From an uncultured Acidobacteriota bacterium (lineage in GTDB: Bacteria > Acidobacteriota > Thermoanaerobaculia > Multivoradales > UBA5704), in assembly GCA_963795735.1 (NCBI GenBank), contig CAWCIU010000008.1:1751836-1815835 (forward strand): a stretch of 64,000 bases of DNA, written 5' to 3'. Positions 1 to 64,000 of the stretch are shown here, piece by piece; the first letter of the stretch is position 1, and each line of letters begins with the position of its first letter. The translations under genes and the position numbers were made by a program. The notes beneath the pieces were generated by a model. That model was not told the DNA's origin. It was given only the letters and a program-made list of their open reading frames with translations, and made no database searches.

Positions 1-1
1 C

Positions 2-355
2 GTCCTCTCCCGCCGGTCGATCGACTCCCGGCTGGACAAGATCAACAACGTCGAGCACCGGCAGACCCTCTGGGGAAGGCTCTTCCACTATGGCGACGTC
101 GAGATCGACACCGCCAGCGAGCGGGGCGAGACCGTGTTCCCCAACATCTCCCATCCGCTGGAATTCAAGAACGCCATCCTGGCGGCGGCGGAGCAGTATC
201 GTTCCGCGGGCGCCGGGAACCGCATGCCGCTCGCCGCGCCCGCCGGCCCTTCCGGCGCCGAGCGGCTGCGCCAGCTCAAGACCCTGCTCGACGACGGCCT
301 TATCTCCCCGGAGGAGTTCGAGGCCAAGCGCCGGGAGCTGCTGGCCCAGTTGTAG
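2..355 (+). CDS. PH-domain (bPH_2/YdbT-like) protein with C-terminal SHOCT domain, 5'-truncated at window edge
   Basis: Frame 2 is open from position 2. It reads ...RLDKINNVEHRQTLWGRLFHYGDVEIDTASERGETVFPNISHPLEFKNAILAAAEQ, typical of bacterial PH domain proteins. It ends with SHOCT-like DDGLISPEEFEAKRRELLAQL. Confidence 0.5.
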   Translation, partial: VLSRRSIDSRLDKINNVEHRQTLWGRLFHYGDVEIDTASERGETVFPNISHPLEFKNAILAAAEQYRSAGAGNRMPLAAPAGPSGAERLRQLKTLLDDGLISPEEFEAKRRELLAQL

Positions 356-409
356 GGGCCGGTTGCGGGGGGCGGCCCGGGTCGGACGGCGTGCTACCAT
401 CAGGCGGTA

Positions 410-3400
410 ATGCCCCGTAATGCCTTGGCCCCCGTCGTCTTCCCTCCCGGCTCCACCCTCGGTCCCCTGCTCGAGGAGCTGCGCCTGGACGCCCGGCTCG
501 GCCCGCAGCTCCTCTACTCCACGCACCTGCCCGGCAGCGAGGCGCGGTACGGCGAGCTCGATCCGCCGCTCCCGGAGCCGCTCTCCCGCGCCTTGGGCCG
601 CGGGCTGGGCCATGGAAGCTCGCCGCGCCTGTGGACTCACCAGACGGAGGGGATCGCGGCCGTGCGGCGGGGAGAAAACGTGCTGGTCACCACCCCCACG
701 GCCTCCGGCAAGTCGCTGGTCTTCCAGGTCCCTCCCCTGGAGGAGGCGGTCCGCGGGGGACCGGGGCATGGCCTGTTCCTCTTCCCGCTCAAGGCGCTGG
801 GGCAGGACCAGCGGGGGAAGTTCCTCCGCCTGGCCGCGGAGGCGGGGATCCCGCCGGAGGCCGCCGGGTGCGAGATCTACGACGGCGACACCCCGGCCTC
901 GAAGCGCACCTCGATCCGCAAGAATTTTCCCCGGGTGGTGATCTCCAATCCGGACATGCTCCACCTGGGCGTCCTCGGCCACTGGACGGGGTGGGGGCCG
1001 TTCCTGGCCGACCTGCGCTGGGTGGTGCTCGACGAGCTCCACACCTACCGCGGGATCTTCGGCAGCCACTTCCACCACGTCCTCCAGCGCTTCTTCCGGC
1101 TCTGCCGCTCGGTGGGATCGGACCCGGTGCTGATCGCCTCCTCGGCCACCGCGGCCAACGCCGGGGAGTTCGCCGAGACCCTCACCGGGCGCAAGTTCCA
1201 CTGGATCTCCCAGTCGGGCGCCCCGCGCGAGGACCGCCACCTGCTGCTCTTCCAGCCGGAGGCGAGCCCGTACACCACCGCGCTGCAGCTCTTCGTGCGC
1301 TTCATCAACGCCGGGCTCAAAACGATCGTCTTCACCAAGGCCCGGCGGATCACCGAGCTGCTCTACTCCTGGCTGCGGCGGCAGGAGCCGGCCCTCGCCG
1401 CGCGGGTGGCGAGCTATCGCGCCGGCTTCCTCGCCGAGGAGCGGCGGCGGATCGAGGCCGCCCTCTTCGAGGGGAAGCTCGACGGCGTCATCTCCACCTC
1501 GGCCCTGGAGATGGGGATCGACGTCGGCGGCCTCGACGCCTGCATCCTGGTGGGCTACCCGGGGAGCATGATGGCCACCTGGCAGCGCTCGGGCCGGGTG
1601 GGGCGGGCGGGCCGCGAGTCGATCACCGCCATGGTGGCGATGCCCGACGCCCTCGACCAGTACTTCCTCGATCATCCCGGGCAGTTCCTCGAGCGCCCCT
1701 GCGAGCGGCTGATCGTCGATCCGGTCAACGATCCGGTGTCGCGGGCGCACCTGGTCTGCGCCGCCTCCGAGATGCCGCTCTGCGGCGACGACCGCGCCTA
1801 CCTGGCGCCGCACCAGGCCCGGGTGGAGAAGCTGCTGCGCCAGGGGCACCTGCTCGCCGCCGCCGAGGGGGACGAGATCTTCTCCCTGCGCCGCCGGCCG
1901 CAGCGCCACGTCAACTTGCGGGGGACGGGGGAGACCTTCGCCATCCTCGCCGGCGGCCGGACGATCGGCACGGTGGACGGCGTGCGGGTGCTCCACGAGT
2001 GCCACCCCGGGGCGGTCTACCTCCACGCCGGGCGGCAGTTCCTGGTCGAGGCGCTGGAGCGCGAGGAGCGGCGGGTGCTGGCCGCGGCGGCGGATCTCGA
2101 CTATTTCACCACCCCGCTGACCGAGAAGGAGACCGAGATCCTGGAGGTGCTGGAGGAGAGGAGCGAGGGGCCGCTCCAGGCCTGGCTGGGCCGCCTCAAG
2201 GTCACCGAAAGGGTGGTCGGCTTCGAGCGCAAGCGCATCCACGGTCAGGAGGTGATCGACCAGACGCCGCTCGACCTGCCGCCGGTCGAGTTCGAGACGG
2301 TGGGCCTCTGGTGGGCGGCGCCGCGGGCGGCGGAGGAGACCCTGCGCCGCCGGGGGGAGCACTTCCTGGGCTCCCTCCACGCCTCGGAGCACGCCGGCAT
2401 CTCGCTCTTCCCCATCCTGGCCCTCTGCGACCGCGGCGACATCGGCGGCATCTCCTACCCCCTCCATCCGCAGCTCGGCACCGGCGCCGTCTTCATCTAC
2501 GACGGCCATCCCGGAGGGGTGGGGATCGCCGCCCGCGGCTTCGAGGACCTCGCCGACCTGCTGGGGCGGATCGAGGCGCTGATCGCCGGCTGCCCCTGCG
2601 AGACCGGCTGCCCCTCCTGCGTGCAGTCCCCCAAGTGCGGCAACGGCAACCGGCCGCTCGACAAGCCGGGCGCGGCCCGGGTGCTGCGGCTGCTGCTCGG
2701 GCGGGAGGAGCCGGCGGTGGCGTGGGGGGAGGCGGTGCGGGTGAGTCTGGTGGTGGCGGAGGAGGCGGAGCCTCTCCCGGACCCTCACCCCCTGGCCCCC
2801 TCTCCCGTCCCCTCCCACCCTCCCTCGCCGGGAGAGGGGGAAACGGAAGGCTCTCTCGCAGTCGAGAATCTCCCCGGCCAGCGCCACGCCAGCCTGCGGA
2901 GCGCCCCTGCCACCTCGTTCGAGCCCCTCCAGATCGGGTCGGCTCTCCTGCCGTCGTCTCCATTCCCCCTCGCCCGGGGAGGGAGGGCGGGAGGGGACGG
3001 GAGAGGGGGTCAGGGGGTGAGGGTCCGGGAGGGAGAGCCGCGCACGATCCTCTTCGACCTCGAGACCCTGCGCTCCGCCGCCGACGTGGGGGGCTGGCAC
3101 AAGGCCCACCGCATGGGGATCGCCGTCGGGGTGGTCTGCCATCTGGAGGAGGGGCGCTTCGAGGTATATCCCGAGCTCCGGGTGCGCGACCTGGTGGAGG
3201 CCCTGCGCGGCGCCTCCCTGGTGATCGGCTACAACATCAAGCGCTTCGACTACCTGGTCCTCTCCGGCTACACGGGGGAGGACTTCTCGCGCACCCTGCC
3301 GACGCTCGACCTTCTGGAAGACGTCGCCTCCCGCCTGGGCTTCCGGGTGGGCATGGGCCACCTCGCCCAGGAGACGCTGGGGATCGGGAAGTCCGCCGAC

Positions 3401-3574
3401 GGCCTCCAGTCCCTCGAATGGGTCCGCCAGGGGCGGCTCGACCTGGTGGAGGCGTACTGCCGCAAGGACGTCGAGATCCTGCGCGACCTCTATCTGCACG
3501 GCCGGCGCGAGGGGCATCTCTTCTACCGGGACCGCAACCGGGACGTGCGGCTGAAGCTAGGCGTGGAGTGGTAG
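410..3574 (+). CDS. DEXH-box helicase with DUF1998/MZB zinc-binding domain (MrfA/YprA-like) fused to a C-terminal DEDD 3'-5' exonuclease domain (MrfB-like)
   Basis: Walker A TPTASGKSL, DEXH motif VLDELHTYRG, helicase C-domain. A 4-Cys cluster CPCETGCPSCVQSPKCGNG matches DUF1998. After a Pro/Gly-rich linker, the exonuclease motifs are FDLETL (Exo I), GYNIKRFDY (Exo II) and YCRKDVEIL (Exo III). Confidence 0.8.
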   Translation: MPRNALAPVVFPPGSTLGPLLEELRLDARLGPQLLYSTHLPGSEARYGELDPPLPEPLSRALGRGLGHGSSPRLWTHQTEGIAAVRRGENVLVTTPTASGKSLVFQVPPLEEAVRGGPGHGLFLFPLKALGQDQRGKFLRLAAEAGIPPEAAGCEIYDGDTPASKRTSIRKNFPRVVISNPDMLHLGVLGHWTGWGPFLADLRWVVLDELHTYRGIFGSHFHHVLQRFFRLCRSVGSDPVLIASSATAANAGEFAETLTGRKFHWISQSGAPREDRHLLLFQPEASPYTTALQLFVRFINAGLKTIVFTKARRITELLYSWLRRQEPALAARVASYRAGFLAEERRRIEAALFEGKLDGVISTSALEMGIDVGGLDACILVGYPGSMMATWQRSGRVGRAGRESITAMVAMPDALDQYFLDHPGQFLERPCERLIVDPVNDPVSRAHLVCAASEMPLCGDDRAYLAPHQARVEKLLRQGHLLAAAEGDEIFSLRRRPQRHVNLRGTGETFAILAGGRTIGTVDGVRVLHECHPGAVYLHAGRQFLVEALEREERRVLAAAADLDYFTTPLTEKETEILEVLEERSEGPLQAWLGRLKVTERVVGFERKRIHGQEVIDQTPLDLPPVEFETVGLWWAAPRAAEETLRRRGEHFLGSLHASEHAGISLFPILALCDRGDIGGISYPLHPQLGTGAVFIYDGHPGGVGIAARGFEDLADLLGRIEALIAGCPCETGCPSCVQSPKCGNGNRPLDKPGAARVLRLLLGREEPAVAWGEAVRVSLVVAEEAEPLPDPHPLAPSPVPSHPPSPGEGETEGSLAVENLPGQRHASLRSAPATSFEPLQIGSALLPSSPFPLARGGRAGGDGRGGQGVRVREGEPRTILFDLETLRSAADVGGWHKAHRMGIAVGVVCHLEEGRFEVYPELRVRDLVEALRGASLVIGYNIKRFDYLVLSGYTGEDFSRTLPTLDLLEDVASRLGFRVGMGHLAQETLGIGKSADGLQSLEWVRQGRLDLVEAYCRKDVEILRDLYLHGRREGHLFYRDRNRDVRLKLGVEW
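2782..3024. repeat. In-frame inverted pair of MITE/RPE-like repeat units inside the helicase ORF (units ~2782-2848 and ~2961-3024)
   Basis: The units match the dispersed family (ccctcacc...ctctcccgtcccctccc...gccgggagagggg and its reverse complement gggagggcgggaggggacgggagagg...ggtgaggg). They translate to the low-complexity linker PLPDPHPLAPSPVPSHPPSPGEGE...PLARGGRAGGDGRGGQG. Confidence 0.7.
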
Positions 3575-3602
3575 GGTGGAAGGGTCTGGAAAGGAGCCGC
3601 TC

Positions 3603-4097
3603 ATGACTCATCTCACCCGATTCTTCCTCGCGGCCGCCCTTCTCACCCTGGCGGGCTGCTCGGGCCTCGGCACCCTCGCCCGCATGGAGCAGCCGCGCGT
3701 GGACGTCACCGGCCTCAAGCTGGCGGGCACGACCCTCAGCGGCGCCGACGTGCTCGTGCAGTTCCAGGTGGACAACCCCAACGACGTGGACCTGGTGCTC
3801 GACGGCATCGGCTACAAGCTGCGCCTCAACGGCCAACCCCTGCTCGACGGCCGGTACGACCAGCGCACGCGGATCGCCGCCAGCGGCCGCACCGCCGTCG
3901 AGCTGCCGGTGACGATCCGGTTCGACGATCTCCTGCGGGTCATCCGCACCCTCGGCGACCACAAGAATCCCAATTACGATCTCGAGGCCGACCTCCGGTT
4001 CGCCGTCCCCGTCCTCGGCGAGGTCACGGTGCCGGTGACGCAGACGGGGAAGGTCCCGGTGGACCGGCTCATGCAGCAGATCGGGATCGGACGGTAG
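3603..4097 (+). CDS. LEA14-like / WHy (LEA_2) domain lipoprotein
   Basis: RBS ggaaaggag lies before the ATG at 3603. Lipobox LTLAGCSG is present. VDVTGLKL...LVQFQVDNPNDVDLVLDGIGYKLRLNG is typical of Water-stress/Hypersensitive-response domain proteins. Confidence 0.6.
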   Translation: MTHLTRFFLAAALLTLAGCSGLGTLARMEQPRVDVTGLKLAGTTLSGADVLVQFQVDNPNDVDLVLDGIGYKLRLNGQPLLDGRYDQRTRIAASGRTAVELPVTIRFDDLLRVIRTLGDHKNPNYDLEADLRFAVPVLGEVTVPVTQTGKVPVDRLMQQIGIGR

Positions 4098-4156
4098 GGG
4101 AGCAACCCCGGCGTCCTTCCTCCGTATACTCTCCAGCGCTCAACAGGAGAATCCCC

Positions 4157-6232
4157 ATGCGGAGCCCCCGCCCGTCCCTCGTTTCCGCGATTTCCGTGAT
4201 CCTCCTCGGCCTGTCCCTGGCCGCCTGCCAGACGGCGCCGCCGAAGCCTCCGGCTTCACCGGCCTCGCCGGTATCGCGCGCCGCCGCCGGGCCGGGGGAG
4301 ATCCGCTACGGCTTTCTCTTCTCCGGCAATCCGGCGGGCTCCGCCTCCTCCCGCGTCGAGCCGGACGGCACCCGGGTGGAGACCTTTGAGTTCAACGATC
4401 GCGGGCGGGGCTCCAACACCACCAGCCGCTACCGGCTCGACGACAGGGGGCTGCCGGCGTCCGTCAAGACGACCGGCGTCGACTACTGGAAGACCCCGGT
4501 TTCGGAGCGGTTCGAGCGGACGGGTAGCCATGCCTCCTGGAAGAGCGCGGCGGAGAAGGGGGAGCGCGACGTCCGCGAGCCGGCCTTCTTCCTCAGCCTG
4601 AACGGTCCCCCCCAGGAGAGCGCGCTGCTAGCCAAGGCGCTGCTCGCGGCGCCGGGCCACCGCCTCCCGCTCCTGCCGACCGGGGAGGCCCGGCTCGAGG
4701 AGGTCACCTCGCTGCCGGTCCAGGCCGCCGGGCGCTCCCAGACCGTCCACCTCTACTCGCTCGCCGGCCTCGGCTTCACCCCCGGCTATCTCTGGCTCGA
4801 CGAGAGCCGGGATCTCTTCGCCAGCGTCAGCGGCTGGGGAGCCCTCTTCCGCGAGGGCTGGGTGGACGCCGTCCCGCAGCTCACCCACGCCCAGGATACG
4901 GCCGAGAAGGCGCGGTTCAAGGAGGCCGCCGCCCGGCTCGCCCATCACCCCCAGGGGGGCGGGCTCGCCATCCGTCACGCCCGGCTCTTCGATCCGGCGA
5001 CCGGGGCGTACCGGCCGGACACCACCGTGCTCGTTGCCGGCAACCGCATCCAGGCCGTCGGCCCGGACGCCGAGGTGACCGTGCCCCCCGGCGTCGAGGT
5101 GGTGGACGCCCGCGGCAAGGCCCTTCTGCCGGGCCTGTGGGACATGCACGTCCACCTCGGCGAGGAGCAGGGCCTCTTCAACCTCGCCTCCGGCGTGACC
5201 AGCGTGCGCGATCTCGCCAACGACGTCGACCAGCTCATCGACATGCGCCGGCGCTGGGATTCGGGCGAGGGGATCGGCCCCCGCGTGCTGATGGCCGGCT
5301 TCCTCGACGGCCCCGGCCCCTACGCGGGTCCCACCAAGGCGCTGGTCTCCACCGAGGCGCAGGCTCTGGAGTGGGTGGACCGCTACGCCAAGCTCGGCTA
5401 CGTGCAGATCAAGCTCTACAGCTCGCTCGATCCCAAGCTGGTGCCGCCAATCGTCAAGCGCGCCCACGAGCTGGGGCTGCGGGTCTCCGGCCACATCCCC
5501 AACGGGATGAGCGCCGAGCAGGCGGTGCGCGCGGGGTACGACGAGATCCAGCACGTGAACTTCCTGGTCCTCAACTTCCTCGACCCGAAGATCGACACCC
5601 GCACCCCGGCCCGCTTCTCCGAGGTGGCCAGGCACGCCGCCGAGCTGGACCTCCACTCCGAGCGGGTGAAGGATTTCATCGCCCTGCTCAAGGCGCGCGG
5701 CACCGTTTCCGATCCCACCCTCAACGCCTTCGAGGGGATGTTCAAGGCCCAACCCGGCGAGGTGGACCCCAGCCTCGCCGCGGTGGCGGACCGCCTGCCC
5801 CCCCAGGTGCAGCGCGGCCTCTACAATGCCGGCCTCAACCCGCCGGCCGACCAGGTGCAGCGCTACCGCGACTCCTACCGCGCGATGCAGAACCTGGTGA
5901 AGTCCCTCTACGACGCCGGGGTGACGATCGTCGCCGGCACCGATGCCATGGCGGGCTTCACCCTCCACCGCGAGCTGGAGCTCTACGTGGATTCGGGGAT
6001 TCCCGCCCCCGAGGCGCTGCGCATCGCCACCCTGGGCGCGGCGCGGGTCATGAAGCGGGACCGGGACCTCGGCTCGGTCGCCCCGGGCAAGCTGGCCGAC
6101 CTGATCCTGGTGGACGGCGATCCCGCGGCGCGCATCTCGGACATCCGCCGCGTGGTCCTCACCGTCAAGGACGGCGTGGTCTACGACCCCGCGGCCCTCT
6201 GGCGCGAGGTCGGGGTCAAACCGGTGGAATGA
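4157..6232 (+). CDS. amidohydrolase family protein (secreted/lipoprotein, N-terminal extra domain)
   Basis: Signal/lipobox LGLSLAAC. Metal-binding motif PGLWDMHVHL. The C-terminus AGTDA...LILVDGDP is typical of the amidohydrolase superfamily. Confidence 0.8.
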   Translation: MRSPRPSLVSAISVILLGLSLAACQTAPPKPPASPASPVSRAAAGPGEIRYGFLFSGNPAGSASSRVEPDGTRVETFEFNDRGRGSNTTSRYRLDDRGLPASVKTTGVDYWKTPVSERFERTGSHASWKSAAEKGERDVREPAFFLSLNGPPQESALLAKALLAAPGHRLPLLPTGEARLEEVTSLPVQAAGRSQTVHLYSLAGLGFTPGYLWLDESRDLFASVSGWGALFREGWVDAVPQLTHAQDTAEKARFKEAAARLAHHPQGGGLAIRHARLFDPATGAYRPDTTVLVAGNRIQAVGPDAEVTVPPGVEVVDARGKALLPGLWDMHVHLGEEQGLFNLASGVTSVRDLANDVDQLIDMRRRWDSGEGIGPRVLMAGFLDGPGPYAGPTKALVSTEAQALEWVDRYAKLGYVQIKLYSSLDPKLVPPIVKRAHELGLRVSGHIPNGMSAEQAVRAGYDEIQHVNFLVLNFLDPKIDTRTPARFSEVARHAAELDLHSERVKDFIALLKARGTVSDPTLNAFEGMFKAQPGEVDPSLAAVADRLPPQVQRGLYNAGLNPPADQVQRYRDSYRAMQNLVKSLYDAGVTIVAGTDAMAGFTLHRELELYVDSGIPAPEALRIATLGAARVMKRDRDLGSVAPGKLADLILVDGDPAARISDIRRVVLTVKDGVVYDPAALWREVGVKPVE

Positions 6233-6321
6233 CGCCCGTTTTGTTGTAACATTCGCGTCACATTGATGGTTGTTTCTGCCCGCCCCTAAGGTGGGTTTCG
6301 TCATTCTCGGGGGGAAAATCC

Positions 6322-8349
6322 ATGCGGAGAGCGTGTCTTTTCACGCTGGGGCTCCTGGTCTGTTCCGGGCTCGGGGCCGCGGCGGCTGCGGCATCGCCGC
6401 CCCTGTTCCGGCCGGGCGAGGAGCTTCGCTATACCGTCTTCTTCGGCAATCTGCGGCCGGTGGGGCTGGCGACCTTTCTCGTCGAGCCGGCCGGCGACAG
6501 CGTCCTCACCCTGAAGGTGAGCGACCGCGGGCGCGGTGAGAGCTTCAACTCGCGGCTCCGCCTCGACGCCGACGGCATTCCGCTGCGGGAGCACCTCACG
6601 GGCGTCGACTACTGGCAGAACCCGGTCGACGAACGGCTCGAGATCGCCGGCGGCCGGGCCACCTGGAGCGGCGGGCCGGAGAAGGGCGAGAAGAAGATCG
6701 CTCATCCCGCCTTCTACGTCACCCGCGGCGGCCTCAGCCTGGAGGCCGGCCTGCTGGCGATGGCCCTGCTGCACAACCCCCACCATCGCCTGCCGCTGCT
6801 GCCGGAAGGGGAGGGGCGCCTCGAGAAGGTCGGCGCGGCGCGGATCGCGGGCGGGGGAAAGGCGCGCGACCTCTCGCTCTTCCTCCTCACCGGCCTCGCC
6901 TCGCCGCTCTACGTCTGGATGGACGGCGACGGCGTCTTCTTCGGCCGCTACGACGGTTTCATCACCTCCGTCCCGCAGGGGTGGGAGGAGGCGGCGCCGG
7001 CGATGATCCAGGCGCAGACCCGGGCCGTGGCGTCGCGGTGGAAGGCCGTCGCGGCAAAGCTCGCCCACCGCCCGTCCGGAGCGCTGGCGGTGACCGGGGC
7101 CCGGCTGTTCGACCCGGAAGCCGGCACGGTGACGCCCGGCGTCACCGTCGTCGTCTCCGGCAACCGCATCCAGGCCGTCGGCCGGGACGGCGAGGTCCCG
7201 GTGCCCACCGGGGCCAAGGTGGTCGAGGCCCACGGCCGCATGCTGCTGCCGGGCCTCTGGGACATGCACCAGCACCTCACCGACAACGACGGCCTCCTCG
7301 ACCTGGCCGCCGGCGTGACCACCGGCCGTGACATGGCCAACGACATGGACTACCTGCTCGACCTCAAGCGCAGGTGGGACTCCGGCGAGGCCCTGGGGCC
7401 GCGGGTGGTGCTGGCCGGCGTCATCGACGGTCCGGGCCTGTACGCCAGCCCCACCAAGATGCTGGTAGAGACCGAGGAGAAGGCGCGCGCCACGGTGGAC
7501 CGCTACGCCGGGATGGGCTACGCGCAGATCAAGATCTACAGCTCGCTCGACCCCAAGCTGGTCCCCGCGATCGTCGCCGAGGCCCACCAGCGCGGCCTGC
7601 GGGTCTCCGGCCACATCCCGTACGGGATGACGGCCGCGGACGCGGTCCGCGACGGGTTCGACGAGCTCCAGCACGTCAACTTCCTCTTCCTCAACTTCCT
7701 CCCCGGGGTCGACACCCGCACGATGGCCCGGATGACCGCCGTCGCCGAGCACGCCGCGGAGATCGATCTCGCCTCCGAGCCGGTGCGGGCCTTCCTGCGG
7801 CTGCTCAAGGAGCGGCACACGGTGGTGGACCCCACCCTCAATATCTACGAGGACCTGTTCACCGCCCGCCCGGAGGAGGTGCGCCCGAGCTTGGCGCCGG
7901 TGGGGGAGCGGCTGCCCTACCAGTTGCGCCGCACCCTGCTCGGGGGGAGTCTGGCGATTCCGCCGGGCCAGGAGCAGCGCTACCGCGACTCCTACCGCGC
8001 CTGCGTCGCCATGGTGCGCCTCCTGCACGACGAGGGCATCCCGATCGTCGCCGGCACCGACTCCGCCGCCGGCTTCGACCTCCACCGCGAGCTCGAGCTC
8101 TACGTCGCCGCGGGCCTGCCGGCCCCCGAGGTGCTGCGCCTCGCCACCCTGGGAGCCGCCCGCATCATGAAGCTCGACCGCGACCTCGGCACCATCGCCC
8201 CCGGCAAGCTCGCCGACCTGATCCTGGTGGACGGCGATCCCACCAGGAGCATCAGCGACATCCGGCGCGTGGTCCTCACCATCAAGGACGGCGTGATCTA
8301 CGACCCCGCGGAGCTGTACCGGTCGGTCGGGGTGAAGCCGGCGGTGTGA
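6322..8349 (+). CDS. amidohydrolase family protein, tandem paralog of the upstream gene
   Basis: Same architecture and motifs as 4157..6232 (PGLWDMHQHL, VAGTDSAAGF, LILVDGDPTRS). A signal peptide is present. Confidence 0.8.
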   Translation: MRRACLFTLGLLVCSGLGAAAAAASPPLFRPGEELRYTVFFGNLRPVGLATFLVEPAGDSVLTLKVSDRGRGESFNSRLRLDADGIPLREHLTGVDYWQNPVDERLEIAGGRATWSGGPEKGEKKIAHPAFYVTRGGLSLEAGLLAMALLHNPHHRLPLLPEGEGRLEKVGAARIAGGGKARDLSLFLLTGLASPLYVWMDGDGVFFGRYDGFITSVPQGWEEAAPAMIQAQTRAVASRWKAVAAKLAHRPSGALAVTGARLFDPEAGTVTPGVTVVVSGNRIQAVGRDGEVPVPTGAKVVEAHGRMLLPGLWDMHQHLTDNDGLLDLAAGVTTGRDMANDMDYLLDLKRRWDSGEALGPRVVLAGVIDGPGLYASPTKMLVETEEKARATVDRYAGMGYAQIKIYSSLDPKLVPAIVAEAHQRGLRVSGHIPYGMTAADAVRDGFDELQHVNFLFLNFLPGVDTRTMARMTAVAEHAAEIDLASEPVRAFLRLLKERHTVVDPTLNIYEDLFTARPEEVRPSLAPVGERLPYQLRRTLLGGSLAIPPGQEQRYRDSYRACVAMVRLLHDEGIPIVAGTDSAAGFDLHRELELYVAAGLPAPEVLRLATLGAARIMKLDRDLGTIAPGKLADLILVDGDPTRSISDIRRVVLTIKDGVIYDPAELYRSVGVKPAV

Positions 8350-8444
8350 GGGGGGTGGCGGTTGTCACGACATGCTTCGCGCGGGCACTTAATAGGTTAG
8401 AGACCCTGGCGGGATTCAGCCCGTCCAGATGGACAGGAGGAAAC

Positions 8445-8627
8445 ATGAGAAAGTTCCTGCTCGCTCTCGCCCTGCTCCTTACCATTCCCGCCCTGACTCC
8501 GCAGCCCGCAGCATCGACGAGCAAAATCGTTAGCAACTGCTTCCGCGTGTGCCGGGACTGCTCCGCCCAAGGTCAGTCTTGCTGTCAGAACGATCCACCC
8601 TACACAAACATTTGTTACTGCTGCTGA
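8445..8627 (+). CDS. small secreted cysteine-rich peptide (60 aa; Sec signal + 36-aa mature peptide with 8 Cys)
   Basis: RBS aggagg plus ATG. MRKFLLALALLLTIPALTPQPAAS, then TSKIVSNCFRVCRDCSAQGQSCCQNDPPYTNICYCC. This is the C-terminal in-frame part of the spurious long ORF 7374..8627. Confidence 0.5.
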   Translation: MRKFLLALALLLTIPALTPQPAASTSKIVSNCFRVCRDCSAQGQSCCQNDPPYTNICYCC

Positions 8628-8825
8628 GGCGACCCGGCCCGCGGTGCCTCGGCGCCGCGGACTTCACCCCCTCAACGCTGTCCCAAACCTCCCTGCTCAC
8701 CGGACAGCGAAATCCTGCCCAAGGTCCGTCTTATCTCCAGAGAGGAGGATTTTCCGGGAAAGTGTGTCCAGGCGTTGGAGATCTGTGAGATGTAAACCGC
8801 AACATTCTGACCAAGGGGATCATCA

Positions 8826-10040
8826 ATGAGCACGGAATCCGCTACGGGAAAACCCTGCGAGCCCGACGAATATGCGCTCCAGTATCCGCAGGTGGAGCCA
8901 GACTCCAGCTACTGGATGTACTGCTCCAAGCTGCACATTGTCACGATCGACGAGCTCAGGGCCGTCACCGACGACGAGAGCAACACGGACGGTTACTTTC
9001 CTCCCTATCCCGACCCCTGCACCAAAGAGGGCGAAGAGGAGATCGAAGAGGAGATGGAGGAGCTGCTGGCGCTCGCGAAGATGCGGGACGATCCGGATGC
9101 GCTGACCGGTGCCGCTCAGGGGGACCTCGGGCCTCGTCTCCCGATCAGCAAGCTCTTCAACCTGATGCCGCCGGCGCTCGGCGCCGTCATGGTGAACCGC
9201 TACCCGGGCGAGCAGATCATCCGGACGGGACGCGGCATGGCCCGCGCCGTCGAAAGCGAGACGCCCGGGTTCTTCTATCGCCACGCGCTCAATTACCTGA
9301 TCCCTCCGACGCGCTGGTCGCCGCCGCGCCAGGCCCTGATCTGGGCGGCCCTGGACGTGGCCATCGCCAGCGCGCTGCAGGCCGCGTGGTACTACAAGTG
9401 GCTCAGTCCCCGGCCCCTCACCGCGCGGCGGGAACGGCCGATCGAGTACTCGAATCGCGAGCACAGCGGGTTGCACGTCCTGTTCGATCATCCGGACCAG
9501 CTCAACCCGGGGTACAATTCCTGCCCTCCCGGAAGGGATCCCGGCACGATGTCGGGAACGCCCCGGCATCCCGCCTATCCCTCGGGGCACAGCACCTACT
9601 CCGGCGCCGCCACCGAGCTGTTGTCCTTCTTCTTCGGCAATCAGCCGTGCTACGCCGGCGCTCAACCCTCGCATGGAACGGGCTTTTCCGGGACCATGAA
9701 GGACGAGTTGGACAACATGGCGGACAACATCGGCATGGGACGGCTGTGGGCCGGCATCCACTGGCGGAGCGATCATGTCAACGGCATGAAGCTGGGACGC
9801 GCCGTCGCCCGGCTGGTGCTGCACCAACTGGCCGACATGGGCCTCAAGCTCTGCCCATCGGTACCGCCGTGCGATCCCAACGCGATGCCGCCGACCCGGC
9901 AGGAGCTGGAGCAGAGGGCGGAGGCTTTCCAACAGAATTGCGGCAAGCCGAAGCCGCTGGGTGATCCCTGCCCGGGAGATCCGCAGAGCCGGGAAGAGAG
10001 GATGGAAGCGAGCCGCGGCGTGCAGCAGACCGCCCAGTAG
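8826..10040 (+). CDS. PAP2-superfamily protein, vanadium-dependent haloperoxidase-like
   Basis: PAP2 motifs: RRERP, YPSGHSTYSGAA, RLWAGIHWRSDHVNGMKLG (R-x3-G-x-H-x2-SD-x3-G). Confidence 0.5.
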   Translation: MSTESATGKPCEPDEYALQYPQVEPDSSYWMYCSKLHIVTIDELRAVTDDESNTDGYFPPYPDPCTKEGEEEIEEEMEELLALAKMRDDPDALTGAAQGDLGPRLPISKLFNLMPPALGAVMVNRYPGEQIIRTGRGMARAVESETPGFFYRHALNYLIPPTRWSPPRQALIWAALDVAIASALQAAWYYKWLSPRPLTARRERPIEYSNREHSGLHVLFDHPDQLNPGYNSCPPGRDPGTMSGTPRHPAYPSGHSTYSGAATELLSFFFGNQPCYAGAQPSHGTGFSGTMKDELDNMADNIGMGRLWAGIHWRSDHVNGMKLGRAVARLVLHQLADMGLKLCPSVPPCDPNAMPPTRQELEQRAEAFQQNCGKPKPLGDPCPGDPQSREERMEASRGVQQTAQ

Positions 10041-10170
10041 ACCGGTGCGGACCGGGGAGCCCAACGGGCTCCCCGCGAGTTTTCATTCCATCCCCGCCGG
10101 GACGCGGTCTGCTCTCACCGGGACGCAACCGATCCCCGCGGGGAACGCGGCATGCCCTTTTAAAGAACCA

Positions 10171-11154
10171 TCATCTCGGATCGACGGCAAGGGCGGTCAG
10201 GGAGGGCGCTGCGCCGGCACGGAGGACGAATTCCGTCAGCTCCTCGATCGAGGCAATGGACTCCACCCGCCGCCGGACCTCGTCGGGCAAAGAGCCAAAG
10301 CGTTTCTCGAGATTCCGCAAGAGGACTCCACGAGACTTCTCTAGAGCGTCCTCCTGACCTTTCTGAAGCCCCTCTTCGAGCCCTTCCTGTTTCCACTCAT
10401 GGGTCCACTCTATGACGCGTTCGGCCAGCATCGACTTGACCTCCTGAAGATCGGCCACCTGCGGGATCACGGTTCCGGGCACCCGGGCTGGAAGCAGGAC
10501 TCTCAGCAGCCAAGTGGTGAACGACCGCCTCAGATCCGCGAGCTCCGGCTCGCCCAGCCACTCGATCAGCGCCATCAGCACCCGTTGGATGTCCTCCGGA
10601 CCGCGACTCTTCTCCAACCGGAACAGCGCCGCCGCCAGGTTGCGCAACGACTCCAGCTCCGAATCGGCGATCCGCGCCTCGTCCAGCAGGCAGTAGCGCA
10701 GGTGCGGCCGGTATCGCTCCAGACCGCCCGGTACCTCCTCGATCAGCTCACCCAACTCCCGGGCGGCTCCCCAGGGAGCGTAGCCATTATAGAGAACCAG
10801 GGGCAGGACGGGCGGCAGCTTGCCCGCAGCGGTGAGCTGCCGGTTCTGGACCAAGTCCTGGTAGAGAAACCCCAGATACACCATTACACGCAGCGCCATG
10901 AACGGATCGACGGTGGACTGGAACTCGATCAGCAGGTAGACGTAGAGCCAGCGGTCGCGCTCCCAGCGGACCCGCCAGACGACATCGCTCTCGTGACTGC
11001 GCAACTCCGGGGTGACGTAGCTGCCGGAAACCCGCTCCAGGGTTGAGAAGTCGAGATCCCGCACCCACTCCTCATGGACGAAGCCGCGCAGCAGGTCCGC
11101 GACCATTTCGGGATGGGAGAACAACCTCTTGTATCCGGTATCGTGCTCGGCCAC
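10171..11154 (-). CDS. Rpn-family recombination-promoting nuclease / putative transposase (PD-(D/E)XK, YhgA-like)
   Basis: A GTG start is chosen, so the product begins (M)AEHDTGYKRLFSHPEMVADLLRGFV..., the characteristic Rpn N-terminus. The remainder reads ...ESDVVWRVRWERDRWLYVYLLIEFQSTVD. The upstream 800 bp of the ORF-track call is a GC artefact. Confidence 0.6.
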   Translation of the reverse strand: MAEHDTGYKRLFSHPEMVADLLRGFVHEEWVRDLDFSTLERVSGSYVTPELRSHESDVVWRVRWERDRWLYVYLLIEFQSTVDPFMALRVMVYLGFLYQDLVQNRQLTAAGKLPPVLPLVLYNGYAPWGAARELGELIEEVPGGLERYRPHLRYCLLDEARIADSELESLRNLAAALFRLEKSRGPEDIQRVLMALIEWLGEPELADLRRSFTTWLLRVLLPARVPGTVIPQVADLQEVKSMLAERVIEWTHEWKQEGLEEGLQKGQEDALEKSRGVLLRNLEKRFGSLPDEVRRRVESIASIEELTEFVLRAGAAPSLTALAVDPR

Positions 11155-11279
11155 CGCCGCTCCGTTCTGATACGTCGAAGAGAAACGGCGGCATTGTTGC
11201 AGGGACGGCGGTATCCGCAAGAGGTCCTTCGCCGGGCACTTCCGGGCTACTCCAACCGTCGTTTCGCTGTAAGGAGGGA

Positions 11280-12155
11280 CTACCCCTGCGGCCGGTACAC
11301 CGACCCCGCGAGCGGCTTCGCCCTGGCGGGGGCGGTGTGGGGATCGGGGAGGATCTGGCGGAGGTAGGGCTCGATGCCGCGGGCGGGGTCCCAGTTCTGC
11401 GGGTAGCCGAGCGAGACCTCCTCGAAGCGGACGCCGTCGCGGTGGTGGGTGGCGCGGATGTGGAGATGGCCGTAGACCACCGCCTGGGCGTTGAAGCGGA
11501 GGTGCCAGTCCTCGGTCCGCCGCGTGCCGCACCAGATGGAGAAGCGCGGGATGCGCGGCAGCACGGCGAGGTCCTGCCGCAACGGGAAGTGGTTGACGAT
11601 CACCAGCGGTCCCCGGCCCGCCGCCTCGGCCAGGCGCGGCTCGGTGAGGCGGACCCGCTCGTGGCACCAGGCGGCGCGCGAGGGGAACGGGTCGGGGTGG
11701 AGCAGGACCTCGTCGGAGCAGAGGAGGTTCTCCTCGGCCGCCCATTCGATCGCCTCCTCGACCGGGACCTCGTCCGGACGGAAGGTGTAGTCGTAGAGCA
11801 CGAAGGTGGGCGCCAGGACGCAGCGCTCCCCCTCCCCCGGCCAGAGCACGTAGGGGTCCTCCGGGGTCAGCACGCCATACTGCCGGCAGATCTCGACCAG
11901 CCGCTCGTACTTCTCCTGGCCGCGCAGCTCGACCGGCTTGGTGGGGGTCGTCCACAGGTCGTGGTTGCCCGGCACCCAGAGCAGGCGGGCGAAGCGCCCG
12001 GCGAGGAGGTCCAGGGCGAAGCGCAGGTGCTCCTCGGTCTCGCCGACGTCGCCGGCCAGGATCAGCCAGTCGTAGGGGTGCGGCCGCAGGGCCCGCAGGG
12101 CTTGGCGGGTCACCTCGTAGCGCAGGTGCAGGTCGGCCAGGGCGTAGAGCTTCAT
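11280..12155 (-). CDS. metallophosphoesterase (calcineurin-like)
   Basis: MKLYALADLHL...LILAGDVGE...VPGNHD...VYGHLH motif series. The start lies 6 bp after the stop of the upstream gene. Confidence 0.7.
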   Translation of the reverse strand: MKLYALADLHLRYEVTRQALRALRPHPYDWLILAGDVGETEEHLRFALDLLAGRFARLLWVPGNHDLWTTPTKPVELRGQEKYERLVEICRQYGVLTPEDPYVLWPGEGERCVLAPTFVLYDYTFRPDEVPVEEAIEWAAEENLLCSDEVLLHPDPFPSRAAWCHERVRLTEPRLAEAAGRGPLVIVNHFPLRQDLAVLPRIPRFSIWCGTRRTEDWHLRFNAQAVVYGHLHIRATHHRDGVRFEEVSLGYPQNWDPARGIEPYLRQILPDPHTAPARAKPLAGSVYRPQG

Positions 12156-12160
12156 CGGGA

Positions 12161-12970
12161 TCAATTGACCGGATCGTCGGGCTCGGGCTCTTCGGGGTCG
12201 AAGTCCCGCATCACGCCCTGGATGATCTGGTCGGGGGTCACCACCCGCGGGCGCTCCTCGGGGGGCGCCTCGGCGGTCTCGCCGGGGAAGAGCAGGGCCT
12301 GGCGGGTCGCCCCCTCCTCGTTGAGCTCGACCTCGGTCAGCGGGTGGCGGACCGGCTCGACGGAGTAGTCGGGATGGTAGATGGCCCCGGCCCCCGCGGG
12401 GATGCCGAAGCCGCGGGCATGCTCTCCCGCCTTGGGGACGAGGCGCAGCAGGCGCGCCCAGGCGGGCTCGTCGTGGACGTCCACCACGAAGGGCACCAGG
12501 CGCAGGGCGTCGAAGGCGCCGGAGCCGTCCTCGTCCGAGCCCTTGATGCCGAGCTGCACGGCGCCGGCGGAGACGCCGATCAGCAGGGCGCCGGCGTAGT
12601 AGCGCGCCACCAGCTTCTCCTTGATGCCGCTCGCCTCGAACGCCTGCCACCCCTGCCGCACGTCGCCGCCGGAGAGGAGGATGAGATCCGCCTGCTCGAA
12701 GAAGGCGAGGTCCTCGGCCGACGGGCTCGCCGGCACGTGGCGGCAGTCGCTGGCGCGGATGCCGATCTCGCTCATGGCGCCGGTGAACAGGTCGTAGAAC
12801 TCCGGAGCGTCGCCGTTCGAGGCGCCGAGATAGGCGGCCTTGAGGGGATGGCCCGGCTCGTCCTCCTCGATCGCGGCCCGGGCGCGGTCGAGGAAGAGCT
12901 TGCCCTCCTCGTCGCGCCAGAAGAGGAGCTGGCTGTCGGCCAGCAGGAAGATGGGTTTGATCGTTGCCAC
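12161..12970 (-). CDS. peptidase S51-like / class I glutamine amidotransferase-like protein (dipeptidase E family)
   Basis: GTG start with a GGAGGG RBS. IFLLADSQLLFW...AYLGASNGDAPEFY...LLSGGDVRQGWQAF...LIGVSAGA resembles peptidase E/cyanophycinase-like proteins. Confidence 0.5.
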   Translation of the reverse strand: MATIKPIFLLADSQLLFWRDEEGKLFLDRARAAIEEDEPGHPLKAAYLGASNGDAPEFYDLFTGAMSEIGIRASDCRHVPASPSAEDLAFFEQADLILLSGGDVRQGWQAFEASGIKEKLVARYYAGALLIGVSAGAVQLGIKGSDEDGSGAFDALRLVPFVVDVHDEPAWARLLRLVPKAGEHARGFGIPAGAGAIYHPDYSVEPVRHPLTEVELNEEGATRQALLFPGETAEAPPEERPRVVTPDQIIQGVMRDFDPEEPEPDDPVN

Positions 12971-13081
12971 AGTGCGGCCCTCCAGGGAAGGAAGATAGCA
13001 GAGGGAGATCCGGCCGGCGCCGGAAAGGCGGCGGCGCGCCCTTTCCCGCCCTTTGCGCCGCCCTTTGCTAAGCTGACCGGC

Positions 13082-13954
13082 ATGGAAGAGACCCGACCCG
13101 AGAAATCCCCCGGACCCGTCCCCCAGGTGGAGAAGGATGCGGCGGCGCAGAGCGGCGAGCCGCCGCGCTGGGGCAAGGGGACCGAGCAGGCCGAGGACGG
13201 CCATTTCCTCGAGGGGCCGCACACCCGCGCCTCCGAGCTTAAGCGGCTGCTGCGCATCGGCGCCGACTTCATCCGCGGCTTCCGTGGCCTGCACTTCGTG
13301 GGGCCGTGCGTCACCGTCTTCGGCTCGGCCCGGTTCCACGAGGACCACCGCTACTACGCCCTCGCCCGCGAGATGGGCCGCCGGCTGGGCCGCGCCGGCT
13401 TCACCGTGCTGACCGGCGGCGGACCGGGGATCATGGAGGCGGCCAACCGCGGCGCCCGCGACGTGGGAGCGCCATCGATCGGCTGCAACATCATCCTGCC
13501 CACCGAGCAGAAGCCCAACCCGTACCTCGACCGCTGGCTCGAGTTCCGCTACTTCTTCGTCCGCAAGGTGATGCTGGTCAAATACTCCTACGCCTTCGTG
13601 GTGCTCCCCGGCGGCTTCGGCACCATGGACGAGATCTTCGAGTGCGCGACGCTGATCCAGACGGGGAAGATCAAGGACTTCCCGCTGATCCTGATGGGCA
13701 CCGAGTTCTGGCAGCCGCTGAAGGATTTCCTCTGCCAGGGCATGGTCGCGGAGAAGACCATCCTGTCCACGGACTGCGACCGGATCCTGTTCACCGATTC
13801 CCCCGACGAGGCCATGGAGCGCATTTTGGGGGCCGCCACCCGCGAGTTCGGCTTGGTCTGGGAGGCCACCGCTCCCAAGGACTCGCCGCGCTGGTACCTG
13901 GGCGAGGGGAGCCTGCGGAAAGCGGACGCCGGGAAGGTCGAGAAGGCGGGGTAG
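13082..13954 (+). CDS. LOG family protein (TIGR00730 Rossmann-fold nucleotide-binding, cytokinin riboside 5'-monophosphate phosphoribohydrolase-like)
   Basis: VTVFGSARFHEDHRYY...TGGGPGIMEAANRGA...VLPGGFGTMDEIFE. The native start may be further downstream. Confidence 0.8.
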   Translation: MEETRPEKSPGPVPQVEKDAAAQSGEPPRWGKGTEQAEDGHFLEGPHTRASELKRLLRIGADFIRGFRGLHFVGPCVTVFGSARFHEDHRYYALAREMGRRLGRAGFTVLTGGGPGIMEAANRGARDVGAPSIGCNIILPTEQKPNPYLDRWLEFRYFFVRKVMLVKYSYAFVVLPGGFGTMDEIFECATLIQTGKIKDFPLILMGTEFWQPLKDFLCQGMVAEKTILSTDCDRILFTDSPDEAMERILGAATREFGLVWEATAPKDSPRWYLGEGSLRKADAGKVEKAG

Positions 13955-13958
13955 GCGT

Positions 13959-15287
13959 CTACAGCAACTGGCTCGCCAGGTTCGCCAGCGCCGAGCGCTC
14001 TCCCTTCTCCAGGTTGACGTGGGCGTAGAGGGGGTTGCCCCGCACGCGGTCGATCAGGTAGGAGAGGCCGTTGCTGCTGGCGTCGAGGTAGGGGGTGTCG
14101 ATCTGGAAGATGTCCCCGGTGAGGATGATCTTGGTGCGCTCGCCGGCGCGGGTGATGATCGTCTTCACCTCGTGGGGGGTGAGGTTCTGCGCCTCGTCGA
14201 CGATGAAGATGACGTTCGACAGGCTGCGGCCGCGGATGTAGGCGAGCGGCACGATGTGGAGCTTCTCGGTCTCGATCATCTCATCGACCTTCCGGTACTC
14301 GCTCTCCTTCTCGTCGAACTGGTTCTTGATGATCCCCAGGTTGTCCCACAGCGGCTGCATGAAGGGGTTGATCTTGGACTGGATGTCCCCCGGCAGGAAG
14401 CCGATGTCGCGGTTCGAGAGCGGCACGATGGGCCGCGCCAGATAGATCTGCCGGTAGTGCCGCCGCTGCTCCATCGCCCCGGCCAGCGCGAGCAGGGTCT
14501 TGCCGGTGCCGGCGGCGCCGGAGAGGGTGACGAGCTGCACGTCCGGGTTGAGCACGGCGTGGAGCGCGAAGGTCTGCTCGGCGTTGCGCGGCGAGATGCC
14601 GTAGGCGAGCGGCTTGACCACCCGCTCGATGCGGTCGGTCTTCGGGTTGTAATAGGCGAGGGCCGACTTGGTGCCGCTGCGCAGGATGTAGTACTGGTTG
14701 CAGGGGGGGCGCTCGGCGAGCACCGCCTCGACCGCAACCGACTCCTCCTGGTAGAGGCGGTCGATGGCGCTCCCGTCCGCCACCTCGACCTCGTCCTTCC
14801 CCTTGGGGAGATGGGAGAGGTCCTTGATCTTGACCGTCTCGTAGTCCTCCGCGGCGACGTTGAGGGCGCGGGCCTTGAGACGGAGGTTGATGTCCTTGCT
14901 GACCAGGATCACCGGCCGGCCGGGCTGCGCGCGGGCGAGGCTGAGAACGGTGTTGAGGATGCGGTGGTCGGCCTTGCGCGAGCCGAAGACCTCGCCGGCG
15001 TCCACCCCGCCGTTCTCCTCGGTGAGCACGCGGAAGCTGCCGCTCGCCGGGCCGTTGAGCGGGATCCACTCCTGCAGCATGTTGTGGTCGGACAGCTTGT
15101 CGAGCTGGCGGATGAACTCGCGGGCCTGGAGGTTGAGGACCGAGTTGCCCTTCTTGAACTGGTCGAGCTCCTCGAGCACCGTGATCGGGATGGCGACGTC
15201 GTGCTCCTTGAAGTTGTGGAGCGCGTTGAAGTCGTGGAGGATGACGGAGGTGTCGAGGACGAAGATTTTGCGCTGCGGCTCGGGCAT
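13959..15287 (-). CDS. PhoH-like ATPase with N-terminal PIN domain (YlaK-like)
   Basis: PIN at the N-terminus: KIFVLDTSVILHD. PhoH Walker A: LSGAAGTGKTLLALA. Walker B: IFIVDEAQNLT. Confidence 0.85.
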   Translation of the reverse strand: MPEPQRKIFVLDTSVILHDFNALHNFKEHDVAIPITVLEELDQFKKGNSVLNLQAREFIRQLDKLSDHNMLQEWIPLNGPASGSFRVLTEENGGVDAGEVFGSRKADHRILNTVLSLARAQPGRPVILVSKDINLRLKARALNVAAEDYETVKIKDLSHLPKGKDEVEVADGSAIDRLYQEESVAVEAVLAERPPCNQYYILRSGTKSALAYYNPKTDRIERVVKPLAYGISPRNAEQTFALHAVLNPDVQLVTLSGAAGTGKTLLALAGAMEQRRHYRQIYLARPIVPLSNRDIGFLPGDIQSKINPFMQPLWDNLGIIKNQFDEKESEYRKVDEMIETEKLHIVPLAYIRGRSLSNVIFIVDEAQNLTPHEVKTIITRAGERTKIILTGDIFQIDTPYLDASSNGLSYLIDRVRGNPLYAHVNLEKGERSALANLASQLL

Positions 15288-15372
15288 GGAACGCCGGGGT
15301 CCTTTCGTGAGTCCACCGAGAGGCTAGCTCAGGCGGCGGGATTTCGCCAACTGGGGCTAAGATCCTCCGGCC

Positions 15373-16296
15373 ATGGAAACGGCCCCGAAACCCACCCCGC
15401 TCGCCTCGCGCCTGGAGGTGCTCGCCGCGGCGGCGCTGTTCTCCTCGGGCGGGGCGGTGATCAAGGCGGTCCACCTGGTGGGGTGGCAGGTGGCGTGCGT
15501 CCGCTCGGCGATCGCCGCGGTGACGCTCCTCCTGCTGATCAAGGAGGTGCGCCGCCGGCCCAACCTGAAGGTGCTCGGGGTGGGGCTCGCCTTCGCCGCC
15601 ACGATGATCCTCTTCGTCCTGGCCAACAAGCTCACCACCTCGGCGAGCGCCATCTACCTGCAATCGACGGCGCCGCTCTACGTGCTGCTGCTCAGCCCCT
15701 GGCTGCTCAAGGAGCGGATCCGGGGGCGCGACGTGATCTTCATGATCGCCCTCGCCGCCGGCCTCGGGCTGTTCTTCGTGGGGTTCGACCCGGTCTCGGT
15801 CACCGCCCCGAACCCGAAGCTCGGCAACGTCCTGGCGGTGGTTTCGGGGCTCACCTGGGCGCTGACGGTGATGGGGCTGCGGGCGCTCGGCAGGGGCGGG
15901 GAGTCGTGGGGACCGGCGGGAGCCTTCTGGGGGAACGTCTTCGCGGCGCTGCTCTGCCTGCCGTTCGCCTGGCCCGTCGTGGTGACCCGGCCCGCGGACT
16001 GGCTCCTGGTGGGCTACCTGGGGGTCTTCCAGATCGGCGTCGCCTACCTCTTCCTGATCCGCGGCCTGACCCGGGTAGGCGCTTTCGAGGGTTCGCTCCT
16101 GCTGCTGCTCGAGCCGGTGCTCAATCCCATCTGGACCTGGCTGGTCCACGGCGAGCGGCCGGGGATCTGGTCGATCGCCGGGGCGGCGGTGATCCTCCTC
16201 GCCACCCTGGTCAAGAGCTGGGCGGACGCCCGGACGGGGGCCGCCGCTTCCTCAACCCCTACTTCATCCCCACGGCCTTCTTCATCGCCGCCGTGA
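15373..16296 (+). CDS. DMT-family (EamA-like) transporter
   Basis: Ten predicted TM helices with the duplicated EamA pattern. The 3' end overlaps the convergent ligD gene. Confidence 0.65.
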   Translation: METAPKPTPLASRLEVLAAAALFSSGGAVIKAVHLVGWQVACVRSAIAAVTLLLLIKEVRRRPNLKVLGVGLAFAATMILFVLANKLTTSASAIYLQSTAPLYVLLLSPWLLKERIRGRDVIFMIALAAGLGLFFVGFDPVSVTAPNPKLGNVLAVVSGLTWALTVMGLRALGRGGESWGPAGAFWGNVFAALLCLPFAWPVVVTRPADWLLVGYLGVFQIGVAYLFLIRGLTRVGAFEGSLLLLLEPVLNPIWTWLVHGERPGIWSIAGAAVILLATLVKSWADARTGAAASSTPTSSPRPSSSPP

Positions 16297-19048
16297 CCGA
16301 CTGGCGGACCTTGAAGAAGTCCGCCCAGGGGTCCGAGGGGAGGGTCTCCAGGCGCTCGGGGAGGGTGCGGATGGTGTAGGTGTTGCCGCGCACTCCGGTC
16401 GCGAGCTCCTCCCAGAACAGGGGGACGGAGACCGGCGCGTTCTCCCGCGAGCGGGTGGAGTAGGCGCAGATCGAGGTGGCCCCCCGGCCGTTGCGCAGGT
16501 AGTCGATGAAGATCTTTCCCTTGCGGCTGGCCTTGGGAAGCTTCGAGGTGTACTTGGCGGGCTCCAGCGCGACCATCTTCTCGGCCACCGCTTTGGTGAA
16601 CGCCTTGACCTCGTCCCAGTCGTCCTTGCGGGTGAGGGGGAGCACCACGTGGAGCCCCTTGCCGCCGGTGGTCTTGAGGAAGGTGCGGAGGCCGAGGTCC
16701 TCCAGGAAGGCGCGCATGGCGACCGCCCCTTCGACCACCCGGTCCCAGTCCAGGCCCTCGTCGGGATCGAAGTCGAAGACCACGTAGTCCGGCTGCTCGA
16801 TCTTGTCGCGGTGCGAGCCCCAGATGTGCAGCTCCAGCACCCCCATCTGGGCCAGCGACAGCAGCCCCTCCAGGGAATCCACCGCCCCGTAGGGCTCGGG
16901 GTCTCCCACGTCCACCCGGTAGACCGCCGGCGGGAAGCGCTCGTTGACGTGCTTCTGGTAGAAGCACTGCCTGGCCCGCCCCTCGGGGCAGCGCACCAGG
17001 GTGAGCGGGCGGTTGGCGAGGTGGGGGAGGATCCAGTCGGCGATCCGGGCGTAGTAGTTTCCCAGCTCCCCCTTGGTCACCCCCTGCTCGGGGTAGAGCA
17101 CCTTGTCGGGATTGCTGAAGCGCACCCCGGAAATCTCGATCTCCCGATTCTTGCTCCGCCCGGTGGTGGGAACGGCCACCTCCTCGGGAGCCGGATGAAG
17201 CGCCGGCTTCGAGCCCTTGGGAAGAGATCCCTTGGGAAGCGCCGTCTTCTTCCCCGCAGTCTTTTTTGTTTTCCCTGCCGTCCCTGCCGTCCCTGGCGTC
17301 CCTTTCGTCTCTTTGGCCTTTTTCGCACCGCCGCCGGTCTCCGCCGGCAGCTCCTGAGGATTCTCGCGCACGATCTCCTCCGGTCGTTTGTCCTCGCGCA
17401 GCCCCTGGAAGGTGGGGTGGCGGAGGATGCCCTCGCGGGTCCATTCGGTGAAGGCCACCTCGCCGACCAGCTGCGGCTTCAGCCAGTGGCTGCGGCGGGC
17501 CTCGGCGCCGCGCGGGGCGTTCTGGAAGGCCGGCTTCGGGACCTCCAGCTTGTCCATCCGGGCGCGCATCTCGCGCAGGGTGCGGTCGTTGAAGCCGGTG
17601 CCGACCTTGCCGGCGTAGAGGAGCCCCCCCGCGGGATCGTTGACGGCGAGGAGAAGGGCGCCGAAGCCGACGCGGGACTTCTCCGGATCGGTGAAGCCCA
17701 CGATGGCGAATTCCTGGCGCTTCAGGCACTTCACCTTGACCCAGTCCTTGCCGCGGCCGGAGCGGTAGGGGGCGTTGGCGCGCTTGGAGACGATCCCCTC
17801 CAGGGCGAAGTTGCAGGCGTGGCGGTAGAACTCCACCCCGTCCCCCGAGATGTGGTCCCCCATGCGGATGGAGCCCTTGCGATCGGCCAGAAGCCCGGTC
17901 AGCGCCCGCTTGCGTTCGAGGAGAGGGGCCTGGCGCAGGTCGTAGCCGTCCAGGTAGAGCAGGTCGAAGGCGAAGTAGACGAGGTCGTCCTGGCGGTTCT
18001 CCGACAGGGCGTTCTGGAGGGCCTGGAAGCTGGAGGTGCCGTCCGGCTCCAGCACCACCACCTCGCCGTCGAGGATCGCCTGGCGGGCGGGGAGCTTCGC
18101 GGCCTCGCCGGCCACCGGCAGGAAGCGGTCGGTCCAGTCCTGGCCGCTGCGGGTGAGCAGCCGGGCCTCGCCGTCGCGGATCTCGCAGAGGGCGCGGTAG
18201 CCGTCGTACTTGATCTCGTGGATCCACTCCCCCTCGCGCGGCACCGCCTCGACCAGGGTGGCGAGCTGGGGCTCGGTCTCCGAGGGCATCGCGGCCTTGC
18301 GGGCGCCCGGCACCTGGGAGGGATCGAAGCCGGTGGCGGCGGGTTCCGGCTTCTTCTTGGCCGCGGGTTTCTTCGCTGTCTTCTTGGCGGCGGCCTTGGA
18401 AACCTTCGCCGCCTTCGCCGCGATACTGTCCTTGAAGCTGGCGGTCTTCTCGGCCCGGTTGGATTCCCAAACGTGCTCGGGGTCGGCGGCGATCTCCTCC
18501 AGGCTCAAGCCCGTCTCGACGCTGTTGGGGTACTGCTCGACCACGGCGTCGGCGCTGCCGGGCACGGCGGTCTCGTCCTTCTCCTTGATCAGGAGCCAGT
18601 TCTCGTGCTCGCCCTCCTGGTTCCGGGCCCCCATGCGCACCAGGGCCCAGTTGCCGTGCAGCTTCTCGCCGTCGAGCCGGAACTTGAGGTTGCCCTTCTT
18701 GTAGGCGGCGACCGGGTCTCCCACCGGGGTCCAGGTGCCGCGGTCCCAGAGCAGCACGGTGCCGCCGCCGTACTGCCCCTTGGGGATGATCCCCTCGAAG
18801 CCGCCGTAGTCGAGCGGATGGTCCTCGACGTGGACCGCCAGCCGCTTCTCGCCGGGATCGAGGCTCGGCCCCTTGGGCACGGCCCAGCTCCGCAGCACCC
18901 CCTCCATCTCCAGCCGGAAGTCGTAGTGCAGGCGGGTCGCCGCGTGCTTCTGGATGACGAAGGAGTTGCCCTCGTCCTTTCCCACCTTCCCCTCGGGCTC
19001 GGGGGTGGCGCCGAAGTTCCGCTTCTTCTTGTATTCGGTCAGTCCCAT
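16259..19048 (-). CDS. ligD: ATP-dependent DNA ligase LigD (phosphoesterase-ligase-polymerase)
   Basis: N-terminal PE domain (HYDFRLE). Ligase KxDG motif EIKYDGYR. C-terminal Pol/primase domain. Confidence 0.9.
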   Translation of the reverse strand: MGLTEYKKKRNFGATPEPEGKVGKDEGNSFVIQKHAATRLHYDFRLEMEGVLRSWAVPKGPSLDPGEKRLAVHVEDHPLDYGGFEGIIPKGQYGGGTVLLWDRGTWTPVGDPVAAYKKGNLKFRLDGEKLHGNWALVRMGARNQEGEHENWLLIKEKDETAVPGSADAVVEQYPNSVETGLSLEEIAADPEHVWESNRAEKTASFKDSIAAKAAKVSKAAAKKTAKKPAAKKKPEPAATGFDPSQVPGARKAAMPSETEPQLATLVEAVPREGEWIHEIKYDGYRALCEIRDGEARLLTRSGQDWTDRFLPVAGEAAKLPARQAILDGEVVVLEPDGTSSFQALQNALSENRQDDLVYFAFDLLYLDGYDLRQAPLLERKRALTGLLADRKGSIRMGDHISGDGVEFYRHACNFALEGIVSKRANAPYRSGRGKDWVKVKCLKRQEFAIVGFTDPEKSRVGFGALLLAVNDPAGGLLYAGKVGTGFNDRTLREMRARMDKLEVPKPAFQNAPRGAEARRSHWLKPQLVGEVAFTEWTREGILRHPTFQGLREDKRPEEIVRENPQELPAETGGGAKKAKETKGTPGTAGTAGKTKKTAGKKTALPKGSLPKGSKPALHPAPEEVAVPTTGRSKNREIEISGVRFSNPDKVLYPEQGVTKGELGNYYARIADWILPHLANRPLTLVRCPEGRARQCFYQKHVNERFPPAVYRVDVGDPEPYGAVDSLEGLLSLAQMGVLELHIWGSHRDKIEQPDYVVFDFDPDEGLDWDRVVEGAVAMRAFLEDLGLRTFLKTTGGKGLHVVLPLTRKDDWDEVKAFTKAVAEKMVALEPAKYTSKLPKASRKGKIFIDYLRNGRGATSICAYSTRSRENAPVSVPLFWEELATGVRGNTYTIRTLPERLETLPSDPWADFFKVRQSVTAAMKKAVGMK

Positions 19049-19051
19049 GGC

Positions 19052-19971
19052 TCAGGCGCTCTTCCGCCTCTTGGTGGCGGCGGGTTTGTGCGCGGCCTTC
19101 TTGGCGGGCGCTTTCTTGGCCGGCGTTTTCTTGGCAGCGGACTTGGAGGCGGCTGCCTTGGCGGGCGCCTTGCGACCGGGCTTGCCCCCCTCCTCGACGC
19201 TCTGCTTGAGCAGGGCCATCAGGTCGATCACGTTGCTGCGGGGCGCCTTCTCCGCCTTGGCAGCGGGCTCCGGAGACTTCTCGAGCTGGCCGGCCTCGAC
19301 CCGCTTCTCGATCATCTTCATCAGGTCGTCGCGGTAGGTGTCCTTGTACTTCTCGGGGTCCCAGGCGGAGACCATCCCCTCGACCAGGCGCTCGGCCATG
19401 TCGATCTCGCGGTCGCTGACCCCCTGCTTGCCGGCGGGGACGTCGAGCTCGGAGGGGTCGCGCAGCTCGTGGGCGTAGCGCATCAGCTCGAGCGTCAGCA
19501 CGTCGCCGCGGGCCACCACGGCGGCGAGGTACTCGCGGGTACGGATCACCACCTTGGCGATACCGACCTTGCCGGTGCGGCGCAGGGTCTCGCGCAGCAG
19601 CGCGTAGGCCTTGGAACCCTTCTTGTCGGGACCCAGGTAGTAGGGCTTGTCGAAGTAGAGGGGGCTGATCTCCTCGAGGTCCACGAAGTCCACGATGTCG
19701 ATCGTCTGCGTGGCCTCGGGGGCGGCGCCCTTGAGGTCGGCGTCCGAGAGCACCACGTACTGGCCGGACTCGAACTCGTAGCCGCGGACGGTTTCGTCCC
19801 ACGGCACCTCCTTGCCGCTCTCCTCGAGACCCGCTTGTAGTGGATGGGCGACATCGTCTTCTTGTCCAGCATCTTGAAGCTGATGTCGTTGCGCGTCTCG
19901 GCCGCGTAGAGGCCGACCGGGATGTTGACGAGGCCAAAGCTGATGCTGCCCTTCCAGATCGCTCGCGCCAT
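19052..19971 (-). pseudogene. ku: Ku protein (NHEJ) with an apparent -1 frameshift (N-terminus MARAIWKGSISFGLVNIPV in one frame, remainder from PWDETVRGYEFE in another)
   Basis: The Ku N-terminus is in ORF 19546..20052 and the rest in ORF 19052..19807. The junction is near 19815-19830. Restoring one G in tcgaggagagc (to tcggaggagagc) gives ...IHYKRVSEESGKEVPWDE. Confidence 0.7.
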
Positions 19972-20050
19972 GATCCGCCCTCCGTCCGTCTCATCCGTCC
20001 GTCTCAAAAGACGGGTGGGAACGCAAGATGCATGCCTTGGAGTCTTCGTC

Positions 20051-20932
20051 ATGGGTACGATTCACTTCCTGCAGCATCTTTTTGGCCCGCATCTCCACCC
20101 GGTCTTCCTCTTCCTGACCGGTCTCGGCACCAGCGCGGTGCTCTGGCCGCTGCTCCTCCTCTATTACTGGCTGGGCGATCCGGTCTTCGCCCGGCGGCTG
20201 TCGATCGCTCTCGCGGCGTCGCTCCTCGCCAACCGGATGCTCAAGGAGCTGTTCGGCACCGCCCGCCCCTTCGAGAGCGACCGGGGGGTGAGCACGGCCT
20301 CGGCGGAGCGGACGGCCCTGGGTCACGGCTTCCCGAGCGGCCACGCGCAGAACGCCGCCACCTTCTACCTGGCCTGGGCGTTCCGTTCTCCGGGGAGACG
20401 CTGGCTGTGGGTGGCCGCGGGGGCGATCACCCTCCTGGTGGGATTGTCGCGGCTCTACCTGGGGGTGCACCTGCCGGAGGACGTGGGGGGCGGTTTCGTC
20501 CTGGGGACGATCTTCGCCTGGGCCGCGGGGGGCTGGTCCGGCCCCAGGGTCTGGAAGCGCTCCTGGGAGACCCTGGTGGGAGCGGTGACCCTCGGCCTCG
20601 CCTTTGCCGTCGGGGCGGAGCCGGGGGCCTGCGGCCTGCTCGCCGGCTGCGTCGTGGCCCGCCCGGCCTTCTCGCCGCCGCGCACCGCCCGCGGCCGGAT
20701 CGGCATCGTCCTCGGCGGCGCCCTCGCCATGGGGCTCGCCTTCGCCCTGCTCTACTGGCTGCCGGGGAAACTCGATCCCGGCCTGCGGACCTCCCCCGCG
20801 CTCGCCTATCTGCTCTATCTGCTGGCCGCCCTGGTGGGCTTCGACCTCTGGCCGCGGGTGTGGCAGTCCCTGGTGGGACGGGCGGGGCCGGAGGTTCTCG
20901 AGACTCCGCGAGCCGCTCCTGTGAGAAGCTAA
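20051..20932 (+). CDS. PAP2-family phosphatase (membrane)
   Basis: KELFGTARP, PSGH, SRLYLGVHLPEDVGGG. Multiple TM segments. Confidence 0.7.
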   Translation: MGTIHFLQHLFGPHLHPVFLFLTGLGTSAVLWPLLLLYYWLGDPVFARRLSIALAASLLANRMLKELFGTARPFESDRGVSTASAERTALGHGFPSGHAQNAATFYLAWAFRSPGRRWLWVAAGAITLLVGLSRLYLGVHLPEDVGGGFVLGTIFAWAAGGWSGPRVWKRSWETLVGAVTLGLAFAVGAEPGACGLLAGCVVARPAFSPPRTARGRIGIVLGGALAMGLAFALLYWLPGKLDPGLRTSPALAYLLYLLAALVGFDLWPRVWQSLVGRAGPEVLETPRAAPVRS

Positions 20933-20936
20933 CCCC

Positions 20937-21833
20937 ATGCGCTTCCGTCTCGCCAAGCCGGGCACGACCGGCGCCCGGGTCTACCGGGTGGATTCAGGAG
21001 TCGATTCAGGAGAGATGGAGGAGCGCCCCGACCAGCTGGCGACCGAGGAGCCGCTGGAGATCCGGCTGATCCAGAACGGACGCCGCCGCACGGTGGCGAT
21101 CACCATGCGGACGCCGGGGTCGGACCCCGAGCTGGCCCTGGGCTTCCTGTTCGCCGAAGGGGTGATCCGCCGGCGCGAGGAGGTGCGGCGGGTCGAGCCC
21201 TGCTCTGATTCCGGGCTGGGGACCGAGGCCGGCTGCGCCAACATCATCGAGGTCGAGCTGGCGGACGGCCTGCCGGAGCCCGAGCTCGCCGGGCTCGAGC
21301 GGCACTTCTTCTCCACCAGTGCCTGCGGCGTCTGCGGCAAGGCGGGGCTCGACCAGCTCACGGTGCGGGTAACGGCGGAGCTCTCGGCGGGGCCGCAGGT
21401 CTCACCCGGGATCATCGCCGGCCTGCCGGACCGTCTGCGCCAGGCCCAGGGGCTGTTCGCCACCACCGGCGGGCTCCACGCGGCGGCCCTGTTCGATCCC
21501 CTGGGCGAGCTCCTCGCCGTCCGCGAGGACGTGGGGCGCCACAACGCCCTCGACAAGCTGATCGGCTGGGCCTTCACCGAAGACCTCCTCCCCCTCTCCG
21601 ACCGCCTGGTCCTGGTGAGCGGCCGGTCGAGCTACGAGATCCTCCAGAAGTGCCTGGTGGCGGGGGTGCCGATGATCTGCGCCGTCTCCGCCCCCAGCAG
21701 CCTGGCGGTGGAGCTGGCGGAGCGCTTCGGCCTCACCCTGATCGGTTTCCTGCGCGGCGACCGCTTCAACGTCTACAGCGGCGTCGGCCGGGTGGCGGGA
21801 GTCCGGACGCGGGCCCTCCTGCCGGTGCTGTAA
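20937..21833 (+). CDS. fdhD: formate dehydrogenase accessory sulfurtransferase FdhD
   Basis: SACGVCGKAGL and VGRHNALDKLIGW motifs. ~290 aa. Confidence 0.85.
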   Translation: MRFRLAKPGTTGARVYRVDSGVDSGEMEERPDQLATEEPLEIRLIQNGRRRTVAITMRTPGSDPELALGFLFAEGVIRRREEVRRVEPCSDSGLGTEAGCANIIEVELADGLPEPELAGLERHFFSTSACGVCGKAGLDQLTVRVTAELSAGPQVSPGIIAGLPDRLRQAQGLFATTGGLHAAALFDPLGELLAVREDVGRHNALDKLIGWAFTEDLLPLSDRLVLVSGRSSYEILQKCLVAGVPMICAVSAPSSLAVELAERFGLTLIGFLRGDRFNVYSGVGRVAGVRTRALLPVL

Positions 21834-21856
21834 AAGTTTCAGCCGCGTTGGTCCCG

Positions 21857-21918
21857 TAGGGTGCGCTGCGCGCACCTTCAACGGCGGTGCCGGTGCGCGC
21901 AGCGCACCCTACGGCGTT
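21857..21918 (+). repeat. 62-bp palindromic element (21-bp perfect stem gtagggtgcgctgcgcgcacc / ggtgcgcgcagcgcaccctac), possible terminator/REP
   Basis: Read directly from the sequence. Lies immediately downstream of fdhD. A second copy is at ~23526-23590. Confidence 0.6.
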
Positions 21919-22202
21919 CTGGCATACAGGATGCATTTACCTGATCCGTGAGCCGGTCGCACGGTGAACCGGCAGCAAGCAGTACCGGGGGCGTTCCCCG
22001 AGAGACGCAAACGCAGCACGGCGCGAAAGCAGCCTTTCGCGGCCCCTCCCTGAAGGGAGGCGTCCTGAGTCCCGCCTTCGCAGGAGGGCCAGCCCGCCTC
22101 CCCCTTTTTTTGCCCGAAGGCCTGCCGCGGTCCGCCGCTCGTCGGGTGCAGGAATTGCACCTCCCTTCCCTGAGGGAAACATCCCTCCGAAAAGGAGACG
22201 AC

Positions 22203-22736
22203 ATGATGAGAACGCGAGCACTTTCCATCCTGGCCCTGGGGCTGGGAGTCGTGATGGTCCCGCTGGCCGGCTGCAACAACAATCCCGACAGCGCGGTCCA
22301 CGCGGAACGGGACGCCCAGGGCAATACCCAGGTCCACGTGAACGGACCCAAGGTCGATCAGAACGTCGACAAGGCCAACCAGGACTTCAAGGCCGCGGGC
22401 GAGCAGCTCAAGGACGGGGCCAACCAGGCCGGAGCCGCCCTCCAGCGCGGCGCCGCCAAGGTGCAGACGCAGGTGGAGACGAAGGTCGTGCCGGCCGCCC
22501 GGGAGATGCTCAACGACGCCAACATCACCGCCAAGGTGAAGACCCAGCTGGCGGGCGATCCGGCGATCAACGCCCTCTTCGTCAACGTGGACACCTCCGG
22601 CGGCCGGGTCACCCTGACCGGCAAGGTCGCCCTGGACGGGCAGAAGACCGAGGCCGAGAAGGTCGCCCGCGGCGTCGACGGCGTCAAGGACGTGGTGAAC
22701 CAGCTCCAGGTGACCGGCCAGACGCCGGCGAAGTAG
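22203..22736 (+). CDS. BON-domain lipoprotein (OsmY-like)
   Basis: Lipobox PLAGCNN. Two BON-like segments: AKVKTQLAGDPAINALFVNVDTSGGRVTLTGKV and GVDGVKDVVNQLQV. Confidence 0.65.
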   Translation: MMRTRALSILALGLGVVMVPLAGCNNNPDSAVHAERDAQGNTQVHVNGPKVDQNVDKANQDFKAAGEQLKDGANQAGAALQRGAAKVQTQVETKVVPAAREMLNDANITAKVKTQLAGDPAINALFVNVDTSGGRVTLTGKVALDGQKTEAEKVARGVDGVKDVVNQLQVTGQTPAK

Positions 22737-22877
22737 ATCGGCCCATCTTCTCTCCAGAGGAACAGGGAAGGCGCCTCGCCGCCCGGGATTGAAATCCCGG
22801 GCGATGGGCGGCGACGGTTCGGTTCCTGGCCGCCCCGCGTCGCGATATGCTCCCCGGCAACCTCGCGGAGCCCGTCC

Positions 22878-23495
22878 ATGCGCCCCTTCTTCGCCCCCTA
22901 CATCCAGAGCTTCCTGCCGCTCTTCGTGGCGATCAACCCGATGGGGATCATCCCCATCTACCTCAGCGTCACCGAGAACCTCAGCGCGGCCGACCGCCGG
23001 CGGCTGACCCTGCAGGCGATGATCACCGCCGTCGGGCTCTCGGTGCTGATCCTCTTCGCGGGGCAGCTGATCTTTTCGCTCCTCGGCATCACCGTCAACG
23101 ACCTGCGGGTGGGGGGCGGCCTGATCCTGCTGGTGCTCAGCATCTCCAACCTGATCTTCGGCGACTACCGCCGGCGCGATCCGACCGCGGGGGAGGAAGG
23201 GGAGGACCTGGCCTCGGTCGGCATCGTCCCCCTCGGCATCCCGCTGATCGTCGGCCCCGCCGCGATCACCTCGATCCTGGTCTCGCGGGAGGCCTACGGC
23301 TATCTCCCCACCCTGGCCTCGCTGATCGTCAACATGGGGCTGGTGTTCCTGACCCTGGTGGCGAGCCCCTGGGTCGGCCGCGTCACCGGCAGCGCCGGCT
23401 CGCGGGCGATCGCCAAGGTGGCGAGCCTCTTCCTGGCCGCGATCTCGGTCGCGATGATCCGCGCGGGGATCATGGGGATGATCCAGGGGAGGTAG
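22878..23495 (+). CDS. MarC-family (UPF0056) membrane protein
   Basis: LPLFVAINPMGIIPIYLSVT, typical of the MarC family. Six TM helices. Confidence 0.8.
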   Translation: MRPFFAPYIQSFLPLFVAINPMGIIPIYLSVTENLSAADRRRLTLQAMITAVGLSVLILFAGQLIFSLLGITVNDLRVGGGLILLVLSISNLIFGDYRRRDPTAGEEGEDLASVGIVPLGIPLIVGPAAITSILVSREAYGYLPTLASLIVNMGLVFLTLVASPWVGRVTGSAGSRAIAKVASLFLAAISVAMIRAGIMGMIQGR

Positions 23496-23496
23496 G

Positions 23497-23676
23497 CCCT
23501 CACCGGGAGAGGGGAAACGAACCGGCGGAGCCCGTAGGGTGCGCTGTGCGCACCTTTGAGGCCGTCCATGGTGCGCGCAGCGCACCCTACATCGAACATG
23601 GAGCGCAGCGTCCCCCTCCTCTCCCGGTGCGGGAGGGCGGGAGGGGACGGGAGAGGAGGGCCGGGGAGGTGAGGGC
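23497..23676. repeat. MITE-like element: truncated forward unit (23497-23520) and reverse unit (~23611-23676) bracketing a second copy of the 62-bp palindrome (~23526-23590)
   Basis: Sequence identity of the palindrome to 21857-21918, with one U-G-compatible change. The flanks match the dispersed ccctcacc...gggagagg family. Confidence 0.6.
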
Positions 23677-24258
23677 CTACTTCGAAGCCGTCTGCGTCTG
23701 CGCCCGCATCGCGAACGGCTGGCCGCCGTGCAGGTAGCGGTAGGGGTTGACCGCCTCGCCGGAGGGGGCGTAGATGCCGTAGTGCAGGTGGGGAGAGGAG
23801 ACGGCCGCGTTGCCCGAGTTGCCCACGTAGCCGATGATCTCGCCGGCCTCCACCCAGTCGCCGACCGCCTGCGGACCGTAGTCCTCGAGGTGGGCGTAGT
23901 AGAGACGGTAGCCGCCCGGGCCGGTGATCGTCACCACCTGGCCGCCCAGCCCCCGCATCCCCTTGTTCTCGACGAACCCCTCGGTGGCGCTGCGGATCGG
24001 CGTGTTGCGCGGGGCGAAGATGTCGATCCCCTTGTGGTGCCGCACGCCGCCGTCCCGCGCGAAGCCCCAGGTGTTCTGGAGCTGGGAGGAGGTCACGCCG
24101 TCCACCGGGATCGGCAGCGTGCCCGGCAGCCCCTGCTGGAGCAGGGTGGTGTAGCGCGTGTTGTAGCGCACGGCCGCTTCGCGGCAGCCCCCGAGCGAGA
24201 GCGAGAAGAGAACGAGAAGGGCGACGAGACCGAGGGACTGGCGACGAACCATCTCCAC
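23677..24258 (-). CDS. M23-family metallopeptidase (peptidoglycan DD-endopeptidase-like)
   Basis: HKGIDIFAP...HLHYGIYAP motifs. Signal peptide. Confidence 0.8.
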   Translation of the reverse strand: MEMVRRQSLGLVALLVLFSLSLGGCREAAVRYNTRYTTLLQQGLPGTLPIPVDGVTSSQLQNTWGFARDGGVRHHKGIDIFAPRNTPIRSATEGFVENKGMRGLGGQVVTITGPGGYRLYYAHLEDYGPQAVGDWVEAGEIIGYVGNSGNAAVSSPHLHYGIYAPSGEAVNPYRYLHGGQPFAMRAQTQTASK

Positions 24259-24453
24259 CTCCTGGGGAATGCGGGCTCCTCGGGAACCCGTTCCGTTTTG
24301 CAGCAGACGATCAGGGACGGCGAGCCTCAGGCCTCAGGGCCGGGAATCCAGCCGCGGGGGTCCAGCTCAGCCAAAAAAACGTTCCGCCATCATTCGTGGG
24401 AAGATCCTAACCCAAAACGGGGCGAATTGTAGCGAAACGAGAAATATGGTGAA

Positions 24454-25467
24454 ATGACAAGAATCCGCCCCATGAACCTGGCGATAATCCGTGCCCTGGC
24501 GCTCCTCCTGATTCTGCTTTCCGGCGCCTTGGCGGCTCCGGCCCAGGAGCCTCCACGGGTTCCCCCCCAAGGGATCGCTCCCCAGCTCCTTGCCCCCCAG
24601 GTCATCGTGGAGGCCGCGCCCGGGCTGGAGGGGGTGGCGGCCCGGCTGCGCGGGATCGATCCGGCGCGTCTGGCGAGCGCCGTCCGCCTGGTGGGATTGA
24701 AGGCGCCGGGGCCGCCCATCCGGGTGATGCTGGCCCCCGAGGGGAGCGCGGCGGCGGCCGCCGTGCCGCCCTGGGTCTCCGGCTACGCCCTGGGAGACCA
24801 GGGATTGATCGTGCTCCTCCCCGGGCGGGTCCCGAGCTACCCCGACTCCTCGCTCTCGGACCTCCTCGCCCACGAGGTGACCCACGTGCTGATCGCCCGG
24901 GCGGCCGGAGGGGGGGACCTGCCGCGCTGGTTCCACGAGGGGCTGGCGATGATCGCCGGCCTCTCCTGGGGGATCGAGGACCGCTCCCGGCTGACCCTCG
25001 CCCTGCTGGTGGACCGGCCGATCTCGCTCGGCGAGCTCGACCAGCGCTTCGCGGGCGGCCAGGGGGAGGTCAACCGCGCCTACGCAGTGGCGGGCGCCTT
25101 CGTGCGCGACCTCTTCGACCGCTACGGCCGGCAGGTCGCCGCCCGCATCCTCCAGGGGGTGGCCCGCGGCCTCCCCTTCGACCAGGCCTTCCAGGCCGCC
25201 ACGGGAACGCCGCTCGCCGAGGCCGCTTCCGCGTTCTGGGACCGCCAGACCTTCTGGTACCGCTGGGTGCCCATCGTCACCAGCTCGGTCACCCTGTGGC
25301 TGGCCGTCACCCTGCTCGCCTTGTGGGCCATCCAGCGGCGGCGGGCGCGCGACGCCGCCCAGCGGCGGGTCTGGGACGAGGAGGAGGAGCGGCTGCGGCT
25401 GGCGGCGGAAGAGAGGGCCCGCGCCCTCGCCCAGGCCCAGGCCGAGAGCGGTGAATGGGTGAATTGA
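24454..25467 (+). CDS. peptidase MA-like zinc metalloprotease with C-terminal TM anchor
   Basis: HEVTHV...E zinc-binding motif. Signal peptide and a C-terminal hydrophobic helix. Confidence 0.45.
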   Translation: MTRIRPMNLAIIRALALLLILLSGALAAPAQEPPRVPPQGIAPQLLAPQVIVEAAPGLEGVAARLRGIDPARLASAVRLVGLKAPGPPIRVMLAPEGSAAAAAVPPWVSGYALGDQGLIVLLPGRVPSYPDSSLSDLLAHEVTHVLIARAAGGGDLPRWFHEGLAMIAGLSWGIEDRSRLTLALLVDRPISLGELDQRFAGGQGEVNRAYAVAGAFVRDLFDRYGRQVAARILQGVARGLPFDQAFQAATGTPLAEAASAFWDRQTFWYRWVPIVTSSVTLWLAVTLLALWAIQRRRARDAAQRRVWDEEEERLRLAAEERARALAQAQAESGEWVN

Positions 25468-25473
25468 CCGCCC

Positions 25474-26547
25474 TCAGATCTCCATCCGCGACACCAGGTC
25501 GCTGCTCGACCGCGTCACGTCCTCCCAGCGCCACCCCTCCTCCTCGACCAGGCCGAAGAGGAGCCGCCGGCGGTCGATCAGGGAGTCCAGGGCCAGCTTG
25601 AACTCTTCGTCCTTCACGGTGACGATCCCCGCTTCCCGCAGCGGGTCGAGGAGGGGCGAGGGCGGCGGGTTCCACGTCGGCTCGAGATGCGCCTCCGCCA
25701 GGGTCGAGAGGAACTCGGCGATCGCCTGGCGGAGGGGATAGAACGCTCCCCGGTCCGGCCGCTGCTCGGGGCAGACGCCGGCGAAGAGGGTGATCGCCTC
25801 GTCCAGCACGGCGATGCTCGGCGCCAGCGCCGTCTCCCGCGTGCTGCTGTGGACGCAGTGCAGGACGGGGTAGGCCAGGTGCCCCTGGCCGACCGACATC
25901 ATCGGCTCCGTCAGGGCGATCAGATGGTCCGGCAGCAGCCCGAAGCTGGAGCCGTTCCAGGCGCGCAGCAGGATCTCGTGCGGCGTGCGGCCCAGGGCCG
26001 TGATGTAGACCGCCAGCCGCCGCCGCTCGAGCTCGGCGCCGACGATCGGCAGCAGGTAGGTGATGATCAGGCTGACCAGCGAAAACCCGTTGGCGGCGGC
26101 GGCCAGGGTCACCAGCCGCCAGCCCGGGCTCCCGGGCCGGAATTCGGCGACGCCCAGGGTGATGATCGAGCAGCCCGCGAAGTAGGCCCGGTCCCAGAAC
26201 CCCGCCGGCTGGCCGCTCACCATTCCGACGACGGAGCGGGCCTCGCTGAGGAAGATCAGCGTCCAGCCGATCCAGACCAGGAAGACCCAGAGCACGACCG
26301 TGAACAGCACGATGAAGAACCCGAGCACCGCCAGCGCCCGGTGCGACCGGGTCACGCGCGTGGCGAGCTTCCAGAGCCCGTTGGTCACCCAGGCGGTGAT
26401 CGGCCCCCCGCTGGTGAGGCGCAGGGTGGTCCACAGGACGTCGTAGATGGTGACCAGCAGGACGCCGATGCCGAGGAGACTCAAGATGATGCGCACGCCC
26501 GCACTCTCCCTTCCCAAAGGGAGCGTCAGCAGCACGCGGCGTGCCAC
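25474..26547 (-). CDS. two-TM pore ion-channel-like membrane protein (Ion_trans_2-like)
   Basis: TM / pore-helix YFAGCSIITLGVAEF / TM arrangement, followed by a cytoplasmic domain. Weak assignment. Confidence 0.4.
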   Translation of the reverse strand: MARRVLLTLPLGRESAGVRIILSLLGIGVLLVTIYDVLWTTLRLTSGGPITAWVTNGLWKLATRVTRSHRALAVLGFFIVLFTVVLWVFLVWIGWTLIFLSEARSVVGMVSGQPAGFWDRAYFAGCSIITLGVAEFRPGSPGWRLVTLAAAANGFSLVSLIITYLLPIVGAELERRRLAVYITALGRTPHEILLRAWNGSSFGLLPDHLIALTEPMMSVGQGHLAYPVLHCVHSSTRETALAPSIAVLDEAITLFAGVCPEQRPDRGAFYPLRQAIAEFLSTLAEAHLEPTWNPPPSPLLDPLREAGIVTVKDEEFKLALDSLIDRRRLLFGLVEEEGWRWEDVTRSSSDLVSRMEI

Positions 26548-26571
26548 CGTCGGCCGGCTTCGCCTCGCCCG

Positions 26572-29500
26572 TCAGGGCGAGTCTCTGCCGAGGACCTCCC
26601 TCCAGGCGCTCTGGATGAGCCTCCTCGCCCCGGGACCCTCGCAGCAGATGGAGGCTTCGTAGCGTTGATAGCGATCCCCTTCATCCCGGACCGCCGACAG
26701 CCAGTTGAACGAGCCTTCCACGATCCAGTGGTCATCGACCGCGAGGGTCTTGCTGTGCATCCGGTTGGAGGCCACGACTTCGGCGCCGGCTTGCCGGAGC
26801 CCCTCCGCAGCCTTCAACGCCGAGGCTTTACGCACACCCTGGTTCAGGTCCACCGAATACACCACGCAGACCTGGACTCCCCGTGACCGGGCAGCTCCGA
26901 CCGCCTCCGGGATGCCGTCCGCTTCGAGAGCTCTCTCCGTGAGGAAGGGAGAGACGACGAGGACCCGGTCGGTGCTCCGGGTGAGGGCGCGGCTCAACAT
27001 CTCCCGATGACCCGCCAGGGTCGAGATGCGGTTCGTATCCTCCATGCCGACCAGATGCTGGGCGGCTTCCACGTCGGTGATCTCATGGTCCGGAGATTCG
27101 AACAGGAACCGGCCCAGCAGGCCGGAAGGCAGATGGGGCTTGTTCCTGTCGAACAGGCGGAGATCTCCGAAGACCAGGAACGAGTCCTTGGCCCTGGAGG
27201 CGGCGACGTTCAGCAGGTTCGGGCCCGCGTCGAAGAACAGGCGGTGAGGAATCTTCTGGGTCGAGGCGAGCGAATAGACCGGCGAGAAGAGCACGACCGG
27301 GCTCTCCGCTCCCTGAAAGGTATGGACGGTTCCCGCTTTGATTGCGGGCAGCCCCTGGGCCTTGAACGCGCCGGCCAGCACCCATCTCTGGGCGGCGAAC
27401 GGAGTGATGACGGCCACGATCCTCTCGATCGGGGCTTCATAGTGCCGTTCAAGATCGTCGCGATGGCGAGCGAGCCAGTCAGCGATCGCTCGGGCCTCTC
27501 CCGGGTTGCGGCGGCTTCCGGAAGAAATCTCTTCGGGCGAAGTGATATGGGCCCAGCCGAGAGGAGGCAGAATCCTCTCCTGCTTCGACGGCCTGAGAGG
27601 CCGGAGACGGTTCTTGTAGACCAGCTCGTTGCAGTACCGGATGATTTCCGGCACGCAGCGCCGGTGCTCGCCGAGGAACAGTCCCCGATCGTCCTCGCGG
27701 GTGACGGCGGTGGCGCGGCGGGCCATCAACATCAGGCTGCCCCGCGAAGCCCGGTGGGCGATCGCGTCCTCGCCGCCGTCCAGATCGGTCTCGAGACCGG
27801 CTTTGCGCAGATTCGCCGTGTCGATGGACGGACCGATCCCCCAGACCGGCTCGATCTGATGGAGATCCCCCACCACCAGTCCCCGCTTGGCCAGGGAGAA
27901 GGCGGCCGCTCCCACCTCCGGCGTCACCTGGCCGGCCTCGTCGACGATCAGGAGATCCAGGAAGTCGAACATCGGCACGTTCCGTTCCCGTCCTGGATCG
28001 AAGGAATCGAAGACCTTCGGCGACCGGTGGATCGTCGCGACGAGGCAAGGAGTGAGCTTGGCGAACCGCCGGAAGCGCTCTTCGCAGGCGGAACGGCTCC
28101 GGCGGTCCAATCTCTGGTCCGAGGCGAGCAGGCGCTCCATCTCCAGCAGCCATCGGCCCTCCCAGTACCGGCCCGCGAGCAGAAACAGCCGGTGGCGCGG
28201 TCCGCAGTCCAGCAGGTCCAGAATCAATTCGGGTCTCTCCAGGGCCTCTTTGCCGAGAGCCTGGAAATCCGATCGGTTGTCCTGGAGCTCCTCGACACGG
28301 GCGGCGAAGCGCGCCTCCAGCTCCTGCCACGGGCGGAGCTCGGGGATCTGGGATTTCAACGCATCCAGGGTTTTCCGCAGCGCATCGAGGAGGCTCCGCG
28401 CCCCGTCCGGACCGTGCACGGGCGGCGGCTCACGGCGGCGGCGAAGGAACGGCATCGAGAGATGGCGGTCCCGGTGCCGGCGGACCGGCGGCAGGAAGGC
28501 CAGCAGGTTCGTCCAGAGGGGGATGGCGCCCTCCGCCGCCAGGACCTCATCGTACAGGGCCGCCTCCTCGGCCATCCGAGCTTCCAGGGATTCGCGATCC
28601 TGGTCGATGCGCCGCCGGGCCTCCTCGGTCCCGAGGCAGCCATACCGTGTCCGCCATGCCTGGACCTCGCGAGCCTCTCCGATGCAAGCCGCGAGCTCGC
28701 CCTGGACCGCGACCAGCCGCTCCTGAAGGTGACGCACGATCTCCTTCACGGAGCCGCAGCGTTCCCGCGGCAGAACGGTCCGCGCCCGGGTGACGAAAAA
28801 GGCTTCGGCGCGCTCGACGTAGGCCCGGTTCTCCATCGACTCCGGCAGCCCCCGCCAGGGATTGCCCGGGAAGGCCTGTTGATATTTCGCCTCCTTGAAC
28901 TTGTCGGCGGAAGGGAGGTGCAGCCCATAGGCGCCGAGGTCCGGCAGCCAGCGCTCGGCCAAGGGGTCGCTCCCCTCGCAGGCGGCCGCGGCGAAGCTCT
29001 CCAGGATGTTGGTCACCGCCTGGTTGTTGGTGGAGCAGGCGAAGATGACGGGAGGCTCTCGATCGCCCAGGGCCGCTTCGACCCAGAGGGAGGCCACGAC
29101 GCTTTGCAAGAGCGTGGTCTTGCCGGTGCCGGGCGGACCGTTGACCGCCAGAATCCGGCCTGCGGCAAGCGGCAGCGCGCAATGGATCGCCTGCCTTTGC
29201 GAGGGGCTCAAGGGGAAGGATCTTCCCATCTGCCCGCAGTGTCTCGTCGCCAACGTCTCACGGCCCAGGTCGTGGGCCGAGGGGGCCGCCGCGGGCTCCT
29301 CGGCCGCTGCGAAGCTCCCAAGGAGTCGTGGAGTGGAGTCCCGGCCCAGCACCTCGTCGTAGAGCTCGATGAGGGGCCTGCCCACTCCTTTCTCGTCCTT
29401 CCAGAGCAGGACGACTCCCTGTTGATCCAGCACCCTGAAACCGTCCAGGACCAGGGCGGACGGTACGCAGTGCGCGACGGCCTGAAGCATCTGGCTCGCA

Positions 29501-30018
29501 TACCGGCGCACGCTCGTCCAATCCGCGGCTTCCGGCGGGGCCGTCTCCGTCAGGAACCGGTCGAAATCCGCCAGCGATCCAACGACAGGGCCATCGCCGG
29601 CCATCGGCTCCAGGCACTCCCGGCTCATCCACGGAAGCGCCTGGGGAGACCCTTGCAGGGAGCCGTCGGGAAGGACCAGGGCGGGTATCCAGAGCGGGAA
29701 GTATCTTTTTTTGGCGTCGCCCTTCTGAACGGTTCCGTGCTGAAAATCGCGTGCGATCGTCATGGGAGCGATCAGGATCGGCACGTAGCTCGGCGCGGCG
29801 GGCCTTTCCTCCTGGACGGTCTGCGCCCCGGCGCGAGCGCCCCGCTCGCGTTCCGCGCACCAGAAGATCTTCTGGGTCAGGGCTTGCGGGAGATTGCCGC
29901 CCACGATCTCCAACGGATGAAGAAGAAACGCGCCGTCTTCGCTCACGACGGGCGAGCGCAGGTCCGCGTCGGCAAGGCTGTTGCGCCAGTACCGGATCAG
30001 CGCCCGGGTCCGATCCAT
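26572..30018 (-). CDS. Superfamily-1 (Upf1/DNA2-like, COG1112) helicase fused to C-terminal PLD-family HKD nuclease; Mokosh type II (MkoC)-like candidate defence protein
   Basis: Walker A GPPGTGKTT, LIVDEAGQ, VVGDLHQIEP, TVHTFQGAE, VAASRAKDSFLVFGD. C-terminal HSKTLAVDDHWIVEGSFNWLS HKD motif. Confidence 0.7.
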   Translation of the reverse strand: MDRTRALIRYWRNSLADADLRSPVVSEDGAFLLHPLEIVGGNLPQALTQKIFWCAERERGARAGAQTVQEERPAAPSYVPILIAPMTIARDFQHGTVQKGDAKKRYFPLWIPALVLPDGSLQGSPQALPWMSRECLEPMAGDGPVVGSLADFDRFLTETAPPEAADWTSVRRYASQMLQAVAHCVPSALVLDGFRVLDQQGVVLLWKDEKGVGRPLIELYDEVLGRDSTPRLLGSFAAAEEPAAAPSAHDLGRETLATRHCGQMGRSFPLSPSQRQAIHCALPLAAGRILAVNGPPGTGKTTLLQSVVASLWVEAALGDREPPVIFACSTNNQAVTNILESFAAAACEGSDPLAERWLPDLGAYGLHLPSADKFKEAKYQQAFPGNPWRGLPESMENRAYVERAEAFFVTRARTVLPRERCGSVKEIVRHLQERLVAVQGELAACIGEAREVQAWRTRYGCLGTEEARRRIDQDRESLEARMAEEAALYDEVLAAEGAIPLWTNLLAFLPPVRRHRDRHLSMPFLRRRREPPPVHGPDGARSLLDALRKTLDALKSQIPELRPWQELEARFAARVEELQDNRSDFQALGKEALERPELILDLLDCGPRHRLFLLAGRYWEGRWLLEMERLLASDQRLDRRSRSACEERFRRFAKLTPCLVATIHRSPKVFDSFDPGRERNVPMFDFLDLLIVDEAGQVTPEVGAAAFSLAKRGLVVGDLHQIEPVWGIGPSIDTANLRKAGLETDLDGGEDAIAHRASRGSLMLMARRATAVTREDDRGLFLGEHRRCVPEIIRYCNELVYKNRLRPLRPSKQERILPPLGWAHITSPEEISSGSRRNPGEARAIADWLARHRDDLERHYEAPIERIVAVITPFAAQRWVLAGAFKAQGLPAIKAGTVHTFQGAESPVVLFSPVYSLASTQKIPHRLFFDAGPNLLNVAASRAKDSFLVFGDLRLFDRNKPHLPSGLLGRFLFESPDHEITDVEAAQHLVGMEDTNRISTLAGHREMLSRALTRSTDRVLVVSPFLTERALEADGIPEAVGAARSRGVQVCVVYSVDLNQGVRKASALKAAEGLRQAGAEVVASNRMHSKTLAVDDHWIVEGSFNWLSAVRDEGDRYQRYEASICCEGPGARRLIQSAWREVLGRDSP

Positions 30019-30027
30019 CGCTTCCTC

Positions 30028-31179
30028 CTAGACTTTGTTGGCCTTCAGCTCCGCCAAAGCATAATGCGTCCCGCGCCAATCGATGCCGTCGTTCCAGAGA
30101 GTCAGGACCGTCGCCCGCCAGACGATGTAGAGGAAGAGCAGGGTGGCGACGGGGAAGCCGATGCCGTGCCAGCGGCGCACCCCGGCGAGCGGGGCGTTGA
30201 TCCAGCAGAGTGAGACCAGCACCAGCACGCTCGCCAGGTTCAGCCAGCGCGTGGCCCCGGTGGTCACCAGGATCGCCAGGAACGGCCAGACCAGGAGCGC
30301 GAGCTGGATCACCGTCGCCCGCACCACCACCGAGACCCGGTAATCCACCCCGGAGAAGGCGTTCTTCATCAGCCCCTGGATCAGCTCGCGGACCGAGGCG
30401 TACCACTCCACCCGCAGCATCCCCTGGCCGAAGGCGAATTCTTGGCGGCAGCCGCCGGCCTTGAGGATCTTGCCCAGCTTGAGGTCGTCGTCCGGCCGCA
30501 TGGCGATCGTCCGGTGGCCGCCCACGGCGCGGTAGGCGGAGGCGCGGACCAGGTTGAAGGCGCCGATCCCCACGTGGTGGGGGCTCTTCGGGTCCTTCAC
30601 CTTCCAGGGCCGGGTGAACAGGGCGAAGAAGAGGGCGAAGGCGCCGATGAACATCTCGAACAGGGCGCTCGGCCGGTCGATCTCGGGCGAGGCGGTGAGG
30701 TGGTCGAGCCCGTCCGCCGCCATGGCGCCCACCGCCCGCCGCAGCACCGAGGGCGCCATCACCACGTCGGCGTCGGTGAACAGGAGGAATTCCCCCGTCG
30801 CCTTCTCCGCCCCCAGCCAGAGGGCATGGTTCTTCCCCAGCCATCCCGGCGGCAGCTCGCGCACCCGCACCACCCGCAGCCGCGGCTCCGCCGTCGCCAT
30901 GCGCTCGAGGATCTCCCCCGTGCGATCGGTGGAGCGGTCCTCCACCACCTCGATCTCCAGGTTGTCGTAGTCGAGAGCGAGGACCGAGCGCAGCGCCTCC
31001 TCCAGGTTCCGCTCCTCGTTGCGGGCGGGGATGACGATCGACACCCGCGGCAGGGGGCCCGCCAGCGGCGGCAGGTCCCTCAGGAACCGGATCGACCGGT
31101 TGCCGCGCAGGATCTCGAACGCGGTTGCCAGATGGGCGAGCAGGGTCGCCGCGGCGAGGAGGAGGAGGAACGCGGCCAT
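30028..31179 (-). CDS. family 2 glycosyltransferase
   Basis: SIVIPARNEERNL...DYDNLEIEVVEDRSTD...LFTDAD: GT2 DxD-type signatures. TM segments. Confidence 0.8.
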   Translation of the reverse strand: MAAFLLLLAAATLLAHLATAFEILRGNRSIRFLRDLPPLAGPLPRVSIVIPARNEERNLEEALRSVLALDYDNLEIEVVEDRSTDRTGEILERMATAEPRLRVVRVRELPPGWLGKNHALWLGAEKATGEFLLFTDADVVMAPSVLRRAVGAMAADGLDHLTASPEIDRPSALFEMFIGAFALFFALFTRPWKVKDPKSPHHVGIGAFNLVRASAYRAVGGHRTIAMRPDDDLKLGKILKAGGCRQEFAFGQGMLRVEWYASVRELIQGLMKNAFSGVDYRVSVVVRATVIQLALLVWPFLAILVTTGATRWLNLASVLVLVSLCWINAPLAGVRRWHGIGFPVATLLFLYIVWRATVLTLWNDGIDWRGTHYALAELKANKV

Positions 31180-31288
31180 GGGGCGGTTATCCTATCGTGC
31201 TGGTCCCGCGAAGCTCCCGATCCCGGAGATCGGACGTCGTTTCCGATCCTGGAGATCCGGTCTTCGGAACGGTGCCGGCGCCGCCGGG

Positions 31289-31355
31289 CCCCTCACCTCC
31301 CCGGCCCTCCTCTCCCACCTCCCCCCCTTCCGCCGGGAGAGGAGGGAGTGGTTAG
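31289..31355 (+). repeat. MITE/RPE-like repeat unit, forward copy (ccctcacctccccggccctcctctcccacctcccccccttccgccgggagaggagggagtggttag)
   Basis: Seen directly. Contains the internal hairpin ctcctctccc/gggagaggag. Confidence 0.8.
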
Positions 31356-31358
31356 TCT

Positions 31359-31748
31359 CTAGGAGGAATCGCGGTCGTGGTAAAGGCAGCCCAGGGCGTC
31401 GAGGAGGGCCGCGAGGTCATTCTGGACCTGGTCGTTGGTGAAGCGAAGGACCCGGTAGCCGAGAGCCTCGAGGTTCGCATCCCGATTGACGTCATGCCTG
31501 ATCTGGCGTTCTTCTGTATGAATGCCGCCGTCGATCTCCAGGACAAGCCTCATCTCGTGGCAGAGGAAGTCGGCGACGTAGGGTCCCACGGGAGCCTGCC
31601 GGCGGAATTTCAGGCCGAGGAACCGGCGGTCCCGCAGGTGGTCCCAAAGCATCTCCTCGGCCTGGGTGGAGGCGCGCCGGAGCCCCTTCGCGCGAAGCAC
31701 GGCACCAGGATTGGAAACCCGCACCGCAAAAGTATCCCACAAGCGCAA
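31359..31748 (-). CDS. DUF559 endonuclease-domain protein (Vsr-like fold), cargo of a MITE-like inverted-repeat element
   Basis: MLWDHLRDRRFLGLKFRRQAPVGPYVADFLCHEMRLVLEIDGGIH...LEALGYRVLRFTNDQV matches the DUF559 family. The gene ends 4 bp from repeat A and starts (TTG/GTG) ~7 bp from repeat B. Confidence 0.8.
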   Translation of the reverse strand: MRLWDTFAVRVSNPGAVLRAKGLRRASTQAEEMLWDHLRDRRFLGLKFRRQAPVGPYVADFLCHEMRLVLEIDGGIHTEERQIRHDVNRDANLEALGYRVLRFTNDQVQNDLAALLDALGCLYHDRDSS

Positions 31749-31754
31749 TACCCA

Positions 31755-31821
31755 CTAACCACTCCCTCCTCTCCCGGCGGAAGGGGGGGAGGTGGGAGAG
31801 GAGGGCCGGGGAGGTGAGGGG
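31755..31821 (-). repeat. MITE/RPE-like repeat unit, reverse copy, inverted partner of 31289-31355
   Basis: Reverse complement of the forward unit. Confidence 0.8.
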
Positions 31822-32039
31822 CCCGGCGGCACCGGCGTCGCTCCGGCTTCCTCCCATCTCGGGATCGGAGAAGACCGGCCGGAGAAGACGCGGTCGGAGA
31901 AGACGTGGCCGAGAACACCCGGCCGGAGAAGACCCGGCCAGAGAACCCGGCCGGAGAACACCTGGGAGGTTTCGCGAGCAAAGGCTGATCCTGCCGGCGT
32001 CAGCCCTGCCGGAACGGGGACCGTGCCGGCCGCTCCGGG

Positions 32040-32106
32040 CCCCTCACTCCCCCAGCCCCTCTCTCCCACCTCCCCCCCTTCCGCCGGGAGAGAGGGGAGT
32101 GGTTAG
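32040..32106 (+). repeat. MITE/RPE-like repeat unit, solo forward copy
   Basis: ccctcactcccccagcccctctctcccacctccccccttccgccgggagagaggggagtggttag, just downstream of the ABC permease gene. Confidence 0.75.
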
Positions 32107-32134
32107 AGGGGACTCGAGAAGCGAGGGGCCTCCC

Positions 32135-33205
32135 TCACCGCCAGCGGAAGATCTTCAGCGCCACCGCGAAGCTCACGAGTCCCCAGGCGGCCACGATGGC
32201 GAGCTGTGTGGCAACTCCGGCGAGGCCCCGGCCCTCGGTCATCACCCCGCGCAGGGCCTGGTTGAGGGCGGTCAGCGGCAGCAGATTGATCAGCGGCTGG
32301 ACGGCGTCGGGGAAGCGGTCGGAGGAGAAGAAGACTCCCGAGAGGAGCCACATCGGCATCAGGGTGACGTTGGCGAGGCCGCTCGCTCCCTCGACCGTGG
32401 TCACCCGCGAGGCGATCAGCAGGCCCATGCCGCAGAAGGCCATGGCGCCGAGCAGGCAGATGGCGAGGAACAGCGGGATCGATCCCCGCACCGCGACGCC
32501 GAACAGCCCCCAGCCGATCCCCACCAGGATGAGGATCTCCGGCAGCAGGAAGAGCAGCCGGCCGAGGATCTGCGCCAGCAGGTAGTGGCTGCGGCGCATC
32601 GGCGTCGCCACCAGGCGCTTGAGGATCCGCCGGTTGCGCGCCGTGGTCACCGAGAAGGCGATGCTCCAGATGCCGGTGCCCATCAGGTTCATCCCCAGCA
32701 GGCCGGGGATCAGGAAGTCGATGTAGCGCGAGCCCTTCTCGGTCACCTTCTCGGAGCGCACCTCCACCGGGTCCCGCCGCCCGGCCGCCCGCTGCAGGGC
32801 GTCGCCGGCCTCCAGCCGCGCGATGCGCGAGTCGGGGCGGGTCTCGTCGAAGTGGAAGACCGCCGGCGGCCCCGCCTCCACCAGCAGCGAGATGCGGCCG
32901 GTGCGCAGCGCCTCGCGGCCCGGCACGGGAGCGTAGCGGCGGACGAGGAGCCCGGGAGCGTGCGACAGCGCGGCCATCGCTCTCCCCGCGGCCGGATCGG
33001 TTTCGTTCACCGCCACCACGCCGACCGGGATCTGGTCCGGCCCCTTGGCGCGGAAGGCGAACCCCAGGGCGATCGCCAGCACCATCGGAAAGGCGAAGAC
33101 CCAGAAGACGGCCTCCGGCTCGCGCAGGAACTCCTTCATCTTGGCGGCCGTCAGCTCGAGCAGGGGGGAGTAGCGGCGGCTCATCGTCGGTCCATGGTCA
33201 GTCAA
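32135..33205 (-). CDS. ABC-2 type transporter permease
   Basis: Six TM helices. ABC-2 family pattern. Operonic with the ATPase (4-bp gap). Confidence 0.8.
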   Translation of the reverse strand: MTDHGPTMSRRYSPLLELTAAKMKEFLREPEAVFWVFAFPMVLAIALGFAFRAKGPDQIPVGVVAVNETDPAAGRAMAALSHAPGLLVRRYAPVPGREALRTGRISLLVEAGPPAVFHFDETRPDSRIARLEAGDALQRAAGRRDPVEVRSEKVTEKGSRYIDFLIPGLLGMNLMGTGIWSIAFSVTTARNRRILKRLVATPMRRSHYLLAQILGRLLFLLPEILILVGIGWGLFGVAVRGSIPLFLAICLLGAMAFCGMGLLIASRVTTVEGASGLANVTLMPMWLLSGVFFSSDRFPDAVQPLINLLPLTALNQALRGVMTEGRGLAGVATQLAIVAAWGLVSFAVALKIFRWR

Positions 33206-33208
33206 GGC

Positions 33209-34144
33209 TCAATCCTCTCGCAGCGCCCGGCCGGTGAGGGAGACGAACAGGTCCTCCAGCGTCGCCCGGTGGGTGGAGAGGTTCACCAGCTTCGCCCCCG
33301 AGCCCTCCACCCGGCCGAGCAGCGCCGGCACGGTCTCGGCGAGCGAGTTGACCGGCAGCGACCAGTTCGGCCCCCGCCGGTGCGGCTCGGTCACCCCGGG
33401 GAGGGCGCGCAGGCTGGGCTCGTCGATCTCCGGCTCGGAGGCGAACTCGATGACGTTCGCCGCGTGCAGCGAGCTGATCAGCTCCGGCGGCGTCCCCAGG
33501 GCGATCACCTGGCCGCGGTCGACGATCGCCACCCGGTCGCACAGCCGCTCGGCCTCGTCCATGTAGTGGGTGGTGAGCAGCACCGTGCCCCCCTGGGCGC
33601 GGAAGTCCATCACGATCTGCCAGAGCTGCAGCCGGCTCTGCGGATCGAGCCCGGTGGTCGGCTCGTCGAGGAAGAGCACGTCGGGGTCCCCCACCAGGGC
33701 GCAGGCCACGGCCAGCCGCTGCTTCTGGCCGCCCGAGAGCTTGCCCACCCGGGCGTTGCGTTTCTCGTCGAGGGCGAGCCGGGAGAGCACCTCCTCCGGG
33801 TCCCGCCCCGCGCGGTAGAAGGAGCGGAAGAGGCGGACCGTCTCGCCCACGGTCAGCTTCTCGGTGAGCTGCGTCTCCTGGAGCGAGATGCCGAGCCGCT
33901 CGCGCAGGGAGTCGGCGTCGCGCGCCCAGGTGGTGCCGAGGATCTCCACCTCGCCGGCGTCCGGCAGGGTCAGGCCCTCGAGGATCTCGATGGTGGTCGT
34001 CTTGCCGGCGCCGTTGGGTCCCAGCAGGCCGAAGCACTCGCCGCCGCGCACCTCCAGATCGAGGCCGTTGACCGCCGTCACGTCGGCGTAGCGCTTCACC
34101 AGCCCGCGGCAGCGGACGGCGATGTCGGTTCGTTCAGCTCTCAT
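33209..34144 (-). CDS. ABC transporter ATP-binding protein
   Basis: Walker A GPNGAGKTT, signature LSGGQKQRL, Walker B LFLDEPTTGLD. Confidence 0.9.
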   Translation of the reverse strand: MRAERTDIAVRCRGLVKRYADVTAVNGLDLEVRGGECFGLLGPNGAGKTTTIEILEGLTLPDAGEVEILGTTWARDADSLRERLGISLQETQLTEKLTVGETVRLFRSFYRAGRDPEEVLSRLALDEKRNARVGKLSGGQKQRLAVACALVGDPDVLFLDEPTTGLDPQSRLQLWQIVMDFRAQGGTVLLTTHYMDEAERLCDRVAIVDRGQVIALGTPPELISSLHAANVIEFASEPEIDEPSLRALPGVTEPHRRGPNWSLPVNSLAETVPALLGRVEGSGAKLVNLSTHRATLEDLFVSLTGRALRED

Positions 34145-34182
34145 TTGCCTGGATTGAATAGGCCTTTACGCTGGTTTGTAGA

Positions 34183-34554
34183 TCAAGTGGGCTTGTAGAT
34201 CGCGAGATAAGCGGCCGCGCCGCCCAGCAGGGGGAGCAGCCACCAGAGCAGCGTGCCGAGCTGCGGCGACCGGCGGACCATCACGATGATACCGCCGAGC
34301 ACCAGCCAGATCAGCAGCTTGAGCCAGACCCAGAGCGGCAGGTGCCCCGAATGCATCAGGCCCAGCCGGGCGACCGTCCCGAAGCCGGCCACCAGGACGA
34401 CCAGCAGCGCGATCCCATGCGTCATGCCGGCCAGCTTGCGGCCGTTCCCCCGCTCGATCCCCTCCCGCGAGGCGAGCATCAGCGCCCCCAGCGAGGTGAA
34501 GACGAACAACACCCCGAGCACGTGGATCACTTTGAACGCGGCATAGCTGATCAT
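34183..34554 (-). CDS. small integral membrane protein (4 TM), unknown function
   Basis: MISYAAFKVIHVLGVLFVFTSLGALML... is hydrophobic. The ORF-track upstream extension was rejected. Confidence 0.4.
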   Translation of the reverse strand: MISYAAFKVIHVLGVLFVFTSLGALMLASREGIERGNGRKLAGMTHGIALLVVLVAGFGTVARLGLMHSGHLPLWVWLKLLIWLVLGGIIVMVRRSPQLGTLLWWLLPLLGGAAAYLAIYKPT

Positions 34555-34677
34555 GGCTCCCCTCCCCTCCAGGGCAGAAAGAATGGAGGGATTGTATCCC
34601 GAAGGCGGGGCGGGGCTCCTGGAACGCGGGGTCATCTTGAGGTCGCAATTTGCGACCTCAAGATCGGCGAGATCCCC

Positions 34678-35778
34678 CTACCCCTGCGCCATCAGCTCCA
34701 GCTGCACCAGCCGCATGAAGTCCTGGGCGTTGGTGACCACCCCGAAGGCCTGGTGGGTGCCGCGGTCCTTGAGCTTGCTGACCACGAACTCGGTCTGGTC
34801 CACGCAGATGGTGGTGATCTCCGCCATCGTGCCGTCCGGGCGCAGGCAGAAGGTGGGCAGCATGTTGCCCACGGCGATCGAGTGGAGGGCGGTGGCCACC
34901 ATCACCACCATGGTGGCGTTCACCGTCATCTCGCGCATGGCGGCCTGCGCGTCCAGCGCCGAGGGGATCGTCTCCGGCAGCGGCCCGTCGTCGCGGATCG
35001 AGCCGGCGAGCACGTAGGGGGTCCGGGTGACCGTCAGGGCGTGCATGATCCCCCCGTTGAGCCGTCCGGCGTCCACCAGGGCCTGGATCGATCCCGCCTT
35101 CTTGACCTCGTTGATCGCCCGCATGTGGGTGGCGTGGCCGCCGGCGGTGCCCGAGCCGTCGGCCATCATGCCCAGCGTGGTGCCGTAGAGGGCGGCCTCG
35201 ACGTCGTGCACCCCCACGGCGTTGCCGGTGATCAGGCCGTGGCAGTAGCCGTTGTGGATCAGCCACTCCATGGCGATGCGCCCGCGGGCGTGGACCAGCG
35301 CCGGGCCGATCACCCAGAGGATGTAGCCCTCCTTGCCGCGGTTCTTCACGAACTCGCGGAAGATGGCGTCGTAGTTGACCGGCTTCTCGCGGCTGACCTC
35401 CGAGGACATGAACGCGAACGCCTCGGGGAGCTTGGTGTCGTCCACCTCGCCGAGGAAGCCGCGGTCCCAGACCAGCACCCCCTCCGAGCCGTCCTCGGCG
35501 GTGGCGACGGCCACCAGGTCCCCCTGGCGGACCAGGCGGAACTCCTTGATCAGCAGCCGCTCCGCCGCCGGGTCCCAGACCAGGTGCGAGTCCATCCGGG
35601 GCCGCTCCGGCATCCGCCACTGGCCGCCCACCTTCACATAGGTGGGGTAGTTCGTCGTCGACATGAAGCCGTCCGGCAGCACCGTATCCGCCGGCGAGGG
35701 CTCGAACCGGCACTCGGGAGCGCCGGCGAGGCTCGGCTTGGAGAAGTCGGGTTCTCGATACATGGAATCGTTCCTCAT
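34678..35778 (-). CDS. TIGR00300 / LOR-SDH-like family protein (ornithine cyclodeaminase / arginine dihydrolase-related), function uncertain
   Basis: ILWVIGPALVHARGR...GNAVGVHD...VDAGRLNGGIMHALTV resembles the conserved LOR/SDH N-domain family. Start is ambiguous (35778 or 35763). Confidence 0.45.
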   Translation of the reverse strand: MRNDSMYREPDFSKPSLAGAPECRFEPSPADTVLPDGFMSTTNYPTYVKVGGQWRMPERPRMDSHLVWDPAAERLLIKEFRLVRQGDLVAVATAEDGSEGVLVWDRGFLGEVDDTKLPEAFAFMSSEVSREKPVNYDAIFREFVKNRGKEGYILWVIGPALVHARGRIAMEWLIHNGYCHGLITGNAVGVHDVEAALYGTTLGMMADGSGTAGGHATHMRAINEVKKAGSIQALVDAGRLNGGIMHALTVTRTPYVLAGSIRDDGPLPETIPSALDAQAAMREMTVNATMVVMVATALHSIAVGNMLPTFCLRPDGTMAEITTICVDQTEFVVSKLKDRGTHQAFGVVTNAQDFMRLVQLELMAQG

Positions 35779-35848
35779 CGGGGGTGGGGCGGCGTTGGGA
35801 CCGGCCGGGCGGGATCGTAGCCAAACGGCGGCGGGGGGGCAAGGGCGG

Positions 35849-36016
35849 CCCTCATCACCCCGGCCCTCTTCTCCCACCTCCCCCCCTTCCGCCGGGAGAA
35901 GAGGGAGTGGTTAGCTCAAGAAAAGAAAAAGAAAGAAGAAGCGGTTGGTTTTAGCCCTCTCTCTCCCGGCGGTCGGGGGGGAGGCTGGGAGAGAGAGGGT
36001 TGGGAGAGTGAGGGCC
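35849..36016. repeat. Empty MITE/RPE-like element: forward unit 35849-35914 and reverse unit ~35955-36016 separated by ~40 bp A-rich spacer
   Basis: Both units match the family consensus. The spacer is aaaagaaaaagaaagaagaagcggttggttttag. Confidence 0.75.
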
Positions 36017-36114
36017 GCCCCGGAGGGGCGCCGGCGACGTTGCCTGTAAGACGTTACCAGTAAGACGTGCCTGTACGACGTGCCTGGAAGAGGCCTGCCT
36101 TCCCAGGCCCCCCC

Positions 36115-36510
36115 TCAGAACGCCTCCGCCCCCGCCTCCGCGACCGCCTGGTCCTGCTTGCCCATGCCGCCGCTCACCCCGACGGCGCCGACCACCTTGC
36201 CGTCGCGCTTGAGGGGGATGCCGCCGGCGAAGATCATCACCTTGCCGCCGTTCGAGGCGTGGATGCCGAAGAACTGGTCGCCGGACTGGCTCTGCTTGCC
36301 CAGATCGCCGGTCTCGATGTCGAAGGCGCGCGCGGTCCAGGCCTTCTTGATCGAGATGTCCACGCTGCCGATCCAGGCGTTGTCCATCCGGACGTGGGCG
36401 ACCAGGTTGCCGCCGGCGTCCACCACCGCGATGTTCATCGGCTGGCCGATGTCGGCGGCCTTGGCTTCCGCGGCGGCGATGATCCGGCGCGCGTCTGTGA
36501 GTGTGATCAT
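36115..36510 (-). CDS. GlcG/HbpS-like heme-binding protein (DUF336)
   Basis: MITLTDARRIIAAAEAKA...AVVDAGGNLVAH...AVGVSGG is typical of GlcG. Confidence 0.75.
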   Translation of the reverse strand: MITLTDARRIIAAAEAKAADIGQPMNIAVVDAGGNLVAHVRMDNAWIGSVDISIKKAWTARAFDIETGDLGKQSQSGDQFFGIHASNGGKVMIFAGGIPLKRDGKVVGAVGVSGGMGKQDQAVAEAGAEAF

Positions 36511-36721
36511 GACGTTCTTCCTCCGAGTGTAAAATCTGCCTTAAGGGATACCAACCTCTCCGCGGGAGGGCCGGCCGCCACGCCGTCCTGGACGGAGGTC
36601 GTGGACGGAGGAAACTCGTCCTTGCAGAAAACCTGCCGGTGTGTCCCTTCCTGAGGAGGTGTCCTGCTCGAGGATCAGGAGCTGGTATGCTGTCCGTGAA
36701 AGAGAGCCAGGAAACCCGTTC

Positions 36722-36958
36722 ATGCGAGCCATCAAGCTTCAAGCCCACGTCGAGAAGGATCACACCCTGAGCCTCAAGCTCCCGGAGGACGTGCGCGAGG
36801 GTCCCGCGGAAGTCATTGTCCTCGTCCCGGACAAAGCCGCGAAGCCCTCCCACTCGCTGAGCGATTTCTTGACCCGACTGCCTCGCCGTCCTCGCCAACT
36901 CCGCTCGAAGGAAGAGATCGACCGCTACCTGGAACAAGAGCGCCAGAGCTGGAAGTAG
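36722..36958 (+). CDS. type II antitoxin (VapB-like), 78 aa
   Basis: Small acidic/basic protein immediately upstream (2-bp gap) of a PIN toxin gene. Confidence 0.5.
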   Translation: MRAIKLQAHVEKDHTLSLKLPEDVREGPAEVIVLVPDKAAKPSHSLSDFLTRLPRRPRQLRSKEEIDRYLEQERQSWK

Positions 36959-36960
36959 CA

Positions 36961-37371
36961 ATGGCGAGCGTCTACCTGGACAGCTGCATCGTCATTTATC
37001 TGATTCAAGGTCCAGAAGAGCTGAGCAAGGCCATTCTCCAGGCTCTCCGCCCAAGCGAGGGAGAACCTCCCTGGTCCTTGTTCTCGGATCTGACCCGGCT
37101 GGAGTGCAGAGTCTGGCCCATGCGGCAGGGCAATGACCAACTCCTTCACCAGTTTGATGAATTCTTTGCGAGCGAGGATCTCACTAGAATTCCCATGACG
37201 GCCGAAACCTTCGACCTCGCGACAGAACTACGAAGTCTCCATGGCGTCAAGACGCCTGATGCACTGCATCTCGCGGCTGCCATTCTTGGAGAGTGCCAGG
37301 AGTTTTGGACCAATGACCTGCGGCTGAGCGCGTCAGCCGAGAAACGGATCGAGGTCAGGGTCTTCTCGTAA
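36961..37371 (+). CDS. vapC: PIN-domain toxin VapC
   Basis: YLDSCIVIYL (Asp in strand 1), TNDLRL near the C-terminus. PIN fold, 136 aa. Confidence 0.7.
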   Translation: MASVYLDSCIVIYLIQGPEELSKAILQALRPSEGEPPWSLFSDLTRLECRVWPMRQGNDQLLHQFDEFFASEDLTRIPMTAETFDLATELRSLHGVKTPDALHLAAAILGECQEFWTNDLRLSASAEKRIEVRVFS

Positions 37372-37466
37372 GTGGGCTGGGGGTAGCCAGGACGGCTGAT
37401 CACGGGTTTTCTTCGCAGAAAGCCTGCCGGTTTCCTTTCCCGGGGATCGGCCGGGAGGGGAAGCCT

Positions 37467-38063
37467 TCAGCGGCAGAGGACCATCGAGACGGCCAGCGCG
37501 AGCAGGGTGACCAGGGCGGCGAGCCCCAGCCCCGCCGGCAGCGCCAGGGGCGGCGGACCTCGCCGGAGGAGCGGGCGGGCGGCGAGGACCACGGTGGTCA
37601 GGGAGATCGCCAGGAAGACGAGCCCCACGGCGAGCGCGGCGGTCCAGCCGGCCTCCCGGAGCAGGAGCGCCATCACGGCCCCGCCGAGAGCGGAGTAGAT
37701 GACCGGCACGCCGATCAGGATCCAGAGCCATTCCCCCAGGCTCACCGGTCCGGACGGCGGCGGGGGCTCCTCGACCCTCCGCAGCCGGCCGCGATGGAGC
37801 CACAGGACCACACCGGCGGCGGCCATCAGGGCGAAATGCAGCCAGAGGAACCGGTCGACATACCAGCCGGTCGCCGGCGGGTAGTACCGCCAGTGGCCGC
37901 CGCGGAACCGGATGCCGTACGTGTGGAGGGCGTCGGGAGCCGGCACCCATCCCCACGTCGTCAGCGCATAGCCCACCCAGAAATTGACGAACAGGAGGAC
38001 GAAGACCACCCCGAAGGCCACCGGGGTCCGGCCGGTCCAGACGAAGCGGACGGACGTTTTCAT
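37467..38063 (-). CDS. integral membrane protein (5-6 TM), unknown function
   Basis: Hydrophobic profile. Adjacent to the tandem repeat array and the peptide genes. Confidence 0.4.
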   Translation of the reverse strand: MKTSVRFVWTGRTPVAFGVVFVLLFVNFWVGYALTTWGWVPAPDALHTYGIRFRGGHWRYYPPATGWYVDRFLWLHFALMAAAGVVLWLHRGRLRRVEEPPPPSGPVSLGEWLWILIGVPVIYSALGGAVMALLLREAGWTAALAVGLVFLAISLTTVVLAARPLLRRGPPPLALPAGLGLAALVTLLALAVSMVLCR

Positions 38064-38165
38064 CGATCGTTTCCCGCCGGCGGTCCCCCAGGGAGGGGGC
38101 CAGCGCCGCGAAGCTTATCCGACCGGAAGACGCCGGCGCCGTGTCCGCCGGCGCGCCTTCCGCCA

Positions 38166-38360
38166 AGGTTGGCGCAGAGCGCGTGAAGCTTGGCGCGGAG
38201 TGCGCGAAGCTTGGCGGGGAACGCGTGAAGGTTCGCGCGGAAGGCGTGAAGCTTGGCGCAGAGCACGCGAAGCTTGGCGCAGACCGCGTGAAGCTTGACG
38301 TGGAGCGCGTGAAGCTTGGCGCAGAGCGCGTGAAGGTTGGCGCGCTCTGCGCCAAAGCGA
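38166..38360. repeat. Tandem array of ~9 x 21-bp units (consensus ttGGCGCAGAGCGCGTGAAGC, each containing AAGCTT), ending in a perfect palindrome ggcgcgctctgcgcc
   Basis: Seen directly: ggcgcagagcgcgtgaagctt ggcgcggagtgcgcgaagctt ggcggggaacgcgtgaaggtt ... Period is 21 bp, i.e. two helical turns. Confidence 0.8.
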
Positions 38361-38415
38361 AGAAAGCGCCTTCACCCTGCCAGGAGCGGAGCCCCGGCCG
38401 CACCTTCCCTGCTTC

Positions 38416-38583
38416 TCAGCAGCAGATGGTGACCCTGCAACTGTGGCAGGCGGTCTTGCACGAGGTATCGAAGGAATCGCAGATGGCAGCGGTACGACCG
38501 ACCGCCCAGCGGAGCCACTCGCCGGTGTCGAGCGAGCTCAGAGTCTCCCGGTGCAGGGTCAGCTTCTTTTGGCTCTTCTTCAT
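38416..38583 (-). CDS. bacteriocin/RiPP-like precursor peptide (55 aa): leader MKKSQKKLTLHRETLSSLDT..., Cys-rich core ...AICDSFDTSCKTACHSCRVTICC
   Basis: Strong RBS aaggagg 6 nt before the ATG. Not in the ORF track because it is under 60 aa. The leader is conserved with the neighbouring peptide. 7 Cys in the last 22 residues. Confidence 0.6.
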   Translation of the reverse strand: MKKSQKKLTLHRETLSSLDTGEWLRWAVGRTAAICDSFDTSCKTACHSCRVTICC

Positions 38584-38770
38584 ACGGGGCCTCCTTTTTG
38601 AAGAGCTGCCATTCTACTCCCCAATTCGCCCTGCGGTGCTCCCGGCGGGACGTCTTTTCTAAGGGTTCGCCGCTCCATCGGCCACGCCCGGGTGAGAAGG
38701 TCCCCAGCCGGGGCGGCGTCTCGGAGCCGTCCGGACCCGCCACCCCGTCCTCAATCGGAAAACGACCGCG

Positions 38771-38998
38771 CTACTGGGCGCAGACGCACCAGGAGAAGGC
38801 GTTGGAGTCGGCGCAATGATTGGCGTCCCCCGAGGCGCAGAACTGCTCGTTGCAGTACGTGTACGACGCACCGCACACGTTGACGCTGTCGCACCCGGGT
38901 CCGCTCAAGGTGCCGCCGATGACGTGCCCGAGGGCAGGGTCCGTCAGATGCCGCAAGGTCTACCGGTGGAGAGTCAGGCTCTTCTTCAGCCTCTTCAT
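38771..38998 (-). pseudogene. second bacteriocin/RiPP-like precursor with in-frame TAG in leader: MKRLKKSLTLHR*TLRHLTDPALGHVIGG-TLSGPGCDSVNVCGASYTYCNEQFCASGDANHCADSNAFSWCVCAQ
   Basis: RBS ggagga plus ATG at 38998. The TAG sits at the codon that is GAG (Glu) in the paralog. Downstream is a double-glycine-type leader end (VIGG) and an 8-Cys core. The ORF-track call 38771..38956 starts at an internal TTG. Confidence 0.55.
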
Positions 38999-39527
38999 GT
39001 TTGTATCCTCCTACCGTCCAGAGTGCGTTCCGCGCCGGAAGGCGATACGGGCCGCCGAGAGGGCGGGGAGGGCTGGTTCACTCCCGTGAGAACGAAGACC
39101 GGCCCTGCGAGCCAGCAACGCCCGTCCTCGGAGGCGGTAGAGACGTTCCCAGGCGATGAACGACATCTTGGGGAGTCCACGGGGACGGCGGGACGTCTCT
39201 TCGGAGGGTTCGCCGAGATCCCGTAAAGGTCGACACACATCCCGTAACGTTCGCACTGTGCGCCAAGGCTGGGGGAGCCCCGGCAAGCTATGGGAGAGTG
39301 TGGAAGGTGGCAAAGACAGCGCGAATACTGGCGGAAAGTTAACGATGGACTTTTCAACGTGTTTCGCTTGAGATACAATGGCTCTATAAGCTAACCTGAG
39401 GCCTCCTGAAGGGTATGAACGAAGCGGCTGCCTGTCGAAGACATGGCTCTGCACTTCCAGACAACGGGTGAGGAATGAGGATTATTGGTTGGCATTCGTG
39501 TGTCATATCTCTGGGATCACTTGAATT

Positions 39528-41597
39528 TTGCACATCTTCATGACTTCACGCCAGTCAACATCTAGTCTCCAGAGCCGAGAGATACTGCTTCTTGAGGATA
39601 ACTCCGGGGCGTCGGAGAGGCGACATCAGGTCGGCGTCTCTCGTCAAATCGTTCACTCTACCATTACCATCAGGGTGCACCGAATAAGCGGTACATCTTC
39701 GCAACTAGCTGCGAGCAGGACCTACAAAGTCGGAACCTTATCCGGCGAGCGCAATGGGCGCATCCAACTCGCTATGCGTCTCCTTGATCGGGCTAAGCCT
39801 AAGAAGGGCTGCGTCGTCGCAGCTGGGACATCCTATGGCTCTGCGGCGACCTTTTTGAGGGCGCTGTCCAATATTGGTCTGTCCTTCGTTGTTCAGGTGA
39901 GGCCCAGCACATTGCTTGACGTGCTCGGAACGAAGGCTAAACTAAGCACGGCCGGGGAGCTACTGGCTGGAGGCCAATGGGAGGCGGTGACGTTGCCACT
40001 GCTGGACGGGACAAAAGTGGACTATGTAGCTGCTAAGCTGGCAGATGTCGACCTAACCATAGGTCCCGCCAAGCTCTTTGCCGCTCGTGTCGGTGGTGTA
40101 GAGGGCGCTCAGCGGAGTACGATCATCGGCCTCTCTTCCTTTGACGCGAGCATAAGTGAGCTTGTACAGATCATCGGCTACACACGATGGATAAGGCCGA
40201 TCTCCCGGAGACAGGACAGAGCGGCACGGGGGGTAGCCGGACGTGCGGAGCCAGAAGGTAATGCAGCAACTCTGAGAGCCCGCGCCAATATCACATCAGC
40301 TCGCCAGCAGGATGATCGTGCCAGAGAGGGGAATATGTACGTCCTCGGGTACTCCCCAAGAGGAGTTCTGCAATCCTGTGGGTCAACTCTTAACGTCGCA
40401 GAGTTGTTTGCGGGCGCCGGTGGTATGGGGCTTGGCTTTCTCTTGGCAACCGGAGGAGAGGGACGCTACCGTCTCGTATATTCCGGAGAAGTGAATCCAA
40501 TCTACGTCCAGACGCTTCGAACGAACCATGAAGCATTACCGGGCGTCGTGGGCGGAGCCGGTGAAGCGCTTATTCCCGAGTATACGGAGGCGGCGGATCT
40601 GCGACGAGAGGAAACCCTGGCTAGCGTCAAAGAGGTCGGGTGCCAAAAGGGTGGCATTCACGTGCTCATTGGTGGCCCCCCATGCCAAGGATTTTCCATG
40701 GCTAATCGCAATTCTTGGCACGGTCGCAACCCGCACAATCGCCTCGTGGATGTATTTTTTAAATACGTCGAAGAGCTCCGCCCAAAAGTCTTCCTAATGG
40801 AGAACGTGCAGGGGATCCTCTGGACTCCTAAGGGAGGTAGGCCGGTCTCGGTTGTTGACGTCATAGAACGTCGTATGCGAGCGGCAGGCTACATAGTATT
40901 TCCAAAGCTACTCGACGCAGTATGGTATGGCGTGCCTCAGCATAGGACTCGCTTCTTTCTAATGGGACTCCACCGTGATCTTGGATATCGCTCCGACAGC
41001 TTTGGAGAATGGGGGCCGTTTCCTGTTCCGACGCATGGCGGAGAGTCCTCGCCGTGGGTAACGACAAGGGAAGCACTTGCCGATCTTCCCCGCATAGGCA
41101 ATGGTGCGTCGGTGGAGGATCTCGCCTATATTGACCCTTCGCCTGCTGCGCTAAAACAGAATCCATTCCTCAATTACATCAGGGATGGGGCTGAGCGTGG
41201 TTTGGTCTTTGACCACGTAACCTCTAGGCATGCTGAATATGTAATCGACCGCTATCGTAAAATACCGCCTGGCGGTAATTGGGAAAGCATCCGCGAAGAA
41301 CTATCTAACTACGCCGATGTTTCGCGCACCCACAGCAATATTTACCGTCGCCTGCGATGGGACGAACCATCTATTACGATTGGACATTATCGCAAGAGTA
41401 TGCTCGTGCACCCTAGTCAGCATCGAGGTCTCTCCCTTCGCGAGGCGGCGCGGCTGCAATCGTTTCCCGATTGGTTTCACTTCGCGGGAACAGTAAGCGG
41501 GCGTGATGGAGGAATTGTTCATAAACAACAGCAACTCGCTAATGCTGTCTGCCCGCTGGTAACGAAAGCTGTTGCAGAGTTCATCCTGCATCTATGA
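39528..41597 (+). CDS. DNA (cytosine-5)-methyltransferase with ~280-aa N-terminal extension of unknown function; DruM-like
   Basis: Motif I AELFAGAGGMGLGF, motif IV PPCQGFSMANR, ENV motif FLMENVQG, later QSFPDWFHF. Lower GC than flanking DNA. Confidence 0.8.
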   Translation: MHIFMTSRQSTSSLQSREILLLEDNSGASERRHQVGVSRQIVHSTITIRVHRISGTSSQLAASRTYKVGTLSGERNGRIQLAMRLLDRAKPKKGCVVAAGTSYGSAATFLRALSNIGLSFVVQVRPSTLLDVLGTKAKLSTAGELLAGGQWEAVTLPLLDGTKVDYVAAKLADVDLTIGPAKLFAARVGGVEGAQRSTIIGLSSFDASISELVQIIGYTRWIRPISRRQDRAARGVAGRAEPEGNAATLRARANITSARQQDDRAREGNMYVLGYSPRGVLQSCGSTLNVAELFAGAGGMGLGFLLATGGEGRYRLVYSGEVNPIYVQTLRTNHEALPGVVGGAGEALIPEYTEAADLRREETLASVKEVGCQKGGIHVLIGGPPCQGFSMANRNSWHGRNPHNRLVDVFFKYVEELRPKVFLMENVQGILWTPKGGRPVSVVDVIERRMRAAGYIVFPKLLDAVWYGVPQHRTRFFLMGLHRDLGYRSDSFGEWGPFPVPTHGGESSPWVTTREALADLPRIGNGASVEDLAYIDPSPAALKQNPFLNYIRDGAERGLVFDHVTSRHAEYVIDRYRKIPPGGNWESIREELSNYADVSRTHSNIYRRLRWDEPSITIGHYRKSMLVHPSQHRGLSLREAARLQSFPDWFHFAGTVSGRDGGIVHKQQQLANAVCPLVTKAVAEFILHL

Positions 41598-41598
41598 C

Positions 41599-43596
41599 AT
41601 GAGCTCCTTCGAAAGGTATACCCTCTGGAACTATATGTTGGCGGAGCAATGCCTGCTAACGGGTTCTAATCAAGGCGCTGTACTGCTCACGGTAACGCCG
41701 CGGATCCTCGCTGCTGCGTTGGATGAGGCTAAAGAAGGATTGCAATCACCTGAGGAGGCTGAGGCGGACTTCGTTACAGCTGTAACATTTGTTTATAAGG
41801 AACATGTGCTGCGAAGGCCAGAAAGGTTGCGAGCTTTAAAGTCGTCGGATAAGACAGAGGTTCCCTTAAGTGTCGGGTTCCTCGCTCTTTCCGTTCTCGC
41901 TGCCTACCGTATGCGTACTGATGGTGAGCGCACAGGACGGGCCTATTATGCGAGGCTTGGCGAGATGGTCGGCTGTGGGCTAGTTGGTAATTTTCCCCTA
42001 GGGTTTGATCCAGATGCATTCGTGGAATTATGGGATGAGCTGGCGCAATGGCTCGAAACTCAGTACGGCCGACGGCTTGTCCTTCCTGTGGCTGGGGGTG
42101 TGCAAAAGTTCGTAGCCTACCCTCTTGCACATGTTCCATTGCGACGAGTGGACATTGATCGACTACCGCAGTTCTTTGATTCCTACGGTTACGAGCCAGG
42201 GATGCGCGCTCCGTTGGATTCGCTTGCCTACGATCTCTATAAAGGAGCCGGTCCTTGGCGACATCTAACGAGAGTAGGTCAACGTGCTCTGGAAGATCCG
42301 GGCCGTCGTCCTTTCGTGATTCGGCAAGTCGCCCATGAACTCGAGCACTGGGATGGCTGTCGAACTGACTCATACGGCACGCGGATAGCCACCATCGCAT
42401 TGTGGATGGACATCCGTCGACGGCGGGTTCAACTCTCCTTGCTCGCCAGACGGCCCCAGGGCTTTCCTGAAGAAATTGAGAATGAAGATCTTGTTTTTGT
42501 TTCAAGCCAAGAGGGATGGTACGAGCCAATCCTGCTCGGGCCCGATGACGGTGCTCTTCTCAGTGAGGGTCTTCGAATAGACGCCTGTGCATCCGGCAGT
42601 CGCTGTCTTCTCCAGCTTCGTGGATTCACTGTCGTTCCGTTAACGCCCTCTGAAGAGTATGCGGGTCTTGTTTCGGATTCCGTCCTGCGCGCGGGCACGC
42701 GATGTGCGGTGCTCTGTGCGGAATCGATGATTGAGGATGTTTCTCGATACCTTGAGTTGCTGAACAACGGGCCCGTTTATCCTCGCCGCGATGAGAACCT
42801 ACCTAAAGGCTGGTGCCTGTTCACCGATGTCGAGCTGTCTTCCGATGCCGCTCCGCCGGTTGGCCTCGAGCGTCTCCGGGCCGAGGCCAGTATTGCTCTG
42901 GTCCCTGTGGGAGGGCTGCGCCTCGGGCGTCGTTGGACTTGGCTGGAAGGTGCATCTGCGTGCCTCAGGATCGTCGGCGCTCGTCAAGGGCTAGAAGTAC
43001 GCGTCGATGGGCAAGAGGCGAAACTGGACAGCGAAGGACATCTGCCTGCCGCTCTCTTGAGGGCCGAAGGAACGCATGTTGTTGAGGTCGGTAACCGGTT
43101 GAGACAACTGATCGCTGTACTACCTGGCGCCGTGAATCCGGAGTGCAGGTCTTGGGAATGCAACGAGCCAATTCTCAGCCGGATTCCCGTAGCAGTACCT
43201 GAGGGACATTGGGCTGTTATTGGGTCCGTACCTGGCGAACTCGCAACCGTATTTGCGTCTTCCGAAGGTGCGCTCATCCGGCCAGACTTCTTTGCCCGGT
43301 GGGCAGTGAAGATAGGTACTCGTCGTAGTGCAACCGCGCTTCATCTCCATGACGTGGGTGCCTCTTTAATGGCCGAGTGGGATAGGGATGACGTAACAAG
43401 GATTCAAGCCCCGTGTTTACGCGCGGGGTTTACTTCGGCTCAGTCGTGGGCGGAAATAATCTATCAGGCCGGAATTCGCAGACCGCATCTCGTGTGTACA
43501 TTAAAGTGCCAAGTCCAGGAGCTTGCAGCTGAATGGCGACGCTTAATGGAGAAGGCACGCTCTGTGAAGCGGGAGATAAAGAGGGGGCGCCGGTGA
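41599..43596 (+). CDS. hypothetical protein (665 aa), DruF-like position in Druantia type II-like operon
   Basis: The ATG lies 2 nt after the MTase stop. No recognisable motifs. Confidence 0.5.
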   Translation: MSSFERYTLWNYMLAEQCLLTGSNQGAVLLTVTPRILAAALDEAKEGLQSPEEAEADFVTAVTFVYKEHVLRRPERLRALKSSDKTEVPLSVGFLALSVLAAYRMRTDGERTGRAYYARLGEMVGCGLVGNFPLGFDPDAFVELWDELAQWLETQYGRRLVLPVAGGVQKFVAYPLAHVPLRRVDIDRLPQFFDSYGYEPGMRAPLDSLAYDLYKGAGPWRHLTRVGQRALEDPGRRPFVIRQVAHELEHWDGCRTDSYGTRIATIALWMDIRRRRVQLSLLARRPQGFPEEIENEDLVFVSSQEGWYEPILLGPDDGALLSEGLRIDACASGSRCLLQLRGFTVVPLTPSEEYAGLVSDSVLRAGTRCAVLCAESMIEDVSRYLELLNNGPVYPRRDENLPKGWCLFTDVELSSDAAPPVGLERLRAEASIALVPVGGLRLGRRWTWLEGASACLRIVGARQGLEVRVDGQEAKLDSEGHLPAALLRAEGTHVVEVGNRLRQLIAVLPGAVNPECRSWECNEPILSRIPVAVPEGHWAVIGSVPGELATVFASSEGALIRPDFFARWAVKIGTRRSATALHLHDVGASLMAEWDRDDVTRIQAPCLRAGFTSAQSWAEIIYQAGIRRPHLVCTLKCQVQELAAEWRRLMEKARSVKREIKRGRR

Positions 43597-44489
43597 AGTG
43601 GGACTTGCTGCTTGAGTGGATGACACACATGGGCTCGGGCCACTGGGGTGCATTCCGCGAGGCCGTGGCGGAGCTTGCCGACCCCGATGATCCTGAGATG
43701 CCGGTGCTGGCCCAGAAGCTTCGTATTGCTCTTTCGGACCTTGGCCACGTGGATTTTTTCGTTGATGGGCCCCGACGCTGGCAGGTACTGCGGCCGGCCT
43801 TAGTTGGCTTGGCTGGTAGCAACGCGCACCTGTTCGTAGGCGGTCGTACCCGGCATCTTGCCGAGAAGTTGACATCGAGCCTGCTGGAAGGTGGAGCGTC
43901 GGTATCCATCACAAAAATCAATCCCGGGCTTGCACGTATCTGCCTGGAGGGCCCACAAGAGATTCTGCGCGCGACCGCCAAAGACCTCGGGCTTGAATAT
44001 GTGCCTGTAGCCTCAGCTCTGCTTGCTTCCCGACTTCTGCCGCTGCGGCATACGATCGAGTGGGCTCCTGCTCGTCCAGAGCCGATCAACTGGGCCGTAC
44101 GATCGTGGTCGTTTGAGAGCAAAGCGTGGATTCATGGCAGGTTCGCGCGTACTGCACTAGAGTACACTAACCGGCATGGGGCAAGTAGATACATGATCGA
44201 TCTTGGCCATGCCGGCCTTCGGGACTTCAACAAGCGCGTATCCATTTACGGGGCGGCTTTTTTGAAGGGTAGGCGGATTATCCGCTACTGCTTCGAGAGA
44301 GAACGCCTTCTGGTACCCCGTTGGGCTCCACTCCCGGAGCCTTATTCCCGTGTGGCGTGCTTGGCTGGCGGGCAACTCGCCACCGTTCAGGAAGATGATC
44401 TTGTCTTTGAATCCGTCACCCCCAATATAGCGTCGATGCTCTTGATTGCACTAGGACAGGGGTATCCAAAGCACGGAGATGTTTTATGA
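43593..44489 (+). CDS. hypothetical protein (~298 aa), DruG-like position
   Basis: GTG start overlapping the upstream stop (GTGA) with RBS agaggggg. The stop overlaps the next ATG (ATGA). Confidence 0.5.
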   Translation: MKWDLLLEWMTHMGSGHWGAFREAVAELADPDDPEMPVLAQKLRIALSDLGHVDFFVDGPRRWQVLRPALVGLAGSNAHLFVGGRTRHLAEKLTSSLLEGGASVSITKINPGLARICLEGPQEILRATAKDLGLEYVPVASALLASRLLPLRHTIEWAPARPEPINWAVRSWSFESKAWIHGRFARTALEYTNRHGASRYMIDLGHAGLRDFNKRVSIYGAAFLKGRRIIRYCFERERLLVPRWAPLPEPYSRVACLAGGQLATVQEDDLVFESVTPNIASMLLIALGQGYPKHGDVL

Positions 44490-47400
44490 ATGATCCATTT
44501 TTTACATTCCACCAGCTTCGGGAGACCTACCTTCGGTATCTGGACAGCCCTTTTCGCCTCAGGTATAAGGCACTGATGGAGGAGCGTCGCACTCTCCTTG
44601 ATCGGGATCGACAGCTCTACCGAGAACCTCTCTTTGAGCCAGTCGTGCCGTATGAGTCATCGAAATTGACCATGCGAGGTGCGTGTTCGCATCTCGGGGT
44701 TTCATCTGATGTCGCAGAGTATCTGGATACCGGTGGCCTCTTTCCGTCGAGTCGCGAACTCTTCCAGCATCAATTGGATGCTTGGGAATCTTCGCGCAAG
44801 GGTGATGCCGTGATCGTGACGACGGGTACAGGGTCCGGGAAGACGGAGTGCTATCTGCTCCCAGTGTTCGCCTACCTCGTTGAGGAATCGACAAGATGGG
44901 GTGCGCCATCGGCACGCTCGCCTCACTATCTCTGGTGGTCTCACCCACGGCAGCAACGTATCCCGCAGCGTGCCCACGACACTGGTCGAGCTAAGGCTCT
45001 TCGCGCACTTTTTTTGTACCCGCTTAATGCGCTTATCGAGGATCAGCTAGGGCGGATACGCACGGCTTGTGATGGTCCCAATGGACGGCGGTGGCTGACG
45101 AACTGCCGGGCCGGAAACCGTTTTTGGTTCGGGCGCTATACGGGTGCCACGCCTGTTTCGGGGCCCCAAACCAACGCTAAGCGACAAGAGTTGAAGCGGC
45201 GCCTGCAAGACATAGAAGATGAGTGGGATCGTGCCCGACTTTCCGCTGCCCGATCCGGTAACGATGACATTCTCTCCTATTTCCAAGACCCTGATGGAGC
45301 GGAAATGTGGTCTCGCTGGGATATGCAGGAGGATCCGCCGGACATTCTCATCACTAACTATAGCATGCTTAACATTATGTTAATGAGGAGCCTGGAGAGT
45401 GACGTATTCGACCAGACGAAGGCGTGGCTCGCGCAGGATCGCGACAGGAATGTGTTTCACCTCGTTGTGGATGAGCTCCATACCTATCGAGGCACACCCG
45501 GAACTGAAGTAGGCTATCTGCTTCGCGCATTGCTGCACCGCCTCGGCCTAACTCCGGACTCGCCGCAGCTTCGAATTATTGCGACAAGTGCTTCGATTGA
45601 TGCAAATGATCCAGGAAGTACCGAATATTTGGAGGAATTTTTTGGGAGAGACCCATTGACCTTCAAGATCATCGAAGGGAAGCGGACTGCCTTCTCAAGC
45701 GGAAGCGGCACGCGAAGTGCTCAGCCCTTCGTTGTCTTCGGACAGGGGCTCGAGGAAGGAACTCTCGCTACTGCCGTCGCACGCCTCGCGGCTGATACAG
45801 GTGTTATACCGCGAGAGTCGAGTCCCGAGCGTCGGCTGGCCGAGGTACTCAGCACCACCGGTGTTATGGAGCTGGTGCGTTGCGAAGGAGAGCAGGGACC
45901 ATTTACGAGCACGCGCCTTGGAGAGTCCCTCTTCGGGACAGATCCCGATGCAGGGGTAGCTACCCATGCCATAATTAGGGGGCTGATCCTCGCGCGGGAG
46001 GTACGGGGTGGGTTAGAAGTCGCTCCTCTTCCCCTCAGAGTACATTACTTTTTTCATAATGCTGGGCGGCTTTGGGTCTGCGTTAATCCACAGTGCTCTG
46101 GACGTACAGGGACCACGTCACCGGGTGCCGAGGTGCCTCCGGTTGGTAGACTCTATGTTGAGCCGCGGCCGCGCTGCGAAAACTGTAATGCCCGCGTACT
46201 CGAGCTTCTATATTGTCAGCCGTGTGGAGAGGTTTTTGTTGGTGGCTATCGTGCCGAAGATTGCAACATCAATAATGCATGGTTTCTATCGCCTGACTTT
46301 CCCGACCTGGAGCATGTCCCAGACCGGTCGACCTCACCAAAGAGGATTCACATTGAGTACCTTGTTTTCTGGCCCGCAAACGGGCGACCATTGGTGCGCA
46401 GTAATCATGCGGGCCCATCTTGGGGGTGGCAGCAAGACGGGCAGGCAGGCTATCAGTGGCGCCCGGCCTCGCTCGACATGGTGGAAGGCCGCCTCTCTCT
46501 AAGCCCGCCCCGGCGCTCCACTAGCCCATCCGAGATAGCAGGTTATGCCTTCATTGCTCCTTTGGCTCATGCCGATGCTTTTCCTGCAAAGTGTCCCCAC
46601 TGTGCGGCAAACTGGGGCAGGCGCCTTGGTGTTAAGTCTCCGATCCGAGATCTCGGATCTGGTTTTCAACGCATCATGCAGATTCTCGGCGACGCACTCG
46701 TACGTGAGATTCCTGAAGGACCGGGCCGGAAGCTGGTTCTTTTCTCAGATTCCCGACTTGATGCAGCGAAGCTCTCAACGGGGATCAAGCTCGCACATTA
46801 CAGGGATACTCTCCGCCAGATCGCATTTGAGACTCTTGGTACGGCGGGCACTGCGGCAAAGCGACTTCATCAGGAGAATCAGGAGATATCTCAGCAGGCG
46901 ATTGAGCTGTACGCCTTGCTACAGAAGCGGGAGGCGGAAGGCCTCTCCGACCGAGAGAATGCACGCCGGAAAGAGCTGATGAGCGCCCTTCCTGGAAGCA
47001 TCGTTGGGGATCTTACAAAGTACGCAGTGACAGGTGGAACTCCTCCCAATGTTCTCGTGCCTCCGGTGCCTCCTGGGGCTCTCATATTCATGCCCTTCCG
47101 ACAGCTCATCGATCTTGTACGTACGCAATTGTTCTCCAAGGGTATAAACCCGGGCGGCCCGTTGCCATCAGTCGCGACATACCAGCCTCAGCGAAGTGGA
47201 CCAAAAGCCTTGTGGACAAATCTTCTCGACTGGTCGACAGCTCAGCCAAACTATCAGGCCGGTCTGCAGCCTCTGGAGCGGAACCTTCAAGCGAGCATCG
47301 AGGTCTCTCTTCGCGAGAACGTTATATCCAGCGTTCTCTTTGCATCAGCGGCAAGAGACTTCGAGTCTCTGGGGCTCGGCTACTTGTGGACCAGCAACGT

Positions 47401-50020
47401 TCCTCCCTCAACTACGGTTCGGCAAGCAGCGGCAAGCGTCGTGCGTATTCTTGCGCAGAAGTGGCGTTGGACCGGGTCCGATGCCCAAGGCAGTGGCCAA
47501 GCGCCAGCCTACGTGACAAGCTACCTTGAAAAGGTCTCTATGTATCTTGGTATAACCGCAGGTGACCTGCAGCGTGATGTCGAAGATTCTCTGGGTCCTT
47601 GCCTGGACCAATGGCTCGTACGTCCCGATTCGATGATAGTTGTCAGTCCACGACCTCACCACGATGGCACGATTGATATGTATAGGTGCGGCCGTTGCGG
47701 TTGCTCACACCTTCATGCTTCGGGCGGGTTCTGCATCGCGTGCCATGCGACGTTGCCTGCTGGTCCAGTACGGCACGACGTGACCGGTACTCCAACAGAT
47801 TATTACGAGTACCTGGGGCGATGCCTGGAAAGGCCATTCCGTCTTAATTGCGAGGAGTTGACTGGCCAGACTAACCGAGTAGATCGGCGCCTGAGGCAGA
47901 GGCGATTCCAAGAAGTATTCATGGATGATGAAGTCGAGGTGGCAAGTGGCGTTGACCTTCTGAGCGTGACGACTACCATGGAAGCTGGTGTCGATATCGG
48001 CGCTTTGCAGGTAATCGCTCTGGCGAATATGCCGCCGGTCCGCTTCAACTATCAGCAACGAGTTGGGCGAGCAGGCCGGCGTGGGCTCGGGCTTTCCGCC
48101 GCTCTCACGCTATGCCGCGGAAGGAGCCATGACGACTACTACTTCGAGCGGCCTCACCTCATCACTGCCGAGCCGCCTCCTCGCCCGTACGTGGACGTGA
48201 GTAGGCCAGAAATCGCTCGACGCGTAATAAACAAGGAGCTGTTGCAGCGCGCCTTTGCAACCCTGAATCTTCCGTACAGCGGAGACAATGTCCACGGCGA
48301 GTTCGGTTTGGTATTGGATTGGCCGGGCTATCGTGGTCAGGTCTTGGCATGGGTTAACGCCAATAGCCGGATGGTGGAAGATATCTGCCAAGTTATTTTG
48401 CGGCGCACTAAATTAAACTCGGCAGCGGCTTTCGCCTCTATAGTCCGCCATGTTACCAATGATTTGATTTCCCAGATAGACCACGTTGCGCAGAATAGTC
48501 TCGGCCACGACGCTCTCAGCGAACGACTTGCTTCTCACGGCGTGCTTCCTATGTTTGGGTTCCCGACCCGAGTTCGTTACTTATTCCACGGGGGGCCGCC
48601 TCGTGCCGATGCCGGCTGGCCTCCTGAACGCGGCGTCGTTGACCGGCAACTCGACATTGCTATTAGCCAGTTCGCTCCCGGAGCGCAAACTGTGAAAGAC
48701 GACCAACTTCTAACATCCGTCGGCGTAGTCAACTACTACCCCTCTGGACGAGCCATTGTCACAACTCCGAATCCGCTTGGGGACTTTGTACCGGTAGGTG
48801 TCTGCCGAAGGTGCCAAGCGTTGGTGGAAGATCCGGCACCGGTCGGAGGTTGCCCGTACTGCACTGCCCCTCGCGGCAAGGACGACTATAGGACGGTAAA
48901 TCTCTCCGAGCCTCCCGGGTTCATGACTTGGTGGTCCGTCGAAGCGGAGTACAACGGTGTTTTCGAGTTTACACCGCGTGCACTCAGGGCTCGAATGGGC
49001 CGTGCGCCAGGAAATCCTGCTAGGCTCCAAAACTTTGAGGTCGACCAAGGACCAGCGCGAATTCACCGCATTAACGACAACGGCGGCGAAGACTTTCTCT
49101 TTCAGAAAATTGCCGTCGGCGACATCTGGATAGTTGATCAGGCGTTTCAGCGAGCCCTCCAAGATCTCCCTGCCGATCGGCAGCGAGCCATCCCCCCGCC
49201 TCAGTATGACAGGTCCGCTGCGCCGCTCACTCGTGCTCTTGCATCGATCGGCAGCACCGACGTGCTTGTGGCAGGCATTCAGAGCGTTCCCGTTGGTATC
49301 ACCTTGAATCCTGCCAATCCGGAGTCGCGGGCGGCCTGGTACTCTTTCGGCTTCTTCTTACGAAGGGCCGCAGCGGTTGTTCTTGACGTGGCAGAAGCCG
49401 AGCTCGACGTTGGCATTCAGCCCATGATGGACATGCAGACGCCCTTCGCGCCGCCTTCTGCGCGCATCTTTATGTCCGACAGCTTGGAGAACGGGGCAGG
49501 CTATAGCACACACCTCGGAGAACCTTCAAGGTTCGAGGAACTTCTCCGCTTCATGATGGGGCAGGGAACATCGGGCGCATCAAAAGAATTTTTCGACCCG
49601 CTTGTCGGTACTCCTCATGAACACGAATGCTCAAGCTCCTGCCATCGTTGTCTGCGTGACTATGGCAATATGCCGTATCATCCGCTTCTCGATTGGCGTC
49701 TCGGGCTGGATATGGTCCGCCTCGCTCTGGATCATGCCGCGCCGATGGACCTGTCGCAGCCATACTGGGACAGCCTCTTGCAACGTACGGCTCCTCCATA
49801 CTTTAAGGGATTGAACTATACACAGACTACCCTCGCTAACCTACCGGCTGGCTACGACCCAGGGACGGGCGATGTCGTTATTCTCATCCACCCGCTCTGG
49901 GATCGTGATCCCGCTAATCTCCGGCCTGAGATTGTTGCGGCTGTAGCACAAGCGGAATCGCGGGGGTGGCGCTGGAAGCTCCAGACCATCTTCCGAGCAG
50001 TCCGGTTCCCCTACGAATAG
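44486..50020 (+). CDS. 1844-aa DEXH helicase with C-terminal DUF1998/MZB domain; DruE-like (Druantia) defence helicase
   Basis: Walker A VIVTTGTGSGKTECYLLP, DEXH VVDELHTYRGTPGTE, helicase C motifs (QQRVGRAGRRG), C-terminal Cys cluster CSSSCHRCLRDYGNMPYH. Homologous to the MrfA-like helicase at 410..3574. Confidence 0.75.
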   Translation: MNDPFFTFHQLRETYLRYLDSPFRLRYKALMEERRTLLDRDRQLYREPLFEPVVPYESSKLTMRGACSHLGVSSDVAEYLDTGGLFPSSRELFQHQLDAWESSRKGDAVIVTTGTGSGKTECYLLPVFAYLVEESTRWGAPSARSPHYLWWSHPRQQRIPQRAHDTGRAKALRALFLYPLNALIEDQLGRIRTACDGPNGRRWLTNCRAGNRFWFGRYTGATPVSGPQTNAKRQELKRRLQDIEDEWDRARLSAARSGNDDILSYFQDPDGAEMWSRWDMQEDPPDILITNYSMLNIMLMRSLESDVFDQTKAWLAQDRDRNVFHLVVDELHTYRGTPGTEVGYLLRALLHRLGLTPDSPQLRIIATSASIDANDPGSTEYLEEFFGRDPLTFKIIEGKRTAFSSGSGTRSAQPFVVFGQGLEEGTLATAVARLAADTGVIPRESSPERRLAEVLSTTGVMELVRCEGEQGPFTSTRLGESLFGTDPDAGVATHAIIRGLILAREVRGGLEVAPLPLRVHYFFHNAGRLWVCVNPQCSGRTGTTSPGAEVPPVGRLYVEPRPRCENCNARVLELLYCQPCGEVFVGGYRAEDCNINNAWFLSPDFPDLEHVPDRSTSPKRIHIEYLVFWPANGRPLVRSNHAGPSWGWQQDGQAGYQWRPASLDMVEGRLSLSPPRRSTSPSEIAGYAFIAPLAHADAFPAKCPHCAANWGRRLGVKSPIRDLGSGFQRIMQILGDALVREIPEGPGRKLVLFSDSRLDAAKLSTGIKLAHYRDTLRQIAFETLGTAGTAAKRLHQENQEISQQAIELYALLQKREAEGLSDRENARRKELMSALPGSIVGDLTKYAVTGGTPPNVLVPPVPPGALIFMPFRQLIDLVRTQLFSKGINPGGPLPSVATYQPQRSGPKALWTNLLDWSTAQPNYQAGLQPLERNLQASIEVSLRENVISSVLFASAARDFESLGLGYLWTSNVPPSTTVRQAAASVVRILAQKWRWTGSDAQGSGQAPAYVTSYLEKVSMYLGITAGDLQRDVEDSLGPCLDQWLVRPDSMIVVSPRPHHDGTIDMYRCGRCGCSHLHASGGFCIACHATLPAGPVRHDVTGTPTDYYEYLGRCLERPFRLNCEELTGQTNRVDRRLRQRRFQEVFMDDEVEVASGVDLLSVTTTMEAGVDIGALQVIALANMPPVRFNYQQRVGRAGRRGLGLSAALTLCRGRSHDDYYFERPHLITAEPPPRPYVDVSRPEIARRVINKELLQRAFATLNLPYSGDNVHGEFGLVLDWPGYRGQVLAWVNANSRMVEDICQVILRRTKLNSAAAFASIVRHVTNDLISQIDHVAQNSLGHDALSERLASHGVLPMFGFPTRVRYLFHGGPPRADAGWPPERGVVDRQLDIAISQFAPGAQTVKDDQLLTSVGVVNYYPSGRAIVTTPNPLGDFVPVGVCRRCQALVEDPAPVGGCPYCTAPRGKDDYRTVNLSEPPGFMTWWSVEAEYNGVFEFTPRALRARMGRAPGNPARLQNFEVDQGPARIHRINDNGGEDFLFQKIAVGDIWIVDQAFQRALQDLPADRQRAIPPPQYDRSAAPLTRALASIGSTDVLVAGIQSVPVGITLNPANPESRAAWYSFGFFLRRAAAVVLDVAEAELDVGIQPMMDMQTPFAPPSARIFMSDSLENGAGYSTHLGEPSRFEELLRFMMGQGTSGASKEFFDPLVGTPHEHECSSSCHRCLRDYGNMPYHPLLDWRLGLDMVRLALDHAAPMDLSQPYWDSLLQRTAPPYFKGLNYTQTTLANLPAGYDPGTGDVVILIHPLWDRDPANLRPEIVAAVAQAESRGWRWKLQTIFRAVRFPYE

Positions 50021-50550
50021 AGAGATTAGGGCGTCACAGGCTAGCCGTCACGTTATTAAAATGCTTAGCAGTTTGAAGAACGATTTAGAATAGGGACGAG
50101 ATGCCGCGCATTCCCTCGGGGCAGCGTGGGTTCTAGCCTGCTGACCGAAGGCCCGCAACCGCCCGTCTACTTGGAAGCCGCGGGAGCCCGGAAGAGATCG
50201 GGGGAGACGGGCCCGGTCTTCACGGAGAGGAACTGGTTTTCCCGGGTGATCTCGCCGTTCGAGGTCTCCCAGGCGCGGACGGGGAATCCCTCGGCGAGGG
50301 CGTTAGGCATTGAAAGCGGTGGGCGGCTTGCCCTGGGACCGCTCGAGGAAGGCCATGAACCGGGAGAGCAGGCCCTGCCGGTCCCGCAGGTCGGCGACGA
50401 GGCCGGCCGGCAGGTTCAGCGATCTGGCGGAGGACAGGCAGAACGCGCGGGCCGGCTGCCCTTCCCGGCGGAGCTCGAAGTCGGAGCCGGCGAATCCGTG
50501 CTCGACACTCTGGACTTCCAGAAGTAGACTAACTTAGTCCAGGAGATCTC

Positions 50551-50787
50551 ATGGGAGTCTACAACGTTCACGAAGCCAAGACCCACCTCTCCCGTCTGCT
50601 CGAGCGGGTGGCCGAGGGAGAAGAGATCATCATCGCGAAGAGTGGCCGGCCGGTCGCCAAGCTGGTGCGCGTGGCGGTCGAGCCGCGCCGGCCCGGACGG
50701 CTGAAGGACCGCATCCGGGTCGGCCCCGATTTCGACGATCCCCTTCCGGAGGAGGTCCTGGCCGCTTTCGGCGGGGACAAGGAGTGA
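50551..50787 (+). CDS. Phd/YefM-family antitoxin
   Basis: MGVYNVHEAKTHLSRLLERVAEGEEIIIAKSGRPVAKLV is typical Phd/YefM. Confidence 0.75.
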   Translation: MGVYNVHEAKTHLSRLLERVAEGEEIIIAKSGRPVAKLVRVAVEPRRPGRLKDRIRVGPDFDDPLPEEVLAAFGGDKE

Positions 50788-51164
50788 GGCTCCTCCTGGA
50801 CAGCCATGCCTTCCTCTGGTGGCTCGCCGAGGACCCGAAGCTCAGCGCCGGAGCCCGGGAGGCGGTCGCCGATCCCTCGTCGATCGTCCATGTCAGCGCC
50901 GCGAGCGTCTGGGAGCTTGCGATCAAGGCGTCTCTCGGGAAGCTGGATCTCGACGGCGCGGACCTGGTGGAGGAGATCGAGGAGAATGACTTCGTCGAGC
51001 TCCCCATGAGGGCGAGGCACTCGCTCGCCGCCGCCACCTTGCCCCGCCATCACGAAGACCCCTTCGATCGCATGCTGATCGCCCAGGCTCAAGTGGAAGG
51101 CCTGACGGTCGTCACCCGCGATCCCGCCTTTCGGGCCTATGGGGTCGCCATCCTTCCGACCTGA
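50784..51164 (+). CDS. vapC: PIN-domain toxin VapC
   Basis: GTG start overlapping the antitoxin stop (GTGA). LLDSHAFLWW...ASVWELAIK...PFDRMLIAQA is typical VapC. Confidence 0.75.
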   Translation: MRLLLDSHAFLWWLAEDPKLSAGAREAVADPSSIVHVSAASVWELAIKASLGKLDLDGADLVEEIEENDFVELPMRARHSLAAATLPRHHEDPFDRMLIAQAQVEGLTVVTRDPAFRAYGVAILPT

Positions 51165-51229
51165 GCGCCAGGACGACGCGCCGGCGGAACCCGTCAGGCC
51201 GACAGCTCCCGCTTGCGGGCTTCCAGCTC

Positions 51230-51760
51230 TTCCATTCCAGCGGTGCCCCCCTGGATCTCCGTCATCGCCCTCTCTGCGCGCGCCATTGCCCTCCAGGCGT
51301 GCGCCTTCACCAACCAGGGGGACCTCATTGCCCTCTGGTGGTGCGTCATCGCCCTCTGGTTTTTCCTTCCGGCCCCCTGGTTTTGCGGGGTTGCCCACTG
51401 GAAATTCGACCCGGCCCTCTGGGTTGGCGGCTCCGCCCTTTAGTTTGATGGCTCCGCCCTCTGGTTTGACGGCGTGCCCCCTTCAGTCCGCGATACGTAA
51501 ACCCAGAGGGCCGCATCGCAAATCCAAGGGGCCGGCTCGAATTTCCAGGGGGCAGAGCCGCCGTCTCGTGGGGCGGAGCCGTAACCTCAGGGGGCCGATA
51601 CCGCAAACCAGGGGGCCGGGCTGGAAAAGCAAGGGGCGCGGCCGGAAATCCAATGGGCGCAGCCGGAAAACCAGGGGGCACGGCGGCCGCTCGGGTTCGC
51701 GCTGCGGGATTTCCAGGGGGCGCACCGGTCCTGGGGTCCCGGAGGAGGCCGCGCGGCCGC
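51230..51760. repeat. ~530-bp composite repeat: left array of ~11 x 21-bp units (cGGCnnnGCCCTCTGGTTTnA) and right array of ~11 units in inverted orientation (TnAAACCAGGGGGCnnnGCCg), centre near 51490
   Basis: Seen directly: ...cggctccgccctctggtttga... | ...aaacccagagggccg, aaatccaaggggccgg, atttccagggggcag, aaaccagggggccggg, gaaaaccagggggcacgg... 21-bp periodicity on both arms. Confidence 0.75.
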
Positions 51761-51827
51761 CGGCGTTTCCCCCTGGCGGCTCGCCCAGGCGGCTCCCGGG
51801 CACCGGGTTCGATAAAGGAGGAGAGAG

Positions 51828-52073
51828 ATGAAGATCAAGAAGATCGTCCGTTTTGCCGCGCTGCTCGGAGTGGTGTCCCTGGCGGCGGGCTCGAGCGTCC
51901 CGTGGGCCTGGGCGGGAGGCTGGTGCCGGATCTGGTGCGACAACGGCATCACCGTCCAGGGAGACTCCAGCTCATTCGAGGAGTGCCAGGCGTCCTTCGC
52001 GGGGAACTGCAACCAGCAGGGAACCTACGGCGGGACCTTCTGCTACCAAGGCTCTCCCTGCCAGACGTACTGA
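51828..52073 (+). CDS. small secreted cysteine-rich peptide (81 aa; signal peptide + 52-aa mature region with 6 Cys)
   Basis: Strong RBS aaaggaggagagag plus ATG. MKIKKIVRFAALLGVVSLAAGSSVPWAWA, then GGWCRIWCDNG...CQTY. Confidence 0.55.
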   Translation: MKIKKIVRFAALLGVVSLAAGSSVPWAWAGGWCRIWCDNGITVQGDSSSFEECQASFAGNCNQQGTYGGTFCYQGSPCQTY

Positions 52074-52484
52074 ATGCCGGATTACAGGAAAGGCGACCGC
52101 CTGCGCTGGGAGGGAACGGAGTACCGCGTCCTGGACGAAGGCGTGGGAGGGGAGCCGGGGGAGGGGAGAGGGTCCTTCTACGTGCTCCGGGCGGTGGACA
52201 ACGCTCTCGACACGCTCCGGGTCCCCGTCCGGGAGCTGGAGGCCCTGGGAGAGGAGGCCGGGAGGATTCTCCTGCGGATGGCCGGGGGCGCCGCGCTCCA
52301 GTGCCGGCAGACGGCTGGCGGCTGCAGCTTCTGGTTTCTGGACGGCTCGGTCGTCGGCGAGGGCGGGCCCTGGGAGCTGCTGGGCCGGCGATTGATCACG
52401 GCCGTTGCCGGAGCCGAGCCCCTAGCCCTGACGGAACGGGGCCGCGCGGTCGCCGGACGGCTCCAGGGGGAGGAAGGGGCGTAA
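52074..52484 (+). CDS. hypothetical protein (136 aa), translationally coupled to the Cys-rich peptide gene (TGAATG)
   Basis: The ATG lies immediately after the upstream TGA. No recognisable domain. Confidence 0.4.
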   Translation: MPDYRKGDRLRWEGTEYRVLDEGVGGEPGEGRGSFYVLRAVDNALDTLRVPVRELEALGEEAGRILLRMAGGAALQCRQTAGGCSFWFLDGSVVGEGGPWELLGRRLITAVAGAEPLALTERGRAVAGRLQGEEGA

Positions 52485-52504
52485 AGGGACATAAGGGACA
52501 GCAG

Positions 52505-52555
52505 GGACAGCAGGGACTTTTCTGGGGTCCCTGAAGTCCCTGCTGTCCCTTGGGT
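52505..52555. terminator. bidirectional hairpin between convergent genes (stem agggacagcagggac / gtccctgctgtccct, 15 bp)
   Basis: Perfect inverted repeat seen between 52074..52484(+) and 52569..53549(-). A T-run sits in the loop region. Confidence 0.55.
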
Positions 52556-52568
52556 CCCTTGTTTCTTC

Positions 52569-53549
<981 letters not shown>

Positions 53550-53641
53550 GGCGGGGATCGTAGCAGGGGAGGGTGGGGGCGGGCGACCGATACCCCGATG
53601 CAGGACGCTTCATGATCCCGGACGGCTCCGTGCCGCCGCGG

Positions 53642-53796
53642 CCCTCATCACCCCGGCCCTCTTCTCCCAGCCTCCCCCCCTTCCGCCGGGAGAAGGGGGA
53701 GTGGTTAGTCTGAAAAAAGACCAGAGCTTTTTGAGCCCCCTCTCTCCCGGCGGCGGGGGGGAGGTGGGAGAGAGGGGGTTGGGGGAGTGAGGGGCC
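53642..53796. repeat. Empty MITE/RPE-like element: forward unit 53642-53708, reverse unit ~53736-53796, 27-bp spacer
   Basis: ccctcatcaccccggccctcttctcccagcctcccccccttccgccgggagaagggggagtggttag ... ccccctctctcccggcggcggggggggaggtgggagagagggggttgggggagtgaggggcc. Confidence 0.75.
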
Positions 53797-54132
53797 TCAC
53801 GCCGTCAGGTCGTCGACCGCCGCCTCGGGGGCGTTCTTCTTGACCGATTCGAGCCCCTTCTCCATGGATTCGGGGGAGGAGTAGGTCTCGCTCTGGCCGA
53901 TCACCTGGCCGTTGTAGGCCTTGAGAACGAAGTAGGCTTCGCCGTTCTTGGCCGTCTTGCGCTCGTAGCGCTCGGCGATCGGGGCGCTGCGCTTGACCGA
54001 TTCGATGCCGCCCAGGGCGCCGCGCTTCTCGGTATAGAGCTCGCTCGCCAGGATCACCTCTCCATTGTCCGCCTTGAGATGGAACAGGTACTGCTTGTCG
54101 GTGGACATCTTCAGCTCGAACTTTCCAGCCAT
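53797..54132 (-). CDS. YegP/DUF1508 (UPF0339) family protein
   Basis: Two tandem ~50-aa repeats: KFELKMSTDKQYLFHLKADNGEVILASELYTEKRGALGGIESVK and AYFVLKAYNGQVIGQSETYSSPESMEKGLESVK. Confidence 0.75.
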   Translation of the reverse strand: MAGKFELKMSTDKQYLFHLKADNGEVILASELYTEKRGALGGIESVKRSAPIAERYERKTAKNGEAYFVLKAYNGQVIGQSETYSSPESMEKGLESVKKNAPEAAVDDLTA

Positions 54133-54288
54133 CTCGTTCTCCTCGTTCCACTGTGGATAGACAGCCGCCGGGGGCGGGCCCGCGGTGCCGGCTGCCGGTG
54201 CTTACGGAATCTCTGAAGACATGGTACCCCATCCGTCTCCGGGACGGGGAAGATCGGGTCAGGGGCCCCTAGGGCTGTTCCGTCGCGC

Positions 54289-56625
54289 TCATTCGCGGCC
54301 CTCCCCCGCATACCGCATCACGATCTCCCCGCCCTCGGCGTCCACGGTGGCGGTACCGCCGTTCTCCAGGGCGCCGAAGAGGAGCTCGTCGGTGAGCGGG
54401 CGCTTGACCGTCTCCTCGATCACGCGGCCGAGGGGGCGGGCGCCGAAGGTGGGGTCGAAGCCCTTCTCGGCGAGCAGCTTGCGGGCGGCTTCGGTGATCT
54501 CCACCCGCACCTTCTTCTCGGCGAGCTGGACGGAGAGCTCGCGGACGAACTTGTCCACGATCTTCTCCATCACCGCCGGCGAGAGAGCGTTGAAGCGCAG
54601 ACGGGCGTCCAGGCGGTTGCGGAACTCGGGGCTGAACAGGCGCTCGACGGCCTTGTCGGCGTCCGTGTCCTTGGCGGTGCGGGTCGGCAGGCCTGTGCCG
54701 TGGTCTCCATGATCGGCGAAGCCCAGCGAGCGGCCCGCCATCTCCCGGGCGCCGACGTTCGAGGTCATCAGCAGGATGACGTGGCGGAAGTCGGTGGGCT
54801 TGCCGTTGGTGTCGGTCAGCGTGCCGTGGTCCATCACCTGGAGGAGGATGTTGAAGATGTCGGGGTGCGCCTTCTCGATCTCGTCGAGCAGCAGCACGGC
54901 GTGCGGGTTCTTGGCCACCGCCTCGGTGAGCAGGCCGCCGCGGTCGTAGCCCACGTAGCCGGGCGGGGCGCCCACCAGGCGGGAGACGGTGTGCGCCTCC
55001 ATATACTCGCTCATGTCGAAGCGCAGGAAGGTGATGCCGAGCACCTCGGCGAGGCGCTTGGCGACCTCGGTCTTGCCGACCCCGGTGGGGCCGGTGAGCA
55101 GGAAGGAGCCGACCGGCTTCTGCCCGTCGCGCAGGCCGGCGCGGGAGACCTTGATCGCCGAGACCAGCCGCTCGATCGCCTCGTCCTGGCCGAACACCGC
55201 CTTGCGCAGCTCCTCCTGGAGCTGGCGGAGCTGCTCCTTGTCGCTCCCCTTGACCCGCCGCGGCGGCACCTGCGCCATGGTGGCGAGCACCTCCTCGAGA
55301 TCCGCTTCGGTGACCTCCGGCGGCCCGGCGTCTTCGCCCTTGCCGCGCAGGGCGACCGCGGCGCCGGCCTCGTCCAGCAGGTCGATCGCCTTGTCGGGCA
55401 GCCGCCGGTCGCGCATGTAGCGGTCGGCGAGCAGGGCGGCGTTGTCGATCGCCTCCTGGCTGTAGGTGACGCCGTGGTGCTTCTCGTAGCGTCCCTTGAG
55501 GCCGAGGAGGATGCGGGTGGTCTCCTCGGCGGAGGGCTCGGTCAGCTCGACCTTCTGGAAGCGGCGGGCGAGCGCCTGGTCGCTGCTGAAGGTCTGGCGG
55601 TACTCCTCCCAGGTGGTGGCGCCGATGCAGCGCAGGGTGCCGTCCTGGAGGGCGGGCTTGAGCAGGTTGGAGGCGTCCATGGTGCCGCGCCCGGCGCTGC
55701 CGGCGCCGACCACGGTGTGGATCTCGTCGATGAACAGCACCGGGCTCTCCTGCCCGGCGAGGGCGGCGAGCACCGCCTTCAGACGGTTCTCGAAGTCGCC
55801 GCGGTAGCGGGTGCCGGCGATCAGCGAGCCCATGTCCAGCCGGTAGACCTTGGTCTGGCGGAAGGGCTCGGGGACGTTGCCCTCGGCGATGCGCAGCGCC
55901 AGCCCCTCGACCAGGGCGGTCTTGCCGACGCCGGGGTCGCCGACGTAGATCGGGTTGTTCTTGCGCCGCCGCTGGAGGATGTGGAGGGTGCGCAGGACCT
56001 CCTTGTCGCGGCCGATCAGCGGATCGATGCCGCCGCGGCGGGCGAGCTCGGTCAGGTCCTGGGTGAAGGCCTTGAGCGGATCGCCCGCCGGGGCGCCGCC
56101 GCGGCGGCCGGGCTCCTCGTCCTCCTCGTCCTCGTCGCCGGCGGGCAGGTGGGAGCCGCCGGTGGAGGAGTCGCCGGTGAAGTAGGGGGGCTGGATGCGG
56201 GAGACGCCGTGGGCGAGGTAGCTCACCACGTCGAGCCGGCTGACCCCCTCGTTCTCGAGCACCAGGATGGCGTAGGAGTCGGGCTCGTCGAACATCGCCA
56301 CCAGCACGTCGGGACCGTTGATCTCCTGCTTGCCGGAGCTGTCGGCGCGGGCGGCGGCCATCGCGAGGACGTGCTGGACGCCGAGGGTGAGGCGCGGCTG
56401 GTGCCCGGCCTTCCCCACCGTCTCGAGCTCCTCGGAGAGGTACTCGGTGAGGCTCTCGCGCACCCGGCCGAGGTCCGCGCCGGCGTGCTGGAGCACCTCG
56501 GCGGTCTCCTCGTCGAAGGTCAGGGCGTAGAGCAGGTGCTCCAGCCCGGCGTATTCATGCCCCATCCGTTCCGCCTCGGCGATGGCGACGGTGAGGGAGA
56601 TCTGCAGGTCGTCGGAGATTTTCAT
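54289..56625 (-). CDS. clpA: ATP-dependent Clp protease ATP-binding subunit ClpA
   Basis: Start MKISDDLQISLTVAIAEAERMGHEY (Clp_N). Two AAA+ modules (GDPGVGKTALVEGLA; LLTGPTGVGKTEVAKRLA). ATGA overlap with clpS. Confidence 0.9.
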   Translation of the reverse strand: MKISDDLQISLTVAIAEAERMGHEYAGLEHLLYALTFDEETAEVLQHAGADLGRVRESLTEYLSEELETVGKAGHQPRLTLGVQHVLAMAAARADSSGKQEINGPDVLVAMFDEPDSYAILVLENEGVSRLDVVSYLAHGVSRIQPPYFTGDSSTGGSHLPAGDEDEEDEEPGRRGGAPAGDPLKAFTQDLTELARRGGIDPLIGRDKEVLRTLHILQRRRKNNPIYVGDPGVGKTALVEGLALRIAEGNVPEPFRQTKVYRLDMGSLIAGTRYRGDFENRLKAVLAALAGQESPVLFIDEIHTVVGAGSAGRGTMDASNLLKPALQDGTLRCIGATTWEEYRQTFSSDQALARRFQKVELTEPSAEETTRILLGLKGRYEKHHGVTYSQEAIDNAALLADRYMRDRRLPDKAIDLLDEAGAAVALRGKGEDAGPPEVTEADLEEVLATMAQVPPRRVKGSDKEQLRQLQEELRKAVFGQDEAIERLVSAIKVSRAGLRDGQKPVGSFLLTGPTGVGKTEVAKRLAEVLGITFLRFDMSEYMEAHTVSRLVGAPPGYVGYDRGGLLTEAVAKNPHAVLLLDEIEKAHPDIFNILLQVMDHGTLTDTNGKPTDFRHVILLMTSNVGAREMAGRSLGFADHGDHGTGLPTRTAKDTDADKAVERLFSPEFRNRLDARLRFNALSPAVMEKIVDKFVRELSVQLAEKKVRVEITEAARKLLAEKGFDPTFGARPLGRVIEETVKRPLTDELLFGALENGGTATVDAEGGEIVMRYAGEGRE

Positions 56626-56966
56626 TCGTCGTCGCTTCCTTCTTCCGCCGGCTCGGTGGTGAGCTTGAGCGGCATGCCCCGGGCGCGGGCCTCGTCGGTG
56701 ACCTCGGCCACCTTGGTCTCGGCCACCTCCCTGGAGTAAACACCGGCGAGGCCGACTCCCTTCCTGTGCACCTGGAGCATGATGTGGGTGGCCTCGGCCG
56801 GCGGCTTGTGGAAGTGGGTCACCAGGACCTCGACGACGAACTCCATGCTGGTGAAGTCGTCGTTGTGGAGCATCACCTTCCACTTGCGCGGACGCCTGGT
56901 CCGGCGCCGCTCCTCGACGCCGAGCTCCTCGTCCCGCTCGGGGTCGTCGTTCCATGCTTGCGCCAT
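56622..56966 (-). CDS. clpS: ATP-dependent Clp protease adaptor ClpS
   Basis: KWKVMLHNDDFTSMEFVVEVLVTHFH is the ClpS core. Confidence 0.85.
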   Translation of the reverse strand: MAQAWNDDPERDEELGVEERRRTRRPRKWKVMLHNDDFTSMEFVVEVLVTHFHKPPAEATHIMLQVHRKGVGLAGVYSREVAETKVAEVTDEARARGMPLKLTTEPAEEGSDDE

Positions 56967-57008
56967 GCCCTAACGGTATGCGGATCGGGATCGTGCCACA
57001 ATCCCCCC

Positions 57009-57389
57009 ATGCCCAAAGACCCCCTGGAGTCTCTCCGCGCGCTCTGCCTGGCCCTGCCGGAGACCACCGAGCGGCTCAGCCATGGCGAGCCGACCTGGTT
57101 CGTGCGCGGCAAGAAGACGTTCGTGATGTACGCCGACCATCACCATGGCGACCGGCTGGCGTTCTGGTGCGCCGCGCCGGACGGAATGCAGGAGGCGCTC
57201 GTCACCTCGGACCCCGAACGGTTCTTCGTGCCCCCCTACGTGGGGCATCGCGGCTGGCTCGGCGTCTATCTGGACCTTCCGGCGGCGCCTCCCGACTGGG
57301 ACCAGATCGCCGAGCTGGTCGTCGAGTCCTACCGCCGGGTCGCCCCCAGGGGCCTGGCGGCCCGGCTGGACGCCGGCGAGCGGGAGTGA
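57009..57389 (+). CDS. MmcQ/YjbR-family DNA-binding protein (putative)
   Basis: LESLRALCLALPETTERLSHGEPTWFVRGKKTFVMYA pattern. Confidence 0.5.
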   Translation: MPKDPLESLRALCLALPETTERLSHGEPTWFVRGKKTFVMYADHHHGDRLAFWCAAPDGMQEALVTSDPERFFVPPYVGHRGWLGVYLDLPAAPPDWDQIAELVVESYRRVAPRGLAARLDAGERE

Positions 57390-57502
57390 CGGCACGCGGG
57401 AGTGACGACAAGCGCGGTGCCGGGATTTCCCGGGCCTCTCCCTTTGTTCCCGCTCCTGACGCCCTTATCCTTACGAGCCATGATCCTGACGAGGTTGAAA
57501 CG

Positions 57503-58072
57503 ATGACCACCCTCTCCCGCGTTTTCCGCTCGCCGCGCCCCGTCCTGGTGGCCACCGCGCTGGCCTCCCTGGTCTTCCTGAGCTGCAAGGACGGCTCGTC
57601 CGCCGGCGAGGCGGCGAACGTAGCGGACGCGGCGGCCCAGACGGCCCCGGCCGCGCCGGCCGGCAAGACCGATTTCGGCTTCCAGTTGCCGACGGTCGAC
57701 GGCCGCAGCCTGGGTCCGAAGAGCTTCCCGGGCCAGGTGGTGGTGGTCGACTTCTGGGCGACCTGGTGCATGCCGTGCCGGTTGCAGGCGCAGATCCTGG
57801 AGCCGGTCTACCGCGATTACAAGGGGCGGGGCGTCCAGTTCCTGGCCGCCAACGTGGGCGAGGAGCCGGACGAGGTGAAGAAGTTCCTCAAGGCCACGCC
57901 CTTCCCCTATCCGGTGCTGCTCGATCCGAAGCAGGCCATCGCCGAGAAGCTCGGCATCGCCGCCCTCCCCACGCTGCTGGTGATCGACAAGAAGGGACGG
58001 ATGTCCTACTTCCAGCCGGGCATCGCCGACGGCGACACCCTGCGGGAGATCCTCAAGAAGGCGGGGGCGTAG
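57503..58072 (+). CDS. TlpA-family thiol-disulfide oxidoreductase (thioredoxin fold), periplasmic
   Basis: Signal peptide. VVVDFWATWCMPCRLQ (CxxC). LPTLLVIDKKG. Confidence 0.8.
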   Translation: MTTLSRVFRSPRPVLVATALASLVFLSCKDGSSAGEAANVADAAAQTAPAAPAGKTDFGFQLPTVDGRSLGPKSFPGQVVVVDFWATWCMPCRLQAQILEPVYRDYKGRGVQFLAANVGEEPDEVKKFLKATPFPYPVLLDPKQAIAEKLGIAALPTLLVIDKKGRMSYFQPGIADGDTLREILKKAGA

Positions 58073-58109
58073 GGGCGACCCGCCTGGAGGCCGCCCCTGC
58101 TCGGGGTCC

Positions 58110-58718
58110 CTACTGCAGCACCACCAGCACGACGCGGCGGTTCTGGGCGCGCCCCTCGCGGGTCTTGTTGTCCGCGACGGGCTGGGTCTCGCCGTAGGAG
58201 ATGACGTTGATGCGGTGGAGCGGGAAGCTGTGCTTCTGGTTGAGGTAGCGGCGGACGGACTCGGCCCGCAGCAGCCCCAGCTCCTCGTTGTACTTCGCCG
58301 AGCCGACGTTGTCGGTGTGGCCCTGGATCTCGACGTAGACGTTCTTGTTGTCCTGCGCGATCTTGTTGGCGAAGTCGTCGAGCGCGCCCTGGGCCTCGGG
58401 GGAGAGGTCGTGGGTGTCGAAGCCGAACTTGACCTTCTCGTCGGTCAGCACGGTCTCGTAGAGGAACTTCCCCTCGGCCAGCTTGCCCGCCTCCTGGGCG
58501 CGGCGCAGCGCGTCCTGGGCGGTCTGCGAGACCTCGCCGATCCGCTTCTCATGGGTGTCGAGGCGGGTCTGCGCCTTCTCGACCTGCCCCTGCACGTCGT
58601 CGACGCGGGTGTTGACCGCTCCGGTCTCCTGCTTGACGTATTTCTTGGTCGCGCAGCCGGTGGTGCCCGCGAGGGCGGCGGCCAGCGATACGACGACGAT
58701 CCACGGTTGAGCTTTCAT
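58110..58718 (-). CDS. OmpA-family lipoprotein with coiled-coil linker
   Basis: Lipobox LAGTTGC. C-terminal OmpA_C motifs IQGHTDNVGSAKYNEELGLLRAESV...NRRVVL. Confidence 0.8.
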   Translation of the reverse strand: MKAQPWIVVVSLAAALAGTTGCATKKYVKQETGAVNTRVDDVQGQVEKAQTRLDTHEKRIGEVSQTAQDALRRAQEAGKLAEGKFLYETVLTDEKVKFGFDTHDLSPEAQGALDDFANKIAQDNKNVYVEIQGHTDNVGSAKYNEELGLLRAESVRRYLNQKHSFPLHRINVISYGETQPVADNKTREGRAQNRRVVLVVLQ

Positions 58719-58779
58719 GGGTTGTCCTCCCTTTGGGACGGGGGGGCGTTCCTCCAGCGGGAACGGCCCCGGGGTTCGG

Positions 58780-59766
58780 TCAGCCGCCCGCGCGGGGTTC
58801 CGCGGGCGGGCTTCCCTTGTATCCCCGCCGGAAGACGACGCTCCGGCGGTCTCGGCTCTTCTTGACGTCGACGGTGAGGGAATGGAACTTCACGGGCCCG
58901 TCGCCGGTCGAGAACCCCAGCACGTACTGGTGCCGGACGTCGTCGAGGATCTCCGACAACGCCTTTTGCAGGTCCTCGTGCCGGTTGATGGGATAGTAGC
59001 GCCCGCCGGTCACGGCGGCGAGCAGGCTTAAGACGTCCGCGTAGCGGTAGATCTTCTTTCCCTGTTGATCGAGCTCATAGGGGTTGCCGGCGTCGAGCCC
59101 CAGCACGTAGGTGGGGAGGTGGGCCTCCTGAACGATGGCCCGCGCGGCTTCGGGAGTGAGGTGGCTCGCGTTGTCGACGCCGTCGGTGATCAGGAGGGCG
59201 AACCGCTTGGGGTTGCGCCCCTCGAGCGAGATCTGGGGCATGCGGGCCACCGCGTCGTGGAGCGCGGTGGTGCCGTAGGCCCGCCAGCGGTCGCTCGCCT
59301 CGCGCAGCGCCGCCTGGTTCTGGGTGAACGGGACCTCGATGTCGAACAGGTCGCTGGCGAAGGTGGCGATGGCGAACTCGTCGCCGGGGAGCGCCTTGTC
59401 GAGGAAGAAGCGCAGCGCCTCCTGGCTCTCCGCCAGCTTGCCGCCGTTGGCCATGCTCCCCGAGAGGTCCTGCAGGAGGACGATGCTGGCGGGCGCGTCG
59501 CTCCGGCGCTCGAAGCTCTCGATGGCGACCGGCCTGCCCTCGACCCGGAGCTGGAAGTCGTTCTTGTCCAGGTTCTTGGCGAACCCCGCGCCGGCGCGGA
59601 CGACCACCGGCACGAGCACGAAGCCGACCGAGACCGCGTCCTCGAACGCCGGGGTCGGCGGCGGCTCCTTCGGTGGCGCCGCCTGGGGAAGGGCGCTTCC
59701 CGGCCCGGCCGCCAGGAGACCCGCCGCCAGCGCCAGGGCCGCCGCGAGGCGTGGTGCTACTCTCAT
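58780..59766 (-). CDS. VWA-domain protein (secreted)
   Basis: Signal peptide MRVAPRLAAALALAAGLLAAG. MIDAS-like LLQDLSGSM...FALLITDGVDNAS. Confidence 0.7.
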   Translation of the reverse strand: MRVAPRLAAALALAAGLLAAGPGSALPQAAPPKEPPPTPAFEDAVSVGFVLVPVVVRAGAGFAKNLDKNDFQLRVEGRPVAIESFERRSDAPASIVLLQDLSGSMANGGKLAESQEALRFFLDKALPGDEFAIATFASDLFDIEVPFTQNQAALREASDRWRAYGTTALHDAVARMPQISLEGRNPKRFALLITDGVDNASHLTPEAARAIVQEAHLPTYVLGLDAGNPYELDQQGKKIYRYADVLSLLAAVTGGRYYPINRHEDLQKALSEILDDVRHQYVLGFSTGDGPVKFHSLTVDVKKSRDRRSVVFRRGYKGSPPAEPRAGG

Positions 59767-59839
59767 CGGGCGGCCTAAAGGTGCAAGAGGTGGGCCACCA
59801 TGGGAAGATCGCTTCCCGGAGGAAGTCCGGAAGGAGGTC

Positions 59840-60103
59840 ATGATGAACGACGACAAGATCAACATCCGCAACATCTCAATCAAGTGTGGCAACTGCAACA
59901 CTTACCAGACGCTCCTGCGCTACGAGCGGCGGGACGAGTGGAACGTCTATACCTACGAGTGCGAGAACGGCACCTGCGATCCCGGCGTCACCCGGACCCT
60001 CGTCGAGGTGCCGGCCGATCTGGACGTCTTCGCCCGCCGCGATCCGGGCTGGCGGGGGGGCGGCAAGCACGGCGAGATCGGGACCGGAGGCGAGGAGAGC
60101 TGA
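59840..60103 (+). CDS. small zinc-ribbon-like hypothetical protein
   Basis: RBS aaggagg plus ATGATG. CGNCNTYQT...YECENGTC gives a CxxC...CxxxxC arrangement. Confidence 0.45.
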   Translation: MMNDDKINIRNISIKCGNCNTYQTLLRYERRDEWNVYTYECENGTCDPGVTRTLVEVPADLDVFARRDPGWRGGGKHGEIGTGGEES

Positions 60104-60248
60104 GTTGCGGGGTGGCGTGCCATCCATCACATAGCGACTCTACTATATTTTGGCACGCCAAGATGGCACGCCGTGTGCTAATCTCCGGCCCGTCGCGGGT
60201 TTCAGCTCCTTCGCTTCGTCCTTCAACCGTCTTTCTCGTGAGGGCACC

Positions 60249-61310
60249 ATGAAAAAGATCGTCCACGTCGTGGGCACGGGCACGATTGGGGAGCCCCTGC
60301 TCGGTCTCTTCGCCGATTTCCGGGACAAGATGGGGATCGATGAGGTCACCTTCCACAAGCGGACGCCGCTGGCGTCCGACCGGGCCAAGCTGAACCACCT
60401 GATCCAGCGCGGCGCCAAGCTGGCCGTGGACGAGGACGTCCGTCCGGAGTTCGAGAAGCTGGGTCACGAGGTGAGCTTCGAGTCGCGCGAGGCGATGGAG
60501 CGGGCGACGGTGATCATCGACTGCACCCCGGCGGGAAACGAGAACAAGGAGAAGTATTACGAGAACCTGACCGGTCCCAAGGGGTTCCTCGCCCAGGGGA
60601 GCGAGTTCGGCTTCGGCAAGCCCTACGCCCGCGGCATCAACGACGAGGTGCTGGTGCCCGGCGAGGACCGCTTCCTCCAGATCGTCTCCTGCAACACCCA
60701 CAACATCACCACCCTGATCAAGACGATCGCCCACCAGGACGGCGCCTACGGCCTGAAGAAGGGGACCTTCGTCTGCATGCGGCGGTCGAACGACATCTCG
60801 CAGGCGGACAGCTTCGTGCCGGCCCCGAACGTCGGCAGGCACGAGGACCCCGAGTTCGGCACCCACCACGCGCGCGACGCCCACCACGTGTTCGAGACCT
60901 TGAACCTCGACCTCAACCTCTTCTCGAGCACGGTGAAGCTCAACACCCAGTACATGCACTCGATCTGGTTCAACCTCGAGCTCGAGCGCGACATCACGGC
61001 CGAGGAGGTCAAGCAGCGGCTGCGGAACAACCCGCTGGTGGCGGTGACCGACAAGCGCTACGCCAACCTGATCTTCAGCTTCGGCCGCGACCACGGCTAC
61101 TACGGGCGCATCCTGTCGCAGACGGTGGCGGTGATGCCGACGATCGCCGTGCGGCGCAAGCGCGAGGTCTACGGCTTCTGCTTCACGCCCCAGGACGGCA
61201 ACTCGCTGCTCTCCTCGGTGGCGGCGACGCTCTGGCTCATCGAGCCGGAGTGGGAGAGCGTGCGCAACCGCATCCAGCCGATCCGCCGCTGGCTGTACCG
61301 GGAGATCTGA
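60249..61310 (+). CDS. type II (archaeal-type) glyceraldehyde-3-phosphate dehydrogenase-like NAD(P)-dependent dehydrogenase
   Basis: GTGTIGEPL (Rossmann). VIIDCTPAGNENKEKYYE and VSCNTHNITTL resemble type II GAPDH IVIDCTPEG / VSCNTTGL. Confidence 0.5.
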   Translation: MKKIVHVVGTGTIGEPLLGLFADFRDKMGIDEVTFHKRTPLASDRAKLNHLIQRGAKLAVDEDVRPEFEKLGHEVSFESREAMERATVIIDCTPAGNENKEKYYENLTGPKGFLAQGSEFGFGKPYARGINDEVLVPGEDRFLQIVSCNTHNITTLIKTIAHQDGAYGLKKGTFVCMRRSNDISQADSFVPAPNVGRHEDPEFGTHHARDAHHVFETLNLDLNLFSSTVKLNTQYMHSIWFNLELERDITAEEVKQRLRNNPLVAVTDKRYANLIFSFGRDHGYYGRILSQTVAVMPTIAVRRKREVYGFCFTPQDGNSLLSSVAATLWLIEPEWESVRNRIQPIRRWLYREI

Positions 61311-61339
61311 GCGGGTTCGACCTTTGAGCCCGCCGCCGG

Positions 61340-62221
61340 TTGAGTCCGGGCGGCGGGCCTGCGATCCTCTCCAGCATGTCCAGCCTGCGACCCGTCGAGC
61401 TGCGTTTCGGTGACCTCCGCATCGAGGGGTGGTCGCGCGCCGGCGACGACAACTGGTTCCGCGTCCACCCCCCGGGGCTGGCGTTCGACGTCGGGCGGGG
61501 GGCGCTGCAGCTCGCCGGGGCGCAGGACGTCTTCCTCAGCCACGGGCATCTCGATCACGCGCTGGGGCTGCCGTACGTCCTCTCCCAGCGCTCGCTCCAC
61601 CGGCTGGTCCACACCCGGGTCTACTGCCCGGCGGAGATCGCCGAGGCGCTGGGAGCGTTCATCGCCGCCGCGGAGCGCCTGGAACGGGCGAAGTACCGGT
61701 ACGATGTCGTGCCGCTCTCCCCCGGCGACCGGGTGCCGGTGGGGAAGGGGCTGACGGTGGAGGCCTTCGCCACGGACCACGTGGTGCCGAGCCTGGGCTA
61801 CCACCTCTGGCGCCGCCGGCACCATCTGGCGGCGGCCTACGCGGGGCTCGCCGCCGCCGAGCTGATCGGCCTGCGCGAGCGCGGGGTGGAGATCGCCGAG
61901 ACCGTCGAGGACCTCTGGCTCTCCTACTGCGGAGACACGGGTCCGCGGATCTTCGAGCTGGAGCCGCGGCTCTTCCGCAGCCAGGTGCTGATGGTGGAGT
62001 GCACCTTCCTCGGCGAGGAGCACCGGGACAAGGGGGAGCGCTTCAAGCATCTCCACCTGGGGGACATCGCCCGCTGGGCGGACGAGCTGGAGAACGAGGC
62101 GATCGTGCTGCACCATCTGTCGCGCCGGTTCCGTGTCGAGGACCTGCGGGCCGAGGTCGAGCGGCGGATGCCGGCGCTGGCGCCGCGGATCCATATCCTG
62201 GTGGAGGGAAAAGAAGGATGA
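61340..62221 (+). CDS. MBL-fold metallo-hydrolase (RNase Z-like)
   Basis: HGHLDH motif and downstream His/Asp ligands. ~290 aa. Start could be the internal Met at 61376. Confidence 0.6.
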   Translation: MSPGGGPAILSSMSSLRPVELRFGDLRIEGWSRAGDDNWFRVHPPGLAFDVGRGALQLAGAQDVFLSHGHLDHALGLPYVLSQRSLHRLVHTRVYCPAEIAEALGAFIAAAERLERAKYRYDVVPLSPGDRVPVGKGLTVEAFATDHVVPSLGYHLWRRRHHLAAAYAGLAAAELIGLRERGVEIAETVEDLWLSYCGDTGPRIFELEPRLFRSQVLMVECTFLGEEHRDKGERFKHLHLGDIARWADELENEAIVLHHLSRRFRVEDLRAEVERRMPALAPRIHILVEGKEG

Positions 62222-64000
62222 GAGGACCACAGGGCGGGCGGGGGCCGGGCGGAGCGCGAGGCCCGGGCGGCGGACGCGGACCCGGCGGACCGGGCGGACC
62301 CGGCAGGCCCGGACCTCGCGGCCCCGGAGCCGGAGACCGGCCCGGAGACCGGCCTGGAGGACCCCGGCGGCCTCCCGCGGACCGGGGAGGCCGGGAGCGG
62401 CCCGGCGGCGGAGCGGCCGCTGATCGCCGTCCGCCGGGTCCGCCGCGGGGAGGAGAGGACCGCCGCCCGCCGTTCGCCAGGCGAGAGGGAAGGCCGGGAG
62501 AGGATCGCCGGCCGCCCGGTCCGCCGCGGGATCGGGACAATCGGGAGCGGGACAATCGCCGCCCTCCCTATCCTCCCAGGGAAGGGGCCGCCCGCCGTCC
62601 GCCCCCGCCGCCGCGCTTCCGGGACGACCGCCGGGGGCCGCCCGCCGGTTCGGGGCAATCCGGCCGCCCGGGGCAACCGGACCGCCCGGGGCAACCGGAC
62701 GACCGCCGCGGTCCCAGGTGGCCGCGGACGGCCGACGAGCGCCGGGTGCCGCCGCGGCGCGAAGCCCTGGAGCGCGCCGAGAAGGTCCTGGAGGGAGGGC
62801 CTCCCCCCGCGCCGCCGGCTCCGGCCGCGCCGCCTCCCGGCGCCCGGCTGGTCGACGTGACGGAGATCGAGACGCGGATCGAGAAGCTGGTGGCGGGGGG
62901 CGACGGGCTCGCCCGCTTCCAGGGGGTGCCGGTGTTCATTCCGCGCTCGGCGCCGGGAGACCTGGTGCGGGCGCGGATCGTCGAGCGCAAGCCGGACTAT
63001 GGCCGGGCGGAGATCGTCCAGGTCCTCGAGCCGGGGCCGGGGCGCCGGCCCGATCCGGCGCCGGAGCTGTCGCGCTCCGGCATCTGCGACCTCCAGCACC
63101 TGGAGGACGACGCCCAGACGCGCCTCAAGGTCCAGGCGGTGCGCGAGACGCTCGAGCATCTGGCCCACGTGGTGGTCCCGCCTGACGTCGAGGTGATCAA
63201 GGGGGAGCCCTGGGGCTACCGGCTGCGCACCCAGGTCCATACCGAGGTCGATCCGGTGACCGGAGGGGTGCGGGTGGGCTACCACGCCCGCGGGACCAAC
63301 GAGGTGATCGCCGTCTCCGGCTGCCCGCTGCTGGTGCCGGAGCTGGAGGCGCTGCTGCGCGAGCTGCCGGCGCACCTGGGGGCGGACGCGCCGCAACGGA
63401 TCGACATGGCGGCCGGGGACGACGGCGCGGTTACCGTGGCGCCGGTCATCGCCGGGCTGCCGCACGGCGAGGTGTCGACCAAGGTCGGGGAGATCACCTA
63501 CGCCTACGACGCCCGCGGCTTCTTCCAGTCCCACCGCGGGCTGCTGCCGCGGCTGGTGGAGGCCACGGTCGGCGCCTGGACGGGAGGGACGGCGGTCGAT
63601 CTCTACGCGGGGGTCGGATTGTTCAGCCTGCCCCTCGCCCGGCACTACCAGAGCGTGACCGCGGTCGAGTCCGACCAGATCGGCTCGCGCTACGCCCGGC
63701 TCAACGTGCGGAGGAACCAGACGGCCAACGTCGAGGTGGTGAACCAGGTGGTCGAGAGCTGGGTGAAGGGGATGCCCCGGGACCTGGACCGCGTGGTGGT
63801 CGATCCGCCGCGGGGCGGCCTCTCGCGCGAGGTGCGCCAGGCCCTGCTCGCCCGCCCGCCCGTCCGCCTGACCTACGTCTCCTGCCACCCCGCCGCCCTG
63901 GCCCGCGACCTGCGCCAGCTCCTGCCCACCTACCGGATCGAGAGCTTCCTCTTCTTCGACCTCTTCCCGCAGACCGGGCACATGGAGGTGGTGGTGCAGA
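62218..64000 (+). CDS. RumA/RlmD-family 23S rRNA (uracil-5)-methyltransferase with TRAM domain, preceded by ~190-aa RGG/Pro-rich N-terminal region; 3'-truncated at window end
   Basis: ATGA overlap with the upstream gene. TRAM domain: LVDVTEIETRIEKLVAGGDGLARFQGVPVFIPRSAPGDLVRARIVERKPDYGRAEIV. SAM-MTase motifs VDLYAGVGLFSLPLA and VSCHPAALARDL (catalytic Cys). Not in the ORF track because no stop occurs within the window. Confidence 0.75.
   Translation, partial: MRGPQGGRGPGGARGPGGGRGPGGPGGPGRPGPRGPGAGDRPGDRPGGPRRPPADRGGRERPGGGAAADRRPPGPPRGGEDRRPPFARREGRPGEDRRPPGPPRDRDNRERDNRRPPYPPREGAARRPPPPPRFRDDRRGPPAGSGQSGRPGQPDRPGQPDDRRGPRWPRTADERRVPPRREALERAEKVLEGGPPPAPPAPAAPPPGARLVDVTEIETRIEKLVAGGDGLARFQGVPVFIPRSAPGDLVRARIVERKPDYGRAEIVQVLEPGPGRRPDPAPELSRSGICDLQHLEDDAQTRLKVQAVRETLEHLAHVVVPPDVEVIKGEPWGYRLRTQVHTEVDPVTGGVRVGYHARGTNEVIAVSGCPLLVPELEALLRELPAHLGADAPQRIDMAAGDDGAVTVAPVIAGLPHGEVSTKVGEITYAYDARGFFQSHRGLLPRLVEATVGAWTGGTAVDLYAGVGLFSLPLARHYQSVTAVESDQIGSRYARLNVRRNQTANVEVVNQVVESWVKGMPRDLDRVVVDPPRGGLSREVRQALLARPPVRLTYVSCHPAALARDLRQLLPTYRIESFLFFDLFPQTGHMEVVVQ

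Follow-up and report, generated by a model that had tools for sequence, protein, structure and literature searches.

What a half-kilobase block of inverted 21-bp repeats may be doing immediately upstream of an operon for a small secreted Cys-rich peptide is the question raised by this locus. The sequence-only reading of the region had described about 11 units followed by about 11 inverted ones at 21-bp spacing, and had left two options for them, a very long hairpin or cruciform and two opposed arrays of same-face protein-binding sites. The window, by which we mean the whole 64-kb stretch of DNA analysed here, is chromosomal with a GC content of about 70%; its p136 cluster is found on a 2.4-Mb contig, and an identical 1.3-kb Logan contig was also found.

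An inverted array of 21-bp units

Laid out in a 21-nt register, the region between 51246 and 51721 contains 23 copies of a 21-bp unit, about half of them on each strand (Table 1). The two runs announced by the sequence-only reading are indeed present, as 12 units on the plus strand and 11 on the minus strand, and neither arm contains a single indel, even through the degenerate units at 51309 and 51700. Units 1-4 and 12 of the left arm and the right-arm unit ending at 51700 are degenerate in this layout, and only the better-preserved sub-runs of the array are recovered by TRF and by a seed-based repeat finder. The arms stand head-to-head, the degenerate 12th left unit overlapping the first right unit, and converge at about 51484-51490, in agreement with the centre first placed near 51490. 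Coordinate arithmetic gives an offset of 5 bp (modulo 21) between the core centres of the right and left arms, which for B-DNA at 10.5 bp per turn would correspond to about half a turn. The location between the VapC gene and the promoter region of the 51828-52484 gene pair had also been given correctly, the array ending 106 nt before the ATG. The array region has a GC content of about 68% with no AT-rich stretch, and no tRNA or Rfam element overlaps it. While CRISPR arrays consist of identical 24-48-nt repeats separated by unique spacers of similar length, this array is made of contiguous 21-mers with a 9-bp core and without spacers.

The consensus of the 23 units is GCCCcCTGGnttTnCGgCncn (GCCCyCTGGwtTTnCGGCnnn), that is the motif of the sequence-only reading in another frame. 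Conservation is focused on a 9-bp core, GCCCyCTGG, and on a CG at positions 15-16, and a single short T/A patch recurs in each 21 bp. Pairwise identity among the units spans 0.24 to 1.00 depending on the position: it stays at 0.70-1.00 at positions 1-4, 7 and 15 and reaches only 0.24-0.45 at non-core positions, with positions 10, 14, 17, 19 and 21 near random. The units are old and diverged. The variance among positions amounts to 0.052, as compared with 0.011 +/- 0.004 under a uniform-decay null in which the mismatches of each unit are scattered at random (z = 11.5; 0/2000 simulations), and uniform neutral decay of duplicated units cannot give such a pattern. It is what one would expect from a protein that reads the 9-bp core sequence-specifically and makes another contact about 10 bp further on. 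Adjacent units tend to resemble one another more, and a few pairs are nearly identical, such as L8/R3 (19/21), which fits local duplication accompanied by occasional conversion. Since the best dyad within the consensus involves 6/10 positions, the unit is asymmetric and symmetry exists only at the level of the whole array.

Allowing for at most one mismatch, GCCCYCTGGWTT has 8 matches in the 64 kb, all of them within the array, for 1.55 expected, and none of 100 shuffles reached 8. A position weight matrix of the unit gives 18 matches across the window for 18.0 expected and no isolated or paired sites outside the array, hence no sign of a regulon there. BLAST against plasmids and phages and a pattern scan of viral contigs retrieved no similarity to the array, and a pattern scan of metagenomes retrieved one loosely similar array (L156) as the sole plausible match. 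With the loose pattern GCCCNCTGG-N12 repeated three times, at least 117 loci were found in genome contigs, and those inspected are unrelated coding heptad repeats.

Table 1. Coordinates of the array, of its flanking features and of related arrays (window positions unless a relative's locus is named)
Feature	Position	Strand	Remarks
Phd/YefM-VapC toxin-antitoxin cassette	50551..51164	+	upstream of the array here, downstream of the array in L158
VapC (PIN)	50784-51164		Pfam
fpg 3'-end remnant, 41 nt	51194..51234	-	between VapC and array; 34 nt (GACAGCTCCCGCTTGCGGGCTTCCAGCTCTTCCA) match the Fpg gene 3' end of L002 exactly; same gene end in L158
Truncated "unit 0" of left arm	51235..51245	+	complete in L002 and L158 (..CTCGGGATTTCAGCGGCGG)
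Left arm	51246..51497	+	12 units, starts 51246, 51267 ... 51477 = 51246 + 21k; register layout, consensus, L158 orthologous units
Centre, where the arms meet	51477..51497	.	without AT-rich spacer; length equal in L158 orthologue
Right arm, promoter-proximal	51491..51721	-	11 units, ends 51721, 51700 ... 51511 = 51721 - 21k; register layout, consensus, L158 orthologous units
Degenerate outer unit and linker, right arm to conserved promoter-proximal segment	51722..51748	+	
Promoter-proximal segment and pep81 5' leader	51749..51827	+	96-97% identical in L157 and L158; contains GGGCACCGGG..GATAAAGGAGGAG
pep81, 81 aa	51828..52073	+	signal peptide, Cys-rich region, no Pfam family
p136, 136 aa	52074..52484	+	no Pfam family; start codon abuts pep81 stop
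Second 21-bp array	38165-38343	.	AAGCTTGGCGCAGAGCGCGTG x8.5, direct only, then short palindrome
Second promoter-proximal copy (GGAGGAGGCCGTGCGGCCGCC...) and last ~45 nt of pep81	L158 5066-5178		after the array, upstream of Phd-VapC
L160 arrays	L160 4721-4909, 5759-5924, 6371-6477		
L162 array	L162 372-689		15 units, perfect/near-perfect 16-bp palindrome (CCAAACTGCAGTTTGG or CCAAACCGCGGAATGG) + 5 bp
L156 array	L156 4803-5175		42-bp unit x8.9, 93% matches; GCCCCCTGGATTTC-like halves paired in inverted orientation in every unit
GG(C)GCAC(C/T)(T)GG motif sites	window 51795-51815; L160 ~5965-5990; L162 ~55-80 and 770-795; L163 ~70-95		

The array in relatives and other 21-bp arrays of the lineage

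Among the loci of relatives, L158 carries an orthologous inverted array pair at about 4590-5090, upstream of the toxin-antitoxin cassette, as identified by TRF and by reading of the sequence. The aligned units of the two genomes are 87.4% identical (53 mismatches in 420 cells), with 12+11 units in the window and 10+13 in L158, and all indels correspond to whole units: the window has two additional stretches of 21 bp in the left arm and L158 has 42 bp more in the right one. Phase is preserved while copy number drifts, and the arms are not kept equal in length. Between the two arrays, core positions are changed in 9.5% of cells and the others in 16%, a difference of borderline significance (Fisher p = 0.056). 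The divergence of the array (12.6%) is greater than that of phd, vapC and pep81 (2-5%) and close to that of p136 (10%). In both genomes the right arm precedes the same promoter-proximal segment; the array is accordingly kept beside a copy of the pep81 promoter segment in L158, which answers positively the suggestion of the sequence-only reading to look for conservation in relatives. On the other hand, the possibility that it had raised against its own proposal, a degenerate copy of a common satellite lacking positional conservation, does not agree with the L158 orthologue, nor with the confinement of 8/8 matches of GCCCYCTGGWTT to the array.

The order in L158 is array, promoter-segment copy, 3' remnant of pep81, Phd-VapC, intact promoter segment, pep81 and p136. 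The duplicated segment and truncated gene that follow the L158 array are the scar of a rearrangement between the toxin-antitoxin cassette and the pep81 module, and the simplest reading of the two gene orders would be an ancestral module made of array, promoter and pep81, with the cassette upstream of the array in the window and downstream of it in L158. The fpg remnant designates the left edge of the array as a rearrangement junction; the reading frame of this relic gives rise to a spurious mini-ORF (MEELEARKRELSA). L002 keeps only left-arm units 0-4, as a stump beside fpg, and is devoid of pep81. In L157, L158 and L159, Phd-VapC is followed after 88 nt by pep81-p136, with flanks 96-98% identical to those of the window, and the VapC-pep81 junction of the window shows 580 bp in excess as an apparent indel. 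A mobile insertion of these 580 bp, which we considered, was overturned by the orthologous array of L158, located 0.8 kb upstream on the other side of the cassette. As these three loci have an intact pep81 without adjacent array, the array is not indispensable for pep81; furthermore, there is no array at all near the pep81 homologues of L161 and L163. Judging from gene order and alignment, the array is a resident, orthologous and lineage-conserved element, and appears to be neither a mobile insertion nor a common satellite.

Every noncoding tandem array with at least 5 copies, whether in the window or in the loci of relatives, repeats every 21 or 42 bp. One of them is in the window itself, at 38165-38343 with another unit, and the earlier statement that no similar structure occurs elsewhere in the window was thus wrong. 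Its unit is made of a near-palindromic 16-bp sequence (GCGCGAAGCTTGGCGC) followed by 5 bp; it starts 66 nt downstream of a Cys-rich leader-peptide gene and ends 101 nt upstream of a minus-strand gene of 198 aa. The orthologue in L002 (about 4125-4235) has fewer and strongly diverged units next to a flanking gene that is 92% identical. This second array is the same phenomenon as the inverted arrays, from a different family. Small Cys-rich peptides with a KKLTLHRETL-type leader are encoded on the minus strand at 38410-38583 and 38776-38998, the latter with an in-frame TAG after codon 12, and they look like RiPP or bacteriocin precursors.

Three further loci complete this set. L160 contains two copies of an array of TCGCC[TT/CA]GGTGGGCGAGGAGC, together with a duplication of the downstream leader region; the end of one copy is 186 nt from a lanthipeptide-like leader-peptide gene and that of the other 76 nt from a pep81 homologue, each copy preceding its gene. 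A third array of different sequence (GAGCAGGCCCAGCTCGAAACA x5) comes after the pep81 homologue, overlapping a remnant ORF that resembles a leader peptide. The array of L162 lies between a pep81 homologue and another gene for a Cys-rich peptide with a signal peptide, and that of L156 between divergent membrane-protein genes on a 53-kb soil contig of 70% GC. The relatedness of the L156 array to the inverted arrays of the window is at most suggestive, given that the scan that retrieved it selected for the 12-mer. With the exception of L156, the other arrays of the lineage mostly adjoin genes for small Cys-rich or leader peptides, and all share with the pep81 array an intergenic position and the 21/42-bp period, with 8-15 units and a degree of dyad symmetry. 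They differ from it by other unit sequences, by being unidirectional and by a symmetry within the unit (a 15-16-bp palindrome and a 5-6-bp spacer).

Proposed phased protein-binding sites and the competing explanations

The best-supported reading, whose chances of being right we put at about even, is that the array is a set of phased protein-binding sites abutting the pep81 promoter region. It would consist of two opposed blocks of about 11 sequence-specific sites spaced by exactly two helical turns, each 21-bp unit offering a bipartite recognition signal, namely the 9-bp core GCCCyCTGG and the CG about 10 bp further. This spacing would allow a monomer to touch two successive major grooves on one face of the DNA, and the head-to-tail succession of units would align many copies of one protein on one face per arm. 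The right, promoter-proximal arm may control pep81 from upstream, as an array of operator or activator sites, and the binding protein would be encoded outside the window. Opposed sites, one of the two options of the sequence-only reading, fit the data better than a hairpin because of the strict 21-bp phase, the indels in 21-bp steps only and the position-specific conservation, from which we infer binding itself and a regulatory role. Support also comes from the promoter-proximal segment that follows the right arm in both the window and L158, and from the 21-bp arrays of relatives that precede genes for small Cys-rich or leader peptides, at a distance of 76-186 nt from the start codon. Several observations count against protein-binding sites, i.e. 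the fast divergence of the array (12.6%), the borderline contrast between core and spacer, the lack of evident transcription factor and of other sites in the window, the absence of a sigma-70 match, and the existence of pep81 without array in relatives.

Phased arrays of binding sites are already known, as iterons, parC centromeres, LytTR sites and AraC sites. Support for protein-binding sites comes as well from the geometry documented for LytTR regulators, which recognize 9-bp direct repeats separated by a spacer of 12-13 bp, that is a period of 21-22 bp (21 bp with a 12-bp spacer), upstream of bacteriocin promoters (PMC2714321). The array resembles the sites of PlnC/PlnD, AgrA and ComE in its 9-bp core with 12 less conserved positions, its strict 21-bp period and its location before a small secreted peptide gene. 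The consensus of LytTR sites is AT-rich, of the ..GTT.. type, and the GCCCyCTGG core is unrelated to it. Furthermore, LytTR sites come as pairs, located upstream of a -35 box, and not as 11+11 in opposed blocks; with its 23 sites, the array is followed by no promoter that a sigma-70 scan could detect near 51722-51827. Neither a LytTR domain nor an AraC, OmpR or other evident transcription factor was found by Pfam among the 50 ORFs of the window (about 49 non-overlapping genes). Sites of the AraC/XylS family (araI1-I2, XylS at Pm) are asymmetric, with two boxes about 10 bp apart, and are repeated at 21 bp centre to centre. The likeness of the array to them, an asymmetric bipartite unit at 21 bp, is a matter of geometry alone, and they differ by having two sites per promoter and by the AraC-family gene, which has no counterpart near the array. 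Membership of the array in either family fails on the consensus, the number of sites and the absence of a cognate regulator gene in the window. Iterons and parC sites are protein-binding repeats of 11-22 bp that are in phase with the helix, accept changes of copy number and in some cases surround a promoter as two blocks; the array likewise is long, tandem, helix-phased and variable in copy number, but it is inverted instead of direct and resides at a chromosomal, syntenic locus without rep/par genes or AT-rich region. Finally, REP/BIME elements, whose unit is an imperfect palindrome of about 20-40 nt, REPINs and foldback MITEs are also intergenic repeats with inverted copies able to fold back, from which the array differs by its non-palindromic unit, its lack of dispersed copies in the window and its status of orthologous resident. 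To our knowledge, 23 sites in two opposed blocks far exceed any described operator, a further point against protein-binding sites. Our literature searches found no description of such blocks before a chromosomal peptide operon, nor of an uncultured lineage in which 21-bp arrays recur next to small Cys-rich peptide genes, and nothing relevant on 21-bp arrays in Acidobacteria or on inverted iterons.

The other option of the sequence-only reading was that the functional form is a folded nucleic acid, either a DNA cruciform or a very long imperfect RNA hairpin which, placed between pep81 and the gene upstream, would serve as a terminator, a stabiliser, an insulator or a substrate of RNase III. Such a fold is thermodynamically possible, its MFE of -314 kcal/mol (z = -7) being more stable than that of shuffles on both strands (z = -7.1 and -5.9), as is to be expected of any inverted repeat, but the data do not support it as a selected property. 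The nearly equal numbers of forward and reverse units, the unit-level dyad symmetry of other arrays of the lineage and the hairpin-like inverted pairs of a similar motif that make up the 42-bp units of L156 do speak for folding. Comparison of all left with all right units in an identity matrix reveals no preferred pairing register, the mean being 11-12/21 at every offset, which indicates that the arms are complementary only via their common consensus. The arms of L158 are unequal (10 vs 13 units), and the predicted hairpin pairs that changed between the window and L158 comprise 2 compensatory and 11 one-sided changes in which pairing is kept, to be set against 16 broken and 35 gapped pairs. 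With arms that are 70-74% complementary and a longest exact inverted match of 15 nt, cruciform extrusion is unlikely. Since, in addition, a pure stem would not require a conserved core and no Rfam family matches at gathering thresholds or at E <= 1, we regard a selected fold as improbable. More weight, although we still think it rather unlikely, has to be given to a functionless and unstable minisatellite palindrome, born from slippage and inversion, persisting by chance and acting mainly as a fragile site that promotes rearrangements. It would account for an array 87% identical between flanks that are 95-98% identical, for the gains and losses of whole units, for the scars at the edges (the fpg remnant of the window, the truncated pep81 copy of L158, the stump of units 0-4 of L002) and for the intact pep81 genes devoid of adjacent array. 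What it does not explain is the retention of the 9-bp core and the CG with the rest near random (z = 11.5), as neutral decay should blur all positions equally, the perfect phase over 23 units and in the L158 orthologue, and the occurrence of several independent arrays in the lineage with the same period and similar positions near peptide genes.

The remaining explanations appear far less probable. A non-autonomous mobile element of the MITE or foldback type, with long terminal inverted repeats of transposase-binding subrepeats, is brought to mind by the apparent indel at the VapC-pep81 junction relative to L157, L158 and L159, and by the ends of Tn7/Mu-type transposons, which carry several sites of about 22 bp inverted between the two ends. 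We hold it to be very unlikely, as the "empty site" is explained by the position of the cassette on the other side of the orthologous array of L158, and this relocated cassette, instead of a presence/absence polymorphism at an otherwise identical site, accounts for the difference. Comparison of the junctions with L157 and L158 reveals no target-site duplication, the left edge being truncated in unit 0 and the right edge degenerate; there is no other copy in the 64-kb window or in the plasmid, phage and viral sets, and a single loose match in metagenomes (L156). Even less likely is an iteron-type replication origin or a parC-like partition centromere belonging to an integrated plasmid or another element. 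Arrays of repeats of about 10-22 bp at helical-turn spacing, sometimes in two blocks, do make up iterons and ParR-type centromeres, and the tandem 17-22-bp repeats at about two turns that characterize origins are found in the array, but Pfam detects no gene for Rep, Par or integrase proteins in the vicinity, the array with its GC content of about 68% offers no AT-rich region for unwinding, the 2.4-Mb contig is chromosomal with neighbours syntenic in relatives, and similarity to plasmids or phages is lacking. Opposed polar sites forming a replication terminus or fork trap were also considered and rejected, the cumulative GC skew showing no turn near 51 kb. Lastly, a protein-coding heptad repeat (21 bp being 7 codons) is suggested by open frames of 230 aa (+) and 106-111 aa (-) across the array and by automatic gene calls in L001 and L158. 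It is hardly credible in view of the codon-position GC of the 230-aa ORF (0.62/0.76/0.69 vs about 0.75/0.45/0.87 in neighbouring genes), no frame being high in GC3 and low in GC2. This ORF has no Pfam match, the substitutions between L158 and the window are spread over the three phases (6/8/7 in the left arm and 9/8/15 in the right one; chi-square about 2.7, not significant), and an inverted array would need to encode two unrelated repeats.

Coming back to protein-binding sites, a broader proposal, which we advance as a doubtful one, is that the pep81 array is the most elaborate case of an undescribed class of 21-bp arrays of 8-23 units that flank genes for small Cys-rich secreted or leader peptides and are read by filament-forming or DNA-bridging regulators, the number of units being an evolvable expression dial. 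Such a class, just as tentatively, would be defined by dyad symmetry at the level of the unit or of the array, by an uncultured high-GC lineage and by a drift in 21-bp steps that is neutral for helical phase. In its opposed-block version, proteins bound to one arm could join those on the other and so close the DNA into a fold-back loop. If these arrays do bind a protein, the one studied here would stand out among regulatory elements by its large size and odd geometry, with about 11 directional sites in each of two opposed rows, which implies a cooperative, filament-like or bridging occupancy where one or two dimers are the rule. That 21-bp arrays recur next to bacteriocin- or RiPP-like peptide genes would then point to a common and so far undescribed control of such genes, which could help to predict when cryptic peptides are produced. 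Moreover, whole-unit changes of copy number between close relatives would offer a natural test of whether repeat number tunes promoter output at constant helical phase.

Genes and other elements around the array

Six homologues of p136 and four of pep81 were found. We considered p136 as a candidate for the protein binding to the array and rejected it, given its 6 homologues only, its lack of Pfam family and an AlphaFold model that is unusable with a mean pLDDT of 47. A sigma-54 promoter was likewise rejected, the sequence GGGCACCGGGTTCGAT picked out by eye having the wrong spacing and no -12 GC. A motif GG(C)GCAC(C/T)(T)GG, which does not match the sigma-54 spacing either, occurs about 20-35 nt before the starts of pep81-family and neighbouring Cys-rich peptide genes (Table 1). 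Downstream, an aldo-keto reductase gene converges on pep81-p136, and between p136 and this gene (52484-52560) the 9-bp repeats AAGGGACAG are arranged in inverted orientation, a structure that is partly conserved in L157 and L003 and is probably a bidirectional terminator.

The array is preceded by a low-GC defence island (39528-50020; 56% vs 70% GC), in which PADLOC matches DruM, DruF, DruL/DruF C-terminus and DruE, resembling Druantia type II/IV; L002 and L158 have other cargo at this site, either IS110 and HNH genes or Vsr and a methylase. Elsewhere in the window, a minus-strand gene (26572-30018) encodes an 1148-aa helicase-PLD protein with a full-length PADLOC match to MkoC of Mokosh, a DUF559 endonuclease-like gene lies at 31359-31748, and the segments 410-3574 and 16259-19807 hold a second helicase gene of the DEAD/MZB (MrfA-like) type and the non-homologous end-joining pair LigD-Ku. 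Finally, MITE-like long palindromic elements with common ends (..CATGTAGCCTGGGGCGCCAGCCCCAGG..) are scattered through the same variable region of relatives, in L002 (9800-9920), L158 (2880-3190) and L160 (5290-5560).
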